NCBI GenBank assembly: GCA_001822095.1
Contig: MHPP01000014.1
Location: forward strand, 1,662-65,661
Length of the DNA stretch: 64,000 nt
Direction: 5' to 3'
From: Candidatus Staskawiczbacteria bacterium RIFOXYC1_FULL_38_18
GTDB taxonomy: Bacteria > Patescibacteriota > Minisyncoccia > Minisyncoccales > Staskawiczbacteraceae
Part shown: positions 1 to 64,000 of the stretch, in pieces
How the letters are laid out: each line of letters starts with the position of its first letter
How positions within the stretch are numbered: the first letter of the stretch is position 1
Made by a program: the position numbers and the translations under genes
Notes under the pieces: generated by a model
Database searches by the model: none
The model's input: only the letters and a program-made list of their open reading frames with translations
What the model was told of the DNA's origin: nothing

Positions 1-685
1 CAAGGAAAAAATTTATAGCGAAAGTAACAGAGCCTTAAATGCCGATATTTGGGCAGAGAGCATAACCGTGCGCAGAAATTATGTTTCTTTTATTGCAAAA
101 AATAAGGCTGGCGAGTTGGCTGACTTTAAGGCGAATGTTTTGGGAAAACAAAATGTGCAAAATCTTTTAGGGGCTGTTTTAGTGGCGAAGGAACTAGGGA
201 TGAGCTTTGGAGAAATTTCAGACGCAATGACGCATATAAAACAAGAGCAGGCGGGAATGGTTTTGAAACAGGGGAAACACGGAATTGATATTATAGACTC
301 GTCATATTCTGCAAACCCGGACGGAGTTTTTGCTGATTTGGATTATTTAAATATTTTTGGCAACCCTTCGACGGGCTCAGGGCAGGCTAAAAAAATAATT
401 GTTATGCCCTGTTTGATTGAACTTGGAGAAAAATCAAAAATAATACACGAACAAATTGGCAAAAAAATCGGCAAAGTTTGCGGAATGGCTATTATAACGA
501 GCAAGGATGATTTTGAGCAATTGAAAAGGGGCGTAATGGAATCGGGCATGAAAGAAAGCAATATTTTATTTTTAGAAAAACCGGCCGAAATATATTCGGT
601 AATTACGCTTTTTTGCAAATCCGGCGACGCAATTTTACTTGAAGGCCGAGTCCCAAATAAATTAATTGAGCTATTACTAGGTTGA
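1..685 (+). CDS. murF: UDP-N-acetylmuramoyl-tripeptide--D-alanyl-D-alanine ligase (MurF), C-terminal part; 5' end lies outside the window
   Basis: The reading frame is open from base 2 with no stop. It has the Mur ligase C-terminal domain with a DSSYSANP motif (MurF-type DDSYNANP). It carries an in-frame 24-bp GC-rich insert encoding PSTGSGQA. Confidence 0.6.
   Translation, partial: KEKIYSESNRALNADIWAESITVRRNYVSFIAKNKAGELADFKANVLGKQNVQNLLGAVLVAKELGMSFGEISDAMTHIKQEQAGMVLKQGKHGIDIIDSSYSANPDGVFADLDYLNIFGNPSTGSGQAKKIIVMPCLIELGEKSKIIHEQIGKKIGKVCGMAIITSKDDFEQLKRGVMESGMKESNILFLEKPAEIYSVITLFCKSGDAILLEGRVPNKLIELLLG
364..387 (+). repeat. 24-bp GC-rich element cccttcgacgggctcagggcaggc, in-frame inside murF
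   Basis: A 23/24 identical copy lies inside ftsQ at 3442-3465. Both encode P-S-T-G-S-G-Q-A and are strongly GC-rich islands inside AT-rich coding sequence. Confidence 0.8.
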
Positions 686-1938
686 GGAATTATTTTAAAC
701 CCATATCAATCTCACTTTCGCCGAATGTGGAAAAAGACGACGTAGCGCTCGCCTTAAATTTGCTTATACGGCCATGGCTTTGGAGAAAAGGAAAGGGGAT
801 TAAAGAGCTGGAGGAGAGCTTTAAAAATTATCTTGGCGTAAAATACGCTTTTAGTTTTAACTCAGGCAGAAGCTCGCTATACGCAATTCTTAAAGCTTTA
901 GAACTCCAGAAAGGGGATGAAGTTTTGTTGCAGGCGTTTACATGCAACGCAGTACCAAACCCCATTTTATGGGTGGGTTTAGAGCCGGTTTATGTTGATT
1001 GTTCAACGGAGGACTTTAATATAAATTTGGATGACTTAAAGGCTAAAATTAGCCCCAAAACCAGGGTTTTAGTAGTTCAGCACACATTTGGAATGCCGGC
1101 CAATATGGACGAAATTAGGGCTATCTGCGAGGCTAAGAATATTATATTAATAGAGGACTGCGCCCATGCGCTTGGAGCTGATATTAATGGCTTTAAGGTT
1201 GGAACTTTTGGCAAGGCATCATTTTTCAGTTTTTCCAGAGACAAGGTTATTTCATCGGTTTATGGAGGAATGGTTGCAACAAATGATCCTTCTCTCGCCG
1301 AAAAAATCAGGCGAGCTCAGGACAAATTTGGAAGCCCAAATTCGCTCTGGGTTTTTCAGCAGATTTTGCATCCGATTTTGTTAAACTTTATAATTTTGCC
1401 GGTTTATAGCTTTTTAGATTTGGGAAAAATTATTCTGGTTGCCTCGCAGGTTTTCCATGTTTTATCGAAGGCCGTGAGTTGGCAGGAAAAGAGAGGATTG
1501 AGGCCTGGTTATTTCCCAAACGCCTTGCCAAATGCAATAGCTATGATGGCAATAAACCAGCTCAAAAAAATAGAAAAATTTAAAACTCACCGCCAAAAAG
1601 TTGCAGATTATTATTTTAAGGAATTGGCGGGAACTAAATTTGAATTGCCCAAAATTTATGATAATAAAAATAATATATATTTACGGTTCAGTGTGAAACA
1701 TAAAGACGCACACGAGATAATTTATGAAGCCTGGCACAAACAAAATATTTTATTGGGGGACTGGTATACAACCCCAATTGCGCCGTTTGATACAAAAATT
1801 GAAGAGATGAAATATATAATGGGAATGTGCAAAAATGCGGAATATTTGGCAAAACACACGCTAAACCTGCCCACACACATAAATATTAAAAAAGAGGACG
1901 CAGAACGGATAGTGGGTTTTTTAAAAAAATGGAAATAA
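682..1938 (+). CDS. DegT/DnrJ/EryC1/StrS family PLP-dependent aminotransferase
   Basis: Conserved fold I aminotransferase blocks are present (SFNSGRSSL, LIEDCAHALGA, FSFSRDKVI). The start overlaps the murF stop by 4 nt. Confidence 0.75.
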   Translation: MRNYFKPISISLSPNVEKDDVALALNLLIRPWLWRKGKGIKELEESFKNYLGVKYAFSFNSGRSSLYAILKALELQKGDEVLLQAFTCNAVPNPILWVGLEPVYVDCSTEDFNINLDDLKAKISPKTRVLVVQHTFGMPANMDEIRAICEAKNIILIEDCAHALGADINGFKVGTFGKASFFSFSRDKVISSVYGGMVATNDPSLAEKIRRAQDKFGSPNSLWVFQQILHPILLNFIILPVYSFLDLGKIILVASQVFHVLSKAVSWQEKRGLRPGYFPNALPNAIAMMAINQLKKIEKFKTHRQKVADYYFKELAGTKFELPKIYDNKNNIYLRFSVKHKDAHEIIYEAWHKQNILLGDWYTTPIAPFDTKIEEMKYIMGMCKNAEYLAKHTLNLPTHINIKKEDAERIVGFLKKWK

Positions 1939-2990
1939 GAGAAATTACAAATAAAGACGAGTGGGAAGATTTTTTGGGGGGTTGTACAGAAAAAACTTTT
2001 TTGCAATCGTGGAATTGGGGAGAATTTTGTGCCCCAGGCGCACCAGCCTCGGGCTTGAATTTGGGAAATAAAATTTGGAGGTTTGGGATTTTTGACAACG
2101 AAAAATTAGTTTCGGTTGCGATGGCAATAAAGGTTTTAGCTAAACGGGGTACGTTTTTATTTATTCCCCACGGTCCGGTTTTTAGCGAGAGTTCGAATAT
2201 TGCTGGTAAAAAGCAAATCTTAGAACTTATAATTATCAGGCTAGACGAAATCGCAAAAGAGGAGAAAGCGAGCTTTATAAGAATTTCCCCATTGCTTTTA
2301 AAAAACGAAGAAAATAACCGTATATTTGAGGATTTAAATTTTAGGCCGTCCCCGATGCACTCATCGGCATATGAAGCCACATGGAAACTGGATATTTTTT
2401 TTGAAGAAGGCGAGTTGCTAAAAAATATGCGCAAAACCACGCGCTACTTGATTAGAAAGGCCACTGAAAATCAGGATATTTCAATTGAAATAAGTGCCGA
2501 CCCCATAAATATTGAGGTTTATCAAAAACTGAATAAGGCGGTTTCAAAACGCCAGAATTTTATTCCGTTTTCGGACAGCTCAATTAAAAATGAATTTGAG
2601 ATTTTTAAAAAAGATAATCAGGCTGTCTTTTTGTTTGGCAAATATAAAGGCGAGACTGTTGCGGGGGCGATGGTTATATTCTGGCAGGGGATTGCCTATT
2701 ACCACCAGGCGGCATCTGTTGGGAAATATTCTAAATTCTCAATTCCGTATTTACTGCAATGGCGGGCAATTTTAGAGGCTAAAAGACGAGGCTGTAAAAT
2801 TTACGACTTCTGGGGATTTACTGACCCGGAAAAATTTCCCCATCACCCGTGGGCAGGGCCCACGTTGTTTAAAATGGGCTTTGGAGGGTATAAGGAAGAG
2901 TATGTGCAGACCCAAGATTTTGTTTTGTCGCCAAAATATTGGTTTAATTATATAATAGAATTAATCCGCGCCAAAAGACGCGGGTTATAA
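1929..2990 (+). CDS. FemAB-family peptidoglycan interpeptide-bridge aminoacyltransferase
   Basis: N-terminal FLQSWNWGEF (FemAB hallmark FLQSWEWG). The length of 353 aa fits and it sits among cell-wall genes. Confidence 0.7.
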   Translation: MEIREITNKDEWEDFLGGCTEKTFLQSWNWGEFCAPGAPASGLNLGNKIWRFGIFDNEKLVSVAMAIKVLAKRGTFLFIPHGPVFSESSNIAGKKQILELIIIRLDEIAKEEKASFIRISPLLLKNEENNRIFEDLNFRPSPMHSSAYEATWKLDIFFEEGELLKNMRKTTRYLIRKATENQDISIEISADPINIEVYQKLNKAVSKRQNFIPFSDSSIKNEFEIFKKDNQAVFLFGKYKGETVAGAMVIFWQGIAYYHQAASVGKYSKFSIPYLLQWRAILEAKRRGCKIYDFWGFTDPEKFPHHPWAGPTLFKMGFGGYKEEYVQTQDFVLSPKYWFNYIIELIRAKRRGL

Positions 2991-3020
2991 TTAAAAATTT
3001 AAAATTTTAAATTTAAAATT
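2987..3020. repeat. 34-bp AT-rich palindromic sequence; copy 1 of 2
   Basis: The sequence ataattaaaaatttaaaattttaaatttaaaatt begins right at the FemAB stop. An identical copy with one mismatch is at 46788-46821. Confidence 0.7.
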
Positions 3021-3025
3021 CGCCT

Positions 3026-3874
3026 GTGTCATACAGAAAATATCACATAAAAAATAAAATCCACAGGATAAAGCCCCAAAAGCCAATTTTTGTAAATCTT
3101 TGGTTTTGGATTGTAATTCTAATTATAATAATTTTTTTGACCTTAGTGTATTTTTTGTTTTTTTACCCCGGATTTCAGGTGCAGAATATTATAATATCGG
3201 GCAACCAAAAAGTGGAAACTCTTCAGTTGCAAAACGTTGTGTCCCGAGAAGTTAACCGGAAAATTTTTGCACTGGGGCCGATTCGTGTTTTTTCAAAAAG
3301 TATTTTATTCGTTGACAAAAATTCTTTAACTACAGGGCTCTTGAAGGATTTTCCGGCAATTGACACCCTGGCAATAAAAATAAAATTCCCTCATACGCTG
3401 GCATTGGATATTTTTGAAAGAAAGCCAGTGGGAATTTTTTGCCCTTCGACAGGCTCAGGGCAGGCGAGCGAGAGGTGCTTTTTTGTAGACGGGGCGGGGA
3501 TTATTTTTGAGGAGCTATCGGGAATTCCCGATAACATGTTTATCGTGCGACAGGAAAAAACAAACGGCCTGGAGGCAGTTGAGGGACAGAATGTGGTGGG
3601 ACAAGACGTCATTGATGCGATTTTAAAAATCCAGAAAGAGCTAACCGATAAATTCAAAATAAATATAAAAGAGGCGCTCGTTGCCACGCCCATACGGCTG
3701 GATATCAAAACAGGGGAGGGGTGGCAGATTTATTTTGACCTTTCTTCGGGCCTCGGCATAGATATGCAGGTGGCAAAATTGAATTTACTTTTAAAAAATG
3801 ACATAACTCCCCATGTTCGTAAAACATTGCAGTATATCGATTTGAGATTCAAAGACAGAGCATACTACAAATAA
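3026..3874 (+). CDS. ftsQ: Cell division protein FtsQ/DivIB-like (TM anchor + POTRA)
   Basis: An N-terminal basic segment and TM helix are followed by a POTRA-like region (VQNIIISGNQKV...). It sits in a cell-wall gene context. It carries the same in-frame 24-bp GC-rich insert (PSTGSGQA) as murF. Confidence 0.55.
   Translation: MSYRKYHIKNKIHRIKPQKPIFVNLWFWIVILIIIIFLTLVYFLFFYPGFQVQNIIISGNQKVETLQLQNVVSREVNRKIFALGPIRVFSKSILFVDKNSLTTGLLKDFPAIDTLAIKIKFPHTLALDIFERKPVGIFCPSTGSGQASERCFFVDGAGIIFEELSGIPDNMFIVRQEKTNGLEAVEGQNVVGQDVIDAILKIQKELTDKFKINIKEALVATPIRLDIKTGEGWQIYFDLSSGLGIDMQVAKLNLLLKNDITPHVRKTLQYIDLRFKDRAYYK
3442..3465 (+). repeat. 24-bp GC-rich element, second copy, in-frame inside ftsQ
   Basis: See the 364-387 copy. 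It differs by a single G/A substitution. Confidence 0.8.
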
Positions 3875-3878
3875 TACT

Positions 3879-3907
3879 TGACAGGGAATGGTTGTTGTGA
3901 TATAATC
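3879..3907 (+). promoter_or_regulatory. sigma70-type promoter (TTGACA-17-TATAAT)
   Basis: TTGACA gggaatggttgttgtga TATAAT lies about 10 nt upstream of the ATG of the CAP-domain gene. Confidence 0.7.
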
Positions 3908-3917
3908 AAGTATAGGC

Positions 3918-4817
3918 ATGAATTACGAATTAGGAGAATTTAGGCTTGATGTACAGAATGTGAGGAAATTTTTGTTAAGCAATATTTTGCTGTATTGCGC
4001 TGTTTTGCTTTTGGTTTTAAAGATTGCCCTTATTGGCGTCTCGCTAAACATTCCATTTAACATATTTTTTGCCGATATTACAAAAATAACGCTGGAAAAT
4101 TTGGCCAACCAAACAAGGCAATCGCTGGGTTTGGGCGTATTAATCCGTAGCCAAAAATTGGACGAAGCCGCCAAACTAAAGGCGGAAGATATGGTAAAAA
4201 ATGGGTATTTTGAGCACACAAGCCCAACAGGAGTTTCTCCGTGGTTTTGGTTTTCAAAAACAAGATATGACTATAAGTATGCTGGAGAGAATTTGGCAAT
4301 CGGATTTTACGACTCAACAGAGGTTTACAATGCCTGGCTGGATTCTCCCGCGCATAAGGCCAATTTGCTAAACCCCAACTATAAGGAATTTGGCACAGCG
4401 ATAGCGGGAGGATTTGGAAACAATAATACGGTTGTTGTTGTCCAGCTTTTTGGAAGCCCCAAACCCGAGATAGCATCTCCGGAAAAAAATTCAGTTGCTG
4501 TAAAATCTCCGGAAGCCGTGCAGCAACCCAAGCCCATAATTGAGCCAAAGGAGATTTTGCCTGAAAAGGTTTTGTCGCAATCAACCCAGGAGATCAAACC
4601 ATTTGAGGGCGCAACAAAGCTAGTCCAGGATATTATTTTTGGCGTATCTTTGGTTGTTATTGGCGCATTGCTGTTTTTACTGCTTTTTAGCACGGATTTT
4701 AAGACAGATAAAAAGCTTGTCCTTAGGCCACTGGCTATTTTAATTTTTTTGGGATTTTCATCTATTATTAATAAAGACTTGATAATTTTAATAATTCCGC
4801 ACCAGCTTATAATATAA
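3918..4817 (+). CDS. CAP/SCP (cysteine-rich secretory protein family) domain protein with N- and C-terminal TM segments
   Basis: CAP-domain motifs are present (GYFEHTSP, GENLAIGF, AWLDSPAHKANLL). It is anchored by hydrophobic helices at both ends. Confidence 0.65.
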   Translation: MNYELGEFRLDVQNVRKFLLSNILLYCAVLLLVLKIALIGVSLNIPFNIFFADITKITLENLANQTRQSLGLGVLIRSQKLDEAAKLKAEDMVKNGYFEHTSPTGVSPWFWFSKTRYDYKYAGENLAIGFYDSTEVYNAWLDSPAHKANLLNPNYKEFGTAIAGGFGNNNTVVVVQLFGSPKPEIASPEKNSVAVKSPEAVQQPKPIIEPKEILPEKVLSQSTQEIKPFEGATKLVQDIIFGVSLVVIGALLFLLLFSTDFKTDKKLVLRPLAILIFLGFSSIINKDLIILIIPHQLII

Positions 4818-4819
4818 AA

Positions 4820-5488
4820 ATGGATAATTTAAAAGCAAGAAAAATATTAAAATTTGCTATAGCTATCTACGTTGCCAGCTTTTTGGTTTTTAACTGGAAT
4901 AATGTTTCGTGGATTTTCAATTACAAGGCAGTTGGAGGAATTGTGAGTGATTTTTTTAATCCATACCCCAGCATATCGGCGTCATCCATGGGCGCATATT
5001 TCTACCCAAACCGTAATTCGGGATCTGGCTCAGGCCTGATGAACGTTAGAACAACCTACACCGATAAACAAAATACTCTTGAGATACCAAAATTATCCCT
5101 TTCTACGCCCATAATTTTTTCAGCCAGCACAGAAAAAAACGTTCTGGAGAAAGATCTTGAATCTGGAGTTATATATTATCCAGGCTCTGTGTATCCCGGG
5201 CAAGAGGGGCAAATTGTTATTTTGGGACATTCGGCGCCAGTAGGCTGGCCGGACATCAAATACCAATGGGTTTTTACAAAACTGAACGACCTGGTAGAGG
5301 GTGACGTAATCCTAATTAATCTAAACAACAAGCAATATACCTATATAGTAAGAAAAAAAACAATAATTAAAAAGGGGGCGGACGTGCCCGCGAGTGGAGC
5401 TACAAACACCAACGAATTGGTTTTGGTGAGTTGCTGGCCTCCAGGGAAAGATTATCAGCGAATTGCGGTGCAAGCCGAGTTAAATTAA
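4820..5488 (+). CDS. Sortase-family transpeptidase
   Basis: An N-terminal TM anchor is present. A conserved His block (ILGHSAP) and a catalytic Cys in the LVLVSCWP (TLxTC-like) motif are both present. Confidence 0.7.
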   Translation: MDNLKARKILKFAIAIYVASFLVFNWNNVSWIFNYKAVGGIVSDFFNPYPSISASSMGAYFYPNRNSGSGSGLMNVRTTYTDKQNTLEIPKLSLSTPIIFSASTEKNVLEKDLESGVIYYPGSVYPGQEGQIVILGHSAPVGWPDIKYQWVFTKLNDLVEGDVILINLNNKQYTYIVRKKTIIKKGADVPASGATNTNELVLVSCWPPGKDYQRIAVQAELN

Positions 5489-5493
5489 CATTG

Positions 5494-5528
5494 ACATATT
5501 TTACATAACGTGATAATATCTAAAATAA
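5494..5528 (+). promoter_or_regulatory. sigma70-type promoter
   Basis: TTGACA tattttacataacgtga TAATAT lies upstream of the surface-protein gene. Confidence 0.55.
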
Positions 5529-5557
5529 TTTAGTAAATAAAAAATTAACAAAAAAGT

Positions 5558-7090
5558 ATGAAAAACGCACAAAAAATATTAATCATATCAATTTTAACAA
5601 TATTAATTGCCGGGGGCTTTGTGTTGCCGACAGATGAAGCTGTCGCAAGCGTGTCTTGCGCCAACGGAACAACTCTGACTGCGCAGGAGCTTTACAATGC
5701 CGTATGGTCGGGGAAGTTAATAGCAACTTTTTCCGAACAGCCCGGCCAGGTGGTGGCAAGCGTAAATAATTTAACAGGTTGCACCGCGCCGGTGATCGGA
5801 GCGTCATACAAAATGTATAATGCCTATGGAACCCCAGGCTGGCTTGATACTCAGCAATATATAGGCTCGTCAGTCATGGTAAATATTAATGCCAACGGAA
5901 TAACCACCATAACTGTTCCAGTTGCGTCATGCAGAACTCAGGTTGATTTGTGGTATCAAGCTGCTCCTCAACAGCTTTATGATAGCGTGGATTATGGATC
6001 TTATCTTGACGCAAATTACGCGTTTGCCGCATATGCAACTCAAACCGCGCTTTGTACCGCCACCCCGGTTTGCACGCCTAGCTGGCAAACCGGAGCCTGG
6101 GGAGAGTGCATTAACGGATATCAGACAAGAACAGTAACTGACGCAAATGCTTGCGGAGTTGAAACCAGCAAGCCATCCACAACTCAATCTTGCGCGGTTG
6201 CGCCAGTAATAACTCCACCAGCTCAAACCCAAACTCAGACCCAAACCCAGGTAAACACTCAGACAGTATATGTAAACACAACAGGAGGTGGAAATAACAA
6301 TACTTGCTCAAACCACGCATACCAAAGATGCTCGGGTAGCAATTTGTATTGGTATGACTCGTGCGGAAACCAGCAAGAATATCAGTATTGCCCAAACGGG
6401 TGCTATAACAACGCGTGCCAAAATTATACAAACACCTACGGAAGCCTGACAATTAATAAGACTGTCAGAAATCTCGCTTCAGGCAGTACAAATTTTGCAA
6501 GTTCGGTTTATGCCAATCCGTTGGACACGCTTATGTTTATGATAACTCTGCAGGCAAACGGAAATCAGAATATGCAAAATGTTTTTGTAAGGGATTATTT
6601 CCCCGCCAACTTAATTTACCAGAACCAGCTTATAGTTTCAGGAGGAAGCAATTACTACAATAATAATTCAGGGAATATTGTTTCAGGGATTAATATAGGC
6701 ACAATATCAAGCGGTCAGACAGCTACAATAACCTATCAGGCGCAGGTTGCCTCCGCTCAAAATTTTGCCTATGGCGCGACAACATTGAATAACAGCGCCT
6801 CTGCAACAAGCTCGGTTGGAAGCACCCCAACAGCCTCTGCCTCTGTAATTGTTAATAGGGCGGCGGTTTATGGGGCAAGCGCCATTTCAACAGGCTTAAC
6901 AAATAATTTTTTGGTTGATTCCTTTTTCTTGCCATTAATGATTACCCTGCTTGGCATTTTGATGTTAAAATCAGGAATGTTTGCCGGAGCCGAGAAATGG
7001 TTCTATGCCAGAAAGAAAAATGGAAGAGAATTTAGAGCCAGCAGAGAATTAAGCAAGAAAATTTCGGAAATTAGAAAATTTGGAAGCTAA
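5558..7090 (+). CDS. Secreted Cys-rich surface protein with TQ-repeat linker and C-terminal membrane anchor
   Basis: A signal peptide is present. There are many paired cysteines, a TQTQTQTQ low-complexity linker, a beta-rich repeat region and a C-terminal hydrophobic helix plus basic tail. It lies immediately downstream of the sortase gene. Confidence 0.45.
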   Translation: MKNAQKILIISILTILIAGGFVLPTDEAVASVSCANGTTLTAQELYNAVWSGKLIATFSEQPGQVVASVNNLTGCTAPVIGASYKMYNAYGTPGWLDTQQYIGSSVMVNINANGITTITVPVASCRTQVDLWYQAAPQQLYDSVDYGSYLDANYAFAAYATQTALCTATPVCTPSWQTGAWGECINGYQTRTVTDANACGVETSKPSTTQSCAVAPVITPPAQTQTQTQTQVNTQTVYVNTTGGGNNNTCSNHAYQRCSGSNLYWYDSCGNQQEYQYCPNGCYNNACQNYTNTYGSLTINKTVRNLASGSTNFASSVYANPLDTLMFMITLQANGNQNMQNVFVRDYFPANLIYQNQLIVSGGSNYYNNNSGNIVSGINIGTISSGQTATITYQAQVASAQNFAYGATTLNNSASATSSVGSTPTASASVIVNRAAVYGASAISTGLTNNFLVDSFFLPLMITLLGILMLKSGMFAGAEKWFYARKKNGREFRASRELSKKISEIRKFGS

Positions 7091-7113
7091 AAATTAAAAA
7101 GCTAATTTTGCCA

Positions 7114-7138
7114 GAAGGCGTGCAAAAGCGCCTTTTTG
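7114..7138 (+). terminator. Rho-independent terminator
   Basis: The aggcgtgcaaaagcgcct hairpin is followed by TTTTT. Confidence 0.6.
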
Positions 7139-7157
7139 GCTGTATAATCAAAGTCAT

Positions 7158-7526
7158 ATGACGCACGAAGAATTCGCAAAATTAGTGGGAGAAGCGATTG
7201 ATTCAATTGACGAAAAATTTTTGAAAAAATTAAAAAATGTGGAAATAGTTATTGAAGACGACCCCACGCCAGAGCAATTGCAGAAACTTAGCTTACGGGG
7301 AGGCACGCTTCTTGGATTATACGAGGGCATACCTCAAATAAAAAGAGAGCAGTACGCAAATGTTTTGCCCGATAAAATAACGATTTTTAAAAATTCTATT
7401 GAGAAGGTTTATTCCAGCCCGGAAACCATAAAAAAAGCAGTGAAAGACACTGTTTGGCACGAAATAGCTCATCACTTTGGAATGGACGAGCACCAAGTCC
7501 GAAAAGCTGAACAAAAACGCAAATAA
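7158..7526 (+). CDS. Zincin-like metallopeptidase family protein (DUF1025-like)
   Basis: A HEIAHHFG (HExxH) motif lies near the C-terminus of a 122-aa acidic protein. A -10 TATAAT element lies upstream. Confidence 0.45.
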   Translation: MTHEEFAKLVGEAIDSIDEKFLKKLKNVEIVIEDDPTPEQLQKLSLRGGTLLGLYEGIPQIKREQYANVLPDKITIFKNSIEKVYSSPETIKKAVKDTVWHEIAHHFGMDEHQVRKAEQKRK

Positions 7527-8126
7527 TTATTTGCGGCCTTCAAGCGCAGATTCCAAAGTTTCCTCGTCAGCGTATTCAAGTTCTCCGCCAACGGGTATGC
7601 CCTTTGCCAGATGGGTGATTTTTACATCAGAAGTAATTTCTTTTATAGAGTTTTCAACCAATACAGAAGTTGCCCTGCCTTCGGGGGTGGGATTTAGCGC
7701 AATAATTATCTCAGAAAAATTGCCGTCTTTAATGCGTTTTTTCAATTCCTCAATTCTTAAAATTGGAATATCTTCTTTTCTCATTAGCGAAACCGTTCCG
7801 CCCAAAATAAAATAAAGCCCGTTGTATTTTTTAGTATTTTCAATAGACAATAAATCAGTTTCTTTTTCAACAACACAAAGCAAGTTTTTATTTCTTGATG
7901 GATTTTTGCAAATCTGGCATAAAACAGAATTATCATAGGGCTCAAAGGGATTAAAGCAAAGCTCACATAATTTTATTTTATTTTTTAATTCTTGAATTGC
8001 GCCAATCAGCTCGTCAACCCCTTCTTTGGGAAGCTTCATTAAGTAATAAACAAAACGGCCGGCTGTTCTTTGGCCAACCGTTGGAAATTTTTTAAAAATA
8101 TCTTTTAGTTTTTCTATGCTATCCAT
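7527..8126 (-). CDS. recR: Recombination protein RecR
   Basis: An N-terminal HhH motif (FPTVGQRTAGRFVYYL) and a C4 zinc finger (CELCFNPFE...CQIC) are present, along with a Toprim region. Confidence 0.9.
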   Translation of the reverse strand: MDSIEKLKDIFKKFPTVGQRTAGRFVYYLMKLPKEGVDELIGAIQELKNKIKLCELCFNPFEPYDNSVLCQICKNPSRNKNLLCVVEKETDLLSIENTKKYNGLYFILGGTVSLMRKEDIPILRIEELKKRIKDGNFSEIIIALNPTPEGRATSVLVENSIKEITSDVKITHLAKGIPVGGELEYADEETLESALEGRK

Positions 8127-8129
8127 TTA

Positions 8130-9482
8130 TTAGTTTTCATTAGCATACTGACCTTTATCTAAATTTTTAAAACTTACTCTTTGCTTGTCAAAGAATAAAT
8201 CAACATATCCGGTAGCTCCATTTCTGTGTTTTTCAATTAGAATTTTTGCCATTCCCGGGTTTAGGCTGTTTTCATTATAGGCGTCTTCGCGGTAAATAAA
8301 CATAACCACATCAGCGTCTTGTTCAATTGCGCCAGATTCCCTTAAGTCTGACAATCTTGGAATTTGCGGAACGCGTGACTCAACAGCGCGGGATAATTGC
8401 GACAAAACCAAAACCGGCACGTTTAACTCCTTTGCCAAAATTTTTAAAGCCCTTGAGTTTTCGGAAACCTGCTGGACGGGCGAGGCGTATTTATTCATTG
8501 GCTGCATTAATTGCAAATAATCAATTACCAGTAAGGACAACCCTTTGTTTGCCTGCAGTCTGCGCGCCATTGCCCTCATTTGCAAAATATTTACAGAGCC
8601 GGCGTCATCAATATAAATAGGGGCTTCTGATAAAATTCCCATTGCATGCTGGATTCTTGAGTAGTCATCGTCCTTCAGATGCCCCGTCCTTAAATGCCAC
8701 GAATCAATGTTTGCCACGCTGGAAATCATCCTGTCGGCCAGCTGGTCTTTTGACATTTCTAAAGAAAACAATCCAACCGGCTGGTTTGTGCCAATAGCAA
8801 CATTTCTAGCAATATCCAAAGCCAGAGACGACTTGCCCATTGCCGGCCTTGCGGCTAAAATTATCAGGTCGGACTTTTGCAAACCCGCCAGCATATTGTC
8901 CAAATCCTTAAATCCTGTTGGGATTCCGCGCAAACCTCCGGACTGCTTTGAGAGCATGTCAAGCCTCTCAAATGTTTCGGGCAAGATGTCCTTTATGGGG
9001 GTGAAAGTTTGTGTTAATGCCCGTTGCCCAATTCCAAAAATTGTTTTTTCTGCCCTGTCAATTAAAACATCAACCTCTTCCTGTTCGTCGTCAAAAGCCG
9101 ATAAGCCAATTTCTTCAGAAGCTGAAATTAAGTCGCGTAAAATCTTTTTTTGGCGGACAATTTTTGCGTAATTTGAAACGTGAGTGGCTGTCGGTACGGT
9201 ATTTATAAGTGTTGTTAAATATGCCGAGCCTCCGGTTTCCTCCAGTCTTGTTTTTTCTTTTAATCTGGCGGAAACAGACAAAATATCAATTGGGTCGGAT
9301 CGTTCGTACAAATCAAACATTGCCTGGTAAATATCCTGATGTATGCCCTTATAAAAATCTTCTGCTTTTATAAAATCAACAATTTTTACAATAGCCTCCT
9401 TATCCAACATTAAGCAACCCAGCAAGCATTGTTCTGCTTCGGTATTTTGAGGGGGAAGTTTTACCGGCATTTCGTTGACCAT
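8130..9482 (-). CDS. dnaB: Replicative DNA helicase DnaB
   Basis: A Walker A motif (GARPAMGKSS) and DnaB-family blocks (DYLQLM, SQLSRAVE) are present. The length is 450 aa. No intein is present. Confidence 0.9.
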   Translation of the reverse strand: MVNEMPVKLPPQNTEAEQCLLGCLMLDKEAIVKIVDFIKAEDFYKGIHQDIYQAMFDLYERSDPIDILSVSARLKEKTRLEETGGSAYLTTLINTVPTATHVSNYAKIVRQKKILRDLISASEEIGLSAFDDEQEEVDVLIDRAEKTIFGIGQRALTQTFTPIKDILPETFERLDMLSKQSGGLRGIPTGFKDLDNMLAGLQKSDLIILAARPAMGKSSLALDIARNVAIGTNQPVGLFSLEMSKDQLADRMISSVANIDSWHLRTGHLKDDDYSRIQHAMGILSEAPIYIDDAGSVNILQMRAMARRLQANKGLSLLVIDYLQLMQPMNKYASPVQQVSENSRALKILAKELNVPVLVLSQLSRAVESRVPQIPRLSDLRESGAIEQDADVVMFIYREDAYNENSLNPGMAKILIEKHRNGATGYVDLFFDKQRVSFKNLDKGQYANEN

Positions 9483-9523
9483 ATTTCGTTAGTTTAGCAA
9501 AACCGAGAAAACAGAGCAAGGGC

Positions 9524-9552
9524 TTGACAATAAGATAGTATTATGATAGCAT
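9524..9552 (+). promoter_or_regulatory. sigma70-type promoter with extended upstream motif gcaagggcTTGACA
   Basis: TTGACA-17-TAGCAT. The 14-bp block gcaagggcttgaca is identical to the promoter at 10820-10856. Confidence 0.55.
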
Positions 9553-9686
9553 AATTTTAGTACGTTGATTGTGGTCGGACATCGGCTTTTTCGGGCTTTA
9601 GGGTAAAAATGGACAGATATAAATTTAACCAGCGACGTTATGTTCTGGTTCTGTCCCCCGTGTCCCTTTTCCCGAGGAGGTGTGCG

Positions 9687-9944
9687 ATGAGTTCTGACCG
9701 AACGCTGGTTGGCAGTGGATTCGACCTTTTCTTGGCCGGACTGGCTTGCGGAGGGATCTCCGACGTCCAAGTCTGTGCAAGGGAAGAAACGATCCATGAT
9801 GGATGCTATCCCGGTTGCGGAGACGGCAGCTGTTGCAGCCAATTGAGGATTGCCACCTTTAGGACCTCGTCTGGAAAGATTATGGTTCTGGAGGAATACC
9901 TCGACGAGGACAACAAGGTTCAACTGAGCTTTTACCCTCTTTGA
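9687..9944 (+). CDS. Small Cys-rich protein of unknown function, encoded in a GC-rich island
   Basis: A strong SD (GAGGAGGTG) lies 4 nt before the ATG. Third-position G/C bias runs through an 85-aa ORF (MSSDRTLVGSGFDLFLAGLACGG...CYPGCGDGSCCSQ...). A promoter lies upstream and a strong terminator downstream. Confidence 0.45.
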   Translation: MSSDRTLVGSGFDLFLAGLACGGISDVQVCAREETIHDGCYPGCGDGSCCSQLRIATFRTSSGKIMVLEEYLDEDNKVQLSFYPL

Positions 9945-10108
9945 GAGCAATTTTCAGCCAGCACAAAAAGAGCAACCCACTCTATAAAATGGGCAGTAAT
10001 TCTTCGGGGAAGTGCCGAAGCGCTGGAGACGGCGGACACATCTAAGGGAGATTAGGTTCTCCTTTTGTTTCACAAAATTTATTTTGCACTGAACTAGTCG
10101 TAATATTC

Positions 10109-10141
10109 AGACCAATTCGCGCGAATTGGTCTATTAATTTT
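10109..10141 (+). terminator. Rho-independent terminator (12-bp perfect stem)
   Basis: agaccaattcgc/gcgaattggtct is followed by a U-rich tract. Confidence 0.75.
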
Positions 10142-10170
10142 AAAGTATAAAAATAAGGTTACTAACAAAA

Positions 10171-10440
10171 TTACTGACAAAAAAGTTTAATGGCACGTTT
10201 TATATCGGTCGGCGCGTTTTTGTTTAAGCCATAAAATACATGTCCTTTTTTTCCGTTACTTTCCAAAAAATTTAGGTTGTGTAAAATTATTAAATGTTTT
10301 GATGTTGATTTTACGGCGATTTCTAATTCTTCGGCTATTTTTGTCACGCTCAAATTCGTTCCGCCAGAAAGCATTTTAATTATTTTAAGACGATTAATAT
10401 TCGCCATTGCTTTAAAAATATTAACCCATCGCTTATTCAT
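10171..10440 (-). CDS. ArsR/SmtB-family HTH transcriptional regulator
   Basis: The winged HTH signature NRLKIIKML...LSVTKIAEELEIAVKSTSKHL is present in an 89-aa protein. Confidence 0.7.
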   Translation of the reverse strand: MNKRWVNIFKAMANINRLKIIKMLSGGTNLSVTKIAEELEIAVKSTSKHLIILHNLNFLESNGKKGHVFYGLNKNAPTDIKRAIKLFCQ

Positions 10441-10450
10441 GTTTTATAAT

Positions 10451-10804
10451 TTAGCCTTTTGATAATAAAATAATTGCGACAAAAGCGAAAATAATTCCAA
10501 CAATACCTGTGAGGCTTAATTTTTCGTTGAAAAGCAAAACGCCAATTAAAATTGTGGTCAGCAGGCTAAAAACCGACCACAGGGTTCCAACAATTGAGAG
10601 CTGATTTTTTTGTAATATTGCGGGAAGCCATGCAAGCACACCGGCGGAGTAGGCGATTAAGATATAAATTACGTAAATAAATTTTGGGCTTAACGCAAAC
10701 CTTTTTGAGAGAAATTCACCAACTGCAAAAAATATTGCGGAAATAATAAGCCAAATAATGTAATTTATTGATGAAAAATTCATATTATTACTTAATTTTA
10801 GCAA
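10451..10804 (-). CDS. Small multidrug-resistance / DMT-superfamily (EamA-like) 4-TM transporter
   Basis: Four hydrophobic helices are present with a conserved membrane-embedded Glu (AVGEFLSKR). It is co-directional with, and adjacent to, the ArsR gene. Confidence 0.5.
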   Translation of the reverse strand: MLKLSNNMNFSSINYIIWLIISAIFFAVGEFLSKRFALSPKFIYVIYILIAYSAGVLAWLPAILQKNQLSIVGTLWSVFSLLTTILIGVLLFNEKLSLTGIVGIIFAFVAIILLSKG

Positions 10805-10827
10805 GTCCTATAAATCCCCGCAAGGGC

Positions 10828-10856
10828 TTGACACGAACACATAATAGTGCTATAAT
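10828..10856 (+). promoter_or_regulatory. Consensus sigma70 promoter TTGACA-17-TATAAT with gcaagggc upstream block
   Basis: A perfect -35/-10 with 17-nt spacer. It shares gcaagggcttgaca with the 9524 promoter. Confidence 0.7.
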
Positions 10857-10952
10857 AAATTATAGGCTAAATTAGCCTTTGCACATCAAAAAACACCGCG
10901 ACGTAGCGGTGCAAACACTAGTTTTAACTTTTTTTTAGAAGGGTCATTACCA

Positions 10953-11858
10953 ATGGCTTCCGCTACGATTGCCCACACCGACGTCTTCGCTATTCGCGAG
11001 TTCGTGGACACGGAGATGATGCACGCGTCCGACACACGTTTGGTCGATTTTTACCTCGCCCACGCGGAGGTGATTGAGGTGCTGGCCGAGGAGGGCGATG
11101 CTGACGCTCGGGCGTTCATCAAGACGGCCGAGCGGGCGCAGGATCGGCTCAACGAAGCCGCACAGGCCGAAGGGGTTAAGGAGCGACGTCAGCGCGAGAA
11201 CCGCCAAAAGTTGGCGGTGGTGCTGGAAGAAAACGGGTACACCGAGGCGTCGGCCATCATCAGCTTGCTCGGGGAGATTGTCGCCAACAAGGTGGCAGTT
11301 CCTGGGGCAAGGCAAACGCTCGGCGAAGCTCTGACGGCTGGTGGCGGAGGAATTTGGACTCGCGCCGGCTGGGCTGTCTATTACAAGACGCTTCGACCGA
11401 TTGCCGAGGCCGTCGAGATAGAGAGCGACCAGTCCGCGCAGGCTGAGCAAGACGCTCGGAATGCCCAGGAGGCGGAACAGAAGTCCGCCACCGAAGAAAA
11501 GGCACTCTTCCTTCTCGGGTTCTTGCTCCGGGCCCTTTCGGCGGTCAGCAATGACTCGCTGGCAAATGACGGCATCCGGGGTGCAGAAATTGCCCTGGAA
11601 CGATCGAAGCCAGCCAGGGAGTGGAGCTGGTGGTTGCTCTCCGCAGTGGATCGGCTTATTGCCAGGGGCGAGCTCGTCCCCTGGGACGAGCAGAGCCAAA
11701 AGGCCGAGGGATTCATTGCTCGACTTCAGAGTGAAGTTGAGAAGGGGATTAATCTGCACCGCGCCGCCAATAATCAGCGCAAGCTGGAAAAGCAAGCTCG
11801 GCAGGCTGCTAATCGTGCCTCGCGCAATGGCTCCTGCAAGAGCGGAAAGAAAAAATAG
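10953..11858 (+). CDS. Hypothetical Ala/Glu-rich helical protein encoded by a GC-rich (foreign-looking) gene
   Basis: The 301-aa ORF has clear high-GC codon usage (GAG/GCC/CTG/CGG, GC3 dominated) inside an AT-rich genome. A promoter lies upstream and a terminator downstream. There is no recognisable domain. Confidence 0.5.
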   Translation: MASATIAHTDVFAIREFVDTEMMHASDTRLVDFYLAHAEVIEVLAEEGDADARAFIKTAERAQDRLNEAAQAEGVKERRQRENRQKLAVVLEENGYTEASAIISLLGEIVANKVAVPGARQTLGEALTAGGGGIWTRAGWAVYYKTLRPIAEAVEIESDQSAQAEQDARNAQEAEQKSATEEKALFLLGFLLRALSAVSNDSLANDGIRGAEIALERSKPAREWSWWLLSAVDRLIARGELVPWDEQSQKAEGFIARLQSEVEKGINLHRAANNQRKLEKQARQAANRASRNGSCKSGKKK

Positions 11859-11881
11859 CGGAGACCCGTTCTCCGCCAGTC

Positions 11882-11925
11882 CCTCCTTCGCGAATTAACT
11901 TTCGCGGGGGAGGGAATTTTTTTAT
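11882..11925 (+). terminator. Rho-independent terminator, likely bidirectional (shared with convergent cysS)
   Basis: The GC-rich hairpin ccctccttcgcg...cgcgggggaggg is followed by TTTTTTT. Confidence 0.6.
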
Positions 11926-13316
11926 ATTTTCTTAATAGTAGCGCCGAATTTTGTGTCCTCAATCATATAGCCCTGTTTTTCAAGTTCCTTGCGAATTTCG
12001 TCGGATTTTTGCCAGTTTTGATTTCTTCTAGCTGTTTCTCTTTCCTTCAAAAGTTTTTTAATTTTAGCGGGGACTGTCAGACTTATTTTTTTAAAATCAA
12101 TAATCCCAAAAATTTTATTTATTTCCTCAAAAAACTTATAGATTTTGGTTGATTCTTTTTTGGAGATTTTTTCCTCATCTAAGAGCTGGTTTGCTTTTTT
12201 AATAAATTCAAACATAACCGCAAAGGCTTTTGGGGTGTTAAAATCATCGTCAAGCTCTTTATAGAAATTTACTTTAAAATTCTTAATCAGGTTTTTTATT
12301 TTTTTTGCTCCCCTTATTGTTTTTACTAATTTAATTCTTCGCAGAAACTCTTCAATTTTGGAGACAGCAGACTTAACTTCAATCATTGCGGATTCGGAAT
12401 AATCCATTGGCGAAGACCATAAATTTTTAGAAACATAAAATCTCAAATAATTTGCAGGGCATCTTTTTAAGAAATCACTTATGGTAATAAAATTTCCTGA
12501 AGACTTGGACATTTTTTGTCCGCCCACAGTTAAAAACCCCACATGCATCCAATATTTTACCAGCGGGCTCTTGCCTGAAATAGCCTCCATTTGGCTTATC
12601 TCCGCTTCGTGGTGGGGGAATATTAAGTCTCTGGCGCCTCCATGGACATCATATTGCGGGCCAAAAAACCTCTCTGTTATAGCGGTGTCCTCAATGTGCC
12701 AGCCTGGGCGCCCTTGACCAAGGGAAGAAGCCCAGCTTGGTTCTAATCCTTCCTGCTTAAACTTCCACAAACAAAAATCGCCCCGGTTTCTTTTATTTTT
12801 GCTGTAATCAATTCGCGAAACGGCGTCTTCAGCGGCCAAAGCCGTACGTCCGGAAAGTTTACCATATTTTTTAAATTTTGAAATATCAAAGTAAATTCCG
12901 TCCTCGGCAATTTCATAGGCAAAACCTTTTTCTTGAAGCCTTTTTATTTGACTTATTATTTCCTTAATATAGCTTGTAGCCTTGGCATATTTTGAAACGC
13001 TTGTAATTCCAAGATTTTTCATATCTTTTAAATATTCATTTTCAAAAGCCACTGCCAGATCCTTTGGACTAACGCCCCTTTCTCGCGAACGCGCAATTAT
13101 CTTGTCATCCAAATCTGTTACGTTTTGCAGATAAAAAACCTTAAAGCCAATATGTTTTAAATATTTTACAAAAATATCAAAAACAATATAATTTCTGGCG
13201 TGCCCCAAATGAGAATAGTCGTAAACCGTCGGGCCGCAGACGAACAGATTTATTTTTTTACCGCCAACAGGCTTTATTAGGTCTTTTTTTCCGGTTAAAG
13301 TATTAAATATTTTCAT
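11922..13316 (-). CDS. cysS: Cysteinyl-tRNA synthetase
   Basis: HIGH motif (HLGHARNY) and KMSKS motif, with CysRS-specific blocks. Confidence 0.9.
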   Translation of the reverse strand: MKIFNTLTGKKDLIKPVGGKKINLFVCGPTVYDYSHLGHARNYIVFDIFVKYLKHIGFKVFYLQNVTDLDDKIIARSRERGVSPKDLAVAFENEYLKDMKNLGITSVSKYAKATSYIKEIISQIKRLQEKGFAYEIAEDGIYFDISKFKKYGKLSGRTALAAEDAVSRIDYSKNKRNRGDFCLWKFKQEGLEPSWASSLGQGRPGWHIEDTAITERFFGPQYDVHGGARDLIFPHHEAEISQMEAISGKSPLVKYWMHVGFLTVGGQKMSKSSGNFITISDFLKRCPANYLRFYVSKNLWSSPMDYSESAMIEVKSAVSKIEEFLRRIKLVKTIRGAKKIKNLIKNFKVNFYKELDDDFNTPKAFAVMFEFIKKANQLLDEEKISKKESTKIYKFFEEINKIFGIIDFKKISLTVPAKIKKLLKERETARRNQNWQKSDEIRKELEKQGYMIEDTKFGATIKKI

Positions 13317-13972
13317 TGAAGTTTGTTGAGTTGTTTGTTTATAAGTTTGTTTTTAATATACCCCTTACTTTTTAGGTCCATTACTCGCGTGAGAATGCTT
13401 AAAAATGTGAAAATAAGGCTGAACCATAAGGTATCAATAAAAATCTCAGACGGAGCCTTGGGAAAAGCCAGTAAAATAGCAATAAAAACAATTGATTGCA
13501 AAACCATTTTTGTTTTGCCAAAAATATTTGACTCCAAATAAATTTCTTTTGACTTATAAAATATTGAGGCAAAGGCGTTTATTATTTCCACTAAAATAAT
13601 AGCCAAAAGGAGCCACTTGTGTTGTGAAAATAAGCTATAAACCGCAATTGGCAGGATCAGAAGCCTGTCGGCGGTTGAGTCAAGCATGGCCCCAAATTCT
13701 GTAACACGGTCGGTGCCTCTTGCCACCGGGCCGTCAAGAAGGTCTGTAAACACGCCGATGCAGAAAAGCGCGAGTATTAATGTTTTATTTTCCACGTTAA
13801 AGAAAAATAAAAGAGCAAATAAAAGCACCGCCAAAAAAACCCGCGTCCATGTTAAATGGTTTGGTGTAATTTTTCTTGGCCAGCGTGGCTTTATGAACAA
13901 AAATAAGAATTTATCCCGATAGCTGTCTACCTTTTCCAAAAAATTTTGAAGATTGCCTAAAAATTTTTTCAT
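13313..13972 (-). CDS. CDP-alcohol phosphatidyltransferase family protein
   Basis: The signature D-G-x2-A-R-x8-G-x3-D-x3-D (DLLDGPVARGTDRVTEFGAMLDSTADR) is present, with multiple TM helices. The stop overlaps cysS by 4 nt. Confidence 0.75.
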   Translation of the reverse strand: MKKFLGNLQNFLEKVDSYRDKFLFLFIKPRWPRKITPNHLTWTRVFLAVLLFALLFFFNVENKTLILALFCIGVFTDLLDGPVARGTDRVTEFGAMLDSTADRLLILPIAVYSLFSQHKWLLLAIILVEIINAFASIFYKSKEIYLESNIFGKTKMVLQSIVFIAILLAFPKAPSEIFIDTLWFSLIFTFLSILTRVMDLKSKGYIKNKLINKQLNKLQ

Positions 13973-14017
13973 AAGCGAATTATGCTATTTTAGCAAACTT
14001 CCCAAAGAAGTTCAATT

Positions 14018-14590
14018 ATGATAAGCTTATTTAAGGATATGAAACTTTTTAATGTAATTTTTGCGCTTGTTACTGGCGTATTTGTTGCCTGGCTGGCAAG
14101 TGATTTTGTTAGCGCGAAATACAACGTTTTTTTGTTTATATTTTTTCCGGTTTTTTCCGTGTTTTGTCTTTGGCTGGCTGAAATAGTGGGCAGAAAGATT
14201 TTTATTGTGCGACAAATGGCGCGTTTTGTGCTTGTTGGCGGATTTGCGGATATAATAGACATTAAGGTTTATTTATTATTATTTTGGTTAATCCCTGCGA
14301 GTTTATTAATTAAGTCAATTTCCTTTTTAATTGCTGTGGCAATAAAATATTTTGGAAATAAATATTGGGTGTTTAATAATGATGCGGGGCATAGTATAAA
14401 AGAAATGAGTAAATTTTTGGCTGTTACGGCAATTGGATTAATAATAAACGTGGCGAGTTTTTATTTTATTACGCAAATTAAAACTGGTTTGCCGATGAAA
14501 ATTTGGACAGAGATTTCCATAATAATCGCAGCGCTGGTTGCGTCAGTCTGGAATTTTCTTTGTTATAAATTATTGGTTTTTAAGAAATAA
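14018..14590 (+). CDS. GtrA-family membrane protein (start possibly at internal Met 14216)
   Basis: The C-terminal about 125 aa match the GtrA-like 4-TM pattern (FVLVGGFADIIDIKVYLLL...YWVFNN). A TTTTATTGTGCGACAAATG motif lies directly at the internal ATG. Confidence 0.55.
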   Translation: MISLFKDMKLFNVIFALVTGVFVAWLASDFVSAKYNVFLFIFFPVFSVFCLWLAEIVGRKIFIVRQMARFVLVGGFADIIDIKVYLLLFWLIPASLLIKSISFLIAVAIKYFGNKYWVFNNDAGHSIKEMSKFLAVTAIGLIINVASFYFITQIKTGLPMKIWTEISIIIAALVASVWNFLCYKLLVFKK

Positions 14591-14713
14591 ATTATGGAGC
14601 AGGAGATAAAACAGTGCCAAAATTGCAAGAAAGAGTTCGTCATCGAGCCCGACCGCCCGGAAATAGTTTACTGCGAAGCTGTTACAACGCAGAAGTAGCA
14701 TAAATAGAAACGA

Positions 14714-15025
14714 TTGCGATACTATTATTCCAAAAAAAATTGGAATGACACTAAGAAAATGGAGGACAAAGATTTAATAAAAATTTTAAAAGCTGTGGCA
14801 AATGAAAATCGTTTTATAATTTTAAAATGTTTGTGTAAAAGCAAAGAGTTATCGGTGGGGGATTTAGCCGAGATGACCAAATCGCCGTTTAGAAGCGTTT
14901 CGAGCGATATATCTGTTTTGAGAAAGGCTAATTTAGTCCAAACCAGAAATCACTGCTCTAATCGTCTTTATTCAATTAATAACTCAAGTTTCCTAAAAGG
15001 GTTATTCCAATATTTTCTGGAATAG
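14714..15025 (+). CDS. ArsR/SmtB-family HTH regulator (start probably Met at 14759)
   Basis: The winged HTH signature NRFIILKCL...LSVGDLAEMTKSPFRSVSSDISVLRKANLV is present. Confidence 0.6.
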   Translation: MRYYYSKKNWNDTKKMEDKDLIKILKAVANENRFIILKCLCKSKELSVGDLAEMTKSPFRSVSSDISVLRKANLVQTRNHCSNRLYSINNSSFLKGLFQYFLE

Positions 15026-15083
15026 CAGATAGAAAATGACAATGTAATAAAATAATAGGTGATAATAAAAAATAAAAATAATT

Positions 15084-16178
15084 ATGGCGGTTTTATATAG
15101 AAAATATCGGCCACAGAGTTTTGCGGAAGTTATAGGGCAGGAGCACGTGGCCCAAACCTTGACTAATTCAATAACGGGGAAAAATATTTCTCACGCCTAT
15201 TTGTTTTGCGGACCAAGGGGAAGTGGCAAAACAACAATTGCCAGATTGTTTGCTAAGGCAATAAATTGCGAAAAACCGGATGGAGCCGAGCCTTGCAACA
15301 AGTGTTCTTCGTGCATGGAAATTATGCAGGGACGAAGTATGGATTTGATAGAAATTGACGCGGCTTCCCACACCGGCGTGGACGACGTGAGGCAATTAAT
15401 CGAAGGAATAAAATTTGCCCCGGTAAAGTCAAAATATAAAATATTTATTATTGACGAATGTCACCAGCTCTCAAAATCTGCCGCAAACGCTTTACTAAAA
15501 ACCCTGGAAGAGCCCCCCACTCACGCGATATTTTTGCTGGCAACAACCGAGGCCCACAAAATGATTGCAACCATAATTTCAAGATGCCAAAGGTTTGATT
15601 TTAAAAAACTTCAAATATCTGAAATTATAAAAAAACTGGAATTTATTGCAAAAAAAGAAAACGTAAAATTTGATGATTCGGCATTGTCTTTAATAGCCCT
15701 AAACGCGAGAGGCTCCTTTCGCGATGCCGAATCCTTGATGGACCAGTGCATAAATTTTTCTGGAAGCGGAGCAACCGTTAAAACGGATGACATAAAGGAG
15801 CTTTTGGGAATTGTTGAAGTGGGCCAGATTTCAAAATTTGTTGATTTGCTTATTTCAAAATACGCCAAAAACTCTATTTTATTTTTAAACGAAATGGCAG
15901 AGGGTGGCGTTGATTTGCCTGAATTTGCCAAAACACTGGTTTTTTATTTGCGAGAGTGCCTGCTTTTGAAAATAAACCCCGAATTTTTGAATGCGAAAGG
16001 ATCCGGCTTGTCGGGCGAAGAAATAGAGAAAATAAAATCTCAAACCGCAGGCCTTACTGACAAACAAATTCAAAATATGCTGGAATTATTTATTGACGCG
16101 GAAAACAAAATGAAATACTCGTCCATAATCCAACTTCCCCTTGAATTGGCGGTTATAGATGCTACAAATGCCGAATAA
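15084..16178 (+). CDS. dnaX: DNA polymerase III subunit gamma/tau
   Basis: Walker A (GPRGSGKTT), a Zn module (CNKCSSC) and the clamp-loader SRC motif (SRCQ) are present. Confidence 0.85.
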   Translation: MAVLYRKYRPQSFAEVIGQEHVAQTLTNSITGKNISHAYLFCGPRGSGKTTIARLFAKAINCEKPDGAEPCNKCSSCMEIMQGRSMDLIEIDAASHTGVDDVRQLIEGIKFAPVKSKYKIFIIDECHQLSKSAANALLKTLEEPPTHAIFLLATTEAHKMIATIISRCQRFDFKKLQISEIIKKLEFIAKKENVKFDDSALSLIALNARGSFRDAESLMDQCINFSGSGATVKTDDIKELLGIVEVGQISKFVDLLISKYAKNSILFLNEMAEGGVDLPEFAKTLVFYLRECLLLKINPEFLNAKGSGLSGEEIEKIKSQTAGLTDKQIQNMLELFIDAENKMKYSSIIQLPLELAVIDATNAE

Positions 16179-17133
16179 AAAAATTATTGTTGTGATGGCA
16201 ATGGCCGGTTTTTTATTGTTTTGCGCGCCCCATGCGGAAAGTTTGCGCGGAACACTGGACAAAAAATTAGAAAAAAATTATGTGCGGATTATGTTTGCGG
16301 GGGATTTGATGTTTGATAGAGGAATTAGATATTATGCGGAAAAAAACGGAGGAAACGACTATATTTTCGAAAAAGTTTCAGACCTGCTAAAACAAAACGA
16401 TTTAAATGTTGTAAACCTAGAGGGACCCATAACAAACAATAAATCCGTAAGCTCGGGAACTGCTCCCGGGAGTGAAAATAATTATAAATTTACTTTTGAC
16501 AAAGGTATTGCCAAAACCTTGTTTGACCAAAATATAAAAATTGTAAATTTGGGAAATAATCACATTGAAAATTTTGGTTATGCCGGGCTTAACCAAACTA
16601 AAAAATATTTGGACGAGGCAGGGGTAGATTATTTCGGCGCCCCTGATTATCCGCGTAGCATTTCAACGGAAATTAACGGAATAAAAATAACTTTTGTAAA
16701 CTATAATGAATTTTCTGCGTTGCAAGAAAACGAAGCGCCAGAAACAATAAATGAAATTCAAAAAACCAAAGGGTTTTCCGACCTAATAATTATTTATTGC
16801 CACTGGGGAGTTGAATACGCGCCTGAGCCAACAGAGGAACAAAAACAGCTGGCTCGGGAATTTATAGACAGCGGAGCAGATTTGGTTATTGGCTCGCATC
16901 CTCACGTAATTCAAACAACAGAAACATATAAAAACAAGAGAATTTATTATTCTCTTGGAAACTTTATTTTTGACCAGTATTTTGACGAAGGTGTGCGCAA
17001 GGGATTGGGAGTTGTGGTAAAAATAGACAAAACAACAAGAGGGATGGGTTTTGCGGAAAAAAACTTTTATTTGCAAACCGGCGGGCAGACCATAGTTTTA
17101 TCTCCTGCGCTTTTTCCTGAAGAGCAAAAATAA
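16159..17133 (+). CDS. CapA/PGA_cap family metallophosphatase-like capsule biosynthesis protein
   Basis: A signal peptide is present. Motifs GDLMFDRG, GNNHIENFG and HWGVEY...GSHPHV are typical of CapA. The start overlaps the dnaX 3' end by 20 nt. Confidence 0.65.
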   Translation: MLQMPNKKIIVVMAMAGFLLFCAPHAESLRGTLDKKLEKNYVRIMFAGDLMFDRGIRYYAEKNGGNDYIFEKVSDLLKQNDLNVVNLEGPITNNKSVSSGTAPGSENNYKFTFDKGIAKTLFDQNIKIVNLGNNHIENFGYAGLNQTKKYLDEAGVDYFGAPDYPRSISTEINGIKITFVNYNEFSALQENEAPETINEIQKTKGFSDLIIIYCHWGVEYAPEPTEEQKQLAREFIDSGADLVIGSHPHVIQTTETYKNKRIYYSLGNFIFDQYFDEGVRKGLGVVVKIDKTTRGMGFAEKNFYLQTGGQTIVLSPALFPEEQK

Positions 17134-18027
17134 AACCAATAACGCGCCAGGTATGCCAAATATATAATAAATTGAAGCCTCGCTGTTTAGAAGCCTCGCT
17201 AAGGCGTCCATAAGAGAGGCGGTTGTTTTTGATGGGTCTATGGGAAACTCATCCTTTAAATCATCTGTGCCATCTTTGTCTGTGTCTGCATCTGCCGGGC
17301 TTGTTCCGGAAATAATTTCCTCTTGGTCTTTTATTCCATCATTGTCGGTGTCTGCTGATAATGGATTTGTTCCATAGTCAAACTCTTCCTCAAAATCAAA
17401 TATTCCGTCGTTATCATCGTCTAAATCTTTAACATCCCCAAGCCCATCTTTGTCGGTGTCTTGCCATTCGGTTTTATCTTTTGGAAAAGCGTCGGCACCG
17501 TCTTTTGCATGGTCGCCGTCTGTATCGGCAAGCAGGGGATTTGTGCCGGAGCTTATTTCCTGGTCGTCACTCAAGCCATCGTTGTCGTCATCCGCATCCT
17601 TCTGGTTTCCGGACCCGTCCTTGTCGGTGTCTGAATCAACAAAATACTCCTTTTTCAGCGCGGTGTTGTTTTCCAGATTTTCGTCGCTCGGGTTTTCGGA
17701 AATAATTTTTGCTGTTATGCTGTGCGAACCCGCGCTAATCTTGTAATCAATAAAAACGTCGTCATAGTTATTTGTTCGCACAGAAATTGGTTGCGGATCT
17801 GATATTTCCTTACCGTTGCTTAAAAAAACAACATGCCCGTAAACATCTGTGTCGCCGGTATTTAAAACCCGCGCGAACATTCTTATTATTTCGCCCTCCA
17901 TGGCGTTTTCCTTTGAAAACGTAATGTCATTTTCGGTTATTGACAAATCTGTTTTTGCAAGAGAAACGTCCGCGGAAAACAAAATAACTAACGAGAAAAC
18001 AACAATAAAAAGGAGAAGTCTTTTCAT
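17098..18027 (-). CDS. Secreted Asp-rich calcium-binding protein with thrombospondin type-3-like repeats and C-terminal TM anchor
   Basis: A signal peptide is present. Repeated DTDKDGxxD / DDDNDGxxD motifs are present. The C-terminal hydrophobic helix ends in KKRRR. Confidence 0.55.
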   Translation of the reverse strand: MKRLLLFIVVFSLVILFSADVSLAKTDLSITENDITFSKENAMEGEIIRMFARVLNTGDTDVYGHVVFLSNGKEISDPQPISVRTNNYDDVFIDYKISAGSHSITAKIISENPSDENLENNTALKKEYFVDSDTDKDGSGNQKDADDDNDGLSDDQEISSGTNPLLADTDGDHAKDGADAFPKDKTEWQDTDKDGLGDVKDLDDDNDGIFDFEEEFDYGTNPLSADTDNDGIKDQEEIISGTSPADADTDKDGTDDLKDEFPIDPSKTTASLMDALARLLNSEASIYYIFGIPGALLVLFLLFRKKRRR

Positions 18028-18044
18028 TATTATATTTTACCAAT

Positions 18045-18078
18045 AAAAAACAGGGGATTCAACCCCTGATTTTTTTCG
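18045..18078. terminator. Bidirectional rho-independent terminator
   Basis: The caggggattcaacccctg hairpin is flanked by an A-tract on the left and a T-tract on the right. It terminates the minus-strand tRNA-Gln transcript. Confidence 0.65.
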
Positions 18079-18181
18079 CGTTTGGATTGTATCTGGCTTT
18101 GGCTTTCTTTTTTACTTTTCTTAACTGTCTTTTTCTATTTGCCCATGTCATATGTCTTTTGTTTATTTAATAATAGCTTAG

Positions 18182-18252
18182 CTGCGGGACTTGGATTCGA
18201 ACCAAGATACTAGCCTCCAAAGGGCCATGTCCTACCATTAGACGATCCCGCA
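18182..18252 (-). tRNA. tRNA-Gln (anticodon UUG)
   Basis: Folded manually. The acceptor stem has U1:A72 and G73 (the Gln identity set). D stem is GUCU/AGGAC. Anticodon stem is UGGCC/GGCUA with loop CUUUGGA. The T arm is CUUGG-UUCGAAU-CCAAG. No CCA is encoded. Confidence 0.8.
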
Positions 18253-18320
18253 ATTAATTATTTATATTTTACCTTATTTTATCAAATATTTCAATATATG
18301 AACAAAAAGCAGGGAATCTA

Positions 18321-18350
18321 TTGACAGGGTATACCCCTATGGAGTATAAT
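18321..18350 (+). promoter_or_regulatory. sigma70 promoter with embedded 10-bp palindrome GGGTATACCC (candidate CsoR operator)
   Basis: TTGACA-18-TATAAT. The spacer contains the perfect inverted repeat gggtataccc. The ATG of the CsoR-like gene follows about 7 nt after the -10, so the transcript is probably leaderless. Confidence 0.55.
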
Positions 18351-18356
18351 TGTAAT

Positions 18357-18638
18357 ATGGAACATAAACATAATAATTCTCATGCGCAAAAGGCGACAAG
18401 GCGCCTTAGAATTGTTGCGGGGCAAATAAAAGGACTGGAAAAAATGGTTCAGGAGGATAAATATTGCGTTGATATTATCAACCAATCCCTTGCGGTAAAA
18501 CAGGCCTTATCAAGCTTTGAGGATTTTATATTAAAAAACCATTTGTCTACCCATGTGGTTAGCCAAATGAAGTCCGGCAACTCCAGCAAAGCGATTGATG
18601 AAATACTTTCTATTTATCGCCTGTCTAAAAAGAAATAG
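18357..18638 (+). CDS. csoR: CsoR/RcnR-family (DUF156) metal-sensing transcriptional repressor
   Basis: The RLRIVAGQIKGLEKMVQEDKYCVDIINQSLAVKQAL pattern with the conserved Cys and His ligand positions of the CsoR family. The ORF-track start at 18321 would overlap the promoter, so Met 18357 is preferred. Confidence 0.7.
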   Translation: MEHKHNNSHAQKATRRLRIVAGQIKGLEKMVQEDKYCVDIINQSLAVKQALSSFEDFILKNHLSTHVVSQMKSGNSSKAIDEILSIYRLSKKK

Positions 18639-18673
18639 GGCAAAGTAAATTAATATTATTTAATAAATTATTA

Positions 18674-18937
18674 ATGGACAACAATCAAAACAATAATAAT
18701 GACATGGGCGGCAAAATGATGTGGATAATGATGCTTTGCTGCATTGCGCCGATTTTATTTATCTTTTTAAGCGGGGCCATAGCCAGCAGAGGAAATTGGA
18801 TTACGATAGTTATTACGGGAATTTTTGTAATAGGATATCTTGTAATAATGAATAAGATGCACAGTAGCCACGGCCATAAATCAGTCAAAGGAAAATCAGA
18901 CGATTCACACAACTCACACGGCCACGGATGCCATTAG
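18674..18937 (+). CDS. Small His-rich two-TM membrane protein (putative metal binding)
   Basis: An N-terminal poly-N/Q segment and two TM helices. The C-terminal tail is HSSHGHKSVKGKSDDSHNSHGHGCH. Confidence 0.45.
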   Translation: MDNNQNNNNDMGGKMMWIMMLCCIAPILFIFLSGAIASRGNWITIVITGIFVIGYLVIMNKMHSSHGHKSVKGKSDDSHNSHGHGCH

Positions 18938-18995
18938 TTTATTAATTAAAATTTTTAGTGTATTATTGGCTGGTCAAACAAGCTAGGGGGGACAA

Positions 18996-19109
18996 CTCAC
19001 GATAATGGAAATCAGGCGATAGATATTTTAAGAGAACGATACGCGAAGGGAGAAATCAATAAAGAGGAATTTAAAGCTAAGAAAAAAAATTTAAGCTAAT
19101 ACATATCTA
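18996..19109 (+). pseudogene. SHOCT-domain remnant without a start codon (possible C-terminal part of the upstream His-rich membrane protein, now separated by a stop)
   Basis: It translates to GGTTHDNGNQAIDILRERYAKGEINKEEFKAKKKNLS, which matches the SHOCT short C-terminal domain motif. There is no ATG/GTG/TTG in frame after the preceding stop. Confidence 0.35.
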
Positions 19110-19435
19110 TGAAAATTTGCATTATTCTACAATCAAACAACCCTGAACATATTTGGAATACATTTCGTTTTGGAATCACTTCTTTGAAGGCAAAACACAG
19201 GGTAGTAATTTTTTTAATGAATGAGGGGTCTGAACTTGACGCTATTGAGGACGCTGAAATCTTTGATATTTCCAATAAAATTGCTGAGTATAAAAAATTA
19301 AAAGGAGACATATATGCCTGCGGGACTTGTTTAGAACTTCGCGGCAAAAAAGGAATCGGGATTTGTCCTGTTTCCACGATGTCAGATTTGCTAAAAATAG
19401 TTGAAGACAGCGATAAGGTTTTAGTTTTTAGCTAA
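19109..19435 (+). CDS. DsrE/DsrF-like family protein
   Basis: The KICIILQSNNPE...FRFGITSL...HRVVIFLMNEG pattern and the conserved Cys (YACGTC) resemble the DsrE/DsrF sulfur-relay-like fold. Confidence 0.45.
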   Translation: MKICIILQSNNPEHIWNTFRFGITSLKAKHRVVIFLMNEGSELDAIEDAEIFDISNKIAEYKKLKGDIYACGTCLELRGKKGIGICPVSTMSDLLKIVEDSDKVLVFS

Positions 19436-19440
19436 TAATT

Positions 19441-20232
19441 ATGGATTGTTGTAATTCAAAAACTTATTTGTCAAAAGAAGTTGTGAAAGGTTTAAAAATA
19501 GTTCTTTACATTGCGTTTTTTATTAATGCTGGAATGTTTTTAGTTGAATTGGTGAGCGGAGTTATTACTCACTCTAACGCCCTTTCTGCTGATTCGTTAG
19601 ATATGTTTGGAGATGCGTTTGTGTATGGACTAAGCCTGTTTGTTTTAACTAAACACCACAAAGTTCAAGCAAGAGCATCTATGGTAAAAGGGGCGGTTAT
19701 GCTACTTATAGGATTGTATGTCTTCGCAGAAGCCTTTTACAAAATGGTTCATCCGATTGTGCCACCGGCGCAAGCAATTACGCTGATTGGTATTTTGGCA
19801 TTAGTTGCAAATGGCGTATGCCTATTTTTACTAACAAGGCACAAGGATAAAAATATAAATATGAAGTCTTCGTGGATTTGTTCCAGAAACGATATGTTTG
19901 GGAATGTCGGCGTCATTATAGCAGGAATTTCGGTCGCCTATTTTAATTCTATGTGGCCGGATATAATCGTCGGCATGGGAATAGCCGGGCTGGCTGTTTA
20001 TTTTTCGGCGGGGATCATAAAAGACGTGCATATGCACAATGTCAAATATCAGACTCTACAAAATAATTTTATGGTCAAAGAAATAGAAATAAAAAACAAA
20101 AAATATTACAAATGCGAAGAGTGCGGTTTGGTTTATCTTTATAAAGAGATAGCTGAAAAGTGCCAAAATTGGTGCAAAACATACCACACCTGTAATTTAG
20201 AGATTATTAAATATGCACAGCGATTGACATAG
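19441..20232 (+). CDS. Cation diffusion facilitator (CDF) transporter with C-terminal Cys-rich zinc-ribbon instead of the usual cytoplasmic domain
   Basis: The CDF signature HSNALSADSLDMFGDAFVYGLSL is in TM2 and six TM helices are present. The C-terminus is KCEECGLVY...CQNWCKTYHTC. Confidence 0.7.
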   Translation: MDCCNSKTYLSKEVVKGLKIVLYIAFFINAGMFLVELVSGVITHSNALSADSLDMFGDAFVYGLSLFVLTKHHKVQARASMVKGAVMLLIGLYVFAEAFYKMVHPIVPPAQAITLIGILALVANGVCLFLLTRHKDKNINMKSSWICSRNDMFGNVGVIIAGISVAYFNSMWPDIIVGMGIAGLAVYFSAGIIKDVHMHNVKYQTLQNNFMVKEIEIKNKKYYKCEECGLVYLYKEIAEKCQNWCKTYHTCNLEIIKYAQRLT

Positions 20233-20263
20233 TAAATAAAAGGCGTAAAATAAAGTAATATAT

Positions 20264-20647
20264 ATGAATTCGTTAAGTAAAAATTTTATCATTATTTTCC
20301 TGATAATCTGCGTTGTGGGAATTTTTGGTTTTCATTGGTTTTTGATCAGCGATATGATGCCCATTGGCGAATGTTTTTCTGTTGATTGCGTTTACACTCC
20401 CGCCCAAACGATTCCGCAGGGAACACAAAATATTCTGCTAATTGCTTTAATGGCAATCCTATTTGGCGTGGCTACGCCTTTGGCAATATTATCGGATAAA
20501 AAACTCACAGAACTGCCGAGGCGGATGTTTCTTGAGTGGAGAATAGGCGGCTTTTGCCGTAAACTGATTTTATGGCTTAAAATTTTAGAAAAAAGGGATC
20601 CTCAAACCGCATTAATTGCGGCGCGGATTTCAAATTTTAGCCAATAA
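20264..20647 (+). CDS. Hypothetical membrane protein
   Basis: A 127-aa ORF with two or three hydrophobic helices. No recognisable domain. Confidence 0.35.
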   Translation: MNSLSKNFIIIFLIICVVGIFGFHWFLISDMMPIGECFSVDCVYTPAQTIPQGTQNILLIALMAILFGVATPLAILSDKKLTELPRRMFLEWRIGGFCRKLILWLKILEKRDPQTALIAARISNFSQ

Positions 20648-20733
20648 ATTTTAATTATTTAATTTGCTATAAATTTCAAATTTTCGCGCCGTTGTTATGG
20701 CGTTTTTTGTTAAAATAAAAAATAAAAAATATT

Positions 20734-22560
20734 ATGTTAAGAGAAATAAAACACAAGATAGAAAACATAAAATCCTTAGAGGATAAAATAACAATTGAGG
20801 CGGAGATTGAAGTATTGAACGGCGTGGACAGCGCGGACATAGACGAAGCGAGTGGAAATTGTCATATAAAATTTGACGGAGAAAAAATTTCTTCGGGTGA
20901 AATTATAAAAAAAATAAAGGAGCTTGGCTTTGAGGTGGCAGCAGATGAAGTTCTCTCAGCTGAAATATTGCCGAGAGAAGAATCTTTACCGGCTCAAAAA
21001 GAAGAGTGGAGTAGCAAAAACTTGAAAGAGCATGTTTACAAAGTGGAAGGGATGCATTGTGCCTCCTGTGAAATTTTGATTGAGAAAAAGCTCTTGATGA
21101 TTCAAAACATAAAGTCTGTTGATGCTTCAACTCCAAAAGGAGAGGTCGTAATAGAATACAGCGGAGACAGGCCAAATCCGGAGAGATTAAGCAAAATATT
21201 TAAGGGAGAAAATTATCAATTTGACGATATGGACACCGGAACGCAAGCTAAAAGCAGGGAAGAAAATGAGTCCGGAAAAAAATCAAGCCCGACCTTAGTT
21301 GCTTTTAACATAGCGATATTTGTGATCATTGCGTTCTTATTTTTGCAAAAAATGGGAATTGCTGATTTTTTGAGTGTAAGCTCCGGGTCCTCCTTTATGA
21401 CATTCGTGGGATTCGGGCTTTTGGCGGGGCTTTCCTCGTGCGCGGCTTTGGTTGGGGGAATTATTCTATCGATGTCAAAACAATGGTCATCGCTTTATTC
21501 TCAAGAACAAACTACATCTCAGAAATTGCAACCACATGTAATGTTTAATGCCGGCAGGGTTGTTTCTTATGCTATTTTTGGCGGAGTACTGGGTGTAATA
21601 GGAAGCAAGCTCCAGATTTCTCCGCAATTTACCGGTTATTTAGTTATTGGCATATCTCTATTAATGATTGCTTTGGGACTTCAAATGCTGGGGGTTAGGG
21701 CGTTCAGAAAATTTCAGATTGCAGCTCCAAAATTCGCAACAAGATATATTGCTAATGAAAAGAATTTTCAAGGGAAGCAAATGCCGTTTATTATGGGAGC
21801 CTTAACTTTCTTTCTGCCTTGCGGTTTTACCATTACAGCTCAAAGCTTGGCATTGCTTTCAGGAAACGCATTTTCCGGAGCGTTAATAATGGGAGCGTTT
21901 GCACTAGGAACAGTGCCCTCGCTTTTATTTATCGGACTGTCTAGCGTTAAGTTTTCATCAAAACCGCACTTAGCTGAAAGATTCGCGAAGGTAGCAGGGT
22001 TTTTGGTTTTATTCTTTGCTTTGTATAATATGTCGAATCAAGCGACTGTTTTGGGATTTACGGGGTTTGGTAACATATTAGCTTCAAGCCAAGCCCAAGT
22101 AAAATCAGCAAAAATTGATGTAAAAGATTTACCCCAAATTATTGATGGCAAGCAGGTTATTAAAATGACAGCCTACGGCTCAAAGGATGTTCCGAATTCC
22201 TTTAAAGTAAGGGTTGGAATTCCTGTAAGATGGGAAATAACAGCCGACAGAACAGCAGGCGGGTGCAACGGTTCAATCATCTCAAACAGCTTGTTCTCAG
22301 GATCAATTGATTTGATTCCCGGGCAAGTTTCAGTAAAAGAATTTACTCCGCAAAAAACAGGAAAGTTCAGGTTTTCCTGCCAAATGGGCATGATTTCTGG
22401 AATTATTGAGGTTGTGAATGCGGATACTGCCACTGGTTCAAATAATTCTGGGGTGCCGGTCGCTAATGCAGCAACGCAGGGCGGCGACGACGTGGTTCCA
22501 TCTGGATCAACGGGATGCGGTTGTGGAGGAGGCGGAGGCAGTACCTGTGGCGGTAATTAA
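20734..22560 (+). CDS. Multi-domain metal-handling membrane protein: HMA-like domains + DsbD_2/CcdA-like TM core + C-terminal cupredoxin-like domain + Cys/Gly tail
   Basis: The HMA motif GMHCASCEILIEKKL is present. The polytopic TM region has conserved Cys in TM helices (GLSSCAALVGG, FFLPCGFT). The C-terminal beta domain has a FSCQMGM motif. It ends GCGCGGGGGSTCGGN. Confidence 0.55.
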   Translation: MLREIKHKIENIKSLEDKITIEAEIEVLNGVDSADIDEASGNCHIKFDGEKISSGEIIKKIKELGFEVAADEVLSAEILPREESLPAQKEEWSSKNLKEHVYKVEGMHCASCEILIEKKLLMIQNIKSVDASTPKGEVVIEYSGDRPNPERLSKIFKGENYQFDDMDTGTQAKSREENESGKKSSPTLVAFNIAIFVIIAFLFLQKMGIADFLSVSSGSSFMTFVGFGLLAGLSSCAALVGGIILSMSKQWSSLYSQEQTTSQKLQPHVMFNAGRVVSYAIFGGVLGVIGSKLQISPQFTGYLVIGISLLMIALGLQMLGVRAFRKFQIAAPKFATRYIANEKNFQGKQMPFIMGALTFFLPCGFTITAQSLALLSGNAFSGALIMGAFALGTVPSLLFIGLSSVKFSSKPHLAERFAKVAGFLVLFFALYNMSNQATVLGFTGFGNILASSQAQVKSAKIDVKDLPQIIDGKQVIKMTAYGSKDVPNSFKVRVGIPVRWEITADRTAGGCNGSIISNSLFSGSIDLIPGQVSVKEFTPQKTGKFRFSCQMGMISGIIEVVNADTATGSNNSGVPVANAATQGGDDVVPSGSTGCGCGGGGGSTCGGN

Positions 22561-22580
22561 ATTAAATATTTTTTAAAATC

Positions 22581-22979
22581 ATGAAAAATAATCTAATAAT
22601 TTTATCTGTAATAGTTGTAGCAGTAGCGGGCATTTATTTTTTATCGTCAGGGCCTAAATCCGGCTCGCAAAATTACTTATCAGGTGAAACCGTCGCCGTT
22701 GCTAGCTTAAATCAACAAAATCAGGTGATGTTCAGCATAGATGCTAAAAGATGGCAATTTACGCCGGACATTATTAGGGTCAAGAAAGGCCAGAATGTCA
22801 AAATTATCATTAACAACACCGATACCGTGCATGGGATTAATTTGCCGGAATTTAATGCTATTAGTGACGATTCTATTGAGTTTACAGCATCCAAAACAGG
22901 CGAGTTTACTTTTTTCTGTAAGAATTTTTGCGGCGAGGGGCATACAGGTATGACAGGAAAAATTATTGTTTCAGAATAA
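22581..22979 (+). CDS. Cupredoxin-like (CuA-type ligand motif) secreted/anchored protein
   Basis: A signal/anchor helix is present. VHGINL...FFCKNFCGEGHTGM gives H...C-x3-C-x3-H-x2-M, which resembles a CuA-like copper site. Confidence 0.6.
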   Translation: MKNNLIILSVIVVAVAGIYFLSSGPKSGSQNYLSGETVAVASLNQQNQVMFSIDAKRWQFTPDIIRVKKGQNVKIIINNTDTVHGINLPEFNAISDDSIEFTASKTGEFTFFCKNFCGEGHTGMTGKIIVSE

Positions 22980-22982
22980 AAT

Positions 22983-24305
22983 ATGAAAAAAACAAAATTT
23001 AAAATTCAAGGCATAAAATGCAGTAATTGCTCTTTGCTGATTGAAGAAAGATTAAGAAATGTAAACGGCGTTGTTAGGGTTAAAGTTGACCAAACCTCAA
23101 ACAAGGGTGTTGTCATTTATGATGAACAAAAAATAACAGAAAGCGATATTTATCAGGCGATTGAGAGCATAAATGATTTTCATTTGGAAAAAATTGAAGA
23201 AGCAATTACGCCGGTACCGAAAATTTTAGAAACGGAAAACAAAGGATATGATTTGGGTATCAAAAAAGCAAAGTTTAGAATAAGGGGGTTAAAATGCAAC
23301 AGCTGCGTTCTTTTGATAGAAGGCAGGCTTAAAAGCAAAGACGGCGTTGTTAAAGTTAAGGTTGACCAAACCTCAAACAAGGGAGTTGTCATTTATGACG
23401 AACAAAAAATAACAGAACAGGATATTTATCAGGCGATCGAGGAAATAGGCGGGTTTAAAGTGGAAAAGATTGAAGATGGAGCAGAAAACAGCGTTGAAAA
23501 TATAAATTACGACAATCCCAGCATTGTAAAAGAGGAAAAACCTCCAATTGAAACTTCAGCCACTAAAAAAGTTTTTGTGGCAGCAGTTGTTTTAGTTTTG
23601 ATTTTCCAGCTCTTTACATTCGGAAATAAAAATAATCAGGGGAGCCGGGCAAAGGAGTCCGTAAAAAACACCGTGGTTCAGGAACAACAGGTTAATAACA
23701 ACCAACAGGCGCCGGCGGTAAAAACAGCAGAGAAAAACGATAATCCTGTTTTGGAGGCGTATGTAGTCAGCCGGTGCCCTTTTGGGATTCAAATGCAGAG
23801 AGTTATGGCAGATGTGATAAAAAATATTCCATCTTCTGCGCAATATATGAAAGTAAGGTATATGGGGAGCGTTTCTAATGGAATAATTACTGCTATGCAC
23901 GGAAATGCGGAGGCGCAGGAAAATTTGAGGCAGATTTGCCTGAGAGAGGAACAGCCGACAAAATACTGGCCGTATGTTTCCTGTCAAATGAAAGGTTCTG
24001 GTCAGGAGGTAGCCTGCGAAAAACCGTCGGGAGTTGATTCGTCGAAATTATCAGCATGCGTTTCAGATGTCAGCAGGGGATTGGCTTATGCTCAAAAAGA
24101 CTTTGATTTAAACAGCAAATACCAAATACAAGGCTCTCCAACATTAATATTAAATGGTCAGCAAGTTTCAGAATTTAATTTTGGTGGAAGGACTTCCGAT
24201 GCGGTAAAAAATGTGATATGCAACGGATTTAACAGTCAGCCAGAATTCTGTTCAACAAAGCTGACCACAGCTAATGCGGCAGCAAGTTTTTCCGCTACGT
24301 ATTAG
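22983..24305 (+). CDS. Tandem HMA-domain protein with TM helix and C-terminal thioredoxin/DsbA-like domain
   Basis: Two HMA domains are present (GIKCSNCSLLIEERL and GLKCNSCVLLIEGRL); the two repeats are near-identical at the DNA level (23084-23160 vs 23350-23430). The C-terminus has CPFG and a GSPTLILNG cis-Pro loop typical of the thioredoxin fold. Confidence 0.5.
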   Translation: MKKTKFKIQGIKCSNCSLLIEERLRNVNGVVRVKVDQTSNKGVVIYDEQKITESDIYQAIESINDFHLEKIEEAITPVPKILETENKGYDLGIKKAKFRIRGLKCNSCVLLIEGRLKSKDGVVKVKVDQTSNKGVVIYDEQKITEQDIYQAIEEIGGFKVEKIEDGAENSVENINYDNPSIVKEEKPPIETSATKKVFVAAVVLVLIFQLFTFGNKNNQGSRAKESVKNTVVQEQQVNNNQQAPAVKTAEKNDNPVLEAYVVSRCPFGIQMQRVMADVIKNIPSSAQYMKVRYMGSVSNGIITAMHGNAEAQENLRQICLREEQPTKYWPYVSCQMKGSGQEVACEKPSGVDSSKLSACVSDVSRGLAYAQKDFDLNSKYQIQGSPTLILNGQQVSEFNFGGRTSDAVKNVICNGFNSQPEFCSTKLTTANAAASFSATY

Positions 24306-24324
24306 CCCAAAATAAATAATTTAA

Positions 24325-26811
24325 ATGGAAAATAAAAAAATAAAAACAAAAAAAACCCGGCTCTCTGAAATTGAATCAAAAATCGACAAAATTTTAGATT
24401 TGGTTTCGAACGGGCCAAAAATCCAAAACCCGGCGGTTGCTGCGACAAAAGCCGAACCAGGCAAAGACCAGCAAATTAGCTTGGCTGTAAGCGGAATGCA
24501 TTGTGTGTCGTGCGCGAAAATAATTGAGAAAAAGTTATTAAAGGTTCCCGGAGTAAAGGAGGTAAATGTCAACTTTACCGCTGAAAAAGCCAGAATTATT
24601 TTTGACAGCTCAAAAGCCACAACAGGCGATTTGATCGGCGCCATTGCATCCGCCGGTTATAAAGCATCATTGCCGGACGTTGCTGACCCTGAAGGGGAAA
24701 AAAAGAGAAAAGAAAAAGAAATTAAAAATTACCGTAATAAATTTTTAATTTCTTTTGGATTGAGCTTGCCGATGCTTTATTTCATGCTTTTGGATTTCTT
24801 TAATTTTTTACCATTAAGGGATTTCCTGATGCCATGGATAGGCGTTGTTTCTCTGTTACTGACCATACCCGTTCAGTTTATTATTGGAGCAGGATTTTAC
24901 AGAGGGATGTGGAGTAGCTTGAAGATGAAGACTTTCAATATGGATAGCTTAATTGCAATTGGAACAAGCACCGCATTCTTTTACAGTTTGTGGCAATTTT
25001 TAAGCTATGCGATAAGTAATGGAACGCTTATTGGATTAAACGGCGCTAAAATTCCGGAGTTATACTTTGAAACAGCAGCTTATCTGATTACGTTTGTGGT
25101 GCTTGGCAAATGGCTTGAAACAAAAGCAAAAGGCAGGACATCTGAGGCTATTAAAAAATTAATGGGTCTTCAGCCAAAAACCGCAAGAATAGTCAAGGGG
25201 GGTGAAACATTTGACATACCAATTGATGAGGTAAAAAGAGGAGATGTTGTTTTGGTCCGGCCCGGAGAAAAAATTCCTGTTGATGGTGTAATTTTAAAAG
25301 GCAGGTCTTCTGTTGACGAATCAATGCTTACAGGAGAAAGCATACCGGTTGAAAAAAATGCCGGAGACAAAGTCATTGGAGCTACAATAAATAAATATGG
25401 CAGTTTTGAATTTGAAGCCACAAACGTTGGCAACGAAACCGCCTTGGCTCAAATAATTAGGTTGATTGAGGAAGCCCAAGGTTCAAAAGCTCCAATTCAG
25501 GCAATGGCCGATAAAATTTCAGCCTGGTTTGTGCCTGCGGTTTTAGTTTTGGCAGCTTTAACTTTTGTTGTTTGGTATTTTGCTTTAGGTGCAAGTCTCT
25601 CATTTGCCTTGATGGCATTTACGTCAGTAATTGTTATTGCCTGCCCGTGCGCGCTGGGGCTTGCAACACCAACCGCAATAATGGTTGGAACCGGCAAAGG
25701 GGCAGAATATGGGGTGCTTATTAAGGGCGGAGAACCCTTGGAGGCGGCCTGCAAGGTTAAAGCAGTTGTATTTGATAAAACCGGCACTTTGACAAAGGGT
25801 AAACCGGAAGTTACAGATATTGTGGGAGCGGAATTGAGCGACGAAAACAAGATTATCGGCATTACGGCATCCCTTGAAAAACTTTCAGAACATCCATTGG
25901 CCGAGGCAATAGTCAATTATGCAAAAGAGGAAAAAATTCATTTGCCCGAAGCCTCAAATTTTAAAGCAATTCCAGGCCACGGCGTTGAAGGAAAAATTAG
26001 CGGAAAAAAATATTATTTTGGCAACCGCAAGTTAATTACCGATGTTGCCGGATTGGATGTGGGCGAAAACGAAAAGAAAATAAGCAAGCTTGAGAGCGAG
26101 GGAAAAACAGCAATGATTCTGGCTTCAGAAAAAGAGATATTGGGGATAATAGCCGTAGCAGATACAATAAAGGAAAACACAATTGAAGCGGTAACTGCCT
26201 TAAGGAAAAAAGGGATACAGGTGTTTATGATTACAGGAGACAATAAACGCACCGCAGAGGCAATTGCCAAACAAATTGGAATTACAAACGTGCTGGCTGA
26301 AGTTTTGCCAGAGGACAAGGCAAGTGAAGTAAAAAAACTTCAAGGCACAGGGATCAAAGTTGCAATGGTGGGGGACGGCATCAACGACGCGCCTGCGCTT
26401 GCCCAGGCAGATTTGGGGATTGCCATGGGCGGAGGCACTGATGTTGCAATGGAAACAGGAGGAATAGTAATCATTAAAAACGACCTGCGAGATGTGTTGA
26501 CAGCCATAAGTTTAAGCCGAGATACAATGGGTAAAATAAAACAAAATATGTTTTTTGCCTTGTTTTACAATGTGATTGGCATACCGATTGCTGCCAGAAT
26601 TTTTGCGGAAATGGGCCTTGTATTAAGGCCGGAGCTGGCCGGATTGGCAATGGCCTTCAGCTCCATTTCTGTGGTGTCTAATTCTTTATTACTTAAATAT
26701 TTTAAGCCCAATAAAAGGAATTATGTATCAATGGTTGCCCCAATTGTTCTGGCATTAGTTTTCTTGTTTATATTTATAGAATTTGGCAGGCTTAGCTCTA
26801 ATATGGCATAA
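24325..26811 (+). CDS. copA: Copper-translocating P1B-type ATPase
   Basis: The N-terminal HMA motif [15 protein letters not shown] is present. CPC is in TM6 ([12 protein letters not shown]). DKTGTLT phosphorylation site, [10 protein letters not shown] and TGDN are present. Confidence 0.9.
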
Positions 26812-26836
26812 TTTATTATTAACTTAATTTGGAAAA

Positions 26837-27046
26837 ATGATAGAAAAAACAATACTAGCAATTTCCGGAATGCATTGCGCGTCCTGCGCAAAAATTATTG
26901 AGGCCACTCTTGAGGAAAAAAACGGGGTAAGCTCAATTTTAGTAGATTACGATTCTAAAAAGGCTTTCTTAGAGTTTGACGGGCAGAAAACAAACCTCTA
27001 CGACCTTAAAAGCGAAATAGAAACACTGGGTTATAGGGCGTTATAG
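26837..27046 (+). CDS. copZ: Copper chaperone CopZ-like HMA protein
   Basis: A 69-aa single HMA domain with the GMHCASCAKII motif, directly downstream of copA. Confidence 0.8.
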   Translation: MIEKTILAISGMHCASCAKIIEATLEEKNGVSSILVDYDSKKAFLEFDGQKTNLYDLKSEIETLGYRAL

Positions 27047-27056
27047 ATTAAAATTA

Positions 27057-27088
27057 AAAACACTCCCTCACCGGGAGTGTTTTTAATT
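27057..27088. terminator. Bidirectional rho-independent terminator
   Basis: The aacactccctcaccgggagtgtt hairpin has an A-tract before and a T-tract after. It lies between the convergent copZ and SWIB genes. Confidence 0.7.
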
Positions 27089-27099
27089 TCTATTTAGAA

Positions 27100-27372
27100 C
27101 TATGACAGGTGTTTTGAAACCAGTTTTGTCATCTCAAACATATTCACAACGCCCTTTCCTCCAAAAACTTTTTTCAGTTTTTCATCGGCGTTTATGTTCC
27201 TCTTGTTTTTAGGATCCTGCAGATTGTTTTTTTTAATGTAGGCCCAAAGTTTTTTTACGACTTCCGACCTTGGCAACGGACCCTTTCCTACAACTGCCTC
27301 TAAATCGGCAGATACGGCTAACGGCTTCATAAAAGCCGAGTTTGCTTTTCCTGGCATGCGATTAATTTTCAA
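27100..27372 (-). CDS. SWIB/MDM2 domain protein
   Basis: PLAVSADLEAVVG...RSEVVKKLWAYIKKNNLQDPKNKRNINADEKLKKVFG matches the SWIB-domain consensus. Confidence 0.7.
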   Translation of the reverse strand: MKINRMPGKANSAFMKPLAVSADLEAVVGKGPLPRSEVVKKLWAYIKKNNLQDPKNKRNINADEKLKKVFGGKGVVNMFEMTKLVSKHLS

Positions 27373-27608
27373 TTTTCAAGAGAGTTGCGAAGTTACGAAT
27401 AAATTAGCAACTTAATGATAATTGATAATTTAGTTTACTTATAAATTATGAACATTAAACTATTATACCTCTAATACTCCTCTAATGCAACGGCTCTGTC
27501 AAGTTTTTACGCTCTTTGGCGCTAATTTTAATTAAATATTTAATCAAATATGTTAAATAATAAATTATTATTAATGTTTTTTTAAAAAAAAAGAAAAGTA
27601 ATAATTAT

Positions 27609-29615
27609 ATGAAGAAAAATTTAAAAAGAATTTTAATAAAATTTTTCGCATTTGTTGCGATTATGAGTTTTGCTTGTAATCCAGTTTTGATCTTAGCTAA
27701 AACCGCCAGCGTCGCCTCGGAATTTGCGCCAAACGCGGGCTGGCTTCCTGTTGCCGGGGACTGGGATGGAGACGGCACAGCAACAATTGGGCTCTATAAC
27801 CTAAAAACTTCTATTTTCTACTTGAGGAATTCCAACACAACAGGCGTTGCCGATATCACTTTTGGATATGGCGCGCCAAACGCGGGCTGGCTTCCTGTTG
27901 CCGGGGACTGGGACAAAAACAAAACAGCCTCCATCGGTCTGTATAACCCGTTAACATCGGTATTCACGCTGAGAAATTCAAATACAACGGGTATTGCCGA
28001 TATCACTTTTGGATATGGCGCGCCGAACGCGGGCTGGCTTCCTGTTGCAGGGGACTGGGATGGAGACGGCACAGCAACAATTGCTTTATATGATTCGCTT
28101 TCATCAACTTTTTATTTAAGAAATTCAAACACTTCAGGATATGCGGACGCGACGTTTAGTTACGGTGTTGAGGACGCGGGCTGGCTTCCTGTTGCCGGGG
28201 ACTGGGATGGAGACGGCACAGCAACAATTGGGCTCTATGATTCCACTGCGTCGATATTTATGCTAAAAAACCAAAATACTTCGGGCGTTGCCGATATCAC
28301 TTTTGGATATGGCGCGCCGAACGCGGGCTGGCTTCCTGTTGCCGGGGACTGGGATGGAGACGGCACAGCAACAATTGGGCTCTATGACCCAAAAACTTCT
28401 ATTTTCTACTTGAGGAATTCCAACACAACAGGCGTTGCCGATATCACTTTTGGATATGGCGCGCCGTTTGAACCATTAATACCGGGCAACTTAATTCTCA
28501 ATCCCTCAATGGAAAGCGGTTCTTCTGCGCCAGATAATTGGCATGGCGAATTTTGGGGCTCAAACAATGTTATTTTTTCCTATCCAACAACTGGTCACAC
28601 GGGTAACGGCTCCAGTATAGCAACTCCGTCCTATACAGACGGTGACGCGAAATGGCGTTTTGACGACGTTAAGGTTGTCCCCTCACAACAGTATGTTTTT
28701 TCCGATTTTTACAAATCAACCATTAAAACAACTGTGACATTAAGATTTACCCTAAATGACGGGACGTTCCTTTATGCTGATATGGGATATCCCGAACCTT
28801 CTACTGATTGGAGCCAATTTTCGGGCTCGTTTGTAGCTCCACTAAATGCAGTTTCGGTTACGGTTTTTCATTTAATAAATTCCGCCGGTTATTTATCTGT
28901 TGATGACTTCTTTCTGGCTGGAGCTTCTCCTGGTACCGCTTTTCCGCAAGGAATGATATCAATAAATTTTGACGACGCATGGACAAGCGCATATCAAAAC
29001 GCGTTTCCGGTTCTTGATGTTTTTGGAATAAAGGCAACGGAATATGCTATATCGGGCGCGATTGGCGACACAGCAAATGGCTATATGACACAGGGTCAAT
29101 TATTGGACCTGCAGAATCGTGGACACGAAATTGAAGCGCATTCAAAAACCCATCTCGACCTAACAACCTTAACGCAGGCCCAGATGACCGATGAAATTTT
29201 GGGATCAAAACAGGCGCTGGAAGCGATGGGTTTTAAAACAATCACTTCTTTTGATTATCCTTATGGCGCCTATAATTCAGCAGTAACACAAACTGTTAAA
29301 AATGCCGGTTATCTCGGCGCCAGAACAGCCGACAATTATGAGCAGGATATAGGCGACAATTATGCTAGCCAAGACCCGTATTTGTTAAAAACCCAGGTTG
29401 TGGTTTCAACCACCCCAATAAGCATAATTCAGCAATGGATTAACAATGCAATTGTAAGCAAAACATGGCTGATACTTGTTTTTCATAAAGTTGACAACAG
29501 CGGAGAACAATATAGTTACACCCCGATGCAATTTTCGCAGGTGGTTGATTATATAAACCAGACGAAAATAAAATTCATCACAATGACTGAGGGATTGGGC
29601 TTGCTTGCGAACTAA
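27609..29615 (+). CDS. Secreted protein with six FG-GAP/VCBS-like repeats and C-terminal polysaccharide deacetylase (NodB/CE4) domain
   Basis: A signal peptide is present. The unit PNAGWLPVAGDWDGDGTATIGLYD is repeated six times. The C-terminal NodB motifs are ISINFDDAW and GHEIEAHSKTH. Confidence 0.65.
   Translation: MKKNLKRILIKFFAFVAIMSFACNPVLILAKTASVASEFAPNAGWLPVAGDWDGDGTATIGLYNLKTSIFYLRNSNTTGVADITFGYGAPNAGWLPVAGDWDKNKTASIGLYNPLTSVFTLRNSNTTGIADITFGYGAPNAGWLPVAGDWDGDGTATIALYDSLSSTFYLRNSNTSGYADATFSYGVEDAGWLPVAGDWDGDGTATIGLYDSTASIFMLKNQNTSGVADITFGYGAPNAGWLPVAGDWDGDGTATIGLYDPKTSIFYLRNSNTTGVADITFGYGAPFEPLIPGNLILNPSMESGSSAPDNWHGEFWGSNNVIFSYPTTGHTGNGSSIATPSYTDGDAKWRFDDVKVVPSQQYVFSDFYKSTIKTTVTLRFTLNDGTFLYADMGYPEPSTDWSQFSGSFVAPLNAVSVTVFHLINSAGYLSVDDFFLAGASPGTAFPQGMISINFDDAWTSAYQNAFPVLDVFGIKATEYAISGAIGDTANGYMTQGQLLDLQNRGHEIEAHSKTHLDLTTLTQAQMTDEILGSKQALEAMGFKTITSFDYPYGAYNSAVTQTVKNAGYLGARTADNYEQDIGDNYASQDPYLLKTQVVVSTTPISIIQQWINNAIVSKTWLILVFHKVDNSGEQYSYTPMQFSQVVDYINQTKIKFITMTEGLGLLAN
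27712..28470 (+). repeat. Six tandem, near-identical ~150-bp intragenic repeats
   Basis: Near-identical nucleotide blocks (gcgccaaacgcgggctggcttcctgttgccggggactgggatggagacggcacagcaacaattgggctctat...) recur at a ~150-bp period. Confidence 0.8.
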
Positions 29616-29626
29616 GTTATATAAAA

Positions 29627-29670
29627 AACCAGCACGCTTTATTGTTAACATGCTGGTTTTTTGTTATAAT
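29627..29670 (+). terminator. Rho-independent terminator overlapping a TTGTTA-17-TATAAT promoter for the next gene
   Basis: The accagcacg...catgctggt hairpin is followed by TTTTTT. The -35 TTGTTA lies in the loop and TATAAT lies after the T-tract. Confidence 0.55.
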
Positions 29671-29700
29671 TAAAATAGTATTATTAGTAAAATTAAAAAA

Positions 29701-30085
29701 TATGGAAACAGCAAATTTTTTATCAGCTATTCTTGGGCTTTTTTTGGTTTTTATTCCTTTGTCGCTGCTTATGAATCCAAAAAAAATAAAAACATTATTT
29801 TCCGCAATGGAAAATGACGTTACGGCCTACACATGTGGCGTTGTTTCATTTGTTTTAGGGTCAGCCACGGTTTTGCTTAACAACGTTTGGGCATATGACT
29901 GGCGGACTCTTATAACAATTTTTGGCTGGATTTTGATTATTCGCGGGCTTGTTTTAATGTTTTGGCAGGAAGGGGCGTTAATGTTTATACGTAAAATTAA
30001 GGACAAGGAACGGCTTTCTTACGCCCTATTGGCCGCTGTATTTTTGGGGCTAATTCTTGTTTATTTTGGTTTTGTTGGGAAATAG
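29701..30085 (+). CDS. Hypothetical 4-TM membrane protein
   Basis: The ORF starts after the terminator/promoter. Four hydrophobic helices are present. No recognisable domain. Confidence 0.4.
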
Positions 30086-30140
30086 CAGATTGTATTGTTG
30101 GTTTTTATTTGGTATAAGGAATAAATAAAATAGTATTTAT

Positions 30141-31337
30141 ATGATTTCAATTACTCCCAAAAAAATTATAATAACAACCATGGTAATCGCGTGCGCGGGA
30201 GGCGTTTTTGTCGGAGGAGCTTTTTTTGGGAGAAAAATGACCTACCAAGTCCCGCAGTCGGGGACGATAGACTTTTCCCTTTTTTGGGACTCTTACAACA
30301 AGCTTCAACAAAATTTTTTTGACCCGTCAAAAATTGACAGCCAGAAAATAATTTACGGGGCAATTGAAGGAATGGCAAAATCCCTTGACGACCCATATAC
30401 TTCGTTTTTTAACCCCGAAGAGGCGCAGAAATTTATGCAGGATTTGTCTGGGTCTTTTGAAGGCATTGGAGCCGAAATTGGAATTAAGAAGGAACAACTG
30501 ACAATTGTGGCGCCCCTAGAAGGAAGTCCGGCGCAAGCGTCCGGAATAAAAGCCGGAGACGTGATTATAAAAATTGATAACACCGAGGCGTCTGACCTGA
30601 CAACCGACGAAGCTGTTGGTTTAATTCGCGGAGCAAAGGGCACTGTGGTTACCCTAACGATTTTTAGAACAGGGTGGTCTGCCGCAAAAGATTTTAAAAT
30701 AACAAGGGACACAATTATTGTGCATCCTGCAAAATGGTCGCTCAAGAATGGAAATGTTGCCTATATCCAAATTACCCAGTTTGACGAGAACCTTGTTGCC
30801 GACTTCCAAAAGACAGTGGCCGAAATTTTACAAAGCCCCGCAGAAAAAATAGTTCTGGATTTAAGAAATAATCCTGGCGGATACCTTGAGGTTGCCCAAA
30901 ATATTGCGGGCTGGTTTTTGGAAAAAGGGCAGATTGTCACAATTGAAGACTTTGGTGGGAAAAAGGAGCAACAACTCTATAAGTCAGACGGAACAGCCGA
31001 GCTTTTGGGATACCCGATTGTTGTGTTAATAAACGAGGGTTCTGCTTCTGCGTCAGAGATATTGGCCGGATCAATAAGGGATAACAAGGGAGCCAAGCTT
31101 ATTGGAACAAAATCCTTTGGCAAAGGTTCTGTGCAGGAAATTTTAGATTTGCGGGGCGGGTCGTTTTTAAAAATAACAATTGCCAAATGGCTTACCCCGA
31201 AAGGTGCGTCAATTTCCGAGGTTGGCTTGTCTCCGGACGTTAAGGTTGATATTACCGATGAAGATGTGGAACAAGACAAAGACCCGCAACTTGATAAAGC
31301 CCTTGAAATTGTTAAATCTATCCCCACAGGAAAATAG
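30141..31337 (+). CDS. Carboxyl-terminal processing peptidase (S41 family, CtpA/Tsp-like) with PDZ domain
   Basis: An N-terminal anchor and a PDZ domain (GIKAGDVIIKID) are present. The S41 catalytic block GSASASEILAGSIRDNKGAKLIGTKSFGKGSVQ is present. Confidence 0.8.
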   Translation: MISITPKKIIITTMVIACAGGVFVGGAFFGRKMTYQVPQSGTIDFSLFWDSYNKLQQNFFDPSKIDSQKIIYGAIEGMAKSLDDPYTSFFNPEEAQKFMQDLSGSFEGIGAEIGIKKEQLTIVAPLEGSPAQASGIKAGDVIIKIDNTEASDLTTDEAVGLIRGAKGTVVTLTIFRTGWSAAKDFKITRDTIIVHPAKWSLKNGNVAYIQITQFDENLVADFQKTVAEILQSPAEKIVLDLRNNPGGYLEVAQNIAGWFLEKGQIVTIEDFGGKKEQQLYKSDGTAELLGYPIVVLINEGSASASEILAGSIRDNKGAKLIGTKSFGKGSVQEILDLRGGSFLKITIAKWLTPKGASISEVGLSPDVKVDITDEDVEQDKDPQLDKALEIVKSIPTGK

Positions 31338-31405
31338 AAGCTACTTTAATTTGAGACTCCCAGTAAATTGCAGAGACGAAAGATACAATTAAAAGTAAAT
31401 CAATT

Positions 31406-31432
31406 AAGCCCGAATAAAATTGGGCTTTTTTG
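31406..31432 (+). terminator. Rho-independent terminator
   Basis: aagcccgaataaaattgggctt is followed by TTTTTT. Confidence 0.7.
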
Positions 31433-31497
31433 TTATTATTGAATTCAAAACCAAAAAGTGCTAATTTTAATAAATAAAATAGGTAATAAATAAAAAT

Positions 31498-31890
31498 ATG
31501 AAATCTATTGTAATATGTGGAAGTTCTCGTTTTACAGAAGAAGCGAGGCAATTCGCAACTAAATTAAAAGAATTGGGTGTTATCGTATATGAGCCTCATT
31601 TTTACAGAGCTTCTGGTGGAAACTGGGCGGAAGTAAAAGATTTTGATAAAAAGTTTGTGGCTTTAGGTTTGGTGCACGACCATTTCCAAAAAATGAGATT
31701 AGCGGATGTAATTTATATTTATAACAAAGACGGATATGCAGGAGTAAGCACAAACATAGAAATAGGTTTTGCTATGGGTTTGAACAAGCCAATTTATGCC
31801 TTTTGTGAAAATGACGAAGAACCGCACAGAAAAGTTTTATTCAATAAAATTGTTTCAACCCCAGAAGAGTTATTAAAATTATTAAATTAA
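31498..31890 (+). CDS. DNPH1/Rcl-like 2'-deoxynucleoside 5'-phosphate N-hydrolase (nucleoside 2-deoxyribosyltransferase superfamily), paralog 1
   Basis: An N-terminal IVICGSSRF motif (DNPH1: YFCGSIRGG) and the C-terminal ADVIYIY...STNIEIGFAMGLNKPIYAF block (DNPH1: ADVVVAEVTQPSLGVGYELGRAVAFNKRILCLF), with a catalytic Glu. Confidence 0.55.
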   Translation: MKSIVICGSSRFTEEARQFATKLKELGVIVYEPHFYRASGGNWAEVKDFDKKFVALGLVHDHFQKMRLADVIYIYNKDGYAGVSTNIEIGFAMGLNKPIYAFCENDEEPHRKVLFNKIVSTPEELLKLLN

Positions 31891-31897
31891 ATAAAAA

Positions 31898-32470
31898 ATG
31901 AAAATAATTTTAGGTACAACCTCACCATATCGCATAGAAGCATTTAAGTTTTTGGAAATTGATTTTACAGCAGAGGGAAGCAAAGTGGACGAGTCTCAAG
32001 TAGACAGAAATAATCCAGAAGAATTAGTAAAAGAATTATCAAAATTAAAAGCAGAAGCAGTCGCAAAAAATCACAGTGATGCGATTATTATCGGGATGGA
32101 TTCAGTAGGCTATTTTAACGGAAAAATTCTTGAAAAACCAAAATCAAGAGAAGAAGGTTTTGAAAGATTAAAATCTCTTTCAGGAAACAATCACCAGTTT
32201 TATACTGGAATTCACATAGTAAATACCGCCTCAAATAAGGTAATTTCTAAAATAGTAAAAACAGAAATTTATTTAAGGAATTTTTCAGAAAAAGAAATTG
32301 AAACCTATCTCAACCAAGATAAATTCTATAATACTTACGCTCTTGGATATGACCCTTTGGGACATTACAGCTCAACTTTTGCCGAAAGGATAGAAGGAAG
32401 CTATAACAATTTTTTGAGAGGTATCCCTCTTGAAATTATGCCAGATTTAATTACTAATGCAAACAATTAA
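31898..32470 (+). CDS. maf: Maf-family nucleoside triphosphate pyrophosphatase
   Basis: KIILGTTSPYRIEAF, IIIGMDSVGYFNGKILEKP and the SGNNHQFYTGIHI blocks are typical of Maf/YhdE. Confidence 0.8.
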   Translation: MKIILGTTSPYRIEAFKFLEIDFTAEGSKVDESQVDRNNPEELVKELSKLKAEAVAKNHSDAIIIGMDSVGYFNGKILEKPKSREEGFERLKSLSGNNHQFYTGIHIVNTASNKVISKIVKTEIYLRNFSEKEIETYLNQDKFYNTYALGYDPLGHYSSTFAERIEGSYNNFLRGIPLEIMPDLITNANN

Positions 32471-32471
32471 A

Positions 32472-32897
32472 ATGAAAATAGCAATCGTTGGCAGTTCTCA
32501 TTTTTGCACAGAAATGGTTGAATATAGGGATAAATTGAAAGCTTTGGGACACGAATGTGAGTTGCACGAGCATTATGTTGCCAGGGCAAGCGGTCAAATG
32601 AGAGAATTGTGGGAGAGAATGCAAAAGGAACACGCAAAAGTTAAAATTGAGCACGATTATATCAGGTATCACTACAACGAAATTCTTAACAGCGATGCGG
32701 TTTTGGTTTTGAATTTTGACAAAAATGGAATCAAAAATTATATTGGTGGCAATACCTTGATAGAAATGGGTCAAGCGTATGTTAATAATAAAAAGATTTT
32801 TTTGTTAAATCCTATACCAGATATGCAATACAAAGAGGAAATTGAGGCATTGCAACCAGTTGTAATTAGTAGCAATCTTGATTTAATAAAGATATGA
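32472..32897 (+). CDS. DNPH1/Rcl-like N-hydrolase, paralog 2
   Basis: KIAIVGSSHF and DAVLVLNFDKNG...GGNTLIEMGQAYVNNKKIFLL are paralogous to the 31498 gene. Confidence 0.55.
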   Translation: MKIAIVGSSHFCTEMVEYRDKLKALGHECELHEHYVARASGQMRELWERMQKEHAKVKIEHDYIRYHYNEILNSDAVLVLNFDKNGIKNYIGGNTLIEMGQAYVNNKKIFLLNPIPDMQYKEEIEALQPVVISSNLDLIKI

Positions 32898-33457
32898 ACA
32901 CTAAATTATTAAAACATACAAAAGAACACTGCTTAAAAACTCTTGCGAAAAATAAAGTTTCTTTTGGTTCTGCAAAAGCCGACTCATATCTCCCAGGACA
33001 TATTAACGAGGTTGAAAAGTGTGTGGAAAGAATTATTAAAGATTATCCAGCAGATAGAGAAATAGTTTTATTATCTGTTTATTTGCACGACATTGGACAC
33101 GCACTTGGAAATCATAAAGACCACGAATTAAAGTCCGAAGCCGAAGCAAAGCGTTTTCTAAAAAAGATGGGTTTGATTGAAGACAAAATAAACAGGGTCG
33201 CTCACTGTGTAAGAGCTCACAGGTGCAAAGATGTTCAACCCGAAACCGTAGAGGCAAAGATTTTGGCAACAGCCGATTCTTTAAGCCATATGACAGATGG
33301 TTGCTATATGGATATGTTAATTGATAGAAGAAAGGATTTGGCACTTGGAAAACTTGAAAGGGATTATAGAGATATTGGCTTGTTTCCAAAAATAAAAAAA
33401 GAAATTATGCCCGTTTACAAAGCTTGGAAAGAATTGATAGAAGTATATCCTGAATGA
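32894..33457 (+). CDS. HD-domain phosphohydrolase
   Basis: The H...HD...H...D motif pattern is present (LSVYLHDIGHALG, AHCVRAHRC, LATADSLSHM). Confidence 0.7.
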   Translation: MNTKLLKHTKEHCLKTLAKNKVSFGSAKADSYLPGHINEVEKCVERIIKDYPADREIVLLSVYLHDIGHALGNHKDHELKSEAEAKRFLKKMGLIEDKINRVAHCVRAHRCKDVQPETVEAKILATADSLSHMTDGCYMDMLIDRRKDLALGKLERDYRDIGLFPKIKKEIMPVYKAWKELIEVYPE

Positions 33458-33458
33458 T

Positions 33459-34607
33459 ATGGAAAACGATGAACAACCAGAGATAATAGTAAAATTTATT
33501 AATGAAACAGGCGGAAAAAAATTATCCGAAAAGGAAAAGCGATTACGTTATTCTGTTAGGGTATGGAAAAAAAGATTAAAAAGGAGGAAAGTAATAGAAA
33601 GACGTAAAAAACACATAAGACGTCTTTTACAGGGAAAACCTCTTTCTCTTCATAATGACATCAAAACGAGGGTGAGATATAATGATGTAAGAGCCCCTGA
33701 AGATTTTTCTTTTTTGACAAACACGGAGGAGACAATAGATTTTTTGAATAGGATAGAATCTTATTTTAACAAACGCAAGCAGGTGTTCGTTGTTCTTAAA
33801 AATGTAAAAAATATCGACCATAGTGCCATAACAGTTTTACTTTCATTAATGTATAAATTTAGAGTCGCCAAAATAAAATTCAATGGCGATTTTCCTGATG
33901 ATTTAAAGGTGAAGGAAACAATCGTTGATTCCCAGTTTTTTAGAAAATTATTGTCTCCAATGTCGTCAGATATGGGTAATGATTATACTATGACAAAAAA
34001 TAATCAAATTTTTGCCAGAGCAAACACAATAGTTGTTTCAGAAATGGGAGAAAAAATTATGGAGGAATCCACGAAAACAATTTGGGGAGAGAGGAGAATA
34101 TGTAAGGGATTGCAAAAGACTTTGATTGAATTAATGCACAATACTAACAATCACGCCTCAAGAAGTGAGGACAACCAGGAGCACTGGTGGTTATCTGTTA
34201 ACCACGATAAAGAAAACAAAAAGGTTGATTTCTATTTTGTAGATTATGGACAGGGTATTCTTAGAAGTCTTGAAAGAAAATCTAATCCTAAAATATGGAA
34301 CAATTTTTGGGATAATTTTAAAAAGATGATAGACTTAGGGTCAGAACAAAAGGTCATCGAATGTCTCTTAAACGGAGAGCATTGGAGCCCAGAGCAAAGA
34401 ATACAGCCATATTATAGGGGAAAAGGATTGCCTAGCATAAAAGATTCCTTGAGTAGGGGGCAAATAAGTGATTTGCAGATAATAACAAACAATACACGTT
34501 CTGAAGTCGATTCAAATAATTTTATTCATCTGTCGAAAAATTTTAATGGCACCTTCATCCATTGGAAGTTAGAAAAAAATAACGAAAATAAAATATGGAA
34601 TATATAA
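33459..34607 (+). CDS. STAS-like + GHKL (histidine-kinase-like) ATPase domain protein
   Basis: A central STAS-like block (KQVFVVLKNVKNIDHSAITVLLSLMYKFR) is present. The C-terminal Bergerat-fold boxes are the N-box (ELMHNTNNHA), G1 (VDYGQGI) and G2 (RGKGLPSI). The N-terminus is highly basic. Confidence 0.5.
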   Translation: MENDEQPEIIVKFINETGGKKLSEKEKRLRYSVRVWKKRLKRRKVIERRKKHIRRLLQGKPLSLHNDIKTRVRYNDVRAPEDFSFLTNTEETIDFLNRIESYFNKRKQVFVVLKNVKNIDHSAITVLLSLMYKFRVAKIKFNGDFPDDLKVKETIVDSQFFRKLLSPMSSDMGNDYTMTKNNQIFARANTIVVSEMGEKIMEESTKTIWGERRICKGLQKTLIELMHNTNNHASRSEDNQEHWWLSVNHDKENKKVDFYFVDYGQGILRSLERKSNPKIWNNFWDNFKKMIDLGSEQKVIECLLNGEHWSPEQRIQPYYRGKGLPSIKDSLSRGQISDLQIITNNTRSEVDSNNFIHLSKNFNGTFIHWKLEKNNENKIWNI

Positions 34608-34930
34608 AAATTTTAATAGCAAAAGATTTTTCAAAAACGCCTGGTCCTCGCTATAAAAAGGAGGGGTCTTTTTCCGCTGAGCTTTTTTTAGAACAGATAT
34701 TGGAGAAAAAGTTTACAGATATTTTGGAAAAGAAGGATAAAAAAATAATTATTGATTTGGACGGAACGCTTGGCTATGGAACAAGCTTTTTGGAGGAAAC
34801 TTTCGGAGGGCTTGCCAGAAAATATGGAGCGGATAAAGTGAGTGAAAAAATTGAAGTTGCCTCGAAAGAGGAGCCGTGGCTTTTGGAGGATATTAAGAGC
34901 TATATTGAAGATGTCAAAAAGCAATCCTGA
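34595..34930 (+). CDS. DUF4325-like STAS-fold protein
   Basis: IIIDLDGTLGYGTSFLEETFGGLARKYG resembles the DUF4325/STAS-like motif. The start overlaps the previous gene by 13 nt, suggesting translational coupling. Confidence 0.45.
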   Translation: MEYIKILIAKDFSKTPGPRYKKEGSFSAELFLEQILEKKFTDILEKKDKKIIIDLDGTLGYGTSFLEETFGGLARKYGADKVSEKIEVASKEEPWLLEDIKSYIEDVKKQS

Positions 34931-35534
34931 TGGAGTACTAATTTTTATAATAATCTTTTTGGTTGGGGCAATAATCGGCTCGTGCATTTCTCTTGCGTTT
35001 CTCAACAAATATTCAACTTCGCCATCTGTTTCGATAGACCCAATAGATGGTATTTCTATATTCGTTAACGTGTTATTGGTAATATATGTAACCAGGACGT
35101 TGACTCGCAAAAACGAAGAGGAGAGGGTCGAAAAAGAAATTTTAATAAAACAACTGCAAGATTTTCAGGATTGTCTCGATAACACTATTACTAGATTGCT
35201 TTCAACGGAAAAGCTAAAACTGGTTGCGGTTAATGCTAATCTTAAGACGCTTAGAAGGAATTTTAATTCAATTCGTGAGTTGCTTAAGAAATATAATTTT
35301 ATTTCACAAGCTGAAGATAATGATATTTGTAACACCATAGACGCAATTCTAAGAGACATTAAGGATTTTTTTACTGATACGCCAAGAACTGGAGAAAATG
35401 GGGAAAAGGATGTTGGAGTTAATCAAGACGAAATTTCCTTAGGAGCACAGAATAGGCAGGGGATAGATGATTCAACTATGAAGGCAAAAGGAAAAATCTT
35501 TGAATTGGTTGTATTAATAAACAGAAAAGAATAG
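34915..35534 (+). CDS. Hypothetical single-TM, coiled-coil protein (third gene of the module)
   Basis: An internal Met (MSKSNPDG) overlaps the upstream stop. One TM helix is followed by predicted helical/coiled-coil sequence. No recognisable domain. Confidence 0.4.
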
Positions 35535-35559
35535 ACGCTTATTTTTTATATTTTAGGGA

Positions 35560-35586
35560 GAAGAGGCAAAAGTGCCTCTTTTTTCG
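35560..35586 (+). terminator. Rho-independent terminator
   Basis: agaggcaaaagtgcctct is followed by TTTTTT. Confidence 0.7.
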
Positions 35587-35709
35587 TGTTTTTGGGGTTG
35601 GTAAGAGTCGGATATTTTGGAGTTTCACGACTTGCAAAAAATATCAATCCGTTGTAATGTTTTAATATCGTAGTTTCGTTTCAGGGCTCTTTCACAAGGG
35701 AGACAGAAA

Positions 35710-36039
35710 GTGGACGGAGCAATTCTTGACCAGTTGACTGGCAAACAATACGATTTGCCTGTCTTTGAAAACGATTTGGTGAGGGTTGAATCTGCTGGGA
35801 GAGTTATCCGAGTCGGTATCAAAGACCGAGGGATGGCTTTCTCTTGGTGGGAACCGACTCATCCCTTCTCTGGTAACCGCAGTCTACCGCAACAGCGAGG
35901 TTGGGATTTTCAAGTGGAAACCCCCAACGAGAATGAGACCAGAGCGATTTTTTCAAAGGGAAGCGTGAGGCACGTTCTCACGCTCACCTGCACAAACCCC
36001 AACGTGAAGCCCAAGACCATTGAAGTGAAGTGGGATTAA
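35710..36039 (+). CDS. Hypothetical protein (moderately GC-rich gene)
   Basis: A GTG start has a good SD (AAGGGAGA). The 109-aa ORF is GC-richer than its surroundings. Confidence 0.4.
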   Translation: MDGAILDQLTGKQYDLPVFENDLVRVESAGRVIRVGIKDRGMAFSWWEPTHPFSGNRSLPQQRGWDFQVETPNENETRAIFSKGSVRHVLTLTCTNPNVKPKTIEVKWD

Positions 36040-36065
36040 GTTTTCAATTTTGAAAGGAAACGGCA

Positions 36066-36338
36066 ATGACCACCGCAAGCGACATTAAGAACGTTGCACA
36101 AAGTACCGAAGAAAATCCTTCTCGACTTGGATGCTTCATCTTGAAACCTCCCGTGAGGCTCAAGTATAAGCCAAGTGGGAAAATCGTCACCGCTTCTATG
36201 GTGGATATCAGCGGGAAGTATCCCAACCACGTCCACACGGAAGAGATGGGATACTGGTATCCAGCCGATAAATTTGAAATCGGCACAGAAGTTATAACCG
36301 TGGAGCCAGCCCCGATTGAGGACTTGCTTAACTCGTAG
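36066..36338 (+). CDS. Hypothetical protein (moderately GC-rich gene)
   Basis: An ATG with an SD (AAAGGAAA). The 90-aa ORF is co-directional with the previous gene. Confidence 0.4.
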   Translation: MTTASDIKNVAQSTEENPSRLGCFILKPPVRLKYKPSGKIVTASMVDISGKYPNHVHTEEMGYWYPADKFEIGTEVITVEPAPIEDLLNS

Positions 36339-36463
36339 TTAAGTAGGTCCAACCCGAGATAACGGAAATCGAAATCATAGCCCAATGACGGAAACGTTAG
36401 CAGGCTCTTTTTTTACAAACGGATAAGCTCGCATTTTCATTTATTTTTTGGTAGGATAAAAAT

Positions 36464-36895
36464 ATGAACGATAAGGAAAAATTAGTATTTTTTGCAAAAC
36501 AAAATTTAGGCAAGCCGTATAAATACGGAGCAAAGCCATCAGAAGCTCCCAAGACTTTTGATTGTTCAAGTTTTGTTCAATATATTTACAAAAAAGTTGG
36601 TATAGCTTTGCCAAGGACAGCTCTTGAGCAGGCTCATCTTGGTAAAAAAGTTAAACCCAAAAGAGAGTATTTGCAAATAGGTGATTTGATATTTATAAAA
36701 GGTATGGTTGGTAGATATAATGAAGAGTTTCCGCAAGGAATAGGACACGTTGCAATGTATATCGGAGATGGCAAAATAATACAGGCTAAATATCAAAAAA
36801 ATAAAAATGGGTCTGATGGTGGAAAAGTACAGGTAGATTCAGTCGCAAAAATAATAAATAGAAAAAATTTGGTTGTCATAAAAAGAATAATTTAA
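36464..36895 (+). CDS. NlpC/P60 (C40) cell-wall peptidase
   Basis: The catalytic Cys block FDCSSFVQYIY and the His block GHVAMYIGDGKIIQA are present. Confidence 0.75.
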   Translation: MNDKEKLVFFAKQNLGKPYKYGAKPSEAPKTFDCSSFVQYIYKKVGIALPRTALEQAHLGKKVKPKREYLQIGDLIFIKGMVGRYNEEFPQGIGHVAMYIGDGKIIQAKYQKNKNGSDGGKVQVDSVAKIINRKNLVVIKRII

Positions 36896-36903
36896 TTAAA
36901 TTT

Positions 36904-37155
36904 ATGTCGGAAAATTTAAGACCATTTGAAGAACAACCAGAAAAGGAGCAAACCCAAGAGCAGATTTTAGATGCTTTAGAGTCGGCATTTGAAAAAGGAG
37001 CTAAAGCGGAATTAACCGTCTCGGAACCAAGCGGTGAGTTAAGGATAAATTCAGTTTTTATTGAGGGGCTTGAGGGTGGAATGCTTTTTGTTTCTTCATC
37101 AAAAGATTCTCCCGTAATGGGAATACCGATTGGTGATGTTAAAAGGGTGGTATAA
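36904..37155 (+). CDS. Hypothetical small acidic protein
   Basis: An 83-aa ORF co-directional in the operon. Confidence 0.35.
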   Translation: MSENLRPFEEQPEKEQTQEQILDALESAFEKGAKAELTVSEPSGELRINSVFIEGLEGGMLFVSSSKDSPVMGIPIGDVKRVV

Positions 37156-37166
37156 GTCCCAAAAAT

Positions 37167-37832
37167 ATGGAAGATAAAATAATAAAGGTGTCCGAAACAA
37201 TAAAAGTAAACGATTCTTGGAAGGCGAGAACAGAATCTGGCTATCTTGTCAGTTCAAATAAGACGAAATGTATTGATTTGATTTCACATTCAGACCTTGA
37301 TGAAAATAATATCATAGATATATTGATTAGTTTACATATTATTCTGGAAGCTGGTCTGAACGCTTTTTACAGGAATATGGTGCTTATGTCGCTAAAAAAG
37401 GAGTTGGGCGAGTTCGAAGTTATGGAGAACGTGGACAGGGTCAGTTTTATAGATAAAACGGTCGCATTTATTTATTTCTCTAAGTTTGATTTTGAGGGAA
37501 AACTTGATGAGGCAAAAAAATACCACAGCATAATATCCGCTCTTAAGGATTTTTCAGCAATAAGAAATAAATTATTCCACGGACACTCGATAAGCACAAT
37601 CTTCGATGGAGAAAAAAACCGTCACTCGGAATTAAAGGGTAAAATTACTCTGGAAATGTTGATAGAGCAAATGAGAAAGTTTAGGTTTATCTTAGAGGGA
37701 ATGAGATTTTATTTTGATCGCCTGCAATCCAGTATGACTTCAAGTGGCAAGGAATCATTTAAAAAGGAGTATCTAAGCGATGAATTTTTACCGCATTTAG
37801 GTACTTTTGCAGACGTAGATGTAAAAGAATAA
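37167..37832 (+). CDS. HEPN-like (Rx4H motif) protein, possibly Abi_2/AbiD-like abortive infection protein
   Basis: AIRNKLFHGHS contains R-x4-H near the C-terminal third of an all-helical 221-aa protein. It lies in a mobile-element context. Confidence 0.4.
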   Translation: MEDKIIKVSETIKVNDSWKARTESGYLVSSNKTKCIDLISHSDLDENNIIDILISLHIILEAGLNAFYRNMVLMSLKKELGEFEVMENVDRVSFIDKTVAFIYFSKFDFEGKLDEAKKYHSIISALKDFSAIRNKLFHGHSISTIFDGEKNRHSELKGKITLEMLIEQMRKFRFILEGMRFYFDRLQSSMTSSGKESFKKEYLSDEFLPHLGTFADVDVKE

Positions 37833-37840
37833 ATAAATTT

Positions 37841-38458
37841 ATGATTTTAGATTCGTCAATTTCATCAATAACAAATTTAATCGGTAAATTTACGACAGAG
37901 CCGTTTTATTTTAAAGGATTTTCAGCCAGTGTTTTACCAGGTACGGTTGGAATGCCAGGTTTTAATTTAAAACAAAACACAGATAATTTTTATATGATTG
38001 ACTGGAGTTTGGCAATTAAAATGGCGAACTCCTTAAACGAAGATATTGTGATTGAGAATATAAAATCAGAATGGAGAGGAGTAAATGGTTTTGTATGTAA
38101 ATCTGACGATTTCTGTAACAGTATTTATAGAGTAAAAAGCGATGGCGATGTTGACGCAATAGAAAAATTATTGGCTGGAAATAAACAAAAAGTTTTGCTA
38201 CCGTTTTTAATGAAAAAGCAATCAGAAATTATTATTCAGGCGAATTTTGCGTTATACATATACAAAAAGAGGTTTTTGAGACACTTAGATATGGTCCATT
38301 TCAAAAAAATAGAAGTAAAAGAGCCAGACACATATCATCAATTGTATAGAAAAAGTTTAGTAAAGATAAGACTTAATGGTAAATGGAGGTCTTTAGTTCT
38401 AAAACCCCAGGAGTTTTTTGTTGCAGGCGATATTTTGAATATACCAGATACAAATTAA
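37841..38458 (+). CDS. Hypothetical protein
   Basis: A 205-aa ORF with no recognisable domain. Confidence 0.4.
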   Translation: MILDSSISSITNLIGKFTTEPFYFKGFSASVLPGTVGMPGFNLKQNTDNFYMIDWSLAIKMANSLNEDIVIENIKSEWRGVNGFVCKSDDFCNSIYRVKSDGDVDAIEKLLAGNKQKVLLPFLMKKQSEIIIQANFALYIYKKRFLRHLDMVHFKKIEVKEPDTYHQLYRKSLVKIRLNGKWRSLVLKPQEFFVAGDILNIPDTN

Positions 38459-38471
38459 ATAATAATATACT

Positions 38472-39497
38472 ATGAGTAAAAAAATTCTAATAATCGCAGG
38501 AATAGCAATTTTATTAACACTGATTTTTGGCGTTTTTGTTTTGTTGCAAATAAACAATTTAAGGAAACCACAGGTAAGCTCGCTTGAAGCACAAGCGAAA
38601 GCAATTCAAAATCAGATACAGCAGATAGATTCTGAATACAGGCAAAAGATGAATGAAATAACCGATAAGCAGAAACAAAATAACTGCATAGAGTCAAAAG
38701 ATGTTGAAATGATAAAGACGCTAACAGGCGAAAAACAAACAGAAAAACAATGGAGTATAGTTTCAATGGAGGGAATCTGTGGAGATTTATTCAATCAAAA
38801 CGAAGCCTTGGCAAAAGAGAGGTCTTACAAAACAAGTCAGCTACAAACACAGATGGACCTTTTAACCGCCCGAACGGCATCAGACAGAGAAAAGGCAATG
38901 ACTGCGATTAGAACTTTTATGGTTAAACCTGATTTGGAATTAGTGTATACTGGCACCAGACACCCATCCAATTTTAACGTTGGAGTTGTCGTAAATCGGG
39001 ATGAAGGTGGCTACACAATGGAAGGTTTTAGTGGTTGGGAAAGAAGAGTTGAAGTTTACCAACAAACGGAATATATCAACGACAGATGCGAAGTTTACGA
39101 ATATGAGGTGGATGTTAGAAATAATCAAATTGTAGAGATACACGTTCGTTATCCCGATGGGCTGGCAGGAATGAGTAGTGGTAAATGTACAAGCTACGGT
39201 TCAATGGAAGTTCCGTTAAAGACAAAAGACGAAATTGAAAAGGTAGCATTTGCGTATCTTAGCAGAGACCTCGAACACACAAAATTTTTAATTAGGTCTG
39301 ATATCAAGCCAGAATATCTCCCAAGTAAGACGATAGCGAAAAATCCTGCAATGAACGAATGGCGTTGGGAAGATAAGAGTTACAAACTCCCAGAAGGACT
39401 AACAAGCGACCCGTTCCCGTATCCTATGATTAGAATTATCATTTCAAGCGGAGGAAAGCTTGTCTACTATCTGAATACGACAGAACTATTTAATTAA
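38472..39497 (+). CDS. Hypothetical membrane-anchored coiled-coil protein
   Basis: An N-terminal TM helix is followed by a Q/K-rich coiled coil and a C-terminal globular region. Confidence 0.4.
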   Translation: MSKKILIIAGIAILLTLIFGVFVLLQINNLRKPQVSSLEAQAKAIQNQIQQIDSEYRQKMNEITDKQKQNNCIESKDVEMIKTLTGEKQTEKQWSIVSMEGICGDLFNQNEALAKERSYKTSQLQTQMDLLTARTASDREKAMTAIRTFMVKPDLELVYTGTRHPSNFNVGVVVNRDEGGYTMEGFSGWERRVEVYQQTEYINDRCEVYEYEVDVRNNQIVEIHVRYPDGLAGMSSGKCTSYGSMEVPLKTKDEIEKVAFAYLSRDLEHTKFLIRSDIKPEYLPSKTIAKNPAMNEWRWEDKSYKLPEGLTSDPFPYPMIRIIISSGGKLVYYLNTTELFN

Positions 39498-39525
39498 AGG
39501 GTAATTAAGTATATTTTTACAAATT

Positions 39526-39547
39526 GGGGCTAAATGCCCCTTTTTTA
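39526..39547 (+). terminator. Rho-independent terminator
   Basis: ggggctaaatgcccc is followed by TTTTTT. Confidence 0.7.
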
Positions 39548-39653
39548 TTACTGAATGTGTATGCCAAAACAAACCCAAGACAAATCCAAGGGGTGCCCAG
39601 TAAATCAAAAGGCAAAAGAGGTATGTTTGCTGGGGTGGAGGGAGTTAAGGTTT

Positions 39654-39683
39654 GATTGTGAGGTAATTTATGCTATAATTAAT
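39654..39683 (+). promoter_or_regulatory. sigma70-type promoter (TTGATT-16/17-TATAAT) with ~120-nt G/U-rich leader
   Basis: ttgattgtgaggtaatttatgcTATAAT is followed by a gtggtttcgttttgtatcgtatggtgtggtttt leader before the ATG at 39800. Confidence 0.5.
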
Positions 39684-39799
39684 GTATTAAGGTAAGGTTT
39701 TTTTGTATGGTGGCTCTTTAATAAGATAATTGTGGTTTCGTTTTGTATCGTATGGTGTGGTTTTGATAAATTAAATAATTAAATCAAAAACATATCATT

Positions 39800-40135
39800 A
39801 TGGAAAACAAAATAGGTTATATTGAAAAATACCCCAATATCCCAATGAAAAAAAGTTTACTCTGCCTTTTGCTTGGAATCGAGCTGGAAACGCTTAAAGA
39901 AGTTATTAGGTTATCCAATAAAAAAATATCACTTGAGAAGGCGGTTAATATTGTTTGGGAGGAAGGACAAAGACTAATGGCTTGCGGACAGCTAAAGATA
40001 GGCGAGCCAAAATCTGATAATGACCCAATACCCGTTTATCAAACCGAAACGGGAAAGAGAGAGTTCATTATTCGAGTTCTTAATAAAATTAACCCAAAAT
40101 TGAGCAAGAAATTTAAGCAGGATAAAAAGAAGTAA
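39800..40135 (+). CDS. Hypothetical protein
   Basis: A 111-aa ORF followed by a terminator (cccttttagcaaggg+T6 at 40152-40175). Confidence 0.4.
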   Translation: MENKIGYIEKYPNIPMKKSLLCLLLGIELETLKEVIRLSNKKISLEKAVNIVWEEGQRLMACGQLKIGEPKSDNDPIPVYQTETGKREFIIRVLNKINPKLSKKFKQDKKK

Positions 40136-40392
40136 AAGTAAAAATCCATTTAGCCCTTTTAGCAAGGGTTTTTTGGTTATATTGATTTTTAGCAATTTTG
40201 GCGGTAAGATTAAAATAATTTAATATTGGTTGCCTAACCCTTAAAATTTATTTTAAGGTATGGCAAAAAGTCGTTGTGCATATCAAACCCGTCATTCGGG
40301 GGTGTGCACAACGCTATACAGGGAAACTTGTATATGGGTCGCAAGACTCACCCCAGTGGCGGGTTTTATGTTGTGCCACAATTATTAAAAAT

Positions 40393-40713
40393 ATGGAAAA
40401 TCAAACAGAAGAAACAAAAAGTAGTTTTTTTGAACATTGGAAGCGTTCAGTTTTAGTAATTGTAGGATTTGTAGCTATCTGCATATTTATTGGAAGCCTG
40501 CACTTATCCTCTGAACAAAGCGGGGCATTGGTGATAGCAATACCGTTATGTTTATTTTTATACTTCTTACCAGCATATATCGCTTTCAAAAAAGAAAAGA
40601 AAAATAAGGTTGCTATTTTTGCACTAAATTTGTTTTTAGGATGGACACTTATTGGCTGGATTGTTGCACTGGTTTGGAGCTTAACTTATGAAGAAAGAAA
40701 AAATATAAATTGA
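40393..40713 (+). CDS. Superinfection immunity (Imm_superinfect-like) membrane protein
   Basis: YFLPAYIAFKKEKKNKVAIFALNLFLGWTLIGWIVALVWSL matches the phage superinfection-immunity family pattern. The ORF track starts it at 40276; Met 40393 is preferred. Confidence 0.55.
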   Translation: MENQTEETKSSFFEHWKRSVLVIVGFVAICIFIGSLHLSSEQSGALVIAIPLCLFLYFLPAYIAFKKEKKNKVAIFALNLFLGWTLIGWIVALVWSLTYEERKNIN

Positions 40714-41153
40714 ATATCATAACAATTATGAACAAAAAAATTAAGTATATTATAATAGCTGTTTTAGTCTTGTTTGTTGGCTTGCCCGCTATTGCGATGG
40801 GAAGCTCTATAACCAATTCTCTTATTCACGGAAAATCTATACCAGAAGCTATTGAGATTTTATCCACACAAATTGACTCCCTGATTAGCAGAGTTGAAAT
40901 TTTGGAAACTAAACAAATCGAACAGGAGCGAACAATCGCCTGTAATTTTGCAGACGAAGCCCTGCAAAAAGCTCAAATGGAGGGTGGAATAATTGACGCT
41001 GATTTAAAAGGTATAGACGAGTTGATTACCAAAATAACTTACCAACGCGATAATTCTCCGCAAAGCCAATATGAAATGTGGCAATCACGGTTGGATAAGG
41101 TTCGGAGCATAAAAGAGCAATATGATTCTGCCAAAGAAAAATGTAAACAATAA
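40710..41153 (+). CDS. Hypothetical secreted/anchored helical protein
   Basis: An N-terminal hydrophobic segment is present in this 147-aa protein. Confidence 0.4.
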   Translation: MNIITIMNKKIKYIIIAVLVLFVGLPAIAMGSSITNSLIHGKSIPEAIEILSTQIDSLISRVEILETKQIEQERTIACNFADEALQKAQMEGGIIDADLKGIDELITKITYQRDNSPQSQYEMWQSRLDKVRSIKEQYDSAKEKCKQ

Positions 41154-41165
41154 GCATAAAAATAG

Positions 41166-41193
41166 TTGACACGGCTCGTTGAAGTGCTATAAT
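41166..41193 (+). promoter_or_regulatory. sigma70 promoter TTGACA-16-TATAAT
   Basis: aatagTTGACAcggctcgttgaagtgcTATAATtaaaa. Confidence 0.65.
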
Positions 41194-41199
41194 TAAAAA

Positions 41200-41394
41200 G
41201 TAGAAATAGAAGTTCTACATAAAAAATAAACGAAGGGAAGGTAAAATTTAATATCTATACTAACCGTAGGTGAAATAAACTGCGGGAAAAAAATAAACAT
41301 AAAAGGAGATATCTCCTCTGTTTGATTTTTTCCCAACAGACTCACTTATTGTAGTGGTTCTAAAGAAAAAGCGACAGAGATGTCGTTTTTTTCT
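41200..41394 (+). ncRNA. Candidate ~190-nt small RNA (promoter to terminator, no ORF)
   Basis: It lies between a consensus promoter and an intrinsic terminator (gcgacagagatgtcgt + T7 at 41371-41393). It contains the GGAGATATCTCC palindrome. No start codon follows the internal SD-like AAAGGAG. Confidence 0.3.
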
Positions 41395-41437
41395 GTTTTA
41401 GGGGGTCCGCACAAATGATATTAACAAAAATTATTTT

Positions 41438-41692
41438 ATGGAAAAAGAAAAAGAGCTAATAAATATGCAGAGGTGCTCAAGATTTGAAAGCTGCGATATT
41501 GCAAGATGTCCATTGGATTATTTTATGGATGAAAGGGTTGAGCATAAAGAAGACGAAGTCTGCGTTTTGAGAAAACTGCAAGGGAAAGTTAGAACAAGGC
41601 GAATGAAAGGCATCCTGACACCCAAAATGAGGAGTCTTGCCAACTTTGTGTATAAGAAAAATTTTAAAATCAACCAGGGAGCGAATAATTAA
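41438..41692 (+). CDS. Hypothetical small Cys-containing protein
   Basis: An 84-aa ORF; it contains CSRFESCDIARC. Confidence 0.35.
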   Translation: MEKEKELINMQRCSRFESCDIARCPLDYFMDERVEHKEDEVCVLRKLQGKVRTRRMKGILTPKMRSLANFVYKKNFKINQGANN

Positions 41693-41711
41693 ATAACCTT
41701 GAATCAAAAAT

Positions 41712-42524
41712 ATGACAAACACAAACCAAAGCGTAGAAATTGAGGATGGTAGTAATGATAAAAAGTATTTTACAATAATACCAAATTATATTTTAAATCA
41801 TTCCACGCCATACGACAGAGATGTTTATATTCAAATGAAAAGAATAGCTGGTGAACACGGAACTTGTTGGACATCCCAAAAAACATTAGCTAAACAATGT
41901 GGAGTTAGCATCAATCGATTAAAAAAATCATTGAGTTATCTTTTAGATAACAAATGGATAAAATATATGGGAACTAAAAAGGTTGGAACTAAAGGCGGGG
42001 GGCAGGAGGTCAACGAATACAAAATAGTTGATTTGTGGAAAATGAACGGTGAATTTTATGAAATCAAGGGAGTGTCGCCAGACGATATACCTGCAAAACA
42101 AGGGGTATCACTAATAGAACCAAGGGAATGTCACAAAAAAATCAGAGGGGTGTCGCTGGATGATAACAAAGAAGAACCCATTAATAATAAACCCATTAAA
42201 GAAGAGGCGGGCGATAAGGAAAATCTTATTAAAGAAGTGGTGGAGAAATGGAATTCTTATGCCAAACCGTTAGAGGGATATAGAAATAAAACACTGAATA
42301 AATTTGGTCTCCCGAAATGTAAAGGTATAACAGCGGACATTAGGGTCGTTTTTTACAGGCTTATGAAGGAAAAAAGAACAAAGGAGGCAATGTTGGAATC
42401 TATAAAAAATTATATGAATGAAGTAATTAATAGAAGCCCTGATAATGACTATGCGATTCACAGATTTTCGTTTTATGAGTTTTTTAATCAGGATAATGGT
42501 TTTGTAAAATTTAGTAACAAATAA
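41712..42524 (+). CDS. Phage/plasmid replication-initiation-like HTH protein (DnaD/HTH_36-like)
   Basis: FTIIPNYILNH...DRDVYIQMKRIAGEHGTCWTSQKTLAKQCGVSINRLKKSLSYLLDNKWI is an N-terminal wHTH typical of replisome organiser/Rep proteins. Confidence 0.45.
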   Translation: MTNTNQSVEIEDGSNDKKYFTIIPNYILNHSTPYDRDVYIQMKRIAGEHGTCWTSQKTLAKQCGVSINRLKKSLSYLLDNKWIKYMGTKKVGTKGGGQEVNEYKIVDLWKMNGEFYEIKGVSPDDIPAKQGVSLIEPRECHKKIRGVSLDDNKEEPINNKPIKEEAGDKENLIKEVVEKWNSYAKPLEGYRNKTLNKFGLPKCKGITADIRVVFYRLMKEKRTKEAMLESIKNYMNEVINRSPDNDYAIHRFSFYEFFNQDNGFVKFSNK

Positions 42525-42531
42525 AAAATTT

Positions 42532-43776
42532 ATGACAGATTTAACTTGGCACACAGAAAAACGAAAAGTTAATGACTTACTCCCATTTAAGGGTAACGCA
42601 AGAAAAGAAGATGAAAAACAATCATTTGATTTAAGAAAGAGTTTTGAGAAGTTTGATTTAGTAGAAATACCCGCAATAAATACGGACAATACTACTTTGG
42701 CGGGAAACAGAAGATTAAGAATGCTTCAATTACTTGGGAGAGGAGAAGAAATGATTGACGTTAGGGTTCCGAACAGAGCTTTAACAACGGAGGAGGTGAA
42801 GGAATATAATTTAAGAAGTAATAAAAATACGGCTTCTTGGGATATTGGCTTGCTTGCAAATTTTGACGAAGGTTTGTTGAAGGAGGTCGGCTGGGAAGGT
42901 TGGGAGTTGGATGAAATATTTAGTCCAAATGTTGAAGATGATGATTCATTTGATGTTGAATCAGAGACTAAAAAAATAACAGAGCCAAAAGTTAAGTTTG
43001 GCGATTTGTATGAAGTAAACGGGCACAGAATTTTATGCGGAAATAGTCAGGACCCAGAACGGGTCGAAAAATTAATGGATAGAAAGGTCGCAAAATTAAT
43101 TTTTACAAGCCCGCCATATAATATGGCTGGGAAGATGTATAAAAATTATTCTGACAATTTGAAAAGCGAGGAATATATAAAATTTAACCTTGATGTCCTC
43201 CAAAATTGTAAAAGGTTTTTGAAAGGATTTTGTTTTTGGAACATTTCTTATAACAAAAACGCCAGGTCTGAATTTATTGAAATAATCTATAAGATTATTA
43301 AGGATACTGGCTTGCAGTTTGTAGAGCTAATTGTCTGGGACAAGGGGCACGCCCTCCCAATAGTTTCAAAACAAGGGCTGACGAGAAGGTATGAGGACGT
43401 GTTATTGGTTGGCGATAACGAAAGTGTACAAAGTGATTTGGAAATATATTTTTGTGGGGCGAATGACAAAAAAGTATTTTTCAACAAAAAAAACCAAAAA
43501 GGAATCACAAATTATTGGAGAGTTAATACAAACCAAGCTCAACAGAAAAATCATTTGGCGTGCTTTCCAGTAGCACTCCCAATCAAAGGAATTGAATTGA
43601 TGACACAAAGAGGCGATATTGTATTGGACCCATTTTTGGGAAGCGGGACCACTTTAATAGCATCGGAAAGAACTGGTAGAAAATGTTTTGCTTGTGAATT
43701 GGACCCTTTGTATGTTGAGTTGGCTCTAAATCGTTTTAAATATTTGTTTGGCAAAGAGGCGATAAAAATATGTTAG
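42532..43776 (+). CDS. ParB-like nuclease N-terminal domain fused to DNA N6-adenine/N4-cytosine methyltransferase
   Basis: A ParB-N/Srx fold occupies the N-terminus. The motif IV SPPY (IFTSPPYNM) and a C-terminal AdoMet motif DPFLGSGTT are present. This is a typical phage orphan MTase architecture. Confidence 0.7.
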   Translation: MTDLTWHTEKRKVNDLLPFKGNARKEDEKQSFDLRKSFEKFDLVEIPAINTDNTTLAGNRRLRMLQLLGRGEEMIDVRVPNRALTTEEVKEYNLRSNKNTASWDIGLLANFDEGLLKEVGWEGWELDEIFSPNVEDDDSFDVESETKKITEPKVKFGDLYEVNGHRILCGNSQDPERVEKLMDRKVAKLIFTSPPYNMAGKMYKNYSDNLKSEEYIKFNLDVLQNCKRFLKGFCFWNISYNKNARSEFIEIIYKIIKDTGLQFVELIVWDKGHALPIVSKQGLTRRYEDVLLVGDNESVQSDLEIYFCGANDKKVFFNKKNQKGITNYWRVNTNQAQQKNHLACFPVALPIKGIELMTQRGDIVLDPFLGSGTTLIASERTGRKCFACELDPLYVELALNRFKYLFGKEAIKIC

Positions 43777-44234
43777 AAGATTCAAACGAATTAAATCAGG
43801 AACCTAATAAGATTGAGGCAGAAAATCTCCATAGCAGTGGTGGTTTTGTGGATAAGCCCGAGAGAGATGAGCAGGGCAGATTTGTGAATGGACATCCTAA
43901 ATTGGGCGGAACGAGAATGGGCTATCTCTCTCTTCGAAAGGTTTTACGTGAAATGTTACAGGAAGCCAAAGAGGTAACCATTAACGACCGAAAAGAACAA
44001 AGGACAAGAATGGAAATTTTATTAGAAGTTCTGTTTAAGAAGGCTGTTGGCGGAGACCTGGGGGCAATTCGTGAAATATTTGACAGAATTGAGGGAAAAC
44101 CAAAACCATTAGGCGTAAATGATATGCCTGACGAAATTAATCTGACACAAGTTTTTCAGCAAATATATAATCAAAGTGAGGAAGCTAGAAGGCAGAAGGA
44201 GGAAGAGAATAATTTAGAAAATAAAATTAAATAA
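43770..44234 (+). CDS. Hypothetical protein
   Basis: A 154-aa ORF whose start overlaps the MTase stop. Confidence 0.4.
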   Translation: MLEDSNELNQEPNKIEAENLHSSGGFVDKPERDEQGRFVNGHPKLGGTRMGYLSLRKVLREMLQEAKEVTINDRKEQRTRMEILLEVLFKKAVGGDLGAIREIFDRIEGKPKPLGVNDMPDEINLTQVFQQIYNQSEEARRQKEEENNLENKIK

Positions 44235-44245
44235 GATTTTTAAAA

Positions 44246-44449
44246 ATGAAAAGGAATGAATTAAAAACTAATTATACGTCAAAAAAGGATGAAGGAAGAA
44301 GAAACTTCGCCCTTAATTATATCGCTAACCATATTAAAAAGAATTTACAGAACCTATCTAAATTTAAGTGGGGAGGTGGGGGATTTGCTTGTTTTGTGAA
44401 TTTGGAGCGACCCCACAGCGAACAAGAGGGTCAAGACAAAAGTAAATAA
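44246..44449 (+). CDS. Hypothetical small protein
   Basis: A 67-aa ORF. Confidence 0.3.
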   Translation: MKRNELKTNYTSKKDEGRRNFALNYIANHIKKNLQNLSKFKWGGGGFACFVNLERPHSEQEGQDKSK

Positions 44450-44609
44450 ACTACCCTGGGTAAAATGAGTAGATTTTGAGGGTAATAAGGCAAAACAAAC
44501 AATCAAGTGATTATTCAGTCCTGTCCGTAGAGAGAGGCTTTGACGCAAGGGTTGTCCAGCGTCATCATCACGCCACTGGTAAAGTAAATTAAAAAGCCAG
44601 TGTAAAAAT

Positions 44610-45155
44610 ATGGACAACAAAAAATGTGCTTTGTATCTACGGGTCAGCAAAAGCGACCAGACAACATTGAATCAAGAATTGGAATTGAAAGGTTATTGTC
44701 AGCGGAACGATTGGGATATTTTCAATGTTTACAAAGACGAAGGCGTGTCTGGCTCAAAGACATCAAGACCAGAGTTAGATAAAATGTTAAAAGATGTGCG
44801 GGACAAAAAGTTTGAAGCGGTGATTGTTTGGAAATTTGACCGCTTAGGCAGGTCAACGGCTCATCTTTTACAGGTTTTAGAAGAAATGAAGAATAAAGGA
44901 ATCAGATTGATAGCAACAAGCCAAAGCATAGACACAGACACCGCAATGGGTAAATTCTTTTTTACAATCTTATCTGGGTTTGCTGAAATGGAACGAGGAA
45001 TAATAACAGAAAGAATAAATTTGGGTTTAGCAAGGGTAAAAAAACAAGGGAAAAAGTTGGGTCGCCCATCAGGCTCAAAAGATAAAAGTTATCGTAAAAA
45101 GTCGGGATATTTGCTTCGCTGGCAAAATCAACAAAATCTAAAAGTTTCAATTTAA
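44610..45155 (+). CDS. Small serine recombinase (resolvase/invertase family)
   Basis: The catalytic Ser (ALYLRVSKSDQ) is in a resolvase N-domain, with FDRLGRS and a C-terminal HTH. Confidence 0.8.
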   Translation: MDNKKCALYLRVSKSDQTTLNQELELKGYCQRNDWDIFNVYKDEGVSGSKTSRPELDKMLKDVRDKKFEAVIVWKFDRLGRSTAHLLQVLEEMKNKGIRLIATSQSIDTDTAMGKFFFTILSGFAEMERGIITERINLGLARVKKQGKKLGRPSGSKDKSYRKKSGYLLRWQNQQNLKVSI

Positions 45156-45159
45156 AAAT

Positions 45160-46776
45160 ATGAATCTAAAATCAGCAATCTATGGCAGGGTAAGTCCGAG
45201 TTCTAAAAAATCCATAGAAAACGAGACTATTGAAGACCAAACCGAAAAAAACAAAAAATTCATTATAAGAAATAATGATATTTTGGTTGATATTTATCCA
45301 GACGACCAATATTCTGGTCATTTGGAAAGAAGACCCAGTTTTGATAGATTATTAGAAGATGCAAAATTGGGTCGAATTGAATCTGTTTATATTACAAAAA
45401 TTGATAGACTTGCGAGGGACCCTGGGACGCAGATTTATTGTCTTAAGGAGTTAAAAAAATTAAATCTAAAAGTTTTTCTTGGTGGAGAACTTCTTGATGA
45501 CACACCCGAAGGAAAACTCTTGCTTGGTATACTCGGGCAATTTAGTGAATACGAGGCATCACAAATTGTCATAAGAACCACAAACGGAAGGTGGCGAAAA
45601 GCCAGAGCTGGAAAGATTATCGCCTCCGTTACTCGTTATGGTTTTAAGTTAGAATGGGTTAAAAGGGGAGATGAAAATATTAAAATAGTTTCGATAGATG
45701 AAAATGAATCTAAGGTAGTACTTTATATGTTTGATTTGATATTCAAATGCAGAAGCTGTCATCAGGTAGCTAAAAAATTATTTGAAGAGGGAATTAAAAC
45801 GAGAAATGGAAAAAATTGGGACGCAACCACGGTAAAAGGAGTTTTGACAGATAAAACTTATACAGGAATTTGGCACTACGGCAAAAGATTAGCAGTAGAA
45901 CCAAAGAAAAAGAGAAAGACATATTACAGGTGCCTTAATTCAAGCACAATGGCTAATCCGAACAAGGATGATATCATTTATTACAAAATTCCTGCAATAG
46001 TTAGTAAAGAAAGGTTTGACGCAGTCCAAGAGCTTTTAAAAGAAATTAGTAAAAGAAGAGTTGAAACAAAAAGATTTTATCTTTTAAACGGTATTTTAAG
46101 ATGTGCGAAATGCGGAGCTAAAATGTATGGGAGGAGTTTGTATGATAAAAGATACAATAGATATTATACATATTATTATTGTTCGACCAATTCAAAACCT
46201 TTTCACAAGGCTCCTTGCCCCACGAATCAAGTTAGAAGTAAGGATGTTGAAAAAACGGTTTGGGAGGCGGTGCAAAATATCTTTCATAATCCTGAAAATA
46301 TTTTGTCTTGCAACGAAGCATATTTGAAAGAAAACTATAATCAGGATAAAATAGCGGATGAGAAAAGGTTGCTACTTGCAGAACTAGAAAAAATAAGGCA
46401 AAATAAGATAAAGCAATTAGAGCTTTATGAGATAGACGATGTTATCGATAAGGTCGTTATTAAAGAAAGACTAAATTTTTTATCTGGTAAGGAGCAGTAC
46501 CTAAAAAAGAAATTAGAAGTTATTGATAAATCTGCAACAAGTTCAGAGATGAACAAACATTTAGTTGAGAGCGTAAAGGAATTTGGTAAGCTAATGGAGA
46601 TTGATTTGGAAAAAATGACCGATATTGAGAAAAAAGAATTGCTGATGGGAATGCTGGTATATGTGGAGTTTGACCCAGATAATATGGGCGTTAATGTTGT
46701 TGGAAGTATAGAAGGAATAGACACCGCAAATAAACTTGGGAAAAAGCTTGAGGTATTGAAATTATTAAGGACTTAA
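45160..46776 (+). CDS. Large serine recombinase (phage-type integrase)
   Basis: A resolvase N-domain (AIYGRVSPSSKKS, DRLARDP), a recombinase domain, a zinc ribbon (CAKCGAKMYG...C) and a coiled coil make up the 538-aa protein. Confidence 0.8.
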   Translation: MNLKSAIYGRVSPSSKKSIENETIEDQTEKNKKFIIRNNDILVDIYPDDQYSGHLERRPSFDRLLEDAKLGRIESVYITKIDRLARDPGTQIYCLKELKKLNLKVFLGGELLDDTPEGKLLLGILGQFSEYEASQIVIRTTNGRWRKARAGKIIASVTRYGFKLEWVKRGDENIKIVSIDENESKVVLYMFDLIFKCRSCHQVAKKLFEEGIKTRNGKNWDATTVKGVLTDKTYTGIWHYGKRLAVEPKKKRKTYYRCLNSSTMANPNKDDIIYYKIPAIVSKERFDAVQELLKEISKRRVETKRFYLLNGILRCAKCGAKMYGRSLYDKRYNRYYTYYYCSTNSKPFHKAPCPTNQVRSKDVEKTVWEAVQNIFHNPENILSCNEAYLKENYNQDKIADEKRLLLAELEKIRQNKIKQLELYEIDDVIDKVVIKERLNFLSGKEQYLKKKLEVIDKSATSSEMNKHLVESVKEFGKLMEIDLEKMTDIEKKELLMGMLVYVEFDPDNMGVNVVGSIEGIDTANKLGKKLEVLKLLRT

Positions 46777-46787
46777 AGTAGAATACA

Positions 46788-46821
46788 CGATATAATTAAA
46801 AATTTAAAATTTTAAATTCAA
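46788..46821. repeat. 34-bp AT-rich palindromic sequence; copy 2, 12 nt after the integrase stop (candidate att-like site)
   Basis: ataattaaaaatttaaaattttaaattcaaaatt is 33/34 identical to 2987-3020. Confidence 0.7.
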
Positions 46822-46829
46822 AATTAGCT

Positions 46830-47303
46830 ATGAAGGTAATACTGCTACAAGATATTGAGAACCTCGGAAAAAAATACGAAATAAAAGAGGTAAAGGACGG
46901 ATATGCCAGGAATTTTTTATTGCCTGGAAAAATGGCAAGAGCCGCTACTAGGCAAGCCTTAAAATGGCTTGGCGACCAAAAGGAAGTTATTGAAAAAGAG
47001 GCCGTGGAAGATTTAGCCAAAGTCCAGGCGTTGGCTTCTGCAATGGACGGGTTAGAGGTTTCTATCTCGGTAAAAATTGGGGAAGAGGGCCAGCTTTTTG
47101 AATCGATTAACAGCCAAAAAATTGCAGAAAAATTAAAGGAAATGGGATTTGAGGTTAAAAAATCGCAAATTTTGCTGGAAAACCCAATCAAGGAGACAGG
47201 AGAGTTTCCTGTGAAAATAAATCTTGACCATAATTTAGAGGTTGAGATAAAGGCGATCATTGCGGGAGAAGGCGGAACAAAAGAAGAGAAAGAAGAAGAG
47301 TAA
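46830..47303 (+). CDS. rplI: 50S ribosomal protein L9
   Basis: MKVILLQDIENLGKKYEIKEVKDGYARNFLLPGKMA is the L9 N-domain consensus. Confidence 0.85.
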   Translation: MKVILLQDIENLGKKYEIKEVKDGYARNFLLPGKMARAATRQALKWLGDQKEVIEKEAVEDLAKVQALASAMDGLEVSISVKIGEEGQLFESINSQKIAEKLKEMGFEVKKSQILLENPIKETGEFPVKINLDHNLEVEIKAIIAGEGGTKEEKEEE

Positions 47304-47310
47304 AAAATAC

Positions 47311-48960
47311 ATGAAATATATTTTTGTTACGGGAGGCGTAATGTCGGGAGTAGGCAAGGGCGTAGCAGCTGCCTCTATTGCCAAAATTCTTCAGTCGCGC
47401 GGCTTTGGCGTCACAGCAATCAAAATAGACCCATATGTAAATGTTGACGCAGGCACAATGAACCCCACAGAACACGGTGAGGTTTTTGTTTTAGACGACG
47501 GCATGGAATGCGACCAGGACATGGGCAACTACGAGAGGTTTTTGGACACCAGTTTGTCATCGGCAAACTACATGACAACAGGAAGCGTTTATTTGTCTGT
47601 AATCAACAAGGAACGGGCAATGGAATATGGCGGAAAACAGGTGGAAGTTGTTCCGCGGATACCGCTTGAAGTAATAGACAGGATTAACAAGGCGGCAAAA
47701 AAAGAAAAGGCGGAAATCGTTGTAACGGAAATTGGGGGTACCGTTGGCGAATATGAAAACCTGCTTTTTTTGGAGGCAATTAAGATGCTGAAATTAAAGC
47801 ATCACAAGGATGTGATTACGGTTTTGGTCAGCTATATACCGTCGCTGGGGGCAGGCGGAACTGAATTAAAAACAAAACCCACACAGCACGCTGTGCGAAA
47901 TTTAAATTCAGTTGGCATACAGCCGGATATAATTTTAGGGAGAGCCGGCGTTCCGCTTGACCAGAAGAGAAAAGAAAAAATCCAATTTATGTGCGGGCTT
48001 GAGGAGGGCGATGTCATTTCGGCTCCGAACGTGGAAAGCATTTATGAAGTTCCGATTAATTTTGAAAAGGATAATATTTCAGACCGCATTTTAAAAAAAC
48101 TCTCGCTTAAAGCCAAATCAAGAGACTTAAAGGAATGGAGGGGGCTTGTTGATGCCATACAAAACCCAGAAGGCGAGGTAAAAATAGGAATTGTTGGCAA
48201 ATATTTTGGGAGCGGGGATTTTATTCTGACCGACTCATATATTTCGGTTTTAGAGTCAATTAAACACGCCTCGTATTTTTGGCGGAAAAAGCCGGTTATT
48301 GAATGGTTGGACGCGGGCGCATATGAAAAAGACCAAAAAGGCATAAAAGAATTAGATAAATATGATGGTATAATTGTGCCGGGAGGTTTTGGAAACAGGG
48401 GCATAGAAGGAAAAATTAAAGCCATAGAATACTGCCGAAAAAATAAAATCCCATTTTTGGGCTTGTGCCTTGGACTCCAGCTTTCCGTAATTGAATTTGC
48501 AAGGAATGTTGCGGGAATAAAAGATGCCACATCGAGGGAATTTGTTAAAAATGCAAAAAATCCGGTAATAGATGTTATAGAAGAGCAAAAAAAAATGCTT
48601 AAACAAAAAAACTATGGCGGAACAATGAGATTAGGGGCTTACGACTGTGAGGTCCAACCGGGCACCATAAGCCATAAAGCCTATAAGGACTGGATTAAAG
48701 CCGGAAAAGGCCCATACACTATTTCAGAGAGGCACAGGCACAGGTACGAGGTAAACAACGACTACCGAAAACTATTAGAAGAAAAAGGACTGATAATCGC
48801 AGGCATAAACAAAAAAAAGAACCTTGTGGAAATTATTGAACATAATGGTCACCCATTTTTTGTGGCTACGCAATTTCATCCCGAGTTTAAGTCGCGCCCG
48901 CTAAAACCACACCCGTTGTTTAAGGAGTTTATTTCTGCGGCAACAAAAAAGCCTCGATAA
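47311..48960 (+). CDS. pyrG: CTP synthase
   Basis: The N-terminal synthetase domain (KYIFVTGGVMSGVGKG) and the C-terminal glutamine amidotransferase domain (GLCLGLQ, HRHRYEVN) are present. The internal Met 47311 is chosen over the ORF-track start. Confidence 0.9.
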   Translation: MKYIFVTGGVMSGVGKGVAAASIAKILQSRGFGVTAIKIDPYVNVDAGTMNPTEHGEVFVLDDGMECDQDMGNYERFLDTSLSSANYMTTGSVYLSVINKERAMEYGGKQVEVVPRIPLEVIDRINKAAKKEKAEIVVTEIGGTVGEYENLLFLEAIKMLKLKHHKDVITVLVSYIPSLGAGGTELKTKPTQHAVRNLNSVGIQPDIILGRAGVPLDQKRKEKIQFMCGLEEGDVISAPNVESIYEVPINFEKDNISDRILKKLSLKAKSRDLKEWRGLVDAIQNPEGEVKIGIVGKYFGSGDFILTDSYISVLESIKHASYFWRKKPVIEWLDAGAYEKDQKGIKELDKYDGIIVPGGFGNRGIEGKIKAIEYCRKNKIPFLGLCLGLQLSVIEFARNVAGIKDATSREFVKNAKNPVIDVIEEQKKMLKQKNYGGTMRLGAYDCEVQPGTISHKAYKDWIKAGKGPYTISERHRHRYEVNNDYRKLLEEKGLIIAGINKKKNLVEIIEHNGHPFFVATQFHPEFKSRPLKPHPLFKEFISAATKKPR

Positions 48961-48974
48961 GCAGGGCCTTTCAC

Positions 48975-49247
48975 CTAAATTACAGAGACTACTTTTGCAG
49001 ACCGCCTGGATCCGTCAAAAAGCTTCTTGGTTTTTGCAGAAAAAGACACAACACCGTTTTTCATGGCATAAATAGTATCGTCAGATCCCTTTTTGACATT
49101 TTTCCCCAAAAGATAGTGGGAGCCTCTCTGTCTTACAATTATTTCGCCAACCTTTACGGTTTCGCCCGCATAGGCCTTAATTCCCAGTCTTTGGCTTTCT
49201 GAATCCCTTCCAAGCCTGGAAGAGCCTCCTTGTTTAGTTTTGCTCAT
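48975..49247 (-). CDS. rpmA: 50S ribosomal protein L27
   Basis: GGSSRLGRDSESQRLGIKAYAGETVKVGEIIVRQRG matches bL27. Confidence 0.85.
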   Translation of the reverse strand: MSKTKQGGSSRLGRDSESQRLGIKAYAGETVKVGEIIVRQRGSHYLLGKNVKKGSDDTIYAMKNGVVSFSAKTKKLFDGSRRSAKVVSVI

Positions 49248-49430
49248 GTTTATGTTTTAGATTTTAATAATATTATGTTAGCAAAAATTATAGACTTTGT
49301 CAAACGCTATTTTAGTGATATAATATTATTTATTATAATAGTTTTATTAATGATGCTTTCGTTTGCAACAGGATACATAACCGCAAAAAATATTCAAAAA
49401 ACGCCAATAACAATAGAACAAAAACAATGA
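49230..49430 (+). CDS. Hypothetical small membrane protein
   Basis: A 66-aa ORF with a single TM helix. Its stop overlaps the uppS start. Confidence 0.3.
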   Translation: MFSFAHVYVLDFNNIMLAKIIDFVKRYFSDIILFIIIVLLMMLSFATGYITAKNIQKTPITIEQKQ

Positions 49431-50134
49431 CAGATAAAATTCCTCAACATATAGTTTTATTCCCGGACGGAAACCGGAGATGGGCAAAACAAAAAGGACT
49501 GCACACATTAGAAGGCCACAAAAAAGGATATGAAAACCTTTTGGATTTTTCAAGGTGGTGCAAAAATAGGGGAGTGAAAGTTCTCACCGCCTTTGGTTTC
49601 TCAACCGAAAACTGGAACAGGACGGAAGAAGAAGTGAGTTATTTAATGAAGCTTTTGGAAACAGGATTGATTAATAATTTTGAAAAATACCAAAATAGCG
49701 AGGAATACAAAAAAGAGGGGATTGGGGTAAGAGTCATTGGCCAAAAAGAACGCCTTCCAAAATCCCTACAGGAGGCAATAGAAAGAGTTGAGGAGGCCAC
49801 AAAAAATAACGATAAATTATTTTTAAACCTGGCTATCAGTTATGGAGGCAGGTGGGATATTTTAAACGCTGTAAAGAATATTATAAAGGAGGGGATTGAC
49901 CCGGAAAAAATAGACGAAAAATTATTTGAGACCTATTTATCAACTGCAGGCGTGCCCGTGCCCGACCTTATAATCCGCGCAGGCGGGGAAATGAGAATGT
50001 CCAATTTTGTGCTTTGGCAGGGGGCATATTCAGAGCTCTATTTTTGCCCAAAGCTTTGGCCGGATTTTACCGAGCAGGATCTGGACGCGGCGCTAGTCGA
50101 GTTTGACCGGCGTGCCCGCCGATTTGGAAAATGA
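49427..50134 (+). CDS. uppS: Undecaprenyl diphosphate synthase (cis-isoprenyl transferase)
   Basis: The HIVLFPDGNRRWAK and FSTENWNR motifs are present. Confidence 0.85.
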   Translation: MTDKIPQHIVLFPDGNRRWAKQKGLHTLEGHKKGYENLLDFSRWCKNRGVKVLTAFGFSTENWNRTEEEVSYLMKLLETGLINNFEKYQNSEEYKKEGIGVRVIGQKERLPKSLQEAIERVEEATKNNDKLFLNLAISYGGRWDILNAVKNIIKEGIDPEKIDEKLFETYLSTAGVPVPDLIIRAGGEMRMSNFVLWQGAYSELYFCPKLWPDFTEQDLDAALVEFDRRARRFGK

Positions 50135-50608
50135 TTTTGCCATATCCAGCCACTTAGATTTTCTTGGCCGAGCCTTATATTTACAGCATGCTTTTTGAAT
50201 TTCAATAAGAGAGTGCAAATCGCTTTTTTGCCAGGCAGCTAAATATTTGCCTTTGTTTTTTTGTATAATTTCAACTGCCTTGGCCCACATTTCAAAGTCT
50301 CTTTTTTTATCTCTAGCTAAAGCATTTTTCTTAAAAAACGGCACAACTATTTTAGCCACGTCGCTAATTTTCTGAACCGAAAACCTTGCCTGGCCTTTTG
50401 ATATTGAAACTTCTCCGCAACATAATTCCTTCTTAATTTTGTTTAAAATTCTCTCGTTTTCCTTTGGAGCAGTCACAACAAATTGGGCCTTCCATCTGTA
50501 ATAGGTGGGGGAGTTGGTTCTTTTGTGCCTGGTATCCTTGCGAAACTGCAAATCAAAACATCCGTCGCTATTTACTATTGTTGCAACGCTAAATTTTTCC
50601 TTTACCAT
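50093..50608 (-). CDS. LAGLIDADG-like homing endonuclease family protein (single-motif type)
   Basis: The N-terminal block VATIVNSDGCFDL resembles the LAGLIDADG consensus (GFIDGDGSF). The protein is about 170 aa and basic, and free-standing. Its 3' end overlaps the uppS 3' end convergently by ~40 nt. Confidence 0.4.
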   Translation of the reverse strand: MVKEKFSVATIVNSDGCFDLQFRKDTRHKRTNSPTYYRWKAQFVVTAPKENERILNKIKKELCCGEVSISKGQARFSVQKISDVAKIVVPFFKKNALARDKKRDFEMWAKAVEIIQKNKGKYLAAWQKSDLHSLIEIQKACCKYKARPRKSKWLDMAKSFSKSAGTPVKLD

Positions 50609-50658
50609 TGTTTTTAAAAAATTACTTATTTTAAATTATTAGACCTATTATACTATTT

Positions 50659-50698
50659 TAATTGTGCGACAAGCAATAGCTGCTGCTATTGTGCGACA
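50659..50698. promoter_or_regulatory. Two adjacent copies of the recurring TTGTGCGACA(A/G) inverted-repeat motif
   Basis: taATTGTGCGACAAgcaatagctgctgctATTGTGCGACAGatt lies in the divergent region between the LAGLIDADG-like gene and the ABC transporter. The other copies are listed in findings. Confidence 0.5.
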
Positions 50699-50746
50699 GA
50701 TTAGATTTGAATAAAATTAAAAACTTGCGGCAGGGCCAGTTTTTGT

Positions 50747-50774
50747 TATCCTTGACATATTTTAATTGTATGAT
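50747..50774 (+). promoter_or_regulatory. sigma70 promoter TTGACA-16-TAGAAT for the ABC exporter
   Basis: ccTTGACAtattttaattgtatgaTAGAATtt. Confidence 0.55.
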
Positions 50775-50854
50775 AGAATTTAGTTAGTCCTGACGGTGAT
50801 AATGTGTCATCGTCCTGAACCAAAACAGAATAACGAGAGAAGGGAAGCTAGCAA

Positions 50855-52597
50855 ATGAAAACGATCTTCAAAGCCTACTGGCCGACTGCAAAAAAGTATG
50901 GCTGGCTAATGCTGGTCATGCTGTTTTGCATGGTGATGAGCGTGTTGGCGAATGCCGCGTACCCATTTCTTCTGCGGCAGTTCCTAGACGGATTTACCTG
51001 CGATTCTGGCGATGATATCATCATGCAGACGCTGTGGCGCGTTTTCTGGCTGATTGTTGCGGCTAACGCGGCGTGGCTTGGCCTTGATTTGGCGACTGCT
51101 TACTTTGAACCTAGCAGTATGCGGGACCTTGACCAGCGCAGTTTTCGTGCCCTTCAGGCGCAATCCATGAGATTTTTTGAAGACTCATTGGCAGGAGCGC
51201 TTGCTAAGGTCGCCGGAAAATTCTGCAACTCTTTTGAGGGGATTATTGACCAAATCATTTACAGCCTCGGCCGTAGTCTAACCATGATTTTGCTGACATT
51301 TGCGGTGTTCATCTATGAGAGTCCGATGTTGGCCTTGGCCTTTGGCGTTTGGATCGCCATTTACCTTGCCATCAGCATCTACTTTGCTGTTTTGAGAATG
51401 AGGTGGGGCCAGGTAGTCTCCGAAAAAGACTCTGCCGTAGGTGGGGCTTTTACAGACGCATGTATCAACCAGCCAGCCATCAAGGCATTTGGAATGGAGC
51501 GCGAGGAACAGCAACGGTTTGACAGCACCACAGAAGATTGTTATGTGCACAGGAAAAGCACATATCTGCGAGGCATGATGCTTCTGCGCGTGCAAGGAAT
51601 TGCGGCTGGCGCTTTCGAGTTCATTGTTCTCTGTATGCTTGTGCGAGGTTGGTATAACAAAACCGTAACCGTGGGAGATTTCGTATTTTTCCAAAGTTAC
51701 GTGATAATTCTGATGTCTCAGATATGGAACATTGGGATTTCAACCAACCGCATCTTTCGCTATTTGGCGGATGCGAAGCAGATGGCAGAGATTTTTGCAA
51801 GGGAGTCTGAGGTGCAGGATGCTCCCGGCGCGCGGCCACTGATTGTTGAAGATGGAAAAATTGAGTTTCACTCAGTCAGCTTCAACTACGGCAATCAGAG
51901 TGCGCATCACGACAGCACCATCGAGGATTTCACGTTGCTGGTCCAGCCAGGCCAGACACTAGCCTTTGTGGGCCATAGCGGCGCAGGAAAAAGCACTCTG
52001 GCAAAACTTATTCTCCGCCTCTATGACATCCACTCCGGCTACATCCGCATTGATAATCAGGACATTGCAAACGTGACGCAATTGTCTCTGCGCCGGCAGA
52101 TCGCAGTCGTGCCGCAAGATCCTGATCTTTTTCACAGAAGCCTCCGGGAAAATATTGCCTTTGCAAATCCCGAAGCATCTGAGGAGGAGATTATTGCGGC
52201 CACCAAACGCGCGCATGCATGGGAATTCATCCAGCGCCTTCCCAAAGGCCTGGATACTATTGTCGGCGAACGCGGCACGAAACTTTCTGGCGGCCAACGG
52301 CAACGGATTGCTCTGGCCCGGGCATTTCTTGCAGATGCTCCCATTCTTATTTTGGACGAGGCGACAAGCGCGCTTGACAGCAAAACGGAACACAAGATTC
52401 AGTCTGCGATTGCAGACCTGCTTGTGGGCCGGACCTGCATTGTCATCGCACATCGTTTTTCCACAATCAAGAACGCGAGCCGGATTATAGTCATGGAAGA
52501 TGGGGCCATCAAGGAAGACGGCACGCACAAAGAGCTACTCTCTCAAGATGGCGTATACGCCAGCCTCTGGAAACACCAGAGCGGCTACATCAAGTAG
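50855..52597 (+). CDS. ABC transporter, fused permease/ATP-binding exporter (MsbA/half-transporter type), GC-rich gene
   Basis: Six N-terminal TM helices are present. Walker A (GHSGAGKST), the ABC signature LSGGQRQRIALARA, Walker B ILILDEATSALD and an H-loop are present. Its GC content is visibly higher than that of its neighbours. Confidence 0.8.
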   Translation: MKTIFKAYWPTAKKYGWLMLVMLFCMVMSVLANAAYPFLLRQFLDGFTCDSGDDIIMQTLWRVFWLIVAANAAWLGLDLATAYFEPSSMRDLDQRSFRALQAQSMRFFEDSLAGALAKVAGKFCNSFEGIIDQIIYSLGRSLTMILLTFAVFIYESPMLALAFGVWIAIYLAISIYFAVLRMRWGQVVSEKDSAVGGAFTDACINQPAIKAFGMEREEQQRFDSTTEDCYVHRKSTYLRGMMLLRVQGIAAGAFEFIVLCMLVRGWYNKTVTVGDFVFFQSYVIILMSQIWNIGISTNRIFRYLADAKQMAEIFARESEVQDAPGARPLIVEDGKIEFHSVSFNYGNQSAHHDSTIEDFTLLVQPGQTLAFVGHSGAGKSTLAKLILRLYDIHSGYIRIDNQDIANVTQLSLRRQIAVVPQDPDLFHRSLRENIAFANPEASEEEIIAATKRAHAWEFIQRLPKGLDTIVGERGTKLSGGQRQRIALARAFLADAPILILDEATSALDSKTEHKIQSAIADLLVGRTCIVIAHRFSTIKNASRIIVMEDGAIKEDGTHKELLSQDGVYASLWKHQSGYIK

Positions 52598-52607
52598 TAA
52601 TCGCCAT

Positions 52608-52641
52608 GTCCCGGCACAGCAATGTGTCCGGGACTTTTTTA
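52608..52641 (+). terminator. Rho-independent terminator
   Basis: gtcccggcacagcaatgtgtccgggac is followed by TTTTTT. Confidence 0.75.
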
Positions 52642-52778
52642 TTGCCTTGCCTCGCCGGAGCTTTTAGCGAAGGCGGGTGCGACAAGTGATTAAATAATAT
52701 ATTTTGCAGAACATATATTTCGCGACATTTGTTTGACTTTTATAAAAAATAGAGCCAAGCTTAAATAATTGAAAAGTT

Positions 52779-54713
52779 ATGAAAGAGCAAATAATACAAA
52801 AAGGAGATATTTTTGGAGAGGAATTAAAGCACCATATACTCCGCCGCCTCTCTGAAATAATAGTTGGAAAGGAGACAAATATTACCTCATCTATTTTAGA
52901 ATTTTTAATCGAGCAAACTCTCTTGGAGAAAAGCGAGAAGGTAATGATATCTCGAGAAAAAATCGCCCTGGGAATCAAAGAAATTTTTTTACTTAAATTT
53001 TCGATAGAAGAGCTGGAAGAGCCACTACAAAACCTAATAACAGCTGGTAGGGTTAAGGCATCGAATAAAATTTTTTGTTTAGTAATAGACAGATTCGGAG
53101 AATTAAAGAAGAGGAACGCGGAGACAAAAAGGTTTGAAAAACAAATTCTGAATGAGTGGTGGGATAAAATATCTATTCAGTACCCCGAAATCGGTTCAAA
53201 ATTTAAGGAGGATTTAACGGGGGATCTTCAGTTATATTTGAATAAAATATTTCTGAAACATGGGGCAGAATGCGCCGGTCTTATTTACCCTAAGGACTCT
53301 AAATTAGACGAATATATTAGACTATTATTGACAGAAGAAGAGTTTGAAAAATGTTTACCCAAAAGATCTGCGGAGATAGAGAGAGTTCGTAAAATCGAAT
53401 TCCCACTTTTCCTTAGAAATATTGATAGTAAGAAAAAAAAATATCTATCTCAACTCCTCGACGGTACATTTATTTACCGCATTGTTCAAGCCGATCCGCA
53501 AACTAAAAAATATATTGCTACTAGCTTCAAGAGCTATTCTCTGTACCTAGATACTAATGTTCTCTATTCATTGTTTGATTTAAGCGTTAGAAATAAAACA
53601 ACTGTCGAGAGAACGATTGATTTAGCCCGAGAGTTTGGAATGAAAATATTAGTCTCTAAAAGAACGGTGGAAGAAATGAAAAAGTCGGTAGAGAGCAACG
53701 GGGCCTCTTTATTGAAAAGTCCGGATATCAGGCGTGATCTAGCGGAAATTGCTGCAGATATTTCCGAAGAAGAAAATTTTATTACCGCTTATAGGCGTGA
53801 ATATTATAGAACAGGAATAAACAAGACTGATTTTATAAACAAATTTACTCATGTTTCAGAACTTCTTAAAAATAAAGGCATAGAAATAGATACAAGAATA
53901 ATCAATTTTTCAAAGGAAACTATAGAAAAAGAGACCCGGATACTTAACGATAATATACGCATTAAGAAAGACCTAGACGTTGCACAACACGATGCTTATA
54001 GTTGTTTATTAATAAGAAGGCTTCGTAAAGAAACAGAGGCTAATCAATCTGAAGGAAGGTACTGGTTTCTGACATTGGATTATCAACTACTGATTTATGG
54101 AGCAAAAACCAAAGATGCAGGAGAGCCTTCTTTCTCGTTATTACCACATCAATTATTACAGTTATTGCGTCCTTTTACCCAAAGAACTGAAGAATACGAC
54201 TCTGATTTTATTGAGCTGTTCTCTCGCCCCCAGATAAAATCTGCACAAGGGATTCTACCCAATAATTTGGCAGAGAAAATAATGGCTAAAATTTCATCTT
54301 TTAAGGAAGTTAGGCCAGACATTGCTTTAAGCATTATCCTGAATGCAGAGTTTATTAAGGCTGTTTCTACCGAGAAAGACCCCGTTAAGATAGAAGAGGA
54401 AACAGCCAAGCAGATTGGGGATCGTCTCGCTATACGACTATCACAAGTGGAGGACAGGTTGAGACATATGGAGTTACAAAAAACACCTGCGCCGCAAACG
54501 GTTCGCTCTCTTAGCACAAGTAATTATTGGAACCTTGTTAATCCTCTCTGGCTTGTATGGCAATTACTAAAGTGGTTTTATAACTTAATTAAGAAGCATA
54601 AACTAATATCCGGTTTGATAGTTTTTATGGGTTTAATAGCAACGGATTACTCAATGGCCTGGCAAAACTTAAAAACGATCTGGAGGTTTATCAAAAACGC
54701 AATTGGGTTGTGA
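52779..54713 (+). CDS. Large hypothetical protein with central PIN-like nuclease domain and C-terminal hydrophobic helix
   Basis: YSLYLDTNVLYSLFDL is a PIN domain strand-1 motif with Asp. Downstream acidic residues are present (EEMKKS, QHDAYSCLLI, FLTLDYQL). About 240 aa of unknown N-terminal region precede it and a C-terminal LISGLIVFMGLIA helix follows. Confidence 0.4.
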   Translation: MKEQIIQKGDIFGEELKHHILRRLSEIIVGKETNITSSILEFLIEQTLLEKSEKVMISREKIALGIKEIFLLKFSIEELEEPLQNLITAGRVKASNKIFCLVIDRFGELKKRNAETKRFEKQILNEWWDKISIQYPEIGSKFKEDLTGDLQLYLNKIFLKHGAECAGLIYPKDSKLDEYIRLLLTEEEFEKCLPKRSAEIERVRKIEFPLFLRNIDSKKKKYLSQLLDGTFIYRIVQADPQTKKYIATSFKSYSLYLDTNVLYSLFDLSVRNKTTVERTIDLAREFGMKILVSKRTVEEMKKSVESNGASLLKSPDIRRDLAEIAADISEEENFITAYRREYYRTGINKTDFINKFTHVSELLKNKGIEIDTRIINFSKETIEKETRILNDNIRIKKDLDVAQHDAYSCLLIRRLRKETEANQSEGRYWFLTLDYQLLIYGAKTKDAGEPSFSLLPHQLLQLLRPFTQRTEEYDSDFIELFSRPQIKSAQGILPNNLAEKIMAKISSFKEVRPDIALSIILNAEFIKAVSTEKDPVKIEEETAKQIGDRLAIRLSQVEDRLRHMELQKTPAPQTVRSLSTSNYWNLVNPLWLVWQLLKWFYNLIKKHKLISGLIVFMGLIATDYSMAWQNLKTIWRFIKNAIGL

Positions 54714-54765
54714 ACTATCTCGTCGGTAAGAATGATTTTATTGTGCGACAAATTGGATAAAACAA

Positions 54766-54792
54766 AAAACTGGCCGAGGGGTCAGTTTTATC
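54766..54792. terminator. Bidirectional terminator between convergent genes
   Basis: aaaaaactggccgaggggtcagtttta: a hairpin with an A-tract and a T-tract. It is preceded by a TTTTATTGTGCGACAAAT motif copy at 54737-54754. Confidence 0.6.
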
Positions 54793-54893
54793 ATTGTTAT
54801 TTTTTGTCTGAAAATATTTTTTAATAAAAAAGGCGCCGATCGTTGAACGACAAGCGCCAGTGCGTGAAACAGCTTAGTCGTTGGCGTTAGCCA

Positions 54894-56084
54894 TCAACAA
54901 GCTTTAATCTTTAACCGCATTCCTCGGGGAAGGGAGCGATGGATTGTTTCCCGAAGAGTAGATACGGTATTGAAAAGTCTCTCAAGAGAGGTGTCCAGAC
55001 TTTGGATATGACTTTCGTCCAACCTGCCTAGCAAGATTTGGATTTCAGAATCCGCCATGTCTGTGTAGGTGCGAAGCTTGTATTCCATGCCTCTGGCTTG
55101 AGATCCCAAGGAGGCGATTTTCTCGCCGGCGTGATGATGACTGTTGCGCTGAATTCCTGAGACGCCTCGCAAAGCCGATGCAATATAGTGCTGAGCCTGA
55201 GCCAAAGACATCTTCTGTCCAATGATTTCCTTGGCAAGAGGAATTTGAGACTCGGCTGGCTTAACCTGCGAAAGTAAAAGTCCCAACTGGAAGCTAAGAG
55301 GAGCCTTAATCCTTCTAGAACCGCTGCTCACAGAACCGGTATCTCCGCCTTCCTTGCCTTTGACAACCGGAATCATCCAGTTTAGTACTGTTGGATGAAG
55401 TTTGCGCAGCATAAATTGCTGGCCAACCCATCCCACAGACTTTCCAAAGATGTCTGCGATATGTTTGTCGGTGCGCCCGTTGTTTTTCATGCGCAAGACT
55501 GCCGCCAGGCGCTCTACCGGATCGTGGTCGTGGCGATTGCAATTTGCTGCAACAGAAGCCTCAAAGAGGGTTTCTATGTCAGCGCCGCCTTCCCAGACGT
55601 AAGCTGAGATGCCCCGTTTAAGAAGCATGCAAGCTTTGAGCCGGCCTTCGCCGTCAACAAGTTGCGCGTCAAAGTCAGGGTTTCCGTCGATTTTCACGAC
55701 AATAACCGGAACAAGCTGTCCAACAGCATCTATACTGTTAGCTAGCGAATCAATACCAAAAAATCGTTGCCGGATTTGGTTTTTCATCGGACGGATTTTG
55801 AATGGATTAAAAGCCTCAACTCGCGGCAGTACGACTTTGCTCATGTCAACTTCCGGAGTTGCATTTTGGGCGGGCTCGTTTTTGTGTTTGCCCTTGCCAG
55901 CTTTTGCAAAAATAGACTTGGCAGATGAAACTGGTTCCTCGCGATTGGCTGGTTTTGCCACGATATTGCCGCTGCGTTGCGCTGGGACGGAATTAAACAT
56001 CCGCAGGCTAGCCTCACTAATGCCGGAATTACCAGCAGAGATTGGCTTTGCCGCTGCAATTGGGGCGCTTTTTGGCTTTTTCAT
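54894..56084 (-). CDS. ParB-like nuclease-domain protein (GC-richer gene)
   Basis: The central ParB-N/Srx block FNPFKIRP...LANSIDAVGQLVPVIVVKIDG...QLVDGEGRLKA is present. The N-terminus is low-complexity and basic. Its own promoter TTGACA-17-TATATT lies at ~56150-56180 (minus strand). Confidence 0.5.
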   Translation of the reverse strand: MKKPKSAPIAAAKPISAGNSGISEASLRMFNSVPAQRSGNIVAKPANREEPVSSAKSIFAKAGKGKHKNEPAQNATPEVDMSKVVLPRVEAFNPFKIRPMKNQIRQRFFGIDSLANSIDAVGQLVPVIVVKIDGNPDFDAQLVDGEGRLKACMLLKRGISAYVWEGGADIETLFEASVAANCNRHDHDPVERLAAVLRMKNNGRTDKHIADIFGKSVGWVGQQFMLRKLHPTVLNWMIPVVKGKEGGDTGSVSSGSRRIKAPLSFQLGLLLSQVKPAESQIPLAKEIIGQKMSLAQAQHYIASALRGVSGIQRNSHHHAGEKIASLGSQARGMEYKLRTYTDMADSEIQILLGRLDESHIQSLDTSLERLFNTVSTLRETIHRSLPRGMRLKIKAC

Positions 56085-56232
56085 AATTGTCCCTCTCGCA
56101 ATAATAGTGACAACGAACTGCTAGATGCAAACTCACTACGGGCAAGTTCGCATAAAAATATTAGTTTAATATATAAAAATAATCTGCCATTGTCAATTTA
56201 AAAAAAGAGATTATATTTTTATTGTGCGACGT

Positions 56233-57204
56233 TTACTTTTTATCTGGGTCGGAATGGAACTGGTGGTGGATGTCACGGAGGCGTTTGTTGGTTACGTGCG
56301 TGTAAATTTGGGTTGTGGCGATGTTGGAGTGGCCAAGAAATTCTTGGATGCTGCGAAGGTCAACTCCTTGGTTTAATAAATCGGTGGCATAACTGTGGCG
56401 CAAAGTGTGGGGGGTTGTGAAAATTGGCACGCCAGAAAGCAAAGCATATTTTTTAACCATGCGTTCAATTGACCTTGGCGTCAGGCGGGCATCTGTATCA
56501 TCTTTTTTATCGCGAAAGTTAATAAACAAAGCTTTTTGATTGGCATGATTAACACCATTTCTTATTTCAAGATATTTTTTAATAAAGTTTAATGCCCGTT
56601 CAGAAAAATAAACAACACGCGGTTTCCCGCCTTTTCCAATGACGCCCAACTCTATATCCTTTTTATCTTTTAGGCTGTTAAACTGTTCAAGATTTAATGA
56701 TACTAATTCGGCAATTCTGAGGCCGGTTGAAAAAAAAGCTTCTAAAATAGCCCTGTCACGTAGGCTAATATCGTCTTTTGGCTCAATAGACGATAAAAGC
56801 TTACCAATCTGGTCTAAACTAAGGAATTTCACGCTTTTTAGGCCTTTATCAGCCTTTGCAAGGGCTATTTTATCGGGGGGCAGCGAAAGTATGTCTTTTG
56901 CCACAAAGTAGCCTAAAAGGCCTCTTAAAGCGATTAAATAGTAGTTTTGGGTGCCTTTTGACAGCAATTTACCGGTAGCAGGGCTTGGGGTGCGGGAAAG
57001 GTATAATCTATAGTCCCAAATATGGTCTGAGGTCAATTGATGGGGGAGTAAAGAGGATAATTTAGCGTGGTCTAACCAATGAAAAAACTTTTCTAAATAT
57101 TTTTTATAATTATCTTGAGTATTTTTTCTTAAACCTTTTTCTACTTCGCAGAAATCTAAAAAATCCTGGAGATTTTCTTTAATTGGTTTGGTTGAATTTT
57201 CCAT
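56233..57204 (-). CDS. Tyrosine recombinase (XerC/XerD-like phage-integrase family)
   Basis: A core-binding N-domain is present. The C-terminal catalytic R...HxxR...Y pattern is HTLRHSYATDLL...GHSNIATTQIYTHV. Confidence 0.8.
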   Translation of the reverse strand: MENSTKPIKENLQDFLDFCEVEKGLRKNTQDNYKKYLEKFFHWLDHAKLSSLLPHQLTSDHIWDYRLYLSRTPSPATGKLLSKGTQNYYLIALRGLLGYFVAKDILSLPPDKIALAKADKGLKSVKFLSLDQIGKLLSSIEPKDDISLRDRAILEAFFSTGLRIAELVSLNLEQFNSLKDKKDIELGVIGKGGKPRVVYFSERALNFIKKYLEIRNGVNHANQKALFINFRDKKDDTDARLTPRSIERMVKKYALLSGVPIFTTPHTLRHSYATDLLNQGVDLRSIQEFLGHSNIATTQIYTHVTNKRLRDIHHQFHSDPDKK

Positions 57205-57306
57205 GTCTTTTTTTGAGTTGCCTTATTGCCCTACTCTACAACGTCGGTTTACCTACATTTTGCGACGTAGTATATATCTATAATAACGCTCCCCTAGGGC
57301 GTGTCA

Positions 57307-57376
57307 ACCCCGTTAGAAATAGCCCGCCCATAGGCTCTTCGGGCGCGTTTCGCGCGGGCGAGATTTCTAACGGGGT
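57307..57376. repeat. 70-bp GC-rich nested palindromic element (14-bp perfect outer arms ACCCCGTTAGAAAT / ATTTCTAACGGGGT enclosing GC-rich inner hairpins)
   Basis: accccgttagaaat agcccgcccataggctcttcgggcgcgtttcgcgcgggcgag atttctaacggggt. It lies in an AT-rich intergenic region upstream of the recombinase gene. Confidence 0.7.
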
Positions 57377-57448
57377 CAATGGGGTTGTAAATTATTTTAA
57401 AAAAGATGATGCATATATCACCTTTCTAATCATATTATTATAAAAAAT

Positions 57449-57748
57449 TTATTTTTGGAGAATATTTTGAAAAATACTATTTTTATTTTGGTTTGTATTT
57501 TGATCTACCGTGGTTTTTACCGGCTCTCCCCCGCCTTTCAGTCCCCCGCTGATTTTAGTATAAACTCCGGAGGCATTTGATACCGCCCAGCCCGATAACT
57601 TGGCCCAATAGATTTCTTTTTGGACTGCTATGCCTAGATATAATTTCTTTCCATATTCCCTTGCATACGGCTGCTGGCTCAAAAAAGTCGCACCAAGAAT
57701 AAAAATTATAATAATTATATAACCTGCGCGGCTAAAATTCTCAAACAT
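57449..57748 (-). CDS. Hypothetical small membrane/secreted protein
   Basis: The ORF starts at the internal Met (MFENFSRAGYIIIIIF...). A TM helix is present. The C-terminus is Gly-rich. Confidence 0.35.
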   Translation of the reverse strand: MFENFSRAGYIIIIIFILGATFLSQQPYAREYGKKLYLGIAVQKEIYWAKLSGWAVSNASGVYTKISGGLKGGGEPVKTTVDQNTNQNKNSIFQNILQK

Positions 57749-57848
57749 TTTTGAAATATAATTTATTAATTTATTAATAATCGTACTATCTGCGCTTACG
57801 CGCCATTTGCACAGACGGGGTTTATTCCCCATCTGTCGCACAATAAAA

Positions 57849-58331
57849 CTACTCTGGCTGAGTTGTATGAGTGATTAAATCCAGGGGATATTTTGTGCCT
57901 GAAAAATAGTCTTTTACCATTTGTTTTATATCTAAATCTCGCAGCACATTTAAATCCATTTTTTCTATTTCTTCTGGTGCAAACCATTTGGTTTCTGATA
58001 TTTCATCCTGTAAAAATTTTCCTTGGTTCTCTGAAATTTTACCGATATAAATAATTTTTATTCCATGATGAAAACTTTCAACATCGTTCTTGTTTTTGAA
58101 TATTGAATATACGCCCAAAATATTTTTTGGATTAAAATCAAATCCAGTTTCTTCTCTTACTTCTTTTCTGACTGCATCAATGGGGCTCTCCCCCACCTCA
58201 ATCCAGCCCGCAGGATGGCTCCATTTTCCTTTTGCCGATGGACTGTTCTCCTTTACCAATAAAATTTTACCATCTCTTTCTATAATAGCTCCCGCCACGC
58301 CGAATGTTTGGGTATATACGCGTTTTGTCAT
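57849..58331 (-). CDS. NUDIX hydrolase
   Basis: The Nudix box GKWSHPAGWIEVGESPIDAVRKEVREETG (GX5EX7REUXEEXGU) is present. Confidence 0.8.
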   Translation of the reverse strand: MTKRVYTQTFGVAGAIIERDGKILLVKENSPSAKGKWSHPAGWIEVGESPIDAVRKEVREETGFDFNPKNILGVYSIFKNKNDVESFHHGIKIIYIGKISENQGKFLQDEISETKWFAPEEIEKMDLNVLRDLDIKQMVKDYFSGTKYPLDLITHTTQPE

Positions 58332-58334
58332 GTT

Positions 58335-59831
58335 TTAAAGTAATTTTATTGCTTGTTCTATGCGTTTTATTGTTTTTTCTTTGCCTAGAATATCTGCTAT
58401 TTCAAACGGACTTGGAGAAAATTTCTTGCCCGACAAAGCCACGCGCAACGGCCACAACAAATATCCTTTATTTTTTTCAGGATATCCTTTCTGTTTATTA
58501 AACTCCCCTGCCCCGGCTGTCAGACCTGCCTCAATATTTTTTATGTCCCATATTTTAATTTCCGACAAAATTTTGTCGCACAATAAAAGAGCCTCCTTAA
58601 TTTCTGTGTCCTGCATTGTTGACCATTTTAATAAATCTTTATCAAGACTTAATTTATCCGCAAAAAAGAAATCCGACAATTCAACAATATCAGAAAGTTT
58701 CTTCATCCTTGTTTTTGAGACTTCAACAATTTTTTCCAGCTGATTTTCGGTTACCTGCCCTGCAACCAGAAGCCCGGCTTCCCGCAAATATGGTTTGCAA
58801 AGTTCTGTTAATTTTTCAATATTTTTCTCTCTGATATAAAAGCCGTTTAGGAAATCCAGGCGGTCAATGTTAAAAACAGCGCCGGCTTTTTGCACTTTTT
58901 CTATTGAAAACTCTTTTACTAATTCAGATAGTGAAAAAATTTCTTTTTCCGTTCCCGGATTCCAGCCAAGCAAAACCATGAAGTTAACAAGAGCTTCGGG
59001 CAGATAACCGCTATTATGATAATCGGCTAATGCAACATCTCCCTGCCTTTTTGAAAGCTTGGATCTATCGGTATTTAGCATTAAAGGCAAATGAGCATAA
59101 ATAGGCTGGTAAAAGCCAAGCGCTTTTTGTATTAAAATTTGCCTTGGCGTGTTTGGCAGGTGTTCTTCACCTCTTATTACGTGACTAATTTCCATTTCAA
59201 AATCATCAACAACAACAGCAAAGTGATATAACGGCGAATCTAAATCTTTTGCAATTACCACGTCGCCCAAAAGCCTGGCATCAAATTCCACGTCGCCACG
59301 TATTAGGTCATTAAATTTTATTTTTTTGTTTTCAATTCTAAATCTTATCACAGAAGATTTTTTTTCGGCTAAATTTTTTTCAACGGTTTCCTTTGATAAG
59401 CGTGCGCACTTTCCGTCGTATTTTGGAGCCACTCCCCTGCTCATTTGATCTTGGCGCTTAGCTTCCAAATCTTCCTCTGTACAAAAACAATAATAAGCCT
59501 TGTTTTCCCCTAAAAGCTTTTCTAAATATTTTTTGTAAATATCTGTGCGCTGGGTTTGCTTGTATGGCCCAAATTTTCCGCCAATATCCGGGCCTTCGTT
59601 CCACTCTATTCCCAGCCACTTCAATTGCTCTATAATTTCTTCTGTCCATTTCTGCAAGGACCTTTCTTTATCAGTGTCCTCGATGCGCAAAACAAACCTG
59701 CCGCCATTTTTTTGGGCAAACAAATAATTAAATAAAGCGGTTCTGGACCCTCCCACATGCAAAGGCCCTGTGGGGCTTGGGGCAAACCTTACTCTCACCT
59801 GCCCCGCCGATTTTTTAGCAATTTTTTTCAT
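58335..59831 (-). CDS. gltX: Glutamyl-tRNA synthetase
   Basis: HIGH-type motif (PSPTGPLHVGGSRTALFNY) and KMSKS-type motif (KLSKR), with GluRS-specific blocks. Confidence 0.9.
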   Translation of the reverse strand: MKKIAKKSAGQVRVRFAPSPTGPLHVGGSRTALFNYLFAQKNGGRFVLRIEDTDKERSLQKWTEEIIEQLKWLGIEWNEGPDIGGKFGPYKQTQRTDIYKKYLEKLLGENKAYYCFCTEEDLEAKRQDQMSRGVAPKYDGKCARLSKETVEKNLAEKKSSVIRFRIENKKIKFNDLIRGDVEFDARLLGDVVIAKDLDSPLYHFAVVVDDFEMEISHVIRGEEHLPNTPRQILIQKALGFYQPIYAHLPLMLNTDRSKLSKRQGDVALADYHNSGYLPEALVNFMVLLGWNPGTEKEIFSLSELVKEFSIEKVQKAGAVFNIDRLDFLNGFYIREKNIEKLTELCKPYLREAGLLVAGQVTENQLEKIVEVSKTRMKKLSDIVELSDFFFADKLSLDKDLLKWSTMQDTEIKEALLLCDKILSEIKIWDIKNIEAGLTAGAGEFNKQKGYPEKNKGYLLWPLRVALSGKKFSPSPFEIADILGKEKTIKRIEQAIKLL

Positions 59832-59832
59832 T

Positions 59833-60948
59833 TTAATCTAGCGTTAAAAATTCTAATATTTCCCTTGCTACGGCTCTCGCAGCCAACGGTTTTGCAAACG
59901 AAAGCGCCGATTGCTTCATCTGCTCAATCTTGCTCGGATTTAAAAACAGCATCTGGACGTTTTCTATAAAAAAATTGGGCGTTAGGTTGTCCTGCTCAAT
60001 AACCAGGGCAGCTCCGGTGTCTGCGTATGCGTAGGCGTTTTTTGACTGGTGGTCTCCCGCCGAGGACGGCAAGGGAATCAGTATACTCGGCTTGCCAATT
60101 GCGGCGATTTCAAAGATAGAGCCAGAAGCCGACCGCGAAATTATCAAATCAGCGGCCTTGTAGGCGTGCTTAATTTGCTCTTCACTTAAAAACCCATAGG
60201 CATGATAATATTTTTGCAAATTTTGATTGGCCACAACTTGCGATTCAGCCCTGTCTCTTTTTAAATTTTCTATGCCGGTCATATGTATTATCTCATAGCT
60301 TTTAAGCAGGCTCTCTAAAACATTCAGGATAAAGTCGTTGATAGCTTCGGATCCCTGCGACCCCCCTATTATCAAAAAAACCGGTTTCTCAAAAGTTAGG
60401 CCAAAAACTTCTCCCGCGCTTTTTTTATCGCCCTCCAAAACCTCTTTTCTTATTGGATTTCCCGTAACGGTTGTTACTTTTGGGTCAAAAAATTCTGTTT
60501 TCTCAAAAGAAGTAAAAATCTTTTTTGCCCATTTTGATGTTTTTTGATTTGAAAGCCCTGGCACTACATCGGATTCGTGTAAAAACACTGGAATTTTTAG
60601 CAATCTAGCCGAAAAGGTTACAGCAAAAGAGCCCGACCCGCCCTTGCTGAAAACCAAATCGGGATTTATTACCAGAAGCATAAAAAAACTTTGTAAAATT
60701 CCGAAAGGAATTTTAAATAAAATGTCTACAAAATTTTGGAAAGAAAAATATCTGCGCAGTTTTCCCGAAACAATTGTTTTCATAATAAAATCTTCCTGCG
60801 ACAGCAAGGCCAGCCAAAAGCCGTCCTTTGGGCCCACGTAAAAAAGTTCCAAATCTTTTTTGGGATAAATCCTCCTTATTTCCCGCGCAATAGCGACCAA
60901 GGGAAAAACATGTCCTCCTGTTCCGCCCCCCGTGAATATTATTTTCAT
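59833..60948 (-). CDS. murG: UDP-N-acetylglucosamine--N-acetylmuramyl-(pentapeptide)-pyrophosphoryl-undecaprenol GlcNAc transferase
   Basis: MKIIFTGGGTGGHVFP is the N-terminal G-loop. The GT28 C-terminal domain is present. The start ATG overlaps the ftsW stop (ATGA). Confidence 0.85.
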   Translation of the reverse strand: MKIIFTGGGTGGHVFPLVAIAREIRRIYPKKDLELFYVGPKDGFWLALLSQEDFIMKTIVSGKLRRYFSFQNFVDILFKIPFGILQSFFMLLVINPDLVFSKGGSGSFAVTFSARLLKIPVFLHESDVVPGLSNQKTSKWAKKIFTSFEKTEFFDPKVTTVTGNPIRKEVLEGDKKSAGEVFGLTFEKPVFLIIGGSQGSEAINDFILNVLESLLKSYEIIHMTGIENLKRDRAESQVVANQNLQKYYHAYGFLSEEQIKHAYKAADLIISRSASGSIFEIAAIGKPSILIPLPSSAGDHQSKNAYAYADTGAALVIEQDNLTPNFFIENVQMLFLNPSKIEQMKQSALSFAKPLAARAVAREILEFLTLD

Positions 60949-62072
60949 GTATTTTTTGAGATGTTTAATAGTAGCCCCATGGCAAATATTTCTGTAATAA
61001 GATGCGAGCCTCCGGAAGAGAAAAATGGCAAAGGGATTCCCGCTATAGGAAACAGCCCGGCAGATGACGCGATGTTTATAAGCGCCTGAAGCGATATCCA
61101 AAAAACAATTCCTATTGCTGTCAATTTTGAAAACTTATCGTTTGAATTTTTATAAATCTGGATCCCGCGCCAAAAAAGAGCAATAAACGCGGCAATTATT
61201 ATTGCGCCCCCTATCAGCCCTAATTCCTCCCCTATTATTCCAAAAATAGAGTCAGACATTGCGGTTGGAAGCCCGCCGAATTTTTGGGTTGAGAGCCCCA
61301 ACCCTTTTCCCCAAAATCCGCCCGATCCCAGAGAAATTATTGATTGCGTAAGTTGGTGGCTTTCTCCCAGGGGATCGCGTGTAGGATTTAAAAAAGTAAG
61401 CCACCGGCTGAATCTATAAGGCTCAAGCCTTACCGCAAGCATTAGGGCGCCCAGGCCCGCAACAACAACCAAAAGCGTGTGCCAAATAGGGGTTTTTGCC
61501 GAAAAATATAACGCTAGCAACGTCAATGATATTATTCCAAGGGTGCTGATGTCTCTCTGCAAATATAGAGCAAAGGAAATTATTCCTAAAAAAATAAGAA
61601 AGGGCAAAAGAATATATATTGTATTATGATAACCTTTTTTTACATTGGATTTCCAGCCCCCCGCGCCTGTTTCGTATAATTTTGAGGCAATCCACGCCGA
61701 TAAATACATAATGGCTGTGATTTTTAAAAATTCGGCGGGCTGAATTGTTGCCTTGCCAAACGAAATCCATCTGCTTGCGCCAGCTATTTTTAGGCCAATG
61801 CCCGGAATAAACACAAAAAATAATCCCGCAATATTCAGCAAAACAAATGCCAGCGCCCATTTCCTCAGGACCCCTAAAGGAATTTTATAGCCCGCAAACC
61901 CCGCCACAATTGCCGGTAGAAATCCAAAAACCAGCTGGTGTAAAAAATAATAATTGGTGTTGCCAAATCTCTGCAGAGATGCGGGCGCAGAAACGCAGAA
62001 AAAAAACAGCAAGCTAAAAACAATAAATGCACAAATCAAGAAGAACAGGAAATAATCAAAGTGGCGCTTCAT
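60945..62072 (-). CDS. ftsW: FtsW/RodA/SpoVE-family lipid II flippase/peptidoglycan polymerase
   Basis: Ten TM helices with SEDS-family blocks (PAEFLKITAIMY, GSGGFWGKGLG). It lies between murD and murG. Confidence 0.85.
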   Translation of the reverse strand: MKRHFDYFLFFLICAFIVFSLLFFFCVSAPASLQRFGNTNYYFLHQLVFGFLPAIVAGFAGYKIPLGVLRKWALAFVLLNIAGLFFVFIPGIGLKIAGASRWISFGKATIQPAEFLKITAIMYLSAWIASKLYETGAGGWKSNVKKGYHNTIYILLPFLIFLGIISFALYLQRDISTLGIISLTLLALYFSAKTPIWHTLLVVVAGLGALMLAVRLEPYRFSRWLTFLNPTRDPLGESHQLTQSIISLGSGGFWGKGLGLSTQKFGGLPTAMSDSIFGIIGEELGLIGGAIIIAAFIALFWRGIQIYKNSNDKFSKLTAIGIVFWISLQALINIASSAGLFPIAGIPLPFFSSGGSHLITEIFAMGLLLNISKNT

Positions 62073-62078
62073 GCAAGA

Positions 62079-63992
62079 TTATTTTTGATAGGCCTTAACT
62101 AATAATTTAAATTGGTCGCCTTTTTCCTCAAAGTTTTTCCAAAGCGAATAGCTTGGCGAGGCGCTCGACAGAAGGCATATTTTTCCGGGCTCAGTATTTT
62201 TATAGGCAAAAATTACCGCTTCCTCCATACTTCTTGTTTTTAGGATATTCAGCCCGGCCAGACGGATTTTATCTCCGCTTTCGGGAAAAAGAGCTACATT
62301 TCTTATTTTATATTTTTTTATCGCTTTTTCCAATCCCGAAAAATTATATCCGCGGTTCTCCCCGCCCAAAAAAATCGTGTCCACCTCCTTTAGCGATTTT
62401 ATTGCCATTATGGTTGATTCGGGAGTTGTGGAAATTGCATCGTCATAAAACCTTATGTTTTTATGTTTGCCGACAAATTCCAGCCTGTGTGGCAGAGGTT
62501 TAAATGTTTTAATTCCCCGCCTTATTTTTGCGTCTGCAATTGCAAATTCCTTTACAGCGGACACAGCAGCTCTAATATTTTCCCTGTTATGAGGCCCAAT
62601 CAACGGCAAATCTATTTCATTAAGAAAGGCATCCTGCGCAAACGGAACAGCTTTTCCCCTGACCTCGCTTAGCCAGCTTAACGCTTTTTTATCCTTTTGA
62701 TTAAAAATAAACACGTCTTCCTTTTCCTGGTGCATTATTATATTTTTTTTGGCGTTATAGTAATTTTTAACGGTGTAGTGGTAGTCCATGTGCTCGGGAA
62801 AAAGGCTGGTTAAAACCGCAATATCCGGCGAATATTTAATATCGTCTAGTTGGTAGCTTGAAAGCTCCAGAACAAAAATTGTATTTTTTTTAATTTTACC
62901 CAAGAGCGCGCTAAGCATGGGCGTGCCAATATTTCCCAAAAGTTGCGCGGTTTTCCCTGATTTTTTAAGAATGTGATAAATTAGGGAAGCTGTTGTTGAT
63001 TTACCTTTTGTTCCGGTGACTCCGATTATTTTTACACCCGGTATTTGCTTTGCATATGAAAAAAATATATTTGTTGCCGTAGTATAGGGAATCTTTATGT
63101 ATTTTTTATACACTCCCGGAGACTTAATGGCTATATCGTAATTTTTTTGCTTTGCCAAATAATCAGGGCCGTCTTTTGCATCAGATGTTGCTATTTTCAG
63201 CGCGCTAAATTTCTTCTCTAAATATTCCTTTGTGGCCTTGCCCTCAATTCCATAACCTAATATTAGGGCGTTTCTCATTCCTAAAAATTTTAGATAGTCG
63301 GGCACTAATGACGGCTGGGTTTTAAAAACCTTATCCACCAGTTCCTGCGGCTTTCTCTTGTCTTGAAAATAGATTTTAAGGGGGAGTTTTTTTTCATTAA
63401 AAAAATACCTGTTATCCTCGGGATCTATTTTTGGCAAAAACACCTCTCCGGCCAAGTCGTCCCTGAATAATGCCCTAGACATATAAAAGGCCGCCCGCGA
63501 CTCTTCGTAGGTTCCAACACAGTCAAACGGCTTTACTCTGCCAAATCCCAAAATATCCCTGAATGTAGCAAGCAACCCCGTGTTCTCCATAAGATTTTTT
63601 CCAAAAATTTTAATCAGTGTTTCTTTCGGCACAAATGGCAAAAGTATCAAAAAAACAAAAGCGCATTTTGGGCATTGCCCGCACCATAGTTTGCCGTTTG
63701 TTGCGCCACCTATTTTAAAATTATTGTTACAGCTGGAAAAAACATCAAAATATTTTTTATGCTCTGAGAACAATTCAGCAATCCTTATTTCGTAAAACGG
63801 CCTAAGCAAAGAAAAATAAAATAAATCGGGGCTGATAAAACGCCTTACATAACTTTGAAACAACTTTTCAAATTCAGAGGATTTAGACCATTGGTGGTTG
63901 ATTGTTGCCCCTTTATATTTTACATTCCCAAAATTACTGCTATATTCATTGGACACAACAAAAAAAGAATAATTATAAAACAGAGCAGACAA
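62079..63992 (-). CDS. murD: UDP-N-acetylmuramoylalanine--D-glutamate ligase (MurD) with an unusual ~240-aa N-terminal extension; may continue beyond the window edge
   Basis: A MurD core starts near MRNALILGYGIEG with a P-loop GVTGTKGKSTTASL and Mur ligase middle and C-terminal domains. The upstream in-frame 240 aa carry CGQCPKC and no stop separates them. The reading frame is still open at the window end. Confidence 0.7.
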   Translation of the reverse strand: MSALFYNYSFFVVSNEYSSNFGNVKYKGATINHQWSKSSEFEKLFQSYVRRFISPDLFYFSLLRPFYEIRIAELFSEHKKYFDVFSSCNNNFKIGGATNGKLWCGQCPKCAFVFLILLPFVPKETLIKIFGKNLMENTGLLATFRDILGFGRVKPFDCVGTYEESRAAFYMSRALFRDDLAGEVFLPKIDPEDNRYFFNEKKLPLKIYFQDKRKPQELVDKVFKTQPSLVPDYLKFLGMRNALILGYGIEGKATKEYLEKKFSALKIATSDAKDGPDYLAKQKNYDIAIKSPGVYKKYIKIPYTTATNIFFSYAKQIPGVKIIGVTGTKGKSTTASLIYHILKKSGKTAQLLGNIGTPMLSALLGKIKKNTIFVLELSSYQLDDIKYSPDIAVLTSLFPEHMDYHYTVKNYYNAKKNIIMHQEKEDVFIFNQKDKKALSWLSEVRGKAVPFAQDAFLNEIDLPLIGPHNRENIRAAVSAVKEFAIADAKIRRGIKTFKPLPHRLEFVGKHKNIRFYDDAISTTPESTIMAIKSLKEVDTIFLGGENRGYNFSGLEKAIKKYKIRNVALFPESGDKIRLAGLNILKTRSMEEAVIFAYKNTEPGKICLLSSASPSYSLWKNFEEKGDQFKLLVKAYQK

Positions 63993-64000
63993 AATACCCA

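What the first reader, a model, noticed from the sequence alone, without database searches (positions are those of the whole stretch)
31498..33457. DNPH1-Maf-DNPH1-HD cluster: a compact nucleotide-sanitising or salvage operon
Two paralogous DNPH1/Rcl-like deoxynucleoside-5'-phosphate N-hydrolases flank a Maf NTP pyrophosphatase, followed by an HD phosphohydrolase. All four are co-directional with tiny or overlapping junctions. DNPH1 cleaves (modified) dNMPs, Maf cleaves (modified) dNTP/NTPs and HD enzymes dephosphorylate nucleotides. Together they could remove non-canonical or modified nucleotides, or salvage bases and sugars in an organism lacking de novo synthesis. Given the adjacent prophage-like DNA, they could also be phage auxiliary genes manipulating the nucleotide pool, or part of an anti-phage nucleotide-depletion strategy.
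Basis: partly seen in the sequence, partly recalled or inferred. Interest (0 to 1): 0.6.

Follow-up and report, generated by a model that had tools for sequence, protein, structure and literature searches.

The report
Nucleotide-cleanup genes on inserted element
Four small enzymes that most likely destroy abnormal DNA/RNA building blocks sit together at the edge of a 15-kb piece of inserted mobile DNA in a tiny groundwater bacterium, and two of them belong to uncharacterised families that elsewhere are repeatedly fused to known 'house-cleaning' enzymes.

Summary
Four co-directional genes lie at 31498-33457, separated by gaps of 7 nt and 1 nt and a 4-nt overlap.

- **Family assignments:** The Maf and HD assignments are solid. 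The two small proteins are true paralogues in the nucleoside 2-deoxyribosyltransferase (NDT) superfamily, which contains DNPH1. They form two separate Patescibacteria families and lack DNPH1's catalytic Tyr and its phosphate-binding Ser98. "DNPH1-like" therefore describes a likely function, not membership.
- **Functional link:** The second family (NDT2) has no Pfam model. It is fused in different proteins to Maf, NUDIX, MazG or YjjX-type NTPases. Genes of both families are significantly flanked by NUDIX, Maf, HD and ASCH genes. This supports a two-step disposal route: non-canonical (d)NTP to (d)NMP, then to base plus sugar phosphate.
- **Conservation:** The exact four-gene order is seen only in this population. 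Sub-modules recur elsewhere (Maf-NDT2, NDT2-Maf-HD, NDT1-NDT2).
- **Location:** The cluster is not beside mobile DNA. It is the left end of a 15.4-kb insertion between the S41 peptidase gene and rplI, which are adjacent in one relative and one ORF apart in another. The insertion ends in a large serine recombinase gene.
- **Defence or phage role:** I found no evidence for a known defence system or phage origin.

Verdict: moderately interesting, a new variant of a known kind.

The parts
31406..31427 (+). Terminator-like hairpin plus T-run after the S41 peptidase gene. It is the upstream limit of the transcription unit and lies in the probable left junction of the inserted block (31338-31497).
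   Evidence: 8-bp stem, 4 GC pairs, T-run; sequence. The synteny break is shown.
31498..31890 (+). NDT1: a 130-aa NDT-superfamily protein and predicted nucleotide N-glycosidase. Glu88 is the putative nucleophile in the invariant E-I-G motif. The N-terminal C-G-S motif resembles the DNPH1 loop.
   Evidence: PF05014 at 31.8 bits, above the cutoff. The listed homologues are 57-80% identical across Patescibacteria. Model pLDDT 90. Foldseek hits: CtNDT E 2e-5, YtoQ, DNPH1 E 2e-4. Glu88 aligns with CtNDT Glu88 and MilB Glu103.
31898..32470 (+). Maf-family nucleoside triphosphate pyrophosphatase. The catalytic signature S9-R12-E32-K51-D68-K80 is intact. The subfamily triad is atypical (Tyr11, Ser69, third position unclear).
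   Evidence: PF02545 E 7e-38; TIGR00172 127 bits against a 117 cutoff. The best solved relative is E. coli YceF 4jhc, E 9e-25. Signature definitions come from PMC3899018.
32472..32897 (+). NDT2: a 141-aa paralogue of NDT1 (146 aa if started at 32457). It belongs to a large Patescibacteria family without a Pfam model. Glu98 is the putative nucleophile in the invariant G-G-N-T-L-x-E-x-G motif.
   Evidence: No Pfam or NCBIfam hit, though 18 of 27 family members give sub-threshold PF05014 hits. hhalign against the NDT1 family 98.4%. 2246 homologues and 800 clusters at 50% identity with E<=1e-10. Model pLDDT 95. Foldseek hits: BcmB CMP N-glycosidase, CtNDT, DNPH1. Fusions to Maf, NUDIX, MazG and NTPase_I-T.
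32894..33457 (+). HD-domain metal-dependent phosphohydrolase, YedJ-like. The motif H36...H65-D66...H104/H109...D128 is present. Its substrate is unknown.
   Evidence: PF01966 E 3e-11. Top NCBIfam hit PRK10119, below its cutoff. Best solved relative E. coli YedJ 3gw7, E 2e-5, with the metal ligands aligned.
33459..34607 (+). 382-aa protein of unknown function starting 1 nt after the HD stop. It is in the same tightly packed gene run.
   Evidence: phrog_3364 E 2e-37, function unknown. No Pfam, PADLOC or PDB match. Junction sequence.
34595..34930 (+). DUF4325 (STAS-like) protein, overlapping the previous gene by 13 nt.
   Evidence: PF14213 E 3e-14; phrog_5816.
34911..35534 (+). Membrane protein of about 207 aa (230 aa from the GTG at 34842). 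It is the last gene before the terminator.
   Evidence: ORF. Gene calls of 207 aa on identical contigs. Only weak transmembrane-family hits.
35556..35585 (+). Strong terminator-like hairpin (13-bp stem plus T-run). It is the probable end of the transcription unit that begins at NDT1.
31338..46829 (.). Inserted block of about 15.4 kb between the S41 peptidase gene and rplI. It contains the four hydrolase genes, the three genes above, an NlpC/P60 gene (36464-36895), a superinfection-immunity gene (40276-40713), a replication initiator (41712-42524), a ParB-like DNA methyltransferase (42532-43776), a small serine recombinase (44610-45155) and a large serine recombinase (45160-46776).
   Evidence: One relative has S41 followed directly by rplI then pyrG (L136/L137); in another a single 243-aa ORF separates S41 from rplI (L139). 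In the window, L9 is at 46830-47303 and pyrG at 47260-48960. GC and GC3 of the cluster (0.336 / 0.286) and the rest of the block (0.358 / 0.337) are below the host genes (0.399 / 0.395); cluster against host MWU p 0.002.

Best explanation
The four genes encode a nucleotide-disposal ('house-cleaning' / salvage-filter) module of a kind common in Patescibacteria. Here the module is carried as cargo at the left end of a 15.4-kb integrated element.

**Proposed steps (inferred):**
1. Maf hydrolyses non-canonical or surplus (d)NTPs to (d)NMP plus PPi.
2. The two NDT-superfamily paralogues use a conserved glutamate nucleophile (Glu88 in NDT1, Glu98 in NDT2) to cut the N-glycosidic bond of the resulting nucleoside monophosphates. 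This releases the base and (deoxy)ribose 5-phosphate, so the abnormal nucleotide cannot be re-phosphorylated and the sugar phosphate is recovered. The two paralogues probably cover different base or sugar classes.
3. The HD enzyme is a metal-dependent phosphohydrolase acting on a nucleotide or sugar phosphate in the same route. This is the least certain step.

**Shown:** gene order, family and fold assignments, conservation of the catalytic motifs, statistical linkage and physical fusion of NDT2-type domains with NTP (pyro)phosphatases, and the insertion status of the block.

**Inferred:** the substrates, the order of the steps, and the benefit to the cell. That benefit would be filtering modified nucleotides in an organism that presumably depends on scavenged nucleic acids.
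For: - **Families and folds:**
- **Catalytic Glu:** it is invariant in both families and aligns with the nucleophiles of CtNDT (Glu88) and MilB (Glu103).
- **Fusions (Rosetta-stone evidence):** of the 30 longest NDT2-family representatives scanned, 10 carry NTPase_I-T (the YjjX ITPase/XTPase family), 3 carry NUDIX, 3 carry MazG and 1 carries Maf. The partners span four unrelated NTP (pyro)phosphatase families (Maf, NUDIX, MazG, NTPase_I-T); Maf, NUDIX and MazG enzymes yield nucleoside monophosphates.
- **Maf::NDT2 fusion:** P0411 has the same domain order as the window gene pair and the same Maf subtype (TYALGY[DN]P motif). It occurs on two independent contigs.
- **Recurrence of the pair:** Maf is immediately upstream of NDT2 in the closest relatives. 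In L051 (88% identical) the order is DUF3850, HD_3/YfbR-like, Maf, NDT2. In L054 (83%) the order is gyrB, Maf, NDT2, ybaB, secE, nusG, with dCMP deaminase, Tmk, ThyA, Dcd and DHFR 2-5 kb downstream. It also occurs in L059. L108 has NDT2-Maf (4-nt overlap) followed by an HD of the same type.
- **NDT1 neighbours:** a NUDIX gene lies within two genes of NDT1 in 16 of 45 dereplicated loci. In five Falkowbacteria loci it is an MTH1-like oxidised-purine dNTPase (E 5e-49 to solved MTH1).
- **Other neighbours:** Ham1/ITPase, cytidine deaminase, inorganic pyrophosphatase, ASCH and Q_salvage.
- **Enrichment statistic:** 35/218 against 13/418, p 3e-5.
- **Known precedent for the chemistry:** DNPH1 and MilB hydrolyse (hydroxymethyl-)pyrimidine nucleoside monophosphates through a Glu nucleophile (PMC10603095). 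Maf proteins prefer modified NTPs (PMC3899018).
- **Insertion status:**
Against: - No biochemical data exist for either NDT-like family.
- By motif alignment, both families lack the Tyr of the DNPH1/NDT catalytic triad and the Ser98-equivalent phosphate ligand. The candidate general-acid Asp is D/E/N in NDT1 and D/N in NDT2. The chemistry or the substrate may therefore differ.
- Structural matches are only moderate (TM 0.5-0.7) and do not separate nucleoside-using from nucleotide-using relatives.
- The exact four-gene order is unique to this population. HD linkage rests on few loci (L016, L020, L108). NDT1-Maf adjacency occurs in only one other locus (L009).
- Patescibacteria genomes are compact and co-directional, so adjacency alone is weak evidence.
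- The fusion evidence covers the NDT2 family only.
- Being on a mobile element and co-transcribed with three unknown genes leaves room for a conflict-related role.
Confidence: 0.55

Rival explanations
1. Conflict module of a mobile element. The element carries the hydrolases to protect its host (or itself) against phages or rival elements. It would do so by depleting nucleotides, or by destroying the modified dNTP/dNMP that hypermodified phages need. The downstream 382-aa protein and DUF4325 pair might control it.
For: The cluster lies inside the inserted block and has its composition. It sits in one tightly packed run with p382 (phrog_3364) and DUF4325 (phrog_5816), with no strong terminator-like site before 35556. 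The element also carries a superinfection-immunity gene and a DNA methyltransferase. Nucleotide-depleting defence enzymes are an established class (for example the dGTPase paper listed). DNPH1 and MilB act on hydroxymethylated pyrimidine nucleotides.
Against: No PADLOC model matches NDT1, Maf, NDT2, p382 or the membrane protein. Neither NDT family has relatives in IMG/VR or INPHARED, and NDT1, Maf and NDT2 match no PHROG family. The same families sit among core genes in other genomes: between secA and ileS, and between gyrB and secE-nusG. Very high sequence conservation (57-92% among the listed homologues across classes) is atypical for fast-evolving defence genes. p382 and DUF4325 did not accompany NDT genes in the 47 NDT1 loci searched for them (L001-L047).
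Confidence: 0.15
2. Salvage by base exchange. NDT1 and NDT2 are genuine nucleoside 2-deoxyribosyltransferases, as in lactobacilli. They would swap bases between scavenged deoxynucleosides, and Maf and HD would supply nucleosides by dephosphorylation.
For: The best Foldseek hits for NDT1 are true NDTs (CtNDT, D. psychrophila and B. psychrosaccharolyticus NDT). PF05014 is the only Pfam hit. An HD 5'-nucleotidase could make nucleosides. HD_3/YfbR-like 5'-deoxynucleotidase genes neighbour NDT genes in several loci.
Against: The Tyr conserved in NDTs (Tyr7) is absent from both families. The fusion and neighbour partners are overwhelmingly NTP pyrophosphatases, whose product is a monophosphate rather than a nucleoside. 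NDT2's best structural match is a CMP N-glycosidase. The CGS N-terminal loop of NDT1 resembles the phosphate-binding loop region of DNPH1 (my reading of the sequence; the DNPH1 features are).
Confidence: 0.15
3. No joint function. Four unrelated small housekeeping genes are merely packed together by genome compaction or by the assembly of the island. The shared 'nucleotide' theme is coincidental.
For: The four-gene order is not conserved outside this population. HD and NDT1 linkage to the others is rare. Patescibacteria genes are generally co-directional and tightly spaced.
Against: There is a Maf::NDT2 gene fusion and recurrent Maf-NDT2 adjacency. NDT2 is fused to three further NTPase families. 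The neighbourhood enrichment is significant. L108 repeats the NDT2-Maf-HD grouping in a lineage only 45% identical.
Confidence: 0.1

Closest known systems
DNPH1 / Rcl (2'-deoxynucleoside 5'-phosphate N-hydrolase 1)
   Same: It has the same fold superfamily and small size. A Glu nucleophile sits in an E-[LIM]-G motif on the equivalent helix. The N-terminal C-G-S loop is similar in NDT1. In humans it works after an NTP pyrophosphatase step (from my own knowledge: DCTPP1, a MazG-type enzyme, acts upstream of DNPH1). This parallels the Maf, MazG and NUDIX links found here.
   Different: There is no significant sequence match to DNPH1. Tyr24 of the triad is replaced by Val (NDT1) or Ala/Thr (NDT2). 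Ser98 is replaced by an invariant Gly. The Ser128' helical extension and the Glu55/His56 element could not be identified. DNPH1 is not the top structural hit for either protein.
Nucleoside 2-deoxyribosyltransferases (PF05014; for example Chroococcidiopsis CtNDT 8pqr, Lactobacillus NDT)
   Same: They are the best Foldseek matches for NDT1 (E 2e-5, TM 0.6-0.74). NDT1 passes the Pfam gathering score. The nucleophile Glu aligns.
   Different: Tyr7 is absent. NDT2 does not reach the Pfam threshold. The genomic and fusion partners point to nucleotide rather than nucleoside substrates.
MilB / BcmB / BlsM CMP (hydroxymethyl-CMP) N-glycosidases
   Same: BcmB is the best structural match for NDT2 (4jen). 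MilB is the best single-sequence PDB match for NDT1, with the nucleophile motif aligned (V-E-I-G against I-E-I-G). They hydrolyse nucleoside monophosphates.
   Different: The matches are only marginal (E 0.03 and 1e-3). Those enzymes belong to antibiotic biosynthesis clusters, which is not the context here.
Maf house-cleaning pyrophosphatases (YhdE and YceF subfamilies; Tchigvintsev et al. 2013, PMC3899018)
   Same: The full S-R-E-K-D-K catalytic signature is present. The closest solved relative is YceF (E 9e-25).
   Different: The subfamily triad is neither R-T-Q (YhdE) nor W-Q-E (YceF). It reads Tyr-Ser-unclear, so substrate preference cannot be transferred. This Maf subtype is the one found fused to NDT2.
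YedJ-type HD phosphohydrolases
   Same: The HD metal-binding motif is conserved and aligned.
   Different: Similarity is low (E 2e-5) and YedJ itself is uncharacterised. Elsewhere an HD_3/YfbR-like 5'-deoxynucleotidase, not this type, neighbours NDT genes.

Membership tests
NDT-like superfamily (Pfam PF05014 and relatives) | Sequence match to the family model above the curated threshold | tested here: met
   NDT1 scores 31.8 bits against a 28.8 cutoff. NDT2 alone does not pass (12.5 bits). NDT2 is tied to NDT1 by hhalign at 98.4%, and 18 of 27 NDT2-family members give sub-threshold PF05014 hits.
NDT-like superfamily (Pfam PF05014 and relatives) | Flavodoxin-like NDT fold | tested here: met
   The AlphaFold models have pLDDT 90 and 95. 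The top Foldseek PDB hits are all NDT, YtoQ, DNPH1 or BcmB structures.
NDT-like superfamily (Pfam PF05014 and relatives) | Conserved glutamate nucleophile | tested here: met
   Glu88 (NDT1) and Glu98 (NDT2) are invariant in 25 and 27 aligned homologues. Glu88 aligns with CtNDT Glu88 and MilB Glu103.
DNPH1 / Rcl | Catalytic triad Tyr24-Asp80-Glu104 (PMC10603095) | tested here: not met
   Glu is present. The Tyr position, two residues before the C/x-G-S motif, is Val5 in NDT1 (nearly invariant) and Ala/Thr/other in NDT2. The candidate Asp (D61 in NDT1, D62 in NDT2) varies to E/N or N in some members. The alignment is by motif, not by superposition.
DNPH1 / Rcl | Phosphate coordination by Ser98 (six residues before the nucleophile) and by Ser128' from the partner subunit | tested here: not met
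   The residue six before the nucleophile is an invariant Gly in both families (G82, G92). Conserved Ser84/Thr85 (NDT1) and Asn94/Thr95 (NDT2) lie nearby and could substitute. The Ser128' equivalent is not identifiable.
DNPH1 / Rcl | Hydrolysis of dNMP (5hmdUMP) to base plus deoxyribose 5-phosphate; homodimer | not testable with these tools
   This needs enzyme assays and oligomer analysis.
Maf (PF02545) | Signature S-R-E-K-D-K | tested here: met
   S9, R12, E32, K51, D68 and K80 align to YceF and B. subtilis Maf. The signature is defined in PMC3899018.
Maf subfamilies YhdE (R-T-Q) and YceF (W-Q-E) | Subfamily-specific triad | tested here: not met
   Tyr11 is aromatic (YceF-like) and Ser69 is Thr-like (YhdE-like). 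The third position falls in a divergent GYDPLGH segment and aligns to Gly or Pro. All NCBIfam equivalog models score below their cutoffs.
HD phosphohydrolase superfamily (PF01966) | H...HD...D metal-binding motif | tested here: met
   H36, H65-D66, H104/H109 and D128 align to YedJ.
Known anti-phage defence systems (PADLOC-DB v2) | Match of any component to a defence-system model | tested here: not met
   The only matches are weak generic HD hits to Cas3/Cas10 HD domains and a 12-bit DrmA hit for DUF4325.
Prophage | Virion structural and packaging genes; relatives among viral contigs | tested here: not met
   No capsid, portal or terminase family was found. The block has an NlpC/P60 gene, a superinfection-immunity gene, a replication initiator, a methyltransferase and two serine recombinases. 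No close relatives of p382 or the integrase occur in IMG/VR. Three ORFs (37167-39497) remain unassigned, so a small virus or satellite is not excluded.
Integrated mobile element | Interrupts conserved synteny, carries a recombinase at one end, and has deviant composition | tested here: met
   S41, rplI and pyrG are contiguous in L136/L137; L139 has one extra 243-aa ORF between S41 and rplI. A large serine recombinase gene ends 53 nt before rplI. GC and GC3 are lower than in host genes. The att sites were not defined.

The most novel reading that the evidence does not exclude
The element-borne NDT1-Maf-NDT2-HD module, possibly controlled by the co-transcribed 382-aa and DUF4325 proteins, is an immunity or inter-element competition device. 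It would strip the cell of the modified dNTPs and dNMPs that base-hypermodified phages must accumulate, so that nucleotide 'sanitising' is repurposed as defence. It would be the first such system described, and it would come from the Candidate Phyla Radiation.
Probability: 0.1. Interest if true: 0.8.

Novelty: new variant of a known kind. Interest (0 to 1): 0.5.

Why it matters
Patescibacteria are generally thought to lack de novo nucleotide synthesis and to live on scavenged nucleic acids (my background knowledge, not tested here). They would therefore import modified and damaged nucleotides along with normal ones. This analysis gives a concrete, testable function to two uncharacterised protein families. 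One of them has no Pfam model, yet it has more than 2,000 sequence clusters at 90% identity and about 800 at 50% identity.

The predicted function is nucleoside-monophosphate N-glycosidase activity that makes the action of house-cleaning NTP pyrophosphatases irreversible. This is the bacterial counterpart of the human DCTPP1/DNPH1 route.

The fusions of NDT2 to Maf, NUDIX, MazG and YjjX-type NTPases are unusually coherent functional evidence. They could guide annotation of thousands of hypothetical proteins.

The finding also shows that such modules travel on integrative elements in these organisms.

Tried and rejected
- **Phage origin:** scans of IMG/VR with both NDT family profiles, with p382 and with the integrase found no relatives. 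tblastn of NDT1 and NDT2 against 50,697 phage genomes found nothing. The viral structure library gave only distant NDT-fold hits at the same level as the PDB.
- **Defence:** PADLOC gave nothing meaningful.
- **Conserved four-gene synteny:** tblastn and HMM screening of 134 related loci showed it is not conserved.
- **att sites:** the repeat search over 31.2-47.4 kb gave no convincing terminal repeats. Only a 9-nt 'AATTCAAAA' is shared by both junctions, which is compatible with chance.
- **Junction alignment:** aligning the junctions with the relatives' S41-rplI spacer showed only that the window's rplI-proximal spacer (46777-46829) resembles the native spacer.
- **Empty site:** all contigs carrying the identical L9 protein also carry the integrase upstream, so no empty site was seen in this population.
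- **p382:** no Pfam, PDB or PADLOC assignment.
- **Literature:** no paper was found linking NDT-like proteins with NUDIX or Maf, or describing them in Patescibacteria.


Full report
**1. What is there**

| Gene | Coordinates | Length |
|---|---|---|
| NDT1 | 31498-31890 | 130 aa |
| Maf | 31898-32470 | 190 aa |
| NDT2 | 32457/32472-32897 | 146 or 141 aa |
| HD | 32894-33457 | 187 aa |

- Nearly all of the listed NDT2 homologues are about 140 aa and begin MKI. The real start is therefore probably 32472, one base after the Maf stop.
- The other junctions are a 7-nt gap and a 4-nt overlap.
- Pfam and NCBIfam confirm Maf (E 7e-38) and HD (E 3e-11). They place NDT1 in PF05014 Nuc_deoxyrib_tr just above the curated cutoff. 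NDT2 matches nothing.
- NDT2 is nevertheless a genuine paralogue of NDT1: BLASTP E 3e-10 and family-to-family hhalign 98.4%. In addition, 18 of 27 NDT2-family members give sub-threshold PF05014 hits.

**2. The two small proteins**

- **Distribution.** Both belong to large, strongly conserved Patescibacteria families. NDT1 homologues among the 120 best-scoring hits (of 221) are 57-80% identical and include Falkowbacteria and Saccharimonadales; Woesebacteria and one DPANN bin appear among the more distant genome loci (48-55% identical). NDT2 has 2,246 clusters in the indexed search and 800 representatives at 50% identity with E<=1e-10.
- **Fold.** The AlphaFold models are confident, with pLDDT 90 and 95.
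  - Foldseek against the PDB returns only NDT-fold proteins at the top.
  - For NDT1 the hits are cyanobacterial and psychrophile NDTs, YtoQ and DNPH1 (E 2e-5 to 1e-3, TM 0.6-0.74).
  - For NDT2 the hits are the CMP N-glycosidase BcmB, then NDT and DNPH1 (E about 1e-3).
- **Nucleophile.** A glutamate is invariant in each family (Glu88 and Glu98). It aligns with the nucleophiles of CtNDT and MilB.
- **Departures from DNPH1.** The defining features of DNPH1 are set out in PMC10603095.
  - By motif alignment, the triad Tyr is Val in NDT1 and variable in NDT2.
  - The Ser98 phosphate ligand is an invariant Gly in both.
  - The candidate general-acid Asp is not invariant.
- **Conclusion.** The proteins belong to DNPH1's superfamily but are not DNPH1 family members. 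Fold alone cannot tell whether the substrate is a nucleoside or a nucleotide.

**3. Is the linkage conserved?**

I fetched 47 genome loci around NDT1 homologues and 80 metagenome loci around NDT2 homologues. I also took several contigs for the closest NDT2 relatives. I classified the neighbours with local HMMs and Pfam.

- **The four-gene order.** It is found nowhere else except in identical copies of this population.
- **Maf-NDT2 recurs.**
  - L051 (88% identical): DUF3850, HD_3, Maf, NDT2.
  - L054 (83%): the pair lies between gyrB and ybaB-secE-nusG, upstream of a dCMP deaminase, Tmk, ThyA, Dcd and DHFR cluster.
  - L059 also has the pair.
- **NDT2-Maf-HD** occurs in L108.
- **NDT1 next to NDT2** occurs in L020, L047 and L099; in L010, L036 and L070 the two are separated by one or two genes.
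- **NDT1-NUDIX.** A NUDIX gene lies within two genes of NDT1 in 16 of 45 dereplicated NDT1 loci. Five of these NUDIX proteins are MTH1-like.
- **Falkowbacteria context.** NDT1 lies in a variable stretch between secA and ileS that also holds ASCH, HD_3/YfbR-like, pyrophosphatase and NUDIX genes.
- **Statistic.** Across 116 dereplicated loci, NUDIX, Maf, HD and ASCH genes are 16% of immediate neighbours, against 1-7% at four or more genes away (Fisher p 3e-5).

**4. Fusions**

The exhaustive profile search for NDT2 returned many longer proteins. Of 30 scanned with Pfam:

| Fused partner | Count |
|---|---|
| NTPase_I-T (YjjX ITPase/XTPase family) | 10 |
| NUDIX | 3 |
| MazG | 3 |
| Maf | 1 |
| Tandem NDT domains | several |

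- The Maf::NDT2 protein (P0411) has the same domain order and the same Maf subtype as the window pair.
- P0411 and an NDT2::NTPase_I-T fusion each occur on two independent contigs.
- The NDT2::NTPase_I-T fusion is flanked by a NUDIX gene and a Q_salvage gene.
- Four unrelated NTP (pyro)phosphatase families share one partner. This strongly suggests that NDT2 acts on their common kind of product, a nucleoside monophosphate. Combined with the conserved Glu nucleophile, it supports N-glycosidic cleavage of (d)NMP. That is DNPH1-like in function even though membership fails.
- This is inference, and no assay exists.
- The fusion evidence is for NDT2. NDT1 is linked by paralogy and by its NUDIX neighbours.

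**5. Maf and HD**

- **Maf.** It keeps the full S-R-E-K-D-K signature and is closest to YceF. Its subfamily triad fits neither YhdE nor YceF, so its preferred substrate cannot be read off.
- **HD.** The metal ligands align with those of YedJ. Its substrate is unknown, and its linkage to the others is the weakest part of the cluster.

**6. Genomic setting**

- **Synteny break.**
  - In related Staskawiczbacteria-like genomes (S41 peptidase about 70% identical), the S41 gene is followed by rplI and pyrG, directly in L136/L137 and after one 243-aa ORF in L139.
  - Downstream synteny (L27, prenyltransferase, LAGLIDADG) then matches the window.
  - In the window, S41 ends at 31337 and rplI starts at 46830.
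  - Everything between is therefore extra DNA.
- **Content of the block.** It holds the four hydrolase genes, a 382-aa unknown protein, a DUF4325 protein and a membrane protein. It also holds NlpC/P60, a superinfection-immunity gene with a LOOT RNA, a replication initiator, a ParB-like methyltransferase and two serine recombinases. The large recombinase gene ends 53 nt before rplI.
- **Composition.** Cluster genes have GC 0.336 and GC3 0.286. The rest of the block has 0.358 and 0.337. Host genes have 0.399 and 0.395 (cluster against host p 0.002).
- **Transcription unit.**
  - The HD stop and the next start are 1 nt apart.
  - The two strongest terminator-like hairpins on the + strand flank the run, at 31406-31427 and 35556-35585; a few weaker 5-bp-stem matches lie inside it.
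  - The likely transcription unit is thus seven genes long.
- **Status.** The cluster is cargo at the left end of an integrated element, not a chromosomal operon beside one. No virion genes were recognised, so 'prophage' is unproven. The att sites could not be defined.

**7. Rival readings**

- **Defence or competition.** Location on a mobile element keeps this role open. However, PADLOC, PHROGs, IMG/VR and INPHARED give no support. The same families sit among core genes elsewhere.
- **Base-exchange salvage.** A true nucleoside-transferase role is disfavoured by the missing Tyr and by the nature of the partners.
- **Chance juxtaposition.** This is excluded for Maf-NDT2 by the fusion. It remains conceivable for HD.

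**8. Verdict**

- The module is best described as a Patescibacteria-type two-step disposal or salvage-filter system for non-canonical nucleotides, carried here by an integrative element.
- It is a new variant of a known kind. The chemistry and logic have precedents (DNPH1, MilB, Maf, MTH1). The two NDT-like families, their systematic coupling to NTPases, and their mobility have not, as far as the searched literature shows, been described.

Noticed in passing
window 40231-40350 (+): A LOOT RNA (Rfam RF03000, 87 bits against a gathering score of 46) lies inside the inserted element. It overlaps the start of the superinfection-immunity ORF 40276-40713.
   Followed up: no
window 33459-35534 (+): Three genes share a transcription unit with the hydrolase genes: a 382-aa protein (phrog_3364, otherwise unassignable), a DUF4325/STAS-like protein and a membrane protein. 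By eye the 382-aa protein has GHKL-ATPase-like motifs. Together with the STAS-like partner this would resemble an anti-sigma / anti-anti-sigma switch. This is untested.
   Followed up: partly
window 10950-11860: A patch of GC 0.58 sits in a genome of about 0.39 GC, with long ORFs on both strands. It has no Rfam family and no solved-structure relative.
   Followed up: partly
L154 189-2820 and L155 160-2791: The gene order is NUDIX, then an NDT2::NTPase_I-T fusion, then Q_salvage (a queuosine salvage family). It is another modified-nucleotide processing neighbourhood.
   Followed up: no
window 31442-31456 / 32701-32715 and 46815-46823: A perfect 15-nt inverted repeat links the left junction and the inside of NDT2. 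A 9-nt 'AATTCAAAA' is shared by the left and right junctions of the inserted block. It could be an att core or chance in AT-rich DNA.
   Followed up: partly
window 44610-45155 and 45160-46776: Two serine recombinase genes lie in tandem at the right end of the element: a small resolvase/invertase-like one and a large one.
   Followed up: no
L001-L047 (for example L006, L008, L043 positions about 3500-6900): In Falkowbacteria the secA-ileS interval is a variable stretch of small genes: ASCH/DUF3850, a UVR-motif protein, HD_3, a Bro-like 276-aa protein, NDT1 and MTH1-like NUDIX. It looks like a hotspot for nucleotide-processing accessory genes.
   Followed up: partly
window 50093-50608 (-): A LAGLIDADG homing-endonuclease-like ORF lies next to the prenyltransferase gene. 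It is conserved at the same position in relatives.
   Followed up: no

Follow-up and report, generated by a model that had tools for sequence, protein, structure and literature searches.

The DNA analysed here is a stretch of 64,000 nucleotides (the window) from the genome of Candidatus Staskawiczbacteria bacterium RIFOXYC1_FULL_38_18. It holds a cassette of three overlapping genes on the plus strand, here called K, S and E, which is closed by an intrinsic terminator. The features are listed in Table 1. A sequence-only reading of the same DNA had proposed three overlapping open reading frames at these coordinates, with 13 nt shared by the first two genes, a further overlap between the second and third, and a terminator behind them. 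All of this is borne out, including the terminator, whose 13-bp stem and T run lie at 35556-35585. The second overlap comes to 20 nt with the ATG at 34911, which is the likely start of E, and not the GTG at 34842 given by the ORF finder. Started at this ATG, the 207-aa protein is 100% identical to a 207-aa database protein from Candidatus Staskawiczbacteria.

Table 1 Features of the K-S-E cassette, in window coordinates.
Feature	Position	Strand	Remarks
Gene K	33459..34607	+	382 aa; basic N-terminal helix, STAS-like domain, SpoIIAB/RsbW-type GHKL Ser/Thr kinase domain (predicted)
K N-terminal tail, residues 1-72	33459..33674	+	strongly basic; long helix 24-57 predicted
K STAS-like domain, residues 75-165	33681..33953	+	
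K GHKL (Bergerat-fold) kinase domain, residues 182-382	34002..34604	+	
K N box E224-L-M-x-N228-T-x-N-H-A233	34128..34157	+	E224, L225, M226, N228, T229, H232, A233 invariant in 60 sequences
K G1 box D262-Y-G264-Q-G266	34242..34256	+	D262, G264, G266 invariant in 60 sequences
K G2 box G321-K-G323-L-P325	34419..34433	+	G321, K322, G323, P325 invariant in 60 sequences
Gene S	34595..34930	+	111-aa free STAS-like protein, DUF4325 family; 13-nt overlap with K
S Ser64 codon (AGC)	34784..34786	+	predicted phospho-acceptor in G-Y-G-T-S-F-L-E-E; S64 invariant
Gene E	34911..35534	+	207-aa membrane protein; 20-nt overlap with S
E TM helix 1, about residues 8-30	34932..35000	+	Kyte-Doolittle 2.92; AF2 helix 6-34; G19-x-x-x-G23
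E TM helix 2, about residues 44-61	35040..35093	+	conserved S49/T53/A57 stripe
E cytoplasmic helical-bundle domain (predicted), residues 62-205	35094..35525	+	beta-hairpin at 168-177
E T155 in L-L-T-x-T-P	35373-35375 (codon)	+	sole invariant residue of bundle domain
Intrinsic terminator, operon end	35556..35595	+	13-pair stem, 5 G-C pairs, 4-nt loop, T-rich tail

The ATG of K lies only 2 nt downstream of the stop of the preceding HD gene. A Pfam scan of the window ORFs found NDT-like, Maf and HD genes upstream of the triad, and Imm_superinfect, HTH_36, a DNA methylase, a resolvase and a large serine recombinase downstream. This is the mixture of nucleotide hydrolases and prophage-like DNA that had been described earlier. 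Here, the triad probably sits in an island that has serine recombinases at its end. That it is co-operonic with nucleotide-metabolism genes in the source genome could hint at a housekeeping link. The linkage is not present in other genomes, however; it is restricted to this species, and the NDT-like, Maf and HD genes were therefore rejected as components of the system. The scanned window neighbours, which leave aside a few small nearby ORFs, include no sigma-factor family. The earlier statement that no sigma factor lies nearby holds for these neighbours, and none is conserved beside the triad elsewhere.

Sequence profiles say little about K. Searches against Pfam, NCBIfam, PADLOC and PDB profiles gave no GHKL match, with neither HATPase_c_2 nor HATPase_c of Pfam appearing at E<=0.1, and gave STAS only below threshold (Pfam E 0.098). 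The folds of K therefore needed structure prediction. The structure model matches SpoIIAB, RsbW and RsbV, and the best match is SpoIIAB in its complex with sigma F. Both folds that had been read into gene 1 are thus recovered by structure, but not by sequence profile. The motif reading, a STAS block plus a Bergerat-fold ATPase with N, G1 and G2 boxes, is upheld by an alignment of 60 sequences, in which G364-T-F366 is also (nearly) invariant. By fold and catalytic boxes, K is a predicted STAS-GHKL serine kinase. Its family is large: clustering at 50% identity gives about 900 clusters if E<=1e-30 is required and about 2,900 if E<=1e-3 suffices, from more than 10 phyla.

Several other identities for K were tried. 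A two-component sensor histidine kinase was rejected, as K has no HisKA or HATPase_c match in Pfam, carries its STAS domain before the GHKL domain, and has no response regulator among the conserved neighbours in 82 clustered neighbourhoods. K groups structurally with SpoIIAB and RsbW, and has neither a DHp/His domain nor a response-regulator partner, in line with the earlier expectation that it is not a sensor kinase. The MORC-like alternative, also raised earlier, finds no support: ATPases of the MORC, paraMORC or MutL type have a GHKL domain followed by an S5-fold transducer and clamp DNA, and K does not have this build. The name MlaB, which JGI gives to one homologue, was rejected as well. 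MlaB is the STAS component of the Mla lipid transporter, a lone STAS protein that works with the ABC transporter MlaFED, whereas the triad has no adjacent ABC transporter and K bears a kinase domain.

S is simpler to place. It matches Pfam DUF4325 (PF14213) with E 3.4e-14, which confirms the type first assigned to gene 2. Across 60 sequences, 16 alignment columns of S are invariant.

E had been described as a membrane-anchored coiled coil. The membrane part of this description stands: two TM segments are predicted in 72 of 87 E homologues. The coiled coil does not, since the AF2 model (pLDDT 77, from a 16-sequence alignment) shows two TM helices and, behind them, a four-helix bundle that includes a beta-hairpin. 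In the first TM helix G19 is found in 90% and G23 in 78% of the sequences, with a small residue at both positions in 76 of 87. Lysines and arginines are distributed unevenly: the N-terminus has 2.1, the loop 1.0 and the stretch behind TM2 4.1. This predicts an N-in/C-in topology, which in turn would make the bundle cytoplasmic and reachable by K and S. E has no family in Pfam, NCBIfam, PADLOC or PHROG, and its fold is a generic helical bundle that no known pore-former resembles. It also evolves fastest, with a mean p-distance of 0.79 versus 0.58 for K and 0.50 for S. The best viral match, a weak lead, is orf1 of phage HP1, which adjoins int and has no K-S pair beside it.

The three genes do co-occur in other genomes, as the sequence-only reading would need. 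All 84 fetched loci have K, S and E in this order, and the genes overlap or directly adjoin one another. Because homologous triads are found in all these loci of other genomes, the genes are real, far above chance. Triads occur in Bacteroidota, Patescibacteria, Gammaproteobacteria, Verrucomicrobiota, Acidobacteriota, Nitrospirota, Fibrobacterota, Cloacimonadota, Omnitrophota and Vallitalea, and in more than 10 phyla overall. Cultivable carriers include Flavobacterium, Sphingobacterium, Parabacteroides, Alistipes and Polaribacter.

What surrounds the triad varies. The genes past E are unrelated and often lie on the opposite strand, and there is no conserved fourth gene in the 82 clustered neighbourhoods. 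The top-25 lists of neighbour families hold no sigma-factor family, and PP2C/SpoIIE is absent from these 25 most frequent families as well, a statement that covers these lists only. One locus has an unrelated PTP-type phosphatase. R-M, TIR, caspase and integrase genes are often found nearby. The neighbours comprise, among others, type I R-M, ResIII, SWI2/SNF2, TIR_2, caspase and Schlafen/AlbA_2 genes, and further mad2, RhuM, YhcG, integrases and DUF4011-helicase-MTES. Recognisable defence or mobile-element genes are nevertheless a minority, at roughly 10-15% of immediate neighbours (a raw share, given without a background rate), and many loci have ordinary housekeeping neighbours.

Copies also exist on mobile elements. 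A divergent triad of K, S and a TM protein lies on Leptospira plasmid p4, beside the toxin-antitoxin pair MNT/HepT and ParB, and another in a Helicobacter prophage. Francisella phage KIRK has a matching trio (a 293-aa hypothetical protein, a DUF4325 protein and a TM protein) between cI and int (PMC7924643). Members of the K family occur on six IMG/VR contigs, four with the complete triad and a fifth with a divergent one, and PHROG families match K and S. A tblastn search of phage and plasmid collections gave a single divergent match in each, and the Helicobacter K as query retrieved just itself. The triad moves horizontally between phyla. Its patchy spread over more than 10 phyla, together with the plasmid and prophage copies, fits a mobile conflict cassette better than core signalling. 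Defence catalogues had been suggested as a check. In PADLOC-DB 2.0.0, K and E match no catalogued anti-phage protein, and S has only a weak local match to the DrmA model (E 0.0043, 57 residues).

The closest relatives were described by Chambers et al. in the EMBO J in 2026 (PMC13373217). VapKSC is made up of the STAS-GHKL kinase VapK, the STAS antitoxin VapS and the PIN toxin VapC. The effector is bound by the STAS protein and not by the kinase; phosphorylation of the antitoxin releases the toxin, and the system protects against phage Bas42 (PMC13373217). CapK/CapS consists of an HTH-STAS-GHKL kinase and a STAS-wHTH repressor, and controls CBASS, Bub and other immune operons (PMC13373217). The same work reports that CapK and VapK are switched on by ssDNA, that the CapK N218A mutant loses kinase function, and that VapS S48 and CapS S54 are experimentally defined phosphorylation sites (PMC13373217).

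K is a distant relation of these kinases. A K-family profile aligned to single sequences by hhalign gives modest scores, E 1.4e-5 for CapK and E 1e-4 for VapK. The STAS half aligns only in part; with CapK the alignment begins where the STAS domain ends, reaches through G2 and takes in an 'F..P...GFF' motif and a basic hairpin. The divergent Leptospira K forms a bridge to CapK, with 29% identity over 113 aa (E 1.4e-8). The N, G1, G2 and G3 boxes of K and VapK align. The N box also aligns with CapK N218, G1 with VVDFGVGI of VapK and ISDSGLGI of CapK, and G2 with the RGLGL motif of both. A conserved D-K-x-N-K-K of K aligns with the ssDNA-contact hairpin of CapK (K237/K239 in the CapK model).

VapS, the crystallised STAS antitoxin (PDB 9Z7O), matches PF14213 with E 2.7e-17 and so belongs to the same Pfam family as S. 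A PDB profile search with S did not recover VapS (9z7o), although the entry was in the searched copy; the relation is therefore shown via the shared Pfam family and an hhalign/MAFFT alignment. Ser64 of S aligns with VapS S48 and CapS S54, and its equivalent is kept in the versions from the Leptospira plasmid and the Helicobacter prophage. Both S and VapS have a short conserved C-terminal helix, but VapS lacks the conserved P-G-x-R-Y...E-G..S-G-E motif of S.

As a whole, the triad is like VapKSC a three-gene operon in which a STAS-GHKL kinase comes first, a small STAS protein second and the effector last, and it shares with VapKSC a patchy occurrence near defence genes. It differs in its third gene. 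Where VapKSC has a PIN nuclease, E is a 2-TM helical bundle without a PIN match, in 84 of 84 loci. K moreover has about 60-70 additional residues that form a basic tail (26 K/R versus 10 D/E ahead of P80), with a mean net charge of +17 across about 61 residues in the family, and with helix 24-57 modelled at pLDDT 82-94. This tail stands where CapK has its HTH domain, and is a Lys/Arg-rich helix without an HTH match. With CapK/CapS, the triad has in common a STAS-GHKL kinase beside a STAS substrate in which a conserved Ser marks the start of helix 2. CapS, however, carries a wHTH (an HTH_24 match) and has no Pfam DUF4325 match, whereas S is 111 aa of STAS alone. Without a wHTH DNA-binding domain S cannot act as a repressor. 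CapK/CapS also precedes a variable immune operon which it regulates, whereas K and S are always followed by E as their apparent dedicated output. A CapK/CapS-type transcriptional controller was accordingly rejected: there is no HTH in K, no wHTH in S and no regulated operon downstream.

In short, the K and S parts are common with VapKSC and CapK/CapS, and a membrane protein takes the place of the PIN toxin or the wHTH. The earlier proposal of a partner-switching-like kinase/antagonist pair with a membrane partner is supported as an architecture, by the structure matches of K and the co-occurrence in all 84 loci. That it is of an undescribed type stands only for the triad with the membrane protein, of which literature searches found no description. 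The logic of a kinase with a STAS substrate was published in 2026 (PMC13373217).

Our reading, to which we give a probability of about 0.5, is that K, S and E together form a self-contained, kinase-gated switch of the CapK/VapK type that has the membrane protein as its output. By analogy with VapS-VapC, S would hold E inactive in resting cells, via the cytoplasmic four-helix bundle. A trigger would then activate K; going by CapK and VapK this is probably nucleic acid derived from infection or damage, which would be sensed on the basic tail and the STAS/GHKL groove. K would phosphorylate S on Ser64, a site that comes from the alignment. Phosphorylated S would release E, which might oligomerise via its GxxxG helix and damage or depolarise the membrane. 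The outcome would be growth arrest or cell death, leading to an aborted phage infection or to a penalty for loss of the element. The switch is probably one-way, as none of the three genes encodes a phosphatase. We infer a function in defence, addiction or signalling.

Other membrane effectors of abortive infection, such as the 2-TM proteins of CBASS and Pycsar or the Cas13b accessory Csx28, have no specific sequence or fold relation to E. Effectors of the CBASS/Pycsar type respond to a nucleotide second messenger, whereas E is proposed to be gated by the kinase and STAS protein. SiaB-SiaC of Pseudomonas aeruginosa is a kinase with a DUF1987 STAS-like protein; its output is the diguanylate cyclase SiaD, and SiaA is its PP2C phosphatase. 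The triad has no SiaD- or SiaA-type genes.

The wiring within the triad could also be different. It is conceivable, if rather improbable, that K itself binds the cytoplasmic domain of E and sequesters (or activates) it, as SpoIIAB binds sigma F, with unphosphorylated S displacing K and phosphorylation of S resetting the system. E would still be the output. Such wiring agrees with the best structural match of K, SpoIIAB in the sigma-F complex, along with RsbW, and with the strict conservation of the triad. Mirror-tree partial correlations point the same way (K-E 0.59, S-E 0.39, with a bootstrap confidence interval of the difference that excludes 0), but the method is weak and is confounded by shared phylogeny and the short S. 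By this weak method, a VapS-VapC-like contact between S and E is unsupported, since the S-E correlation is the lower one. Against a K-E contact stands VapKSC, the closest characterised homologue, in which it is the STAS protein that sits on the effector, and not the kinase (PMC13373217). Another alternative, very improbable in our judgement, is a classical anti-sigma/anti-anti-sigma pair of the RsbW/RsbV or SpoIIAB/SpoIIAA type, with its sigma factor encoded elsewhere and gene 3 as an accessory. The triad does resemble these pairs in its GHKL fold with N, G1 and G2 boxes, in STAS folds that match RsbV and SpoIIAA, and in a Ser phospho-acceptor at the N-terminus of a STAS helix. Yet no sigma-factor family appears among the Pfam-scanned window neighbours or in the lists of the 25 most frequent neighbour families, and 82 neighbourhoods share no fourth gene; a classical sigma-factor partner switch was rejected. 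Among these 25 families, no PP2C phosphatase partner was seen either. RsbW and SpoIIAB also lack the N-terminal STAS fusion and basic tail of K, and have no membrane protein as third partner. Finally, the cassette passes horizontally between phyla and sits here in a reduced CPR bacterium.

E might instead be the input. It would then be a sensor of membrane or envelope stress that controls K, and K-S would relay to an unlinked target in housekeeping signalling, not conflict. The ordinary housekeeping neighbours at many loci speak for this, as do the Maf, HD and NDT-like genes in the same operon in the source genome. The bundle of E is however predicted to be cytoplasmic and not periplasmic. The relay would also have no visible target, because S lacks an output domain and the three genes have no conserved neighbour, and the patchy spread with its plasmid and prophage copies favours a mobile conflict cassette. 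We consider E as input about as improbable as K acting directly on E.

The kinase-gated switch with E as output can be taken further, though more tentatively. The triad would then be an undescribed third architectural branch of the CapK/VapK family: a pan-phylum abortive-infection or addiction system, found also in genome-reduced CPR bacteria, on plasmids and in prophages. In it, a nucleic-acid-sensing Ser kinase would phosphorylate a DUF4325 STAS 'antitoxin' and so open a GxxxG-mediated 2-TM membrane pore. The invariant Thr155 of E may be a second target of the kinase. Because cultivable hosts carry the cassette, this is directly testable.

If true, the kinase/STAS-substrate switch of CapK/CapS and VapKSC would be a general modular trigger, with a repressor, a PIN nuclease and here a membrane-disrupting effector as its outputs. 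With E, a membrane effector gated by phosphorylation would be seen for the first time in bacterial immunity. A large family would join the candidate immune and addiction repertoire, and a DUF4325 subfamily, PHROG 3364 and an unannotated family of membrane proteins would gain functions. For the Patescibacteria, whose phage defences are poorly known, it would be a rare candidate defence cassette.

Three genes, K (kinase-like), S (a small STAS protein) and E (a membrane protein), stand in the same order, overlapping or abutting, in 84 of the 84 loci analysed with HMMs of the three proteins. Species-representative genomes supplied 80 of these loci and contig look-ups the other 4; 2 of the 84 are duplicates of one Epilithonimonas locus. 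The hosts are Bacteroidota (many), Patescibacteria, Gammaproteobacteria, Verrucomicrobiota, Acidobacteriota, Nitrospirota, Fibrobacterota, Cloacimonadota, Omnitrophota and one Vallitalea. Clustering three genes on each side of the triad gave no conserved fourth gene, and the largest neighbour-gene cluster has 7 members. K-S-E is a module. Three loci have a split or fused triad gene: in L069 (6905-7839) S extends into the beginning of E, in L015 (5998-7083) K is split, and in L041 (7371-7989) E is split. These are probably frameshifts or assembly errors, and the copies are possibly decaying.

Triad, upstream genes and other genes of the probable island in the window
Feature	Position	Strand	Description
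Upstream four genes	31498-33457		NDT-like, Maf, second small NDT-like ORF, HD hydrolase, in that order
K	33459-34607	+	382 aa, ORF call
S	34595-34930	+	111 aa, ORF call; 13-nt overlap with K
E	34911-35534 (alternative ORF start 34842)	+	207 aa from ATG at 34911; 20-nt overlap with S
Terminator	35556-35585		3' of E; 13-bp stem and T run
NlpC/P60 hydrolase	36464-36895		Island gene
Imm_superinfect-domain ORF	40276-40713		Island gene
HTH_36	41712		Island gene
N6/N4 DNA methylase	42532		Island gene
DUF5681	43770		Island gene
Small resolvase	44610		Island gene
Large serine recombinase	45160-46776		Island gene

A sequence-only reading had picked out this triad, with its K-S overlap, the strong terminator behind it and adjoining nucleotide-hydrolase genes. 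The coordinates agree on each point, the three genes do co-occur in other genomes, and the observation as a whole is confirmed and its interpretation supported. The start of E is most likely the ATG, because a 207-aa database protein, annotated as hypothetical and belonging to Candidatus Staskawiczbacteria bacterium RIFOXYD1_FULL_39, is 100% identical; this also places the host among the CPR/Patescibacteria. With the preceding terminator-like site at 31406-31427, the triad probably forms the distal end of an operon that has seven genes in this genome. The four nucleotide-metabolism genes (NDT, nucleoside 2-deoxyribosyltransferase) are tightly packed directly 5' of the triad and apparently co-transcribed with it; the second small NDT-like ORF has no Pfam match, and the HD hydrolase shows weak Cas3/Cas10-HD similarity. 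Other contigs that show their linkage to the triad all belong to this species; it was not found in a 64%-identical relative or any other compared locus.

The stretch between about 31.4 and 46.8 kb, flanked by an S41 peptidase (30141-31337) and CTP synthase (47260-48960), is probably a genomic island. Besides the genes in the table it holds several family-less ORFs. A LOOT RNA motif (Rfam RF03000; 40231-40350, + strand; 87 bits, gathering score 46) overlaps the 5' end of the Imm_superinfect-domain ORF. Elsewhere in the window, GC content spikes at 10947-11858 (0.58 versus about 0.38 for the genome), with long ORFs on both strands (10953-11858 + and 10947-11795 -). Neither has a Pfam match, and the + strand product is Ala/Glu/Arg-rich; this may be foreign DNA.

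K has no family in Pfam, NCBIfam or PADLOC beyond a sub-threshold STAS hint, and a sequence search of the PDB found nothing. A word-indexed search gave 242 homologues, nearly all of about 360 aa and without annotation. A full HMM scan over 1.84 billion representatives reached 2943 clusters at E<=1e-3, of which 1957 also pass E<=1e-10 and 901 pass E<=1e-30. An alignment of 60 sequences contains the N, G1 and G2 boxes that had been claimed for this gene (E224-L-M-x-N228-T-x-N-H-A, D262-x-G-x-G266 and G321-K-G-L-P325), and a G3 motif, G364-T-F. Residues ~75-165 match RsbV (9.6), SLC26 STAS domains, RsbS and MlaB. K therefore combines a basic tail with a STAS domain and a GHKL kinase domain of the anti-sigma type, its kinase activity being predicted. 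The N-terminal tail of ~60-70 aa, with a long helix predicted at 24-57, averages a net charge of +17 over the family's members; the pI of K is 9.7. K also matches phrog_3364 (E 1.7e-37).

S matches Pfam DUF4325 ("STAS-like", E 3.4e-14), the type that had been proposed for it, and the C-terminal part of phrog_5816. It has 16 invariant columns in 60 sequences, including L55-D56, G60, S64, L66-E67-E68 and F70-G-G-L73. Residues 34-90 also have a weak local match (E 0.0043) to positions 320-376 of the 1750-position PADLOC model of DISARM DrmA, a hint that some DrmA proteins may contain a DUF4325-like insert.

E has no family in any library searched. Its AF2 model (pLDDT 77, shallow alignment of 16 sequences) has a TM helix at 6-34, a short loop, and a TM helix at 44-61 that runs on as a long helix to 98, followed by helices 104-127 and 138-155, a beta-hairpin 168-177 and helix 179-205. 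Of 87 homologues, 72 show two hydrophobic segments. The K/R count is 2.1 ahead of TM1, falls to 1.0 in the loop and rises to 4.1 behind TM2, which indicates an N-in/C-in topology, and therefore a predicted cytoplasmic helical bundle. The earlier description as a membrane-anchored coiled coil is approximately right; a 2-TM hairpin with a cytoplasmic helical bundle is more precise. TM1 carries G19-x-x-x-G23, both positions being small in 76/87 sequences, and TM2 an S49/T53/A57 stripe. The sole invariant residue is T155, in L-L-T-x-T-P; speculatively, it could serve as a second phospho-acceptor. Among viral proteins, the model's second-best structural match is phage HP1 orf1 (L099, U24159, 1698-2315; 205 aa, adjoining int; Foldseek E 9e-3, TM 0.51). 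The neighbours of orf1 include neither a kinase nor a STAS gene.

Related switches are known. CapK (HTH-STAS-GHKL) is switched on by ssDNA and phosphorylates Ser54 of the STAS-wHTH repressor CapS; this lifts repression of CBASS, Bub and further immune operons (Chambers et al., EMBO J 2026; PMC13373217). The related operon vapKSC encodes VapK (STAS-GHKL), the STAS antitoxin VapS with phospho-site S48, and the PIN toxin VapC, and protects E. coli against phage Bas42 (PMC13373217). With sequences from that paper's supplementary files, VapS, like S, falls in DUF4325 (E 2.7e-17), and the invariant Ser64 of S aligns with VapS S48 and CapS S54 (hhalign, MAFFT). The K profile matches VapK along the entire GHKL domain (E 6e-4, improving to 1e-4 when the profile is broadened). 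Its match to CapK begins where the STAS domain ends and extends up to and including G2 (E 1.6e-4; broader profile 1.4e-5, 80% probability). Every box falls in register. The CapK ssDNA-contact hairpin (K237/K239) aligns with a conserved D-K-x-N-K-K of K. Divergent family members bridge the gap: by two-sequence search E-values, a Leptospira K matches CapK (29% over 113 aa, E 1.4e-8), and the K of locus L092 matches VapK (24% over 194 aa, E 1.3e-5). The triad differs in lacking the defining third-gene feature of VapKSC, and the HTH and wHTH features of CapK/CapS. Switches in which a kinase and its STAS substrate control an effector have been on record since 2026. The literature searched holds no description of a K-S pair whose partner is a membrane protein. 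Neither K nor E is covered by a model in PADLOC 2.0.0.

The distribution of the triad is mobile and patchy. Neighbours at ±1 (150 ORFs) include type I R-M subunits, ResIII, SWI2/SNF2, Eco57I-type methylases, TIR_2, caspase, Schlafen/AlbA_2+HATPase_c_4, DUF4007, mad2, phage integrases and HTH proteins; those at ±2 (136 ORFs) include ResIII (6), HsdR (3), integrases (3), RhuM, YhcG/DUF1016, RadC and AAA_5. By raw counts, defence- and mobile-type genes are a minority at both positions. One Epilithonimonas triad sits between RtcB/WYL/DUF4011-helicase-MTES genes and an HTH gene. The flank pattern resembles that of vapKSC, where 36% have a known immune gene no more than 10 kb away (PMC13373217). Six IMG/VR contigs carry a K family member: four have complete triads, one a divergent triad, and one ends at the contig edge. 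In divergent triads elsewhere the third gene again encodes a small TM and helical protein. Leptospira interrogans plasmid p4 has one (L085, 3956-5784) beside an MNT/HepT toxin-antitoxin pair and ParB, and the E HMM continues to recognise its third gene (E 6e-6). Another, in Helicobacter prophage BK070146 (L086, 3632-5206), is separated by a few genes from that for the terminase, which is encoded on the other strand. Both are shorter than the main family; they suggest a wider superfamily whose effectors have one TM helix and 134-166 aa. Francisella phage KIRK has a 293-aa HP, a DUF4325 protein and a TM protein between cI and int (PMC7924643), a divergent triad judging from the gene table.

Several readings of K fail. 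It is not a sensor kinase, because no DHp domain or response regulator was found; the MORC-like alternative raised earlier, or a MutL-type one, falls because there is no transducer domain, and structural scores are lower; and MlaB is ruled out by the absence of an ABC transporter. A sigma-factor partner switch is unlikely because no sigma factor, as already remarked from sequence, is seen among the window ORFs scanned with Pfam or the 25 most frequent neighbour families, and those 25 families include no PP2C either. E is possibly an envelope sensor, though one without any visible output. The same parts could also be wired like SpoIIAB, with K rather than S holding E. Mirror-tree partial correlations over 77 triads (K-E 0.59, S-E 0.39, K-S 0.32) are weak evidence, though they do not favour S-E contact; the SpoIIAB-like wiring has a low probability.

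The folds, the catalytic boxes, a conserved acceptor serine and strict three-gene linkage are established. We give a probability of about one half to the triad being a kinase-gated membrane-effector conflict system. The K-S-E family is large, widespread and without annotation. If the triad works as its homologue VapKSC does, S would hold E inactive until an infection or damage signal activates K; nucleic acid is plausible as the signal because of the +17 tail and conserved basic hairpin. K would then phosphorylate S at Ser64, and the released E would damage the membrane, possibly via GxxxG-driven oligomerisation. No phosphatase belongs to the cassette, which would make the switch irreversible, a behaviour to be expected of an abortive-infection or addiction system.

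Follow-up and report, generated by a model that had tools for sequence, protein, structure and literature searches.

A polymorphic site-specific integrative element between ctpA and rplI in a Rifle groundwater Patescibacterium resembling Staskawiczbacteria

Several genes of the element reported here have counterparts in phages. A DUF5681-like open reading frame (ORF) was directly followed by the large terminase gene at eight of eight phage loci (seven of seven from IMG/VR, and L043), and the portal gene came next at the five IMG/VR loci where the following ORF was scanned. From this gene position in phages alone, a small-terminase-like role may be inferred for DUF5681. Relatives of the element's replication initiator (50-68% identity) were likewise placed in phage-like contigs in five of five other contexts examined; the relatives with 64-68% identity were on contigs 30-36 kb long, including one (~36 kb) from the same aquifer. 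In the window, i.e., the whole stretch of 64,000 nucleotides analysed, and in a related element, L044, DUF5681 is followed by recombinases and not by the large terminase. The window protein is a weak member of the family, does not contain the GNPAGRPKG-type motif seen in its relatives, and gave no tblastn match among 50,697 deposited phage genomes. It belongs to the following set of genes.

41438-41692, plus strand: p84, an 84-aa ORF directly upstream of Rep
41712-42524, plus strand: phage-type replication initiator, Rep (HTH_36; Pfam 6e-9, phrog_270 5e-15)
42532-43776, plus strand: ParB-N::N6/N4 DNA methyltransferase (phrog_498, 2e-72)
43770-44234, plus strand: DUF5681 protein (Pfam, 9e-8)
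44246-44449, plus strand: p67, a 67-aa ORF between DUF5681 and the recombinase operon

Three iteron-like 27-nt repeats (42061-42165) lie inside the rep gene. The methyltransferase has no adjacent endonuclease and is of the orphan type. Neither p84 (Pfam, PHROGs, NCBIfam) nor p67 (Pfam, PHROGs) matched a family; by tblastn, p84 has a 29%-identical counterpart just upstream of the gene in the Rep position of L044, and p67 a 56%-identical one in the corresponding place of both L044 and L045.

The insertion was defined against an empty-site contig, L018, from the same Rifle groundwater population, in which ctpA directly abuts rplI. L018 matches the window with 99.87% identity at 28314-31315 and 100% at 46756-47606; the match ends at 31315 and restarts at 46756, leaving an insertion of 15,453 bp (window ~31,311-46,763). 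The element is thus polymorphic, being present or absent between near-identical strains of one population. Four metagenome contigs, which represent two related species-level lineages, also have ctpA-rplI-pyrG uninterrupted, as does Ca. Staskawiczbacteria RIFOXYB1_FULL_38_37. The comparison of this junction in relatives, proposed in the initial annotation, therefore gave strong support to an integrated element, and we consider it highly probable that the region is a recombinase-bounded integrative element. The start first given for it, 35,590, was 4.3 kb too far right; the alternative start of 31.4 kb was correct, the boundary lying inside the 3' end of ctpA.

30141-31337, plus strand: ctpA (S41 peptidase) with hybrid 3' end (Pfam Peptidase_S41, 1e-48)
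31303-31315, plus strand: attL core TTGAAATTGTTAA, within the 3' end of ctpA (L018 junction alignment)
31406-31427, plus strand: terminator-like hairpin just inside the element, 3' of the rebuilt ctpA stop
46756-46768, plus strand: attR core TTGAAATTATTAA (L018 junction alignment)
46830-47303, plus strand: rplI, directly after the large serine recombinase gene

The att core is 13 bp, TTGAAATT[G/A]TTAA, with one copy at each junction; the 13-mer occurs twice in the window, at these junctions only, against 0.06 occurrences expected. Since the single core mismatch segregates, with G in attL and A in attR, the crossover is placed within TTGAAATT. The element starts within or just past this sequence (~31311) and ends at 46,763-46,768, within the final codons of the large recombinase gene. 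GC content falls from 0.43-0.45 to ~0.33 precisely at the boundaries. Upon integration the last five ctpA codons were replaced, and the native C-terminus ...ALEIIKDLK* was exchanged for the element-encoded ...ALEIVKSIPTGK*, as seen by comparison of C-termini. On the right, the attR core overlaps the -35 of a promoter-like site upstream of rplI (TTGAAA-17-TAGAAT, 46756-46784). As the element gives a substitute CtpA C-terminus and a terminator and spares the promoter-like site before rplI, neither flanking gene is disrupted.

Next to rplI stand the small and the large serine recombinase, which domain matches confirmed as the final two genes, as initially annotated.

44450-44609, plus strand: conserved non-coding region preceding the recombinase operon
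44610-45155, plus strand: small serine recombinase (Resolvase, 1e-45)
45160-46776, plus strand: large serine recombinase, the integrase (Resolvase, Recombinase and Zn_ribbon_recom)

The large recombinase has its final codons and stop codon in attR/host DNA. It would recombine two sites: the attP of the element, whose reconstruction reads ...GCTTGAGGTA-TTGAAATTGTTAA-ATCTATCCCCACAGG..., and an attB in the chromosome, ...AAAGCCC-TTGAAATTATTAA-GGACTTAAAG..., which would lie within the last ctpA codons and overlap the -35 of the promoter-like site that precedes rplI. The small recombinase comprises only the catalytic domain with a basic, GRP-containing tail; no HTH domain was matched, and its best NCBIfam match is the N-terminus of CcrB (2e-31). 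It appears to be co-transcribed with the integrase, and we infer that it may act as an accessory partner, whether in the manner of CcrA/CcrB or as a factor for directionality or resolution. The non-coding region contains an inverted repeat, TGACGC-N11-GCGTCA, and a hairpin.

Related elements show how this arrangement is kept. At the same site in a host of another species (L9 73% identical), L044/L045 carry methyltransferase, DUF5681, a p67-like ORF, and small and large recombinases in this order, the comparison with L044 leaving out its left end, which was not recovered. The large recombinase there is 76% identical to that of the window, the small one 94% (L044), and DUF5681 31% (L044), while a non-orthologous O-like initiator is found in place of Rep and VanY in place of NlpC/P60. 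In the non-coding region most columns are identical, with a mean column identity of 90% over the whole alignment, short coding flanks included; the adjoining genes are only 31-56% identical at protein level. A third relative, L046, has a 64%-identical recombinase followed by contiguous attP, i.e., the unintegrated form. This attP can be aligned to the one reconstructed for the window, codes for the same replacement CtpA C-terminus (ALEIIKSLPTGQ*), and has an analogous hairpin 3' of it. The window element itself also occurs in a second ctpA background, two independent assemblies showing it beside a ctpA of 68-77% identity; it is absent from IMG/VR.

The remainder of the element was surveyed from left to right.

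31498-31890, plus strand: nucleoside deoxyribosyltransferase (NDT)-like enzyme (Pfam)
31898-32470, plus strand: Maf (Pfam)
32457-32897, plus strand: p146, second NDT-like protein (weak Nuc_deoxyrib_tr match, E 0.18)
32894-33457, plus strand: HD phosphohydrolase (Pfam)
33459-34930, plus strand: gene pair, the first encoding a 382-aa protein (phrog_3364)
34595-34930, plus strand: second of the pair, DUF4325 STAS-like protein
34842-35534, plus strand: membrane protein with two hydrophobic segments
35556-35585, plus strand: strong terminator after the membrane-protein gene
35600-36400, plus strand: GC-rich insert (46-47% GC vs ~33% in the surroundings)
35710-36039 and 36066-36338, plus strand: two ORFs in the insert
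36464-36895, plus strand: NlpC/P60 cell-wall hydrolase of lysin or tail-lysin type (Pfam 4e-22; PHROG tail/lysin families)
36904-37155, plus strand: 83-aa ORF between the NlpC/P60 and HEPN-like genes
37167-37832, plus strand: all-alpha, HEPN-like 221-aa protein with conserved RNxxxHG motif
37841-39497, plus strand: proteins of 205 aa and then 341 aa
39526-39540, plus strand: terminator 3' of the 341-aa gene
39800-40135, plus strand: 111-aa ORF, followed by a terminator-like hairpin (40152-40170)
40189-40216, plus strand: promoter-like site before LOOT
40231-40350, plus strand: LOOT RNA (Rfam RF03000), full length, 87.1 bits vs a gathering score of 46.4
40276-40713, plus strand: Imm_superinfect membrane protein (2e-19), likely start ATG at 40393
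40728-41153, plus strand: p147b, with N-terminal hydrophobic segment
41166-41193, plus strand: promoter matching the sigma-70 consensus perfectly (TTGACA-16-TATAAT, TG included), after the imm-like operon and before p84/Rep
41365-41392: terminator-like hairpin between this promoter and p84

The left 4.3 kb encode enzymes of nucleotide-metabolism type (two NDT-like, Maf, HD), without recognisable defence genes; p146 has a copy at 89.5% identity in L055, another recombinase-bearing element. PADLOC gave no match for the 382-aa/DUF4325 pair. A GHKL N-box-like motif was spotted by eye in the 382-aa protein. Altogether 11 element ORFs match no family. The two ORFs of the GC-rich insert had no family match in Pfam, PHROGs or a lenient Pfam scan, the 83-aa ORF nothing at E <= 0.01 (Pfam, PHROGs, PADLOC) or below E 0.06 (lenient Pfam), and the 111-aa ORF none in Pfam, PHROGs or NCBIfam. 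The 341-aa protein (38472-39497) has an N-terminal, TM-like hydrophobic segment. The orphan RNA LOOT serves the imm-like operon as 5' leader, and its copy in L044 is 97.5% identical. The pair of Imm_superinfect and p147b recurs in other Patescibacteria islands.

The initial annotation was borne out in part. Its integrated mobile element stood as an integrative element and not a complete prophage, as did its short genes (all on the plus strand from 27.6 to 50 kb) and the NlpC/P60, superinfection immunity, HTH Rep and ParB-N::MTase calls, whereas the defence cargo and the bracketing of each gene by promoters and terminators did not. PADLOC recognises the methyltransferase only. The HEPN/Abi call found no match in Pfam, PADLOC or NCBIfam, and a model with pLDDT of 93.6 gave no significant fold match; the motif R133-N-x3-H138-G, conserved family-wide, makes the protein HEPN-like at motif level, an unproven assignment. 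The bracketing was overstated, with 65 promoter-like sites vs 52 +/- 8 in shuffles and 21 terminator-like sites vs 10 +/- 3.5; about five strong plus-strand terminators delimit roughly five transcription units.

As initially noted, no structural phage genes are recognisable: neither Pfam nor PHROGs revealed capsid, portal, large terminase, tail or other structural genes among the element ORFs, and no Walker-A motif or P-loop ATPase was present in any of them. Our best, though tentative, reading is an active, phage-derived and non-autonomous satellite-like integrative element. Satellite-like is preferred to full prophage because there are integration, replication and packaging-helper-like genes but no genes for a virus particle. 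Once excised, the element would be replicated by means of its own phage-type initiator, with the iteron-like repeats inside rep, and ParB-MTase would methylate its DNA. DUF5681 would hand it over for packaging to the large terminase and capsids of a co-resident Patescibacteria phage (~36 kb); borrowing is proposed because genes for large terminase, portal, capsid and tail are lacking in the element itself. The remaining ~9 kb would be accessory cargo: nucleotide-salvage-type enzymes, the cell-wall hydrolase, the HEPN-like protein, and the Imm-like membrane protein behind its LOOT leader.

We find it less probable that the element is a defective (cryptic) prophage, in which a temperate ~35-kb Patescibacteria phage at ctpA/rplI lost its large-terminase-to-tail module by internal deletion. 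Early and replication genes, methyltransferase, small-terminase-like gene, lysin and integrase would be left over, and such a remnant may have kept the ability to excise and integrate, though not to form particles. Rep, methyltransferase, DUF5681 and the lysin-like gene do have phage counterparts, arranged as in 30-40-kb phages. Moreover, the phage structural module begins right after DUF5681; at this very point the element turns to p67 and the recombinases, and one deletion could thus account for the layout. For the window element itself neither circular nor attP junctions were seen: contigs with its first gene all have ctpA upstream, and those with its recombinase all have rplI downstream. 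However, the same junction of small-terminase-like gene and recombinases occurs in the second species, with Rep and lysin modules swapped and proteins differing by 6-69%, which implies a lineage of small elements that has lived long and still recombines, not a one-off decay product. Every ORF examined is intact, the element is polymorphic in near-identical strains and occurs in a second ctpA background, and L046 has contiguous attP.

An integrative plasmid-like island that is never packaged is unlikely. It would be excised and integrated by the serine recombinases, replicated by Rep, and spread by natural transformation with homologous or site-specific recombination, its host-useful cargo being nucleotide salvage, cell-wall remodelling and phage immunity. 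The initiator with iteron-like repeats, the ParB-like domain and the absence of virion genes suit it, and the p146, Imm/p147b and LOOT modules are common to other, differently built islands. In addition, identity in the second ctpA background breaks off at ~31198, with ~110 nt between this point and the att core downstream of it. Site-specific integration explains such a breakpoint less well than homologous recombination importing flanks (e.g., after transformation) or assembly chimerism does. Against the island stand the retention of DUF5681 in both elements, the phage-like contexts of the Rep homologues, and the lack of any relaxase, partition ATPase or other plasmid hallmark among the genes found.

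That the element is a complete but unrecognisable small virus, e.g., membrane-containing and plasmavirus- or pleolipovirus-like, is very improbable. Small enveloped prokaryotic viruses are of similar size, proteins with membrane or hydrophobic segments are encoded at 34842-35534, 38472-39497, 40276-40713 and 40728-41153, and structural proteins could be sought among the 11 ORFs without homology. Structural genes should nevertheless form a conserved core, and of the no-match ORFs only p147b, p84 and p67 are conserved in L044; a packaging ATPase is absent, and p147b with Imm is also found in ordinary chromosomal defence-type islands. An ordinary, vertically inherited core region with incidental recombinases, for which the housekeeping-type families (Maf, HD, NDT-like) and the co-orientation with the flanks would speak, has next to no probability, being refuted by the site found empty both in a strain of 99.9-100% identity and in every related species examined, together with the precise att core and GC step.

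Several observations count against the satellite-like reading. They include the absence of the element from IMG/VR and of circular or attP junctions for it, the weak family membership of its DUF5681 protein, and the breakpoint outside the att core in the second ctpA background. Satellites usually need no lysin-like enzyme, whereas this element encodes one. Classical PICIs differ from it as well: no repressor or antirepressor switch was recognised in the element, and its genes are all co-directional.

An exact lookup of the L9 protein, the rplI product, in public assemblies returned many contigs from the Rifle aquifer which are identical to the window, and one, L018, which differs. L018 aligned to window positions 28314-31315 with 99.87% identity and, directly thereafter, to positions 46756-47606 with 100% identity, so that its ctpA abuts rplI. 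The two alignments overlap by 13 bases. The 64-kb window has exactly two copies of this 13-mer, the att core, where 0.06 would be expected. In the aligned junctions attL reads ...GCCC-TTGAAATTGTTAA-ATCTATCC..., while attR and the empty chromosomal site attB read ...TTGAAATTATTAA-GGACTTAAAG... The one mismatch in the core is a G in attL and an A in both attR and attB, and it locates the crossover inside TTGAAATT. The junction alignment and the 13-bp core together define an insertion of 15,453 bp, spanning approximately 31,311-46,763. attL and attR share the short core only, and the empty site in L018 joins the flanks precisely. An assembly collapse is implausible, since a 13-bp repeat is too short to produce one. 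At the left boundary GC content drops from 0.43-0.45 in ctpA to about 0.33, and past the right one it increases again. With high confidence we regard the region as a recombinase-bounded integrative element. Searches for direct and inverted repeats between 30.8 and 47.3 kb gave nothing convincing on their own, and the att core surfaced only through the empty-site comparison. The limits of the element are thus known to the base pair; attL, attR and attB were observed, and the element's own site, attP, was reconstructed. Rifle runs that carry the element include SRR1658343, SRR2177950, SRR2090173, SRR3989314 and the ANAN16 samples.

The comparison with relatives proposed in the initial annotation supported the insertion. 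Two related species-level lineages, represented by four metagenome contigs (64-68% identical to the window in ctpA and 73-80% in L9 at the protein level), have an uninterrupted ctpA-rplI-pyrG order in which an attB-like sequence is conserved, and so does Candidatus Staskawiczbacteria RIFOXYB1_FULL_38_37. The same annotation had called a prophage-like element and preferred a start at 35,590, where an internal terminator and the border of a GC-rich insert turned out to lie; its alternative start at 31.4 kb was the right one, as judged by the left boundary obtained from L018. The GC-rich patch lies at 35600-36400 (800 bp, 46-47% GC against about 33% around it) and contains two ORFs without homologues in any library. 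Two integrating elements in tandem, meeting near 35.6 or 40.16 kb, were rejected as the primary reading because the population indel comprises the whole 15.45 kb, there is a single pair of att cores and the left part has no recombinase. The content of the element is clearly mosaic. Apparent variants in contig L015 were scaffold N-gaps and no true differences.

Features of the element and its flanks
27609-29615, + strand: polysaccharide deacetylase, core gene of the left flank
30141-31337, + strand: ctpA, S41 peptidase, core gene of the left flank
36464-36895, + strand: NlpC/P60 protein (4e-22)
Within the element, + strand: Imm_superinfect domain protein (2e-19)
41712-42524, + strand: HTH_36 protein (Rep), matching phage replication initiators (phrog_270, 5e-15)
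Within the element, + strand: ParB-like N-terminus fused to an N6/N4 DNA methyltransferase (phrog_498, 2e-72)
Within the element, + strand: small serine recombinase, 181 aa (Resolvase domain, 1e-45)
Right edge of the element, + strand: large serine recombinase, 538 aa (PF00239, 5e-25; PF07508, 8e-21; PF13408, 1e-14; phrog_95 integrase, 1e-91)
46830-47303, + strand: rplI, then pyrG and uppS, core genes of the right flank

All sizeable ORFs from 27.6 to 50 kb are carried on the + strand. On integration the last five codons of ctpA (IKDLK*) are swapped for eight codons of the element (VKSIPTGK*), and a terminator-like hairpin follows the new end. On the opposite side the att core doubles as the -35 box of a promoter-like site upstream of rplI (TTGAAA-17-TAGAAT, 46756-46784), which is regenerated in attR. 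The last codons and the stop codon of the large recombinase gene lie in host-derived DNA; the protein of 538 aa in the integrated form would be 561 aa in the excised form.

Several other loci of the window were variable or unusual. The polysaccharide deacetylase of the left flank has an N-terminal array of repeats of about 49 aa (GWLPVAGDWDGDGTATIGLY...), whose copy number varies among population contigs, giving 668 aa in the window, 472 aa in L018 and 451 aa in L019. A second polymorphic locus was found at about 52730-54790 (and from 56233 onward, - strand), where contigs L002, L003 and L011 part from the window at 52728/52729 and L002 rejoins it at about 54794. L002 and L011 have there a DNA_methylase and also an HATPase_c_3 protein in place of the 644-aa ORF of the window, and a tyrosine-integrase gene lies about 1.5 kb beyond. 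At 10953-11858 a 301-aa Ala/Glu/Arg-rich ORF, in a block of 58% GC against about 37% for the genome, adjoins a gene resembling cysS by eye; the block appears to be foreign DNA and had no Rfam match. A LAGLIDADG_1 homing-endonuclease-like ORF (50093-50608, - strand; Pfam annotation of the genes of contig L001) overlaps the 3' end of uppS in antisense.

Both recombinases have a full catalytic domain in which the serine motif can be recognised by eye (YLRVS.. and YGRVS..), and the large one has the Resolvase catalytic, Recombinase and Zn-ribbon domains. The small recombinase continues for about 30 residues past the catalytic domain as a basic, GRP-containing tail with no HTH domain match, and its best curated (NCBIfam) match was the N-terminal domain of CcrB/XisF-type large recombinases. 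The two genes are 4 nt apart, and the pair was found in all three relatives. The small recombinase is 94% conserved, against 31-76% for its neighbours, and in the non-coding region of about 160 nt on its 5' side, which holds the inverted repeat TGACGC-N11-GCGTCA, most positions are identical between the window and the related contigs L044 and L045. From these patterns we infer that the small recombinase may be an obligatory partner, a directionality factor or a player in resolution; its adjacent position makes it a candidate directionality factor. To our knowledge, recombination directionality factors have no sequence signature in common. A catalytic-domain-only serine recombinase paired with a large one is an uncharacterised arrangement. 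With its att sites defined, the element also provides a ready-made CPR recombinase/att pair that is open to direct testing.

Only two close homologues of the large recombinase were present among 5.8 billion proteins. The first, P0121 (76% identical), is found on L044 and L045 and adjoins an rplI whose product is 73% identical to that of the window, which assigns its host to another species. The right side of these contigs has the architecture of the window: ParB-MTase (61%), DUF5681 (31%), an ORF (56%) like p67, which lies between DUF5681 and the recombinase operon in the window, the small recombinase (94%), the large recombinase and then attR with an identical core. The position of Rep is occupied in L044 by an O-like/DnaD-like initiator (phrog_9773, 6e-22), a non-orthologous functional equivalent; VanY replaces NlpC/P60, the upstream region also contains an HNH endonuclease and UDG, and the 11.6 kb of L044 include no structural genes. 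The second homologue, P0122 on contig L046 (64% identical), is preceded by the C-terminus of a small recombinase and followed not by rplI but by an attP-like sequence, which aligns across the core with the attP predicted for the window, ...GCTTGAGGTATTGAAATTGTTAAATCTATCCCCACAGG... Read in the ctpA frame it encodes ALEIIKSLPTGQ*, a conserved substitute C-terminus of CtpA, and a hairpin comes next. We interpret L046 as the unintegrated attP configuration of a relative. The related elements stem from ERZ27250635 (k141_500236 and k141_1579130) and, for the attP form, from SRR20958211.

Past these two relatives the nearest homologues of the large recombinase were just about 23-29% identical. Its alignment retrieved only recombinases of 23-26% identity in unrelated contexts from IMG/VR and nothing from GTDB representative genomes, and single-protein queries of IMG/VR with the large recombinase or Rep gave no close relatives. 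The attP pattern had 0 matches in IMG/VR, and a degenerate att pattern, searched in JGI metagenome contigs (seemingly without the Rifle contigs), found only the empty sites of relatives and chance matches. No circular or attP form of the window element was found; every contig with its first gene or its recombinase was of the integrated form. Two short, independently assembled contigs, L026 and L028, both bear the element (L028 98-100% identical from about 31198 onward, L026 99.5% overall), while their ctpA upstream of about 31198 is just 68-77% identical (L026 1-400 and L028 1-500 against window 31018-31433). This sequence divergence indicates a probable second host background. Its distance from the att core, 110 nt on the outer side, suggests for this breakpoint either import with flanking DNA by homologous recombination or a chimeric assembly. 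Strain-level presence and absence together with the second host background show the element to be recently mobile.

Phage ancestry was evident from the gene content. Most gene calls of the initial annotation were confirmed by profile searches, namely NlpC/P60, Imm_superinfect, HTH_36, ParB-MTase and the two recombinases, and the same searches identified DUF5681. Rep has over 200 homologues, the few named ones being from Patescibacteria, and all five of the other contexts examined (on L039-L041, L042/L043, L188/L189 and L190) were phage-like contigs of 14-40 kb. L039-L041 represent a Rifle phage of about 36 kb (scaffold_812 type) with ERF, YqaJ, SSB, HNH and large tail-like ORFs. In each phage-like contig the early region starts with Rep, directly past the tail and lysin genes. 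Within the rep gene of the window, at 42061-42165, three imperfect 27-nt repeats encode IKGVSPDD, KQGVSLIE and IRGVSLDD and are followed by an AT-rich stretch; by analogy with lambda-type origins embedded in the initiator gene, the repeats may be described as iteron-like. The element thus has a replication module of its own, as PICI-type satellites do, consisting of the initiator and the three repeats, with neither primase nor helicase.

DUF5681 stands immediately 5' of a Terminase_3C gene in the phage-like contig L043. Seven IMG/VR loci were retrieved with the DUF5681 alignment, and all seven have a small DUF5681-like ORF followed at once by an ORF of 391-456 aa, with terminase domains in four of the six scanned; a portal gene came next in all five loci where the following ORF was scanned. 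Taken with L043, these loci put DUF5681 in the position of the small terminase in 8/8 phage loci. The family match of the window protein is weak (9e-8) and the small-terminase assignment is positional, a label that rests on consistent gene order. DUF5681 had no match in PDB sequences, in NCBIfam or, by tblastn, in 50,697 deposited phage genomes, and the single paper that mentions it was uninformative on its function. Unlike in the phage loci, DUF5681 is followed by the recombinase operon in the window and in L044. Such a junction would be the signature either of small-terminase-bearing satellites or of a deletion reaching from the large terminase to the tail.

The absence of recognisable structural phage genes, noted initially, was borne out: capsid, portal, terminase and tail families gave zero matches among the element ORFs (Pfam, PHROGs), and no ORF has a Walker-A motif. 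None of the large terminase, portal, major capsid and tail genes of a complete temperate tailed prophage was found. An unrecognised small virus is highly improbable. Neither a Pfam match nor a P-loop motif pointed to a relaxase, coupling protein or type IV secretion ATPase, as would be expected of an ICE or integrative mobilisable element. There was no repressor-like match, all genes lie on one strand, and the integrase is a serine recombinase, not a tyrosine recombinase with Xis. In size (15,453 bp, within about 10-18 kb) and in being integrated without capsid, portal, large terminase or tail, the element resembles PICI-type satellites.

The left 4.3 kb, outside the range first annotated, encode two NDT-like proteins, Maf, an HD hydrolase and a pair of phrog_3364 and DUF4325 proteins. 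The host organisms are understood to depend on nucleotide salvage, and the NDT-like, Maf and HD proteins, being of nucleotide salvage or house-cleaning types, plausibly serve auxiliary functions. A further contig, L055 (Logan SRR33452760_41485, 15.3 kb), is element-like with two large serine recombinases of 29% mutual identity, and carries a copy of the second NDT-like gene (p146, 89.5% identical), a homologue of the Imm-paired ORF p147b (79%), NUDIX, Peptidase_M78 and DUF4411. Judged from these shared sequences, such cargo genes move between elements of different build.

The defence cargo proposed initially is plausible but unproven. PADLOC found no defence system, only MTase_II and orphan-MTase models matching the ParB-MTase, for which no REase or endonuclease partner was present. 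The 221-aa HEPN-like protein (37167-37832) is one member of a family that forms about 90 clusters at 50% identity; among 63 sequences R133 is invariant and N134, H138 and G139 are at least 90% conserved, and the predicted structure is almost wholly alpha-helical (pLDDT 93.6), in agreement with an Rx4-6H motif in an all-alpha domain. The HEPN/Abi call is favoured by this motif and model; against it, neither the protein nor any of the 63 family sequences matched HEPN/Abi profiles (Pfam, PADLOC, NCBIfam), and Foldseek comparison with solved HEPN folds gave nothing significant, the best HEPN toxins scoring E~5 and TM 0.45-0.48. Bracketing of every gene by promoters and terminators had been overstated.

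A LOOT RNA (RF03000) was detected at 40231-40350 on the + strand as a full-length Rfam match (model positions 1-121, 87.1 bits against a gathering threshold of 46.4). Its first base is only a few nucleotides past a promoter-like site, and 42 nt separate its end from the likely start of the Imm-like gene. Further copies were found at L044 2808-2929, L056 7531-7644 and L059 9522-9647, all in islands of Patescibacteria, and every copy lies 38-57 nt upstream of the next + strand gene. The L044 copy, which precedes VanY, is 97.5% identical to that of the window, although the element proteins are only 31-76% identical. LOOT precedes Imm in L059 and an MTase-Mrr gene in L056, where it occupies the tRNA-proximal edge of a restriction-type island and its stems appear by eye to contain compensatory changes. 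In viruses a loose LOOT pattern gave 120 chance matches, with 0 confirmed by nhmmer, an exact 45-mer gave 0 matches, and LOOT was not present in 13 phage or viral loci. To judge from its placement, LOOT seems to be the 5' leader of operons that carry cargo in mobile islands of Patescibacteria. The portion of the literature at hand describes it as a metagenome-derived RNA family, no more, and as far as that portion goes this context may be previously undescribed; an orphan RNA thereby gains a genomic setting.

The integrative-element reading of the initial annotation stood, as a real, precisely delimited element of phage ancestry with a satellite-like gene set and an unusual pair of recombinases, larger than the region flagged. 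We tentatively regard it as a phage-derived, non-autonomous, satellite-like element, at somewhat below even probability. Since neither a helper nor signs of packaging nor a regulatory switch turned up, and since the small terminase is positional, our estimates for all models are modest. A defective or cryptic prophage is unlikely, though to be taken seriously, as deletion from the large terminase to the tail would also yield the DUF5681-recombinase junction, and the element would then be an ordinary one. Several observations, however, favour a lineage of small non-autonomous elements that is still alive over a one-off decayed prophage: two species share this junction, non-orthologous modules have taken the place of Rep and the lysin-type gene, the ORFs are intact, near-identical strains differ in whether they carry the element, a relative has an attP form, and there is a second host background. 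An unpackaged plasmid-like island is quite unlikely. The satellite-like reading in its fullest version would be a first recognised CPR family of helper-dependent satellites of about 15 kb, integrating at ctpA/rplI by the large serine recombinase, with the small recombinase, which lacks a DNA-binding domain, as obligatory partner or directionality factor, DUF5681 serving to hijack CPR phages of about 36 kb, and LOOT as a conserved leader that controls cargo or anti-phage operons in cis; as a joint claim this is doubtful. In the ultra-small and largely uncultured Patescibacteria, mobile elements have been little characterised, and the present one points to satellite-like parasites of phages within these bacteria.

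Three groups of known systems invite comparison. Firstly, the element resembles PICIs/SaPIs and small-terminase satellites in its size of about 15 kb, site-specific integration beside conserved genes, own initiator, small-terminase-like gene without large terminase, portal, capsid or tail, cargo and phage-derived modules. It differs in having a large and a small serine recombinase instead of a tyrosine integrase with Xis, in the lysin-like gene, in that no Stl-type repressor, divergent control region or primase-helicase was found, and in its host, a Patescibacterium. A full-text literature search returned no paper describing satellites in this phylum. Secondly, phiC31, Bxb1, TP901-1, A118, SPbeta and SCCmec (CcrA/CcrB) likewise have a three-domain recombinase at the element edge, a short shared att core and integration in or near genes with the reading frame restored. 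SCCmec also has a pair of neighbouring serine recombinase genes; in the window element, unlike in CcrA/CcrB, the partner is a protein of 181 aa with the catalytic domain only and not a second large recombinase. We know of no large serine recombinase targeting the 3' end of ctpA or the region upstream of rplI. Thirdly, in temperate groundwater CPR siphophage-like genomes (30-40 kb) the N-terminal domain of Rep is 50-68% identical to that of the element, and MTase, DUF5681 and cell-wall hydrolases follow the same order. These phage contigs have large tail-like ORFs and the recombination genes ERF, YqaJ and SSB, and L043 a large terminase, all of which the element lacks, whereas the element, unlike them, has recombinases and non-phage cargo.
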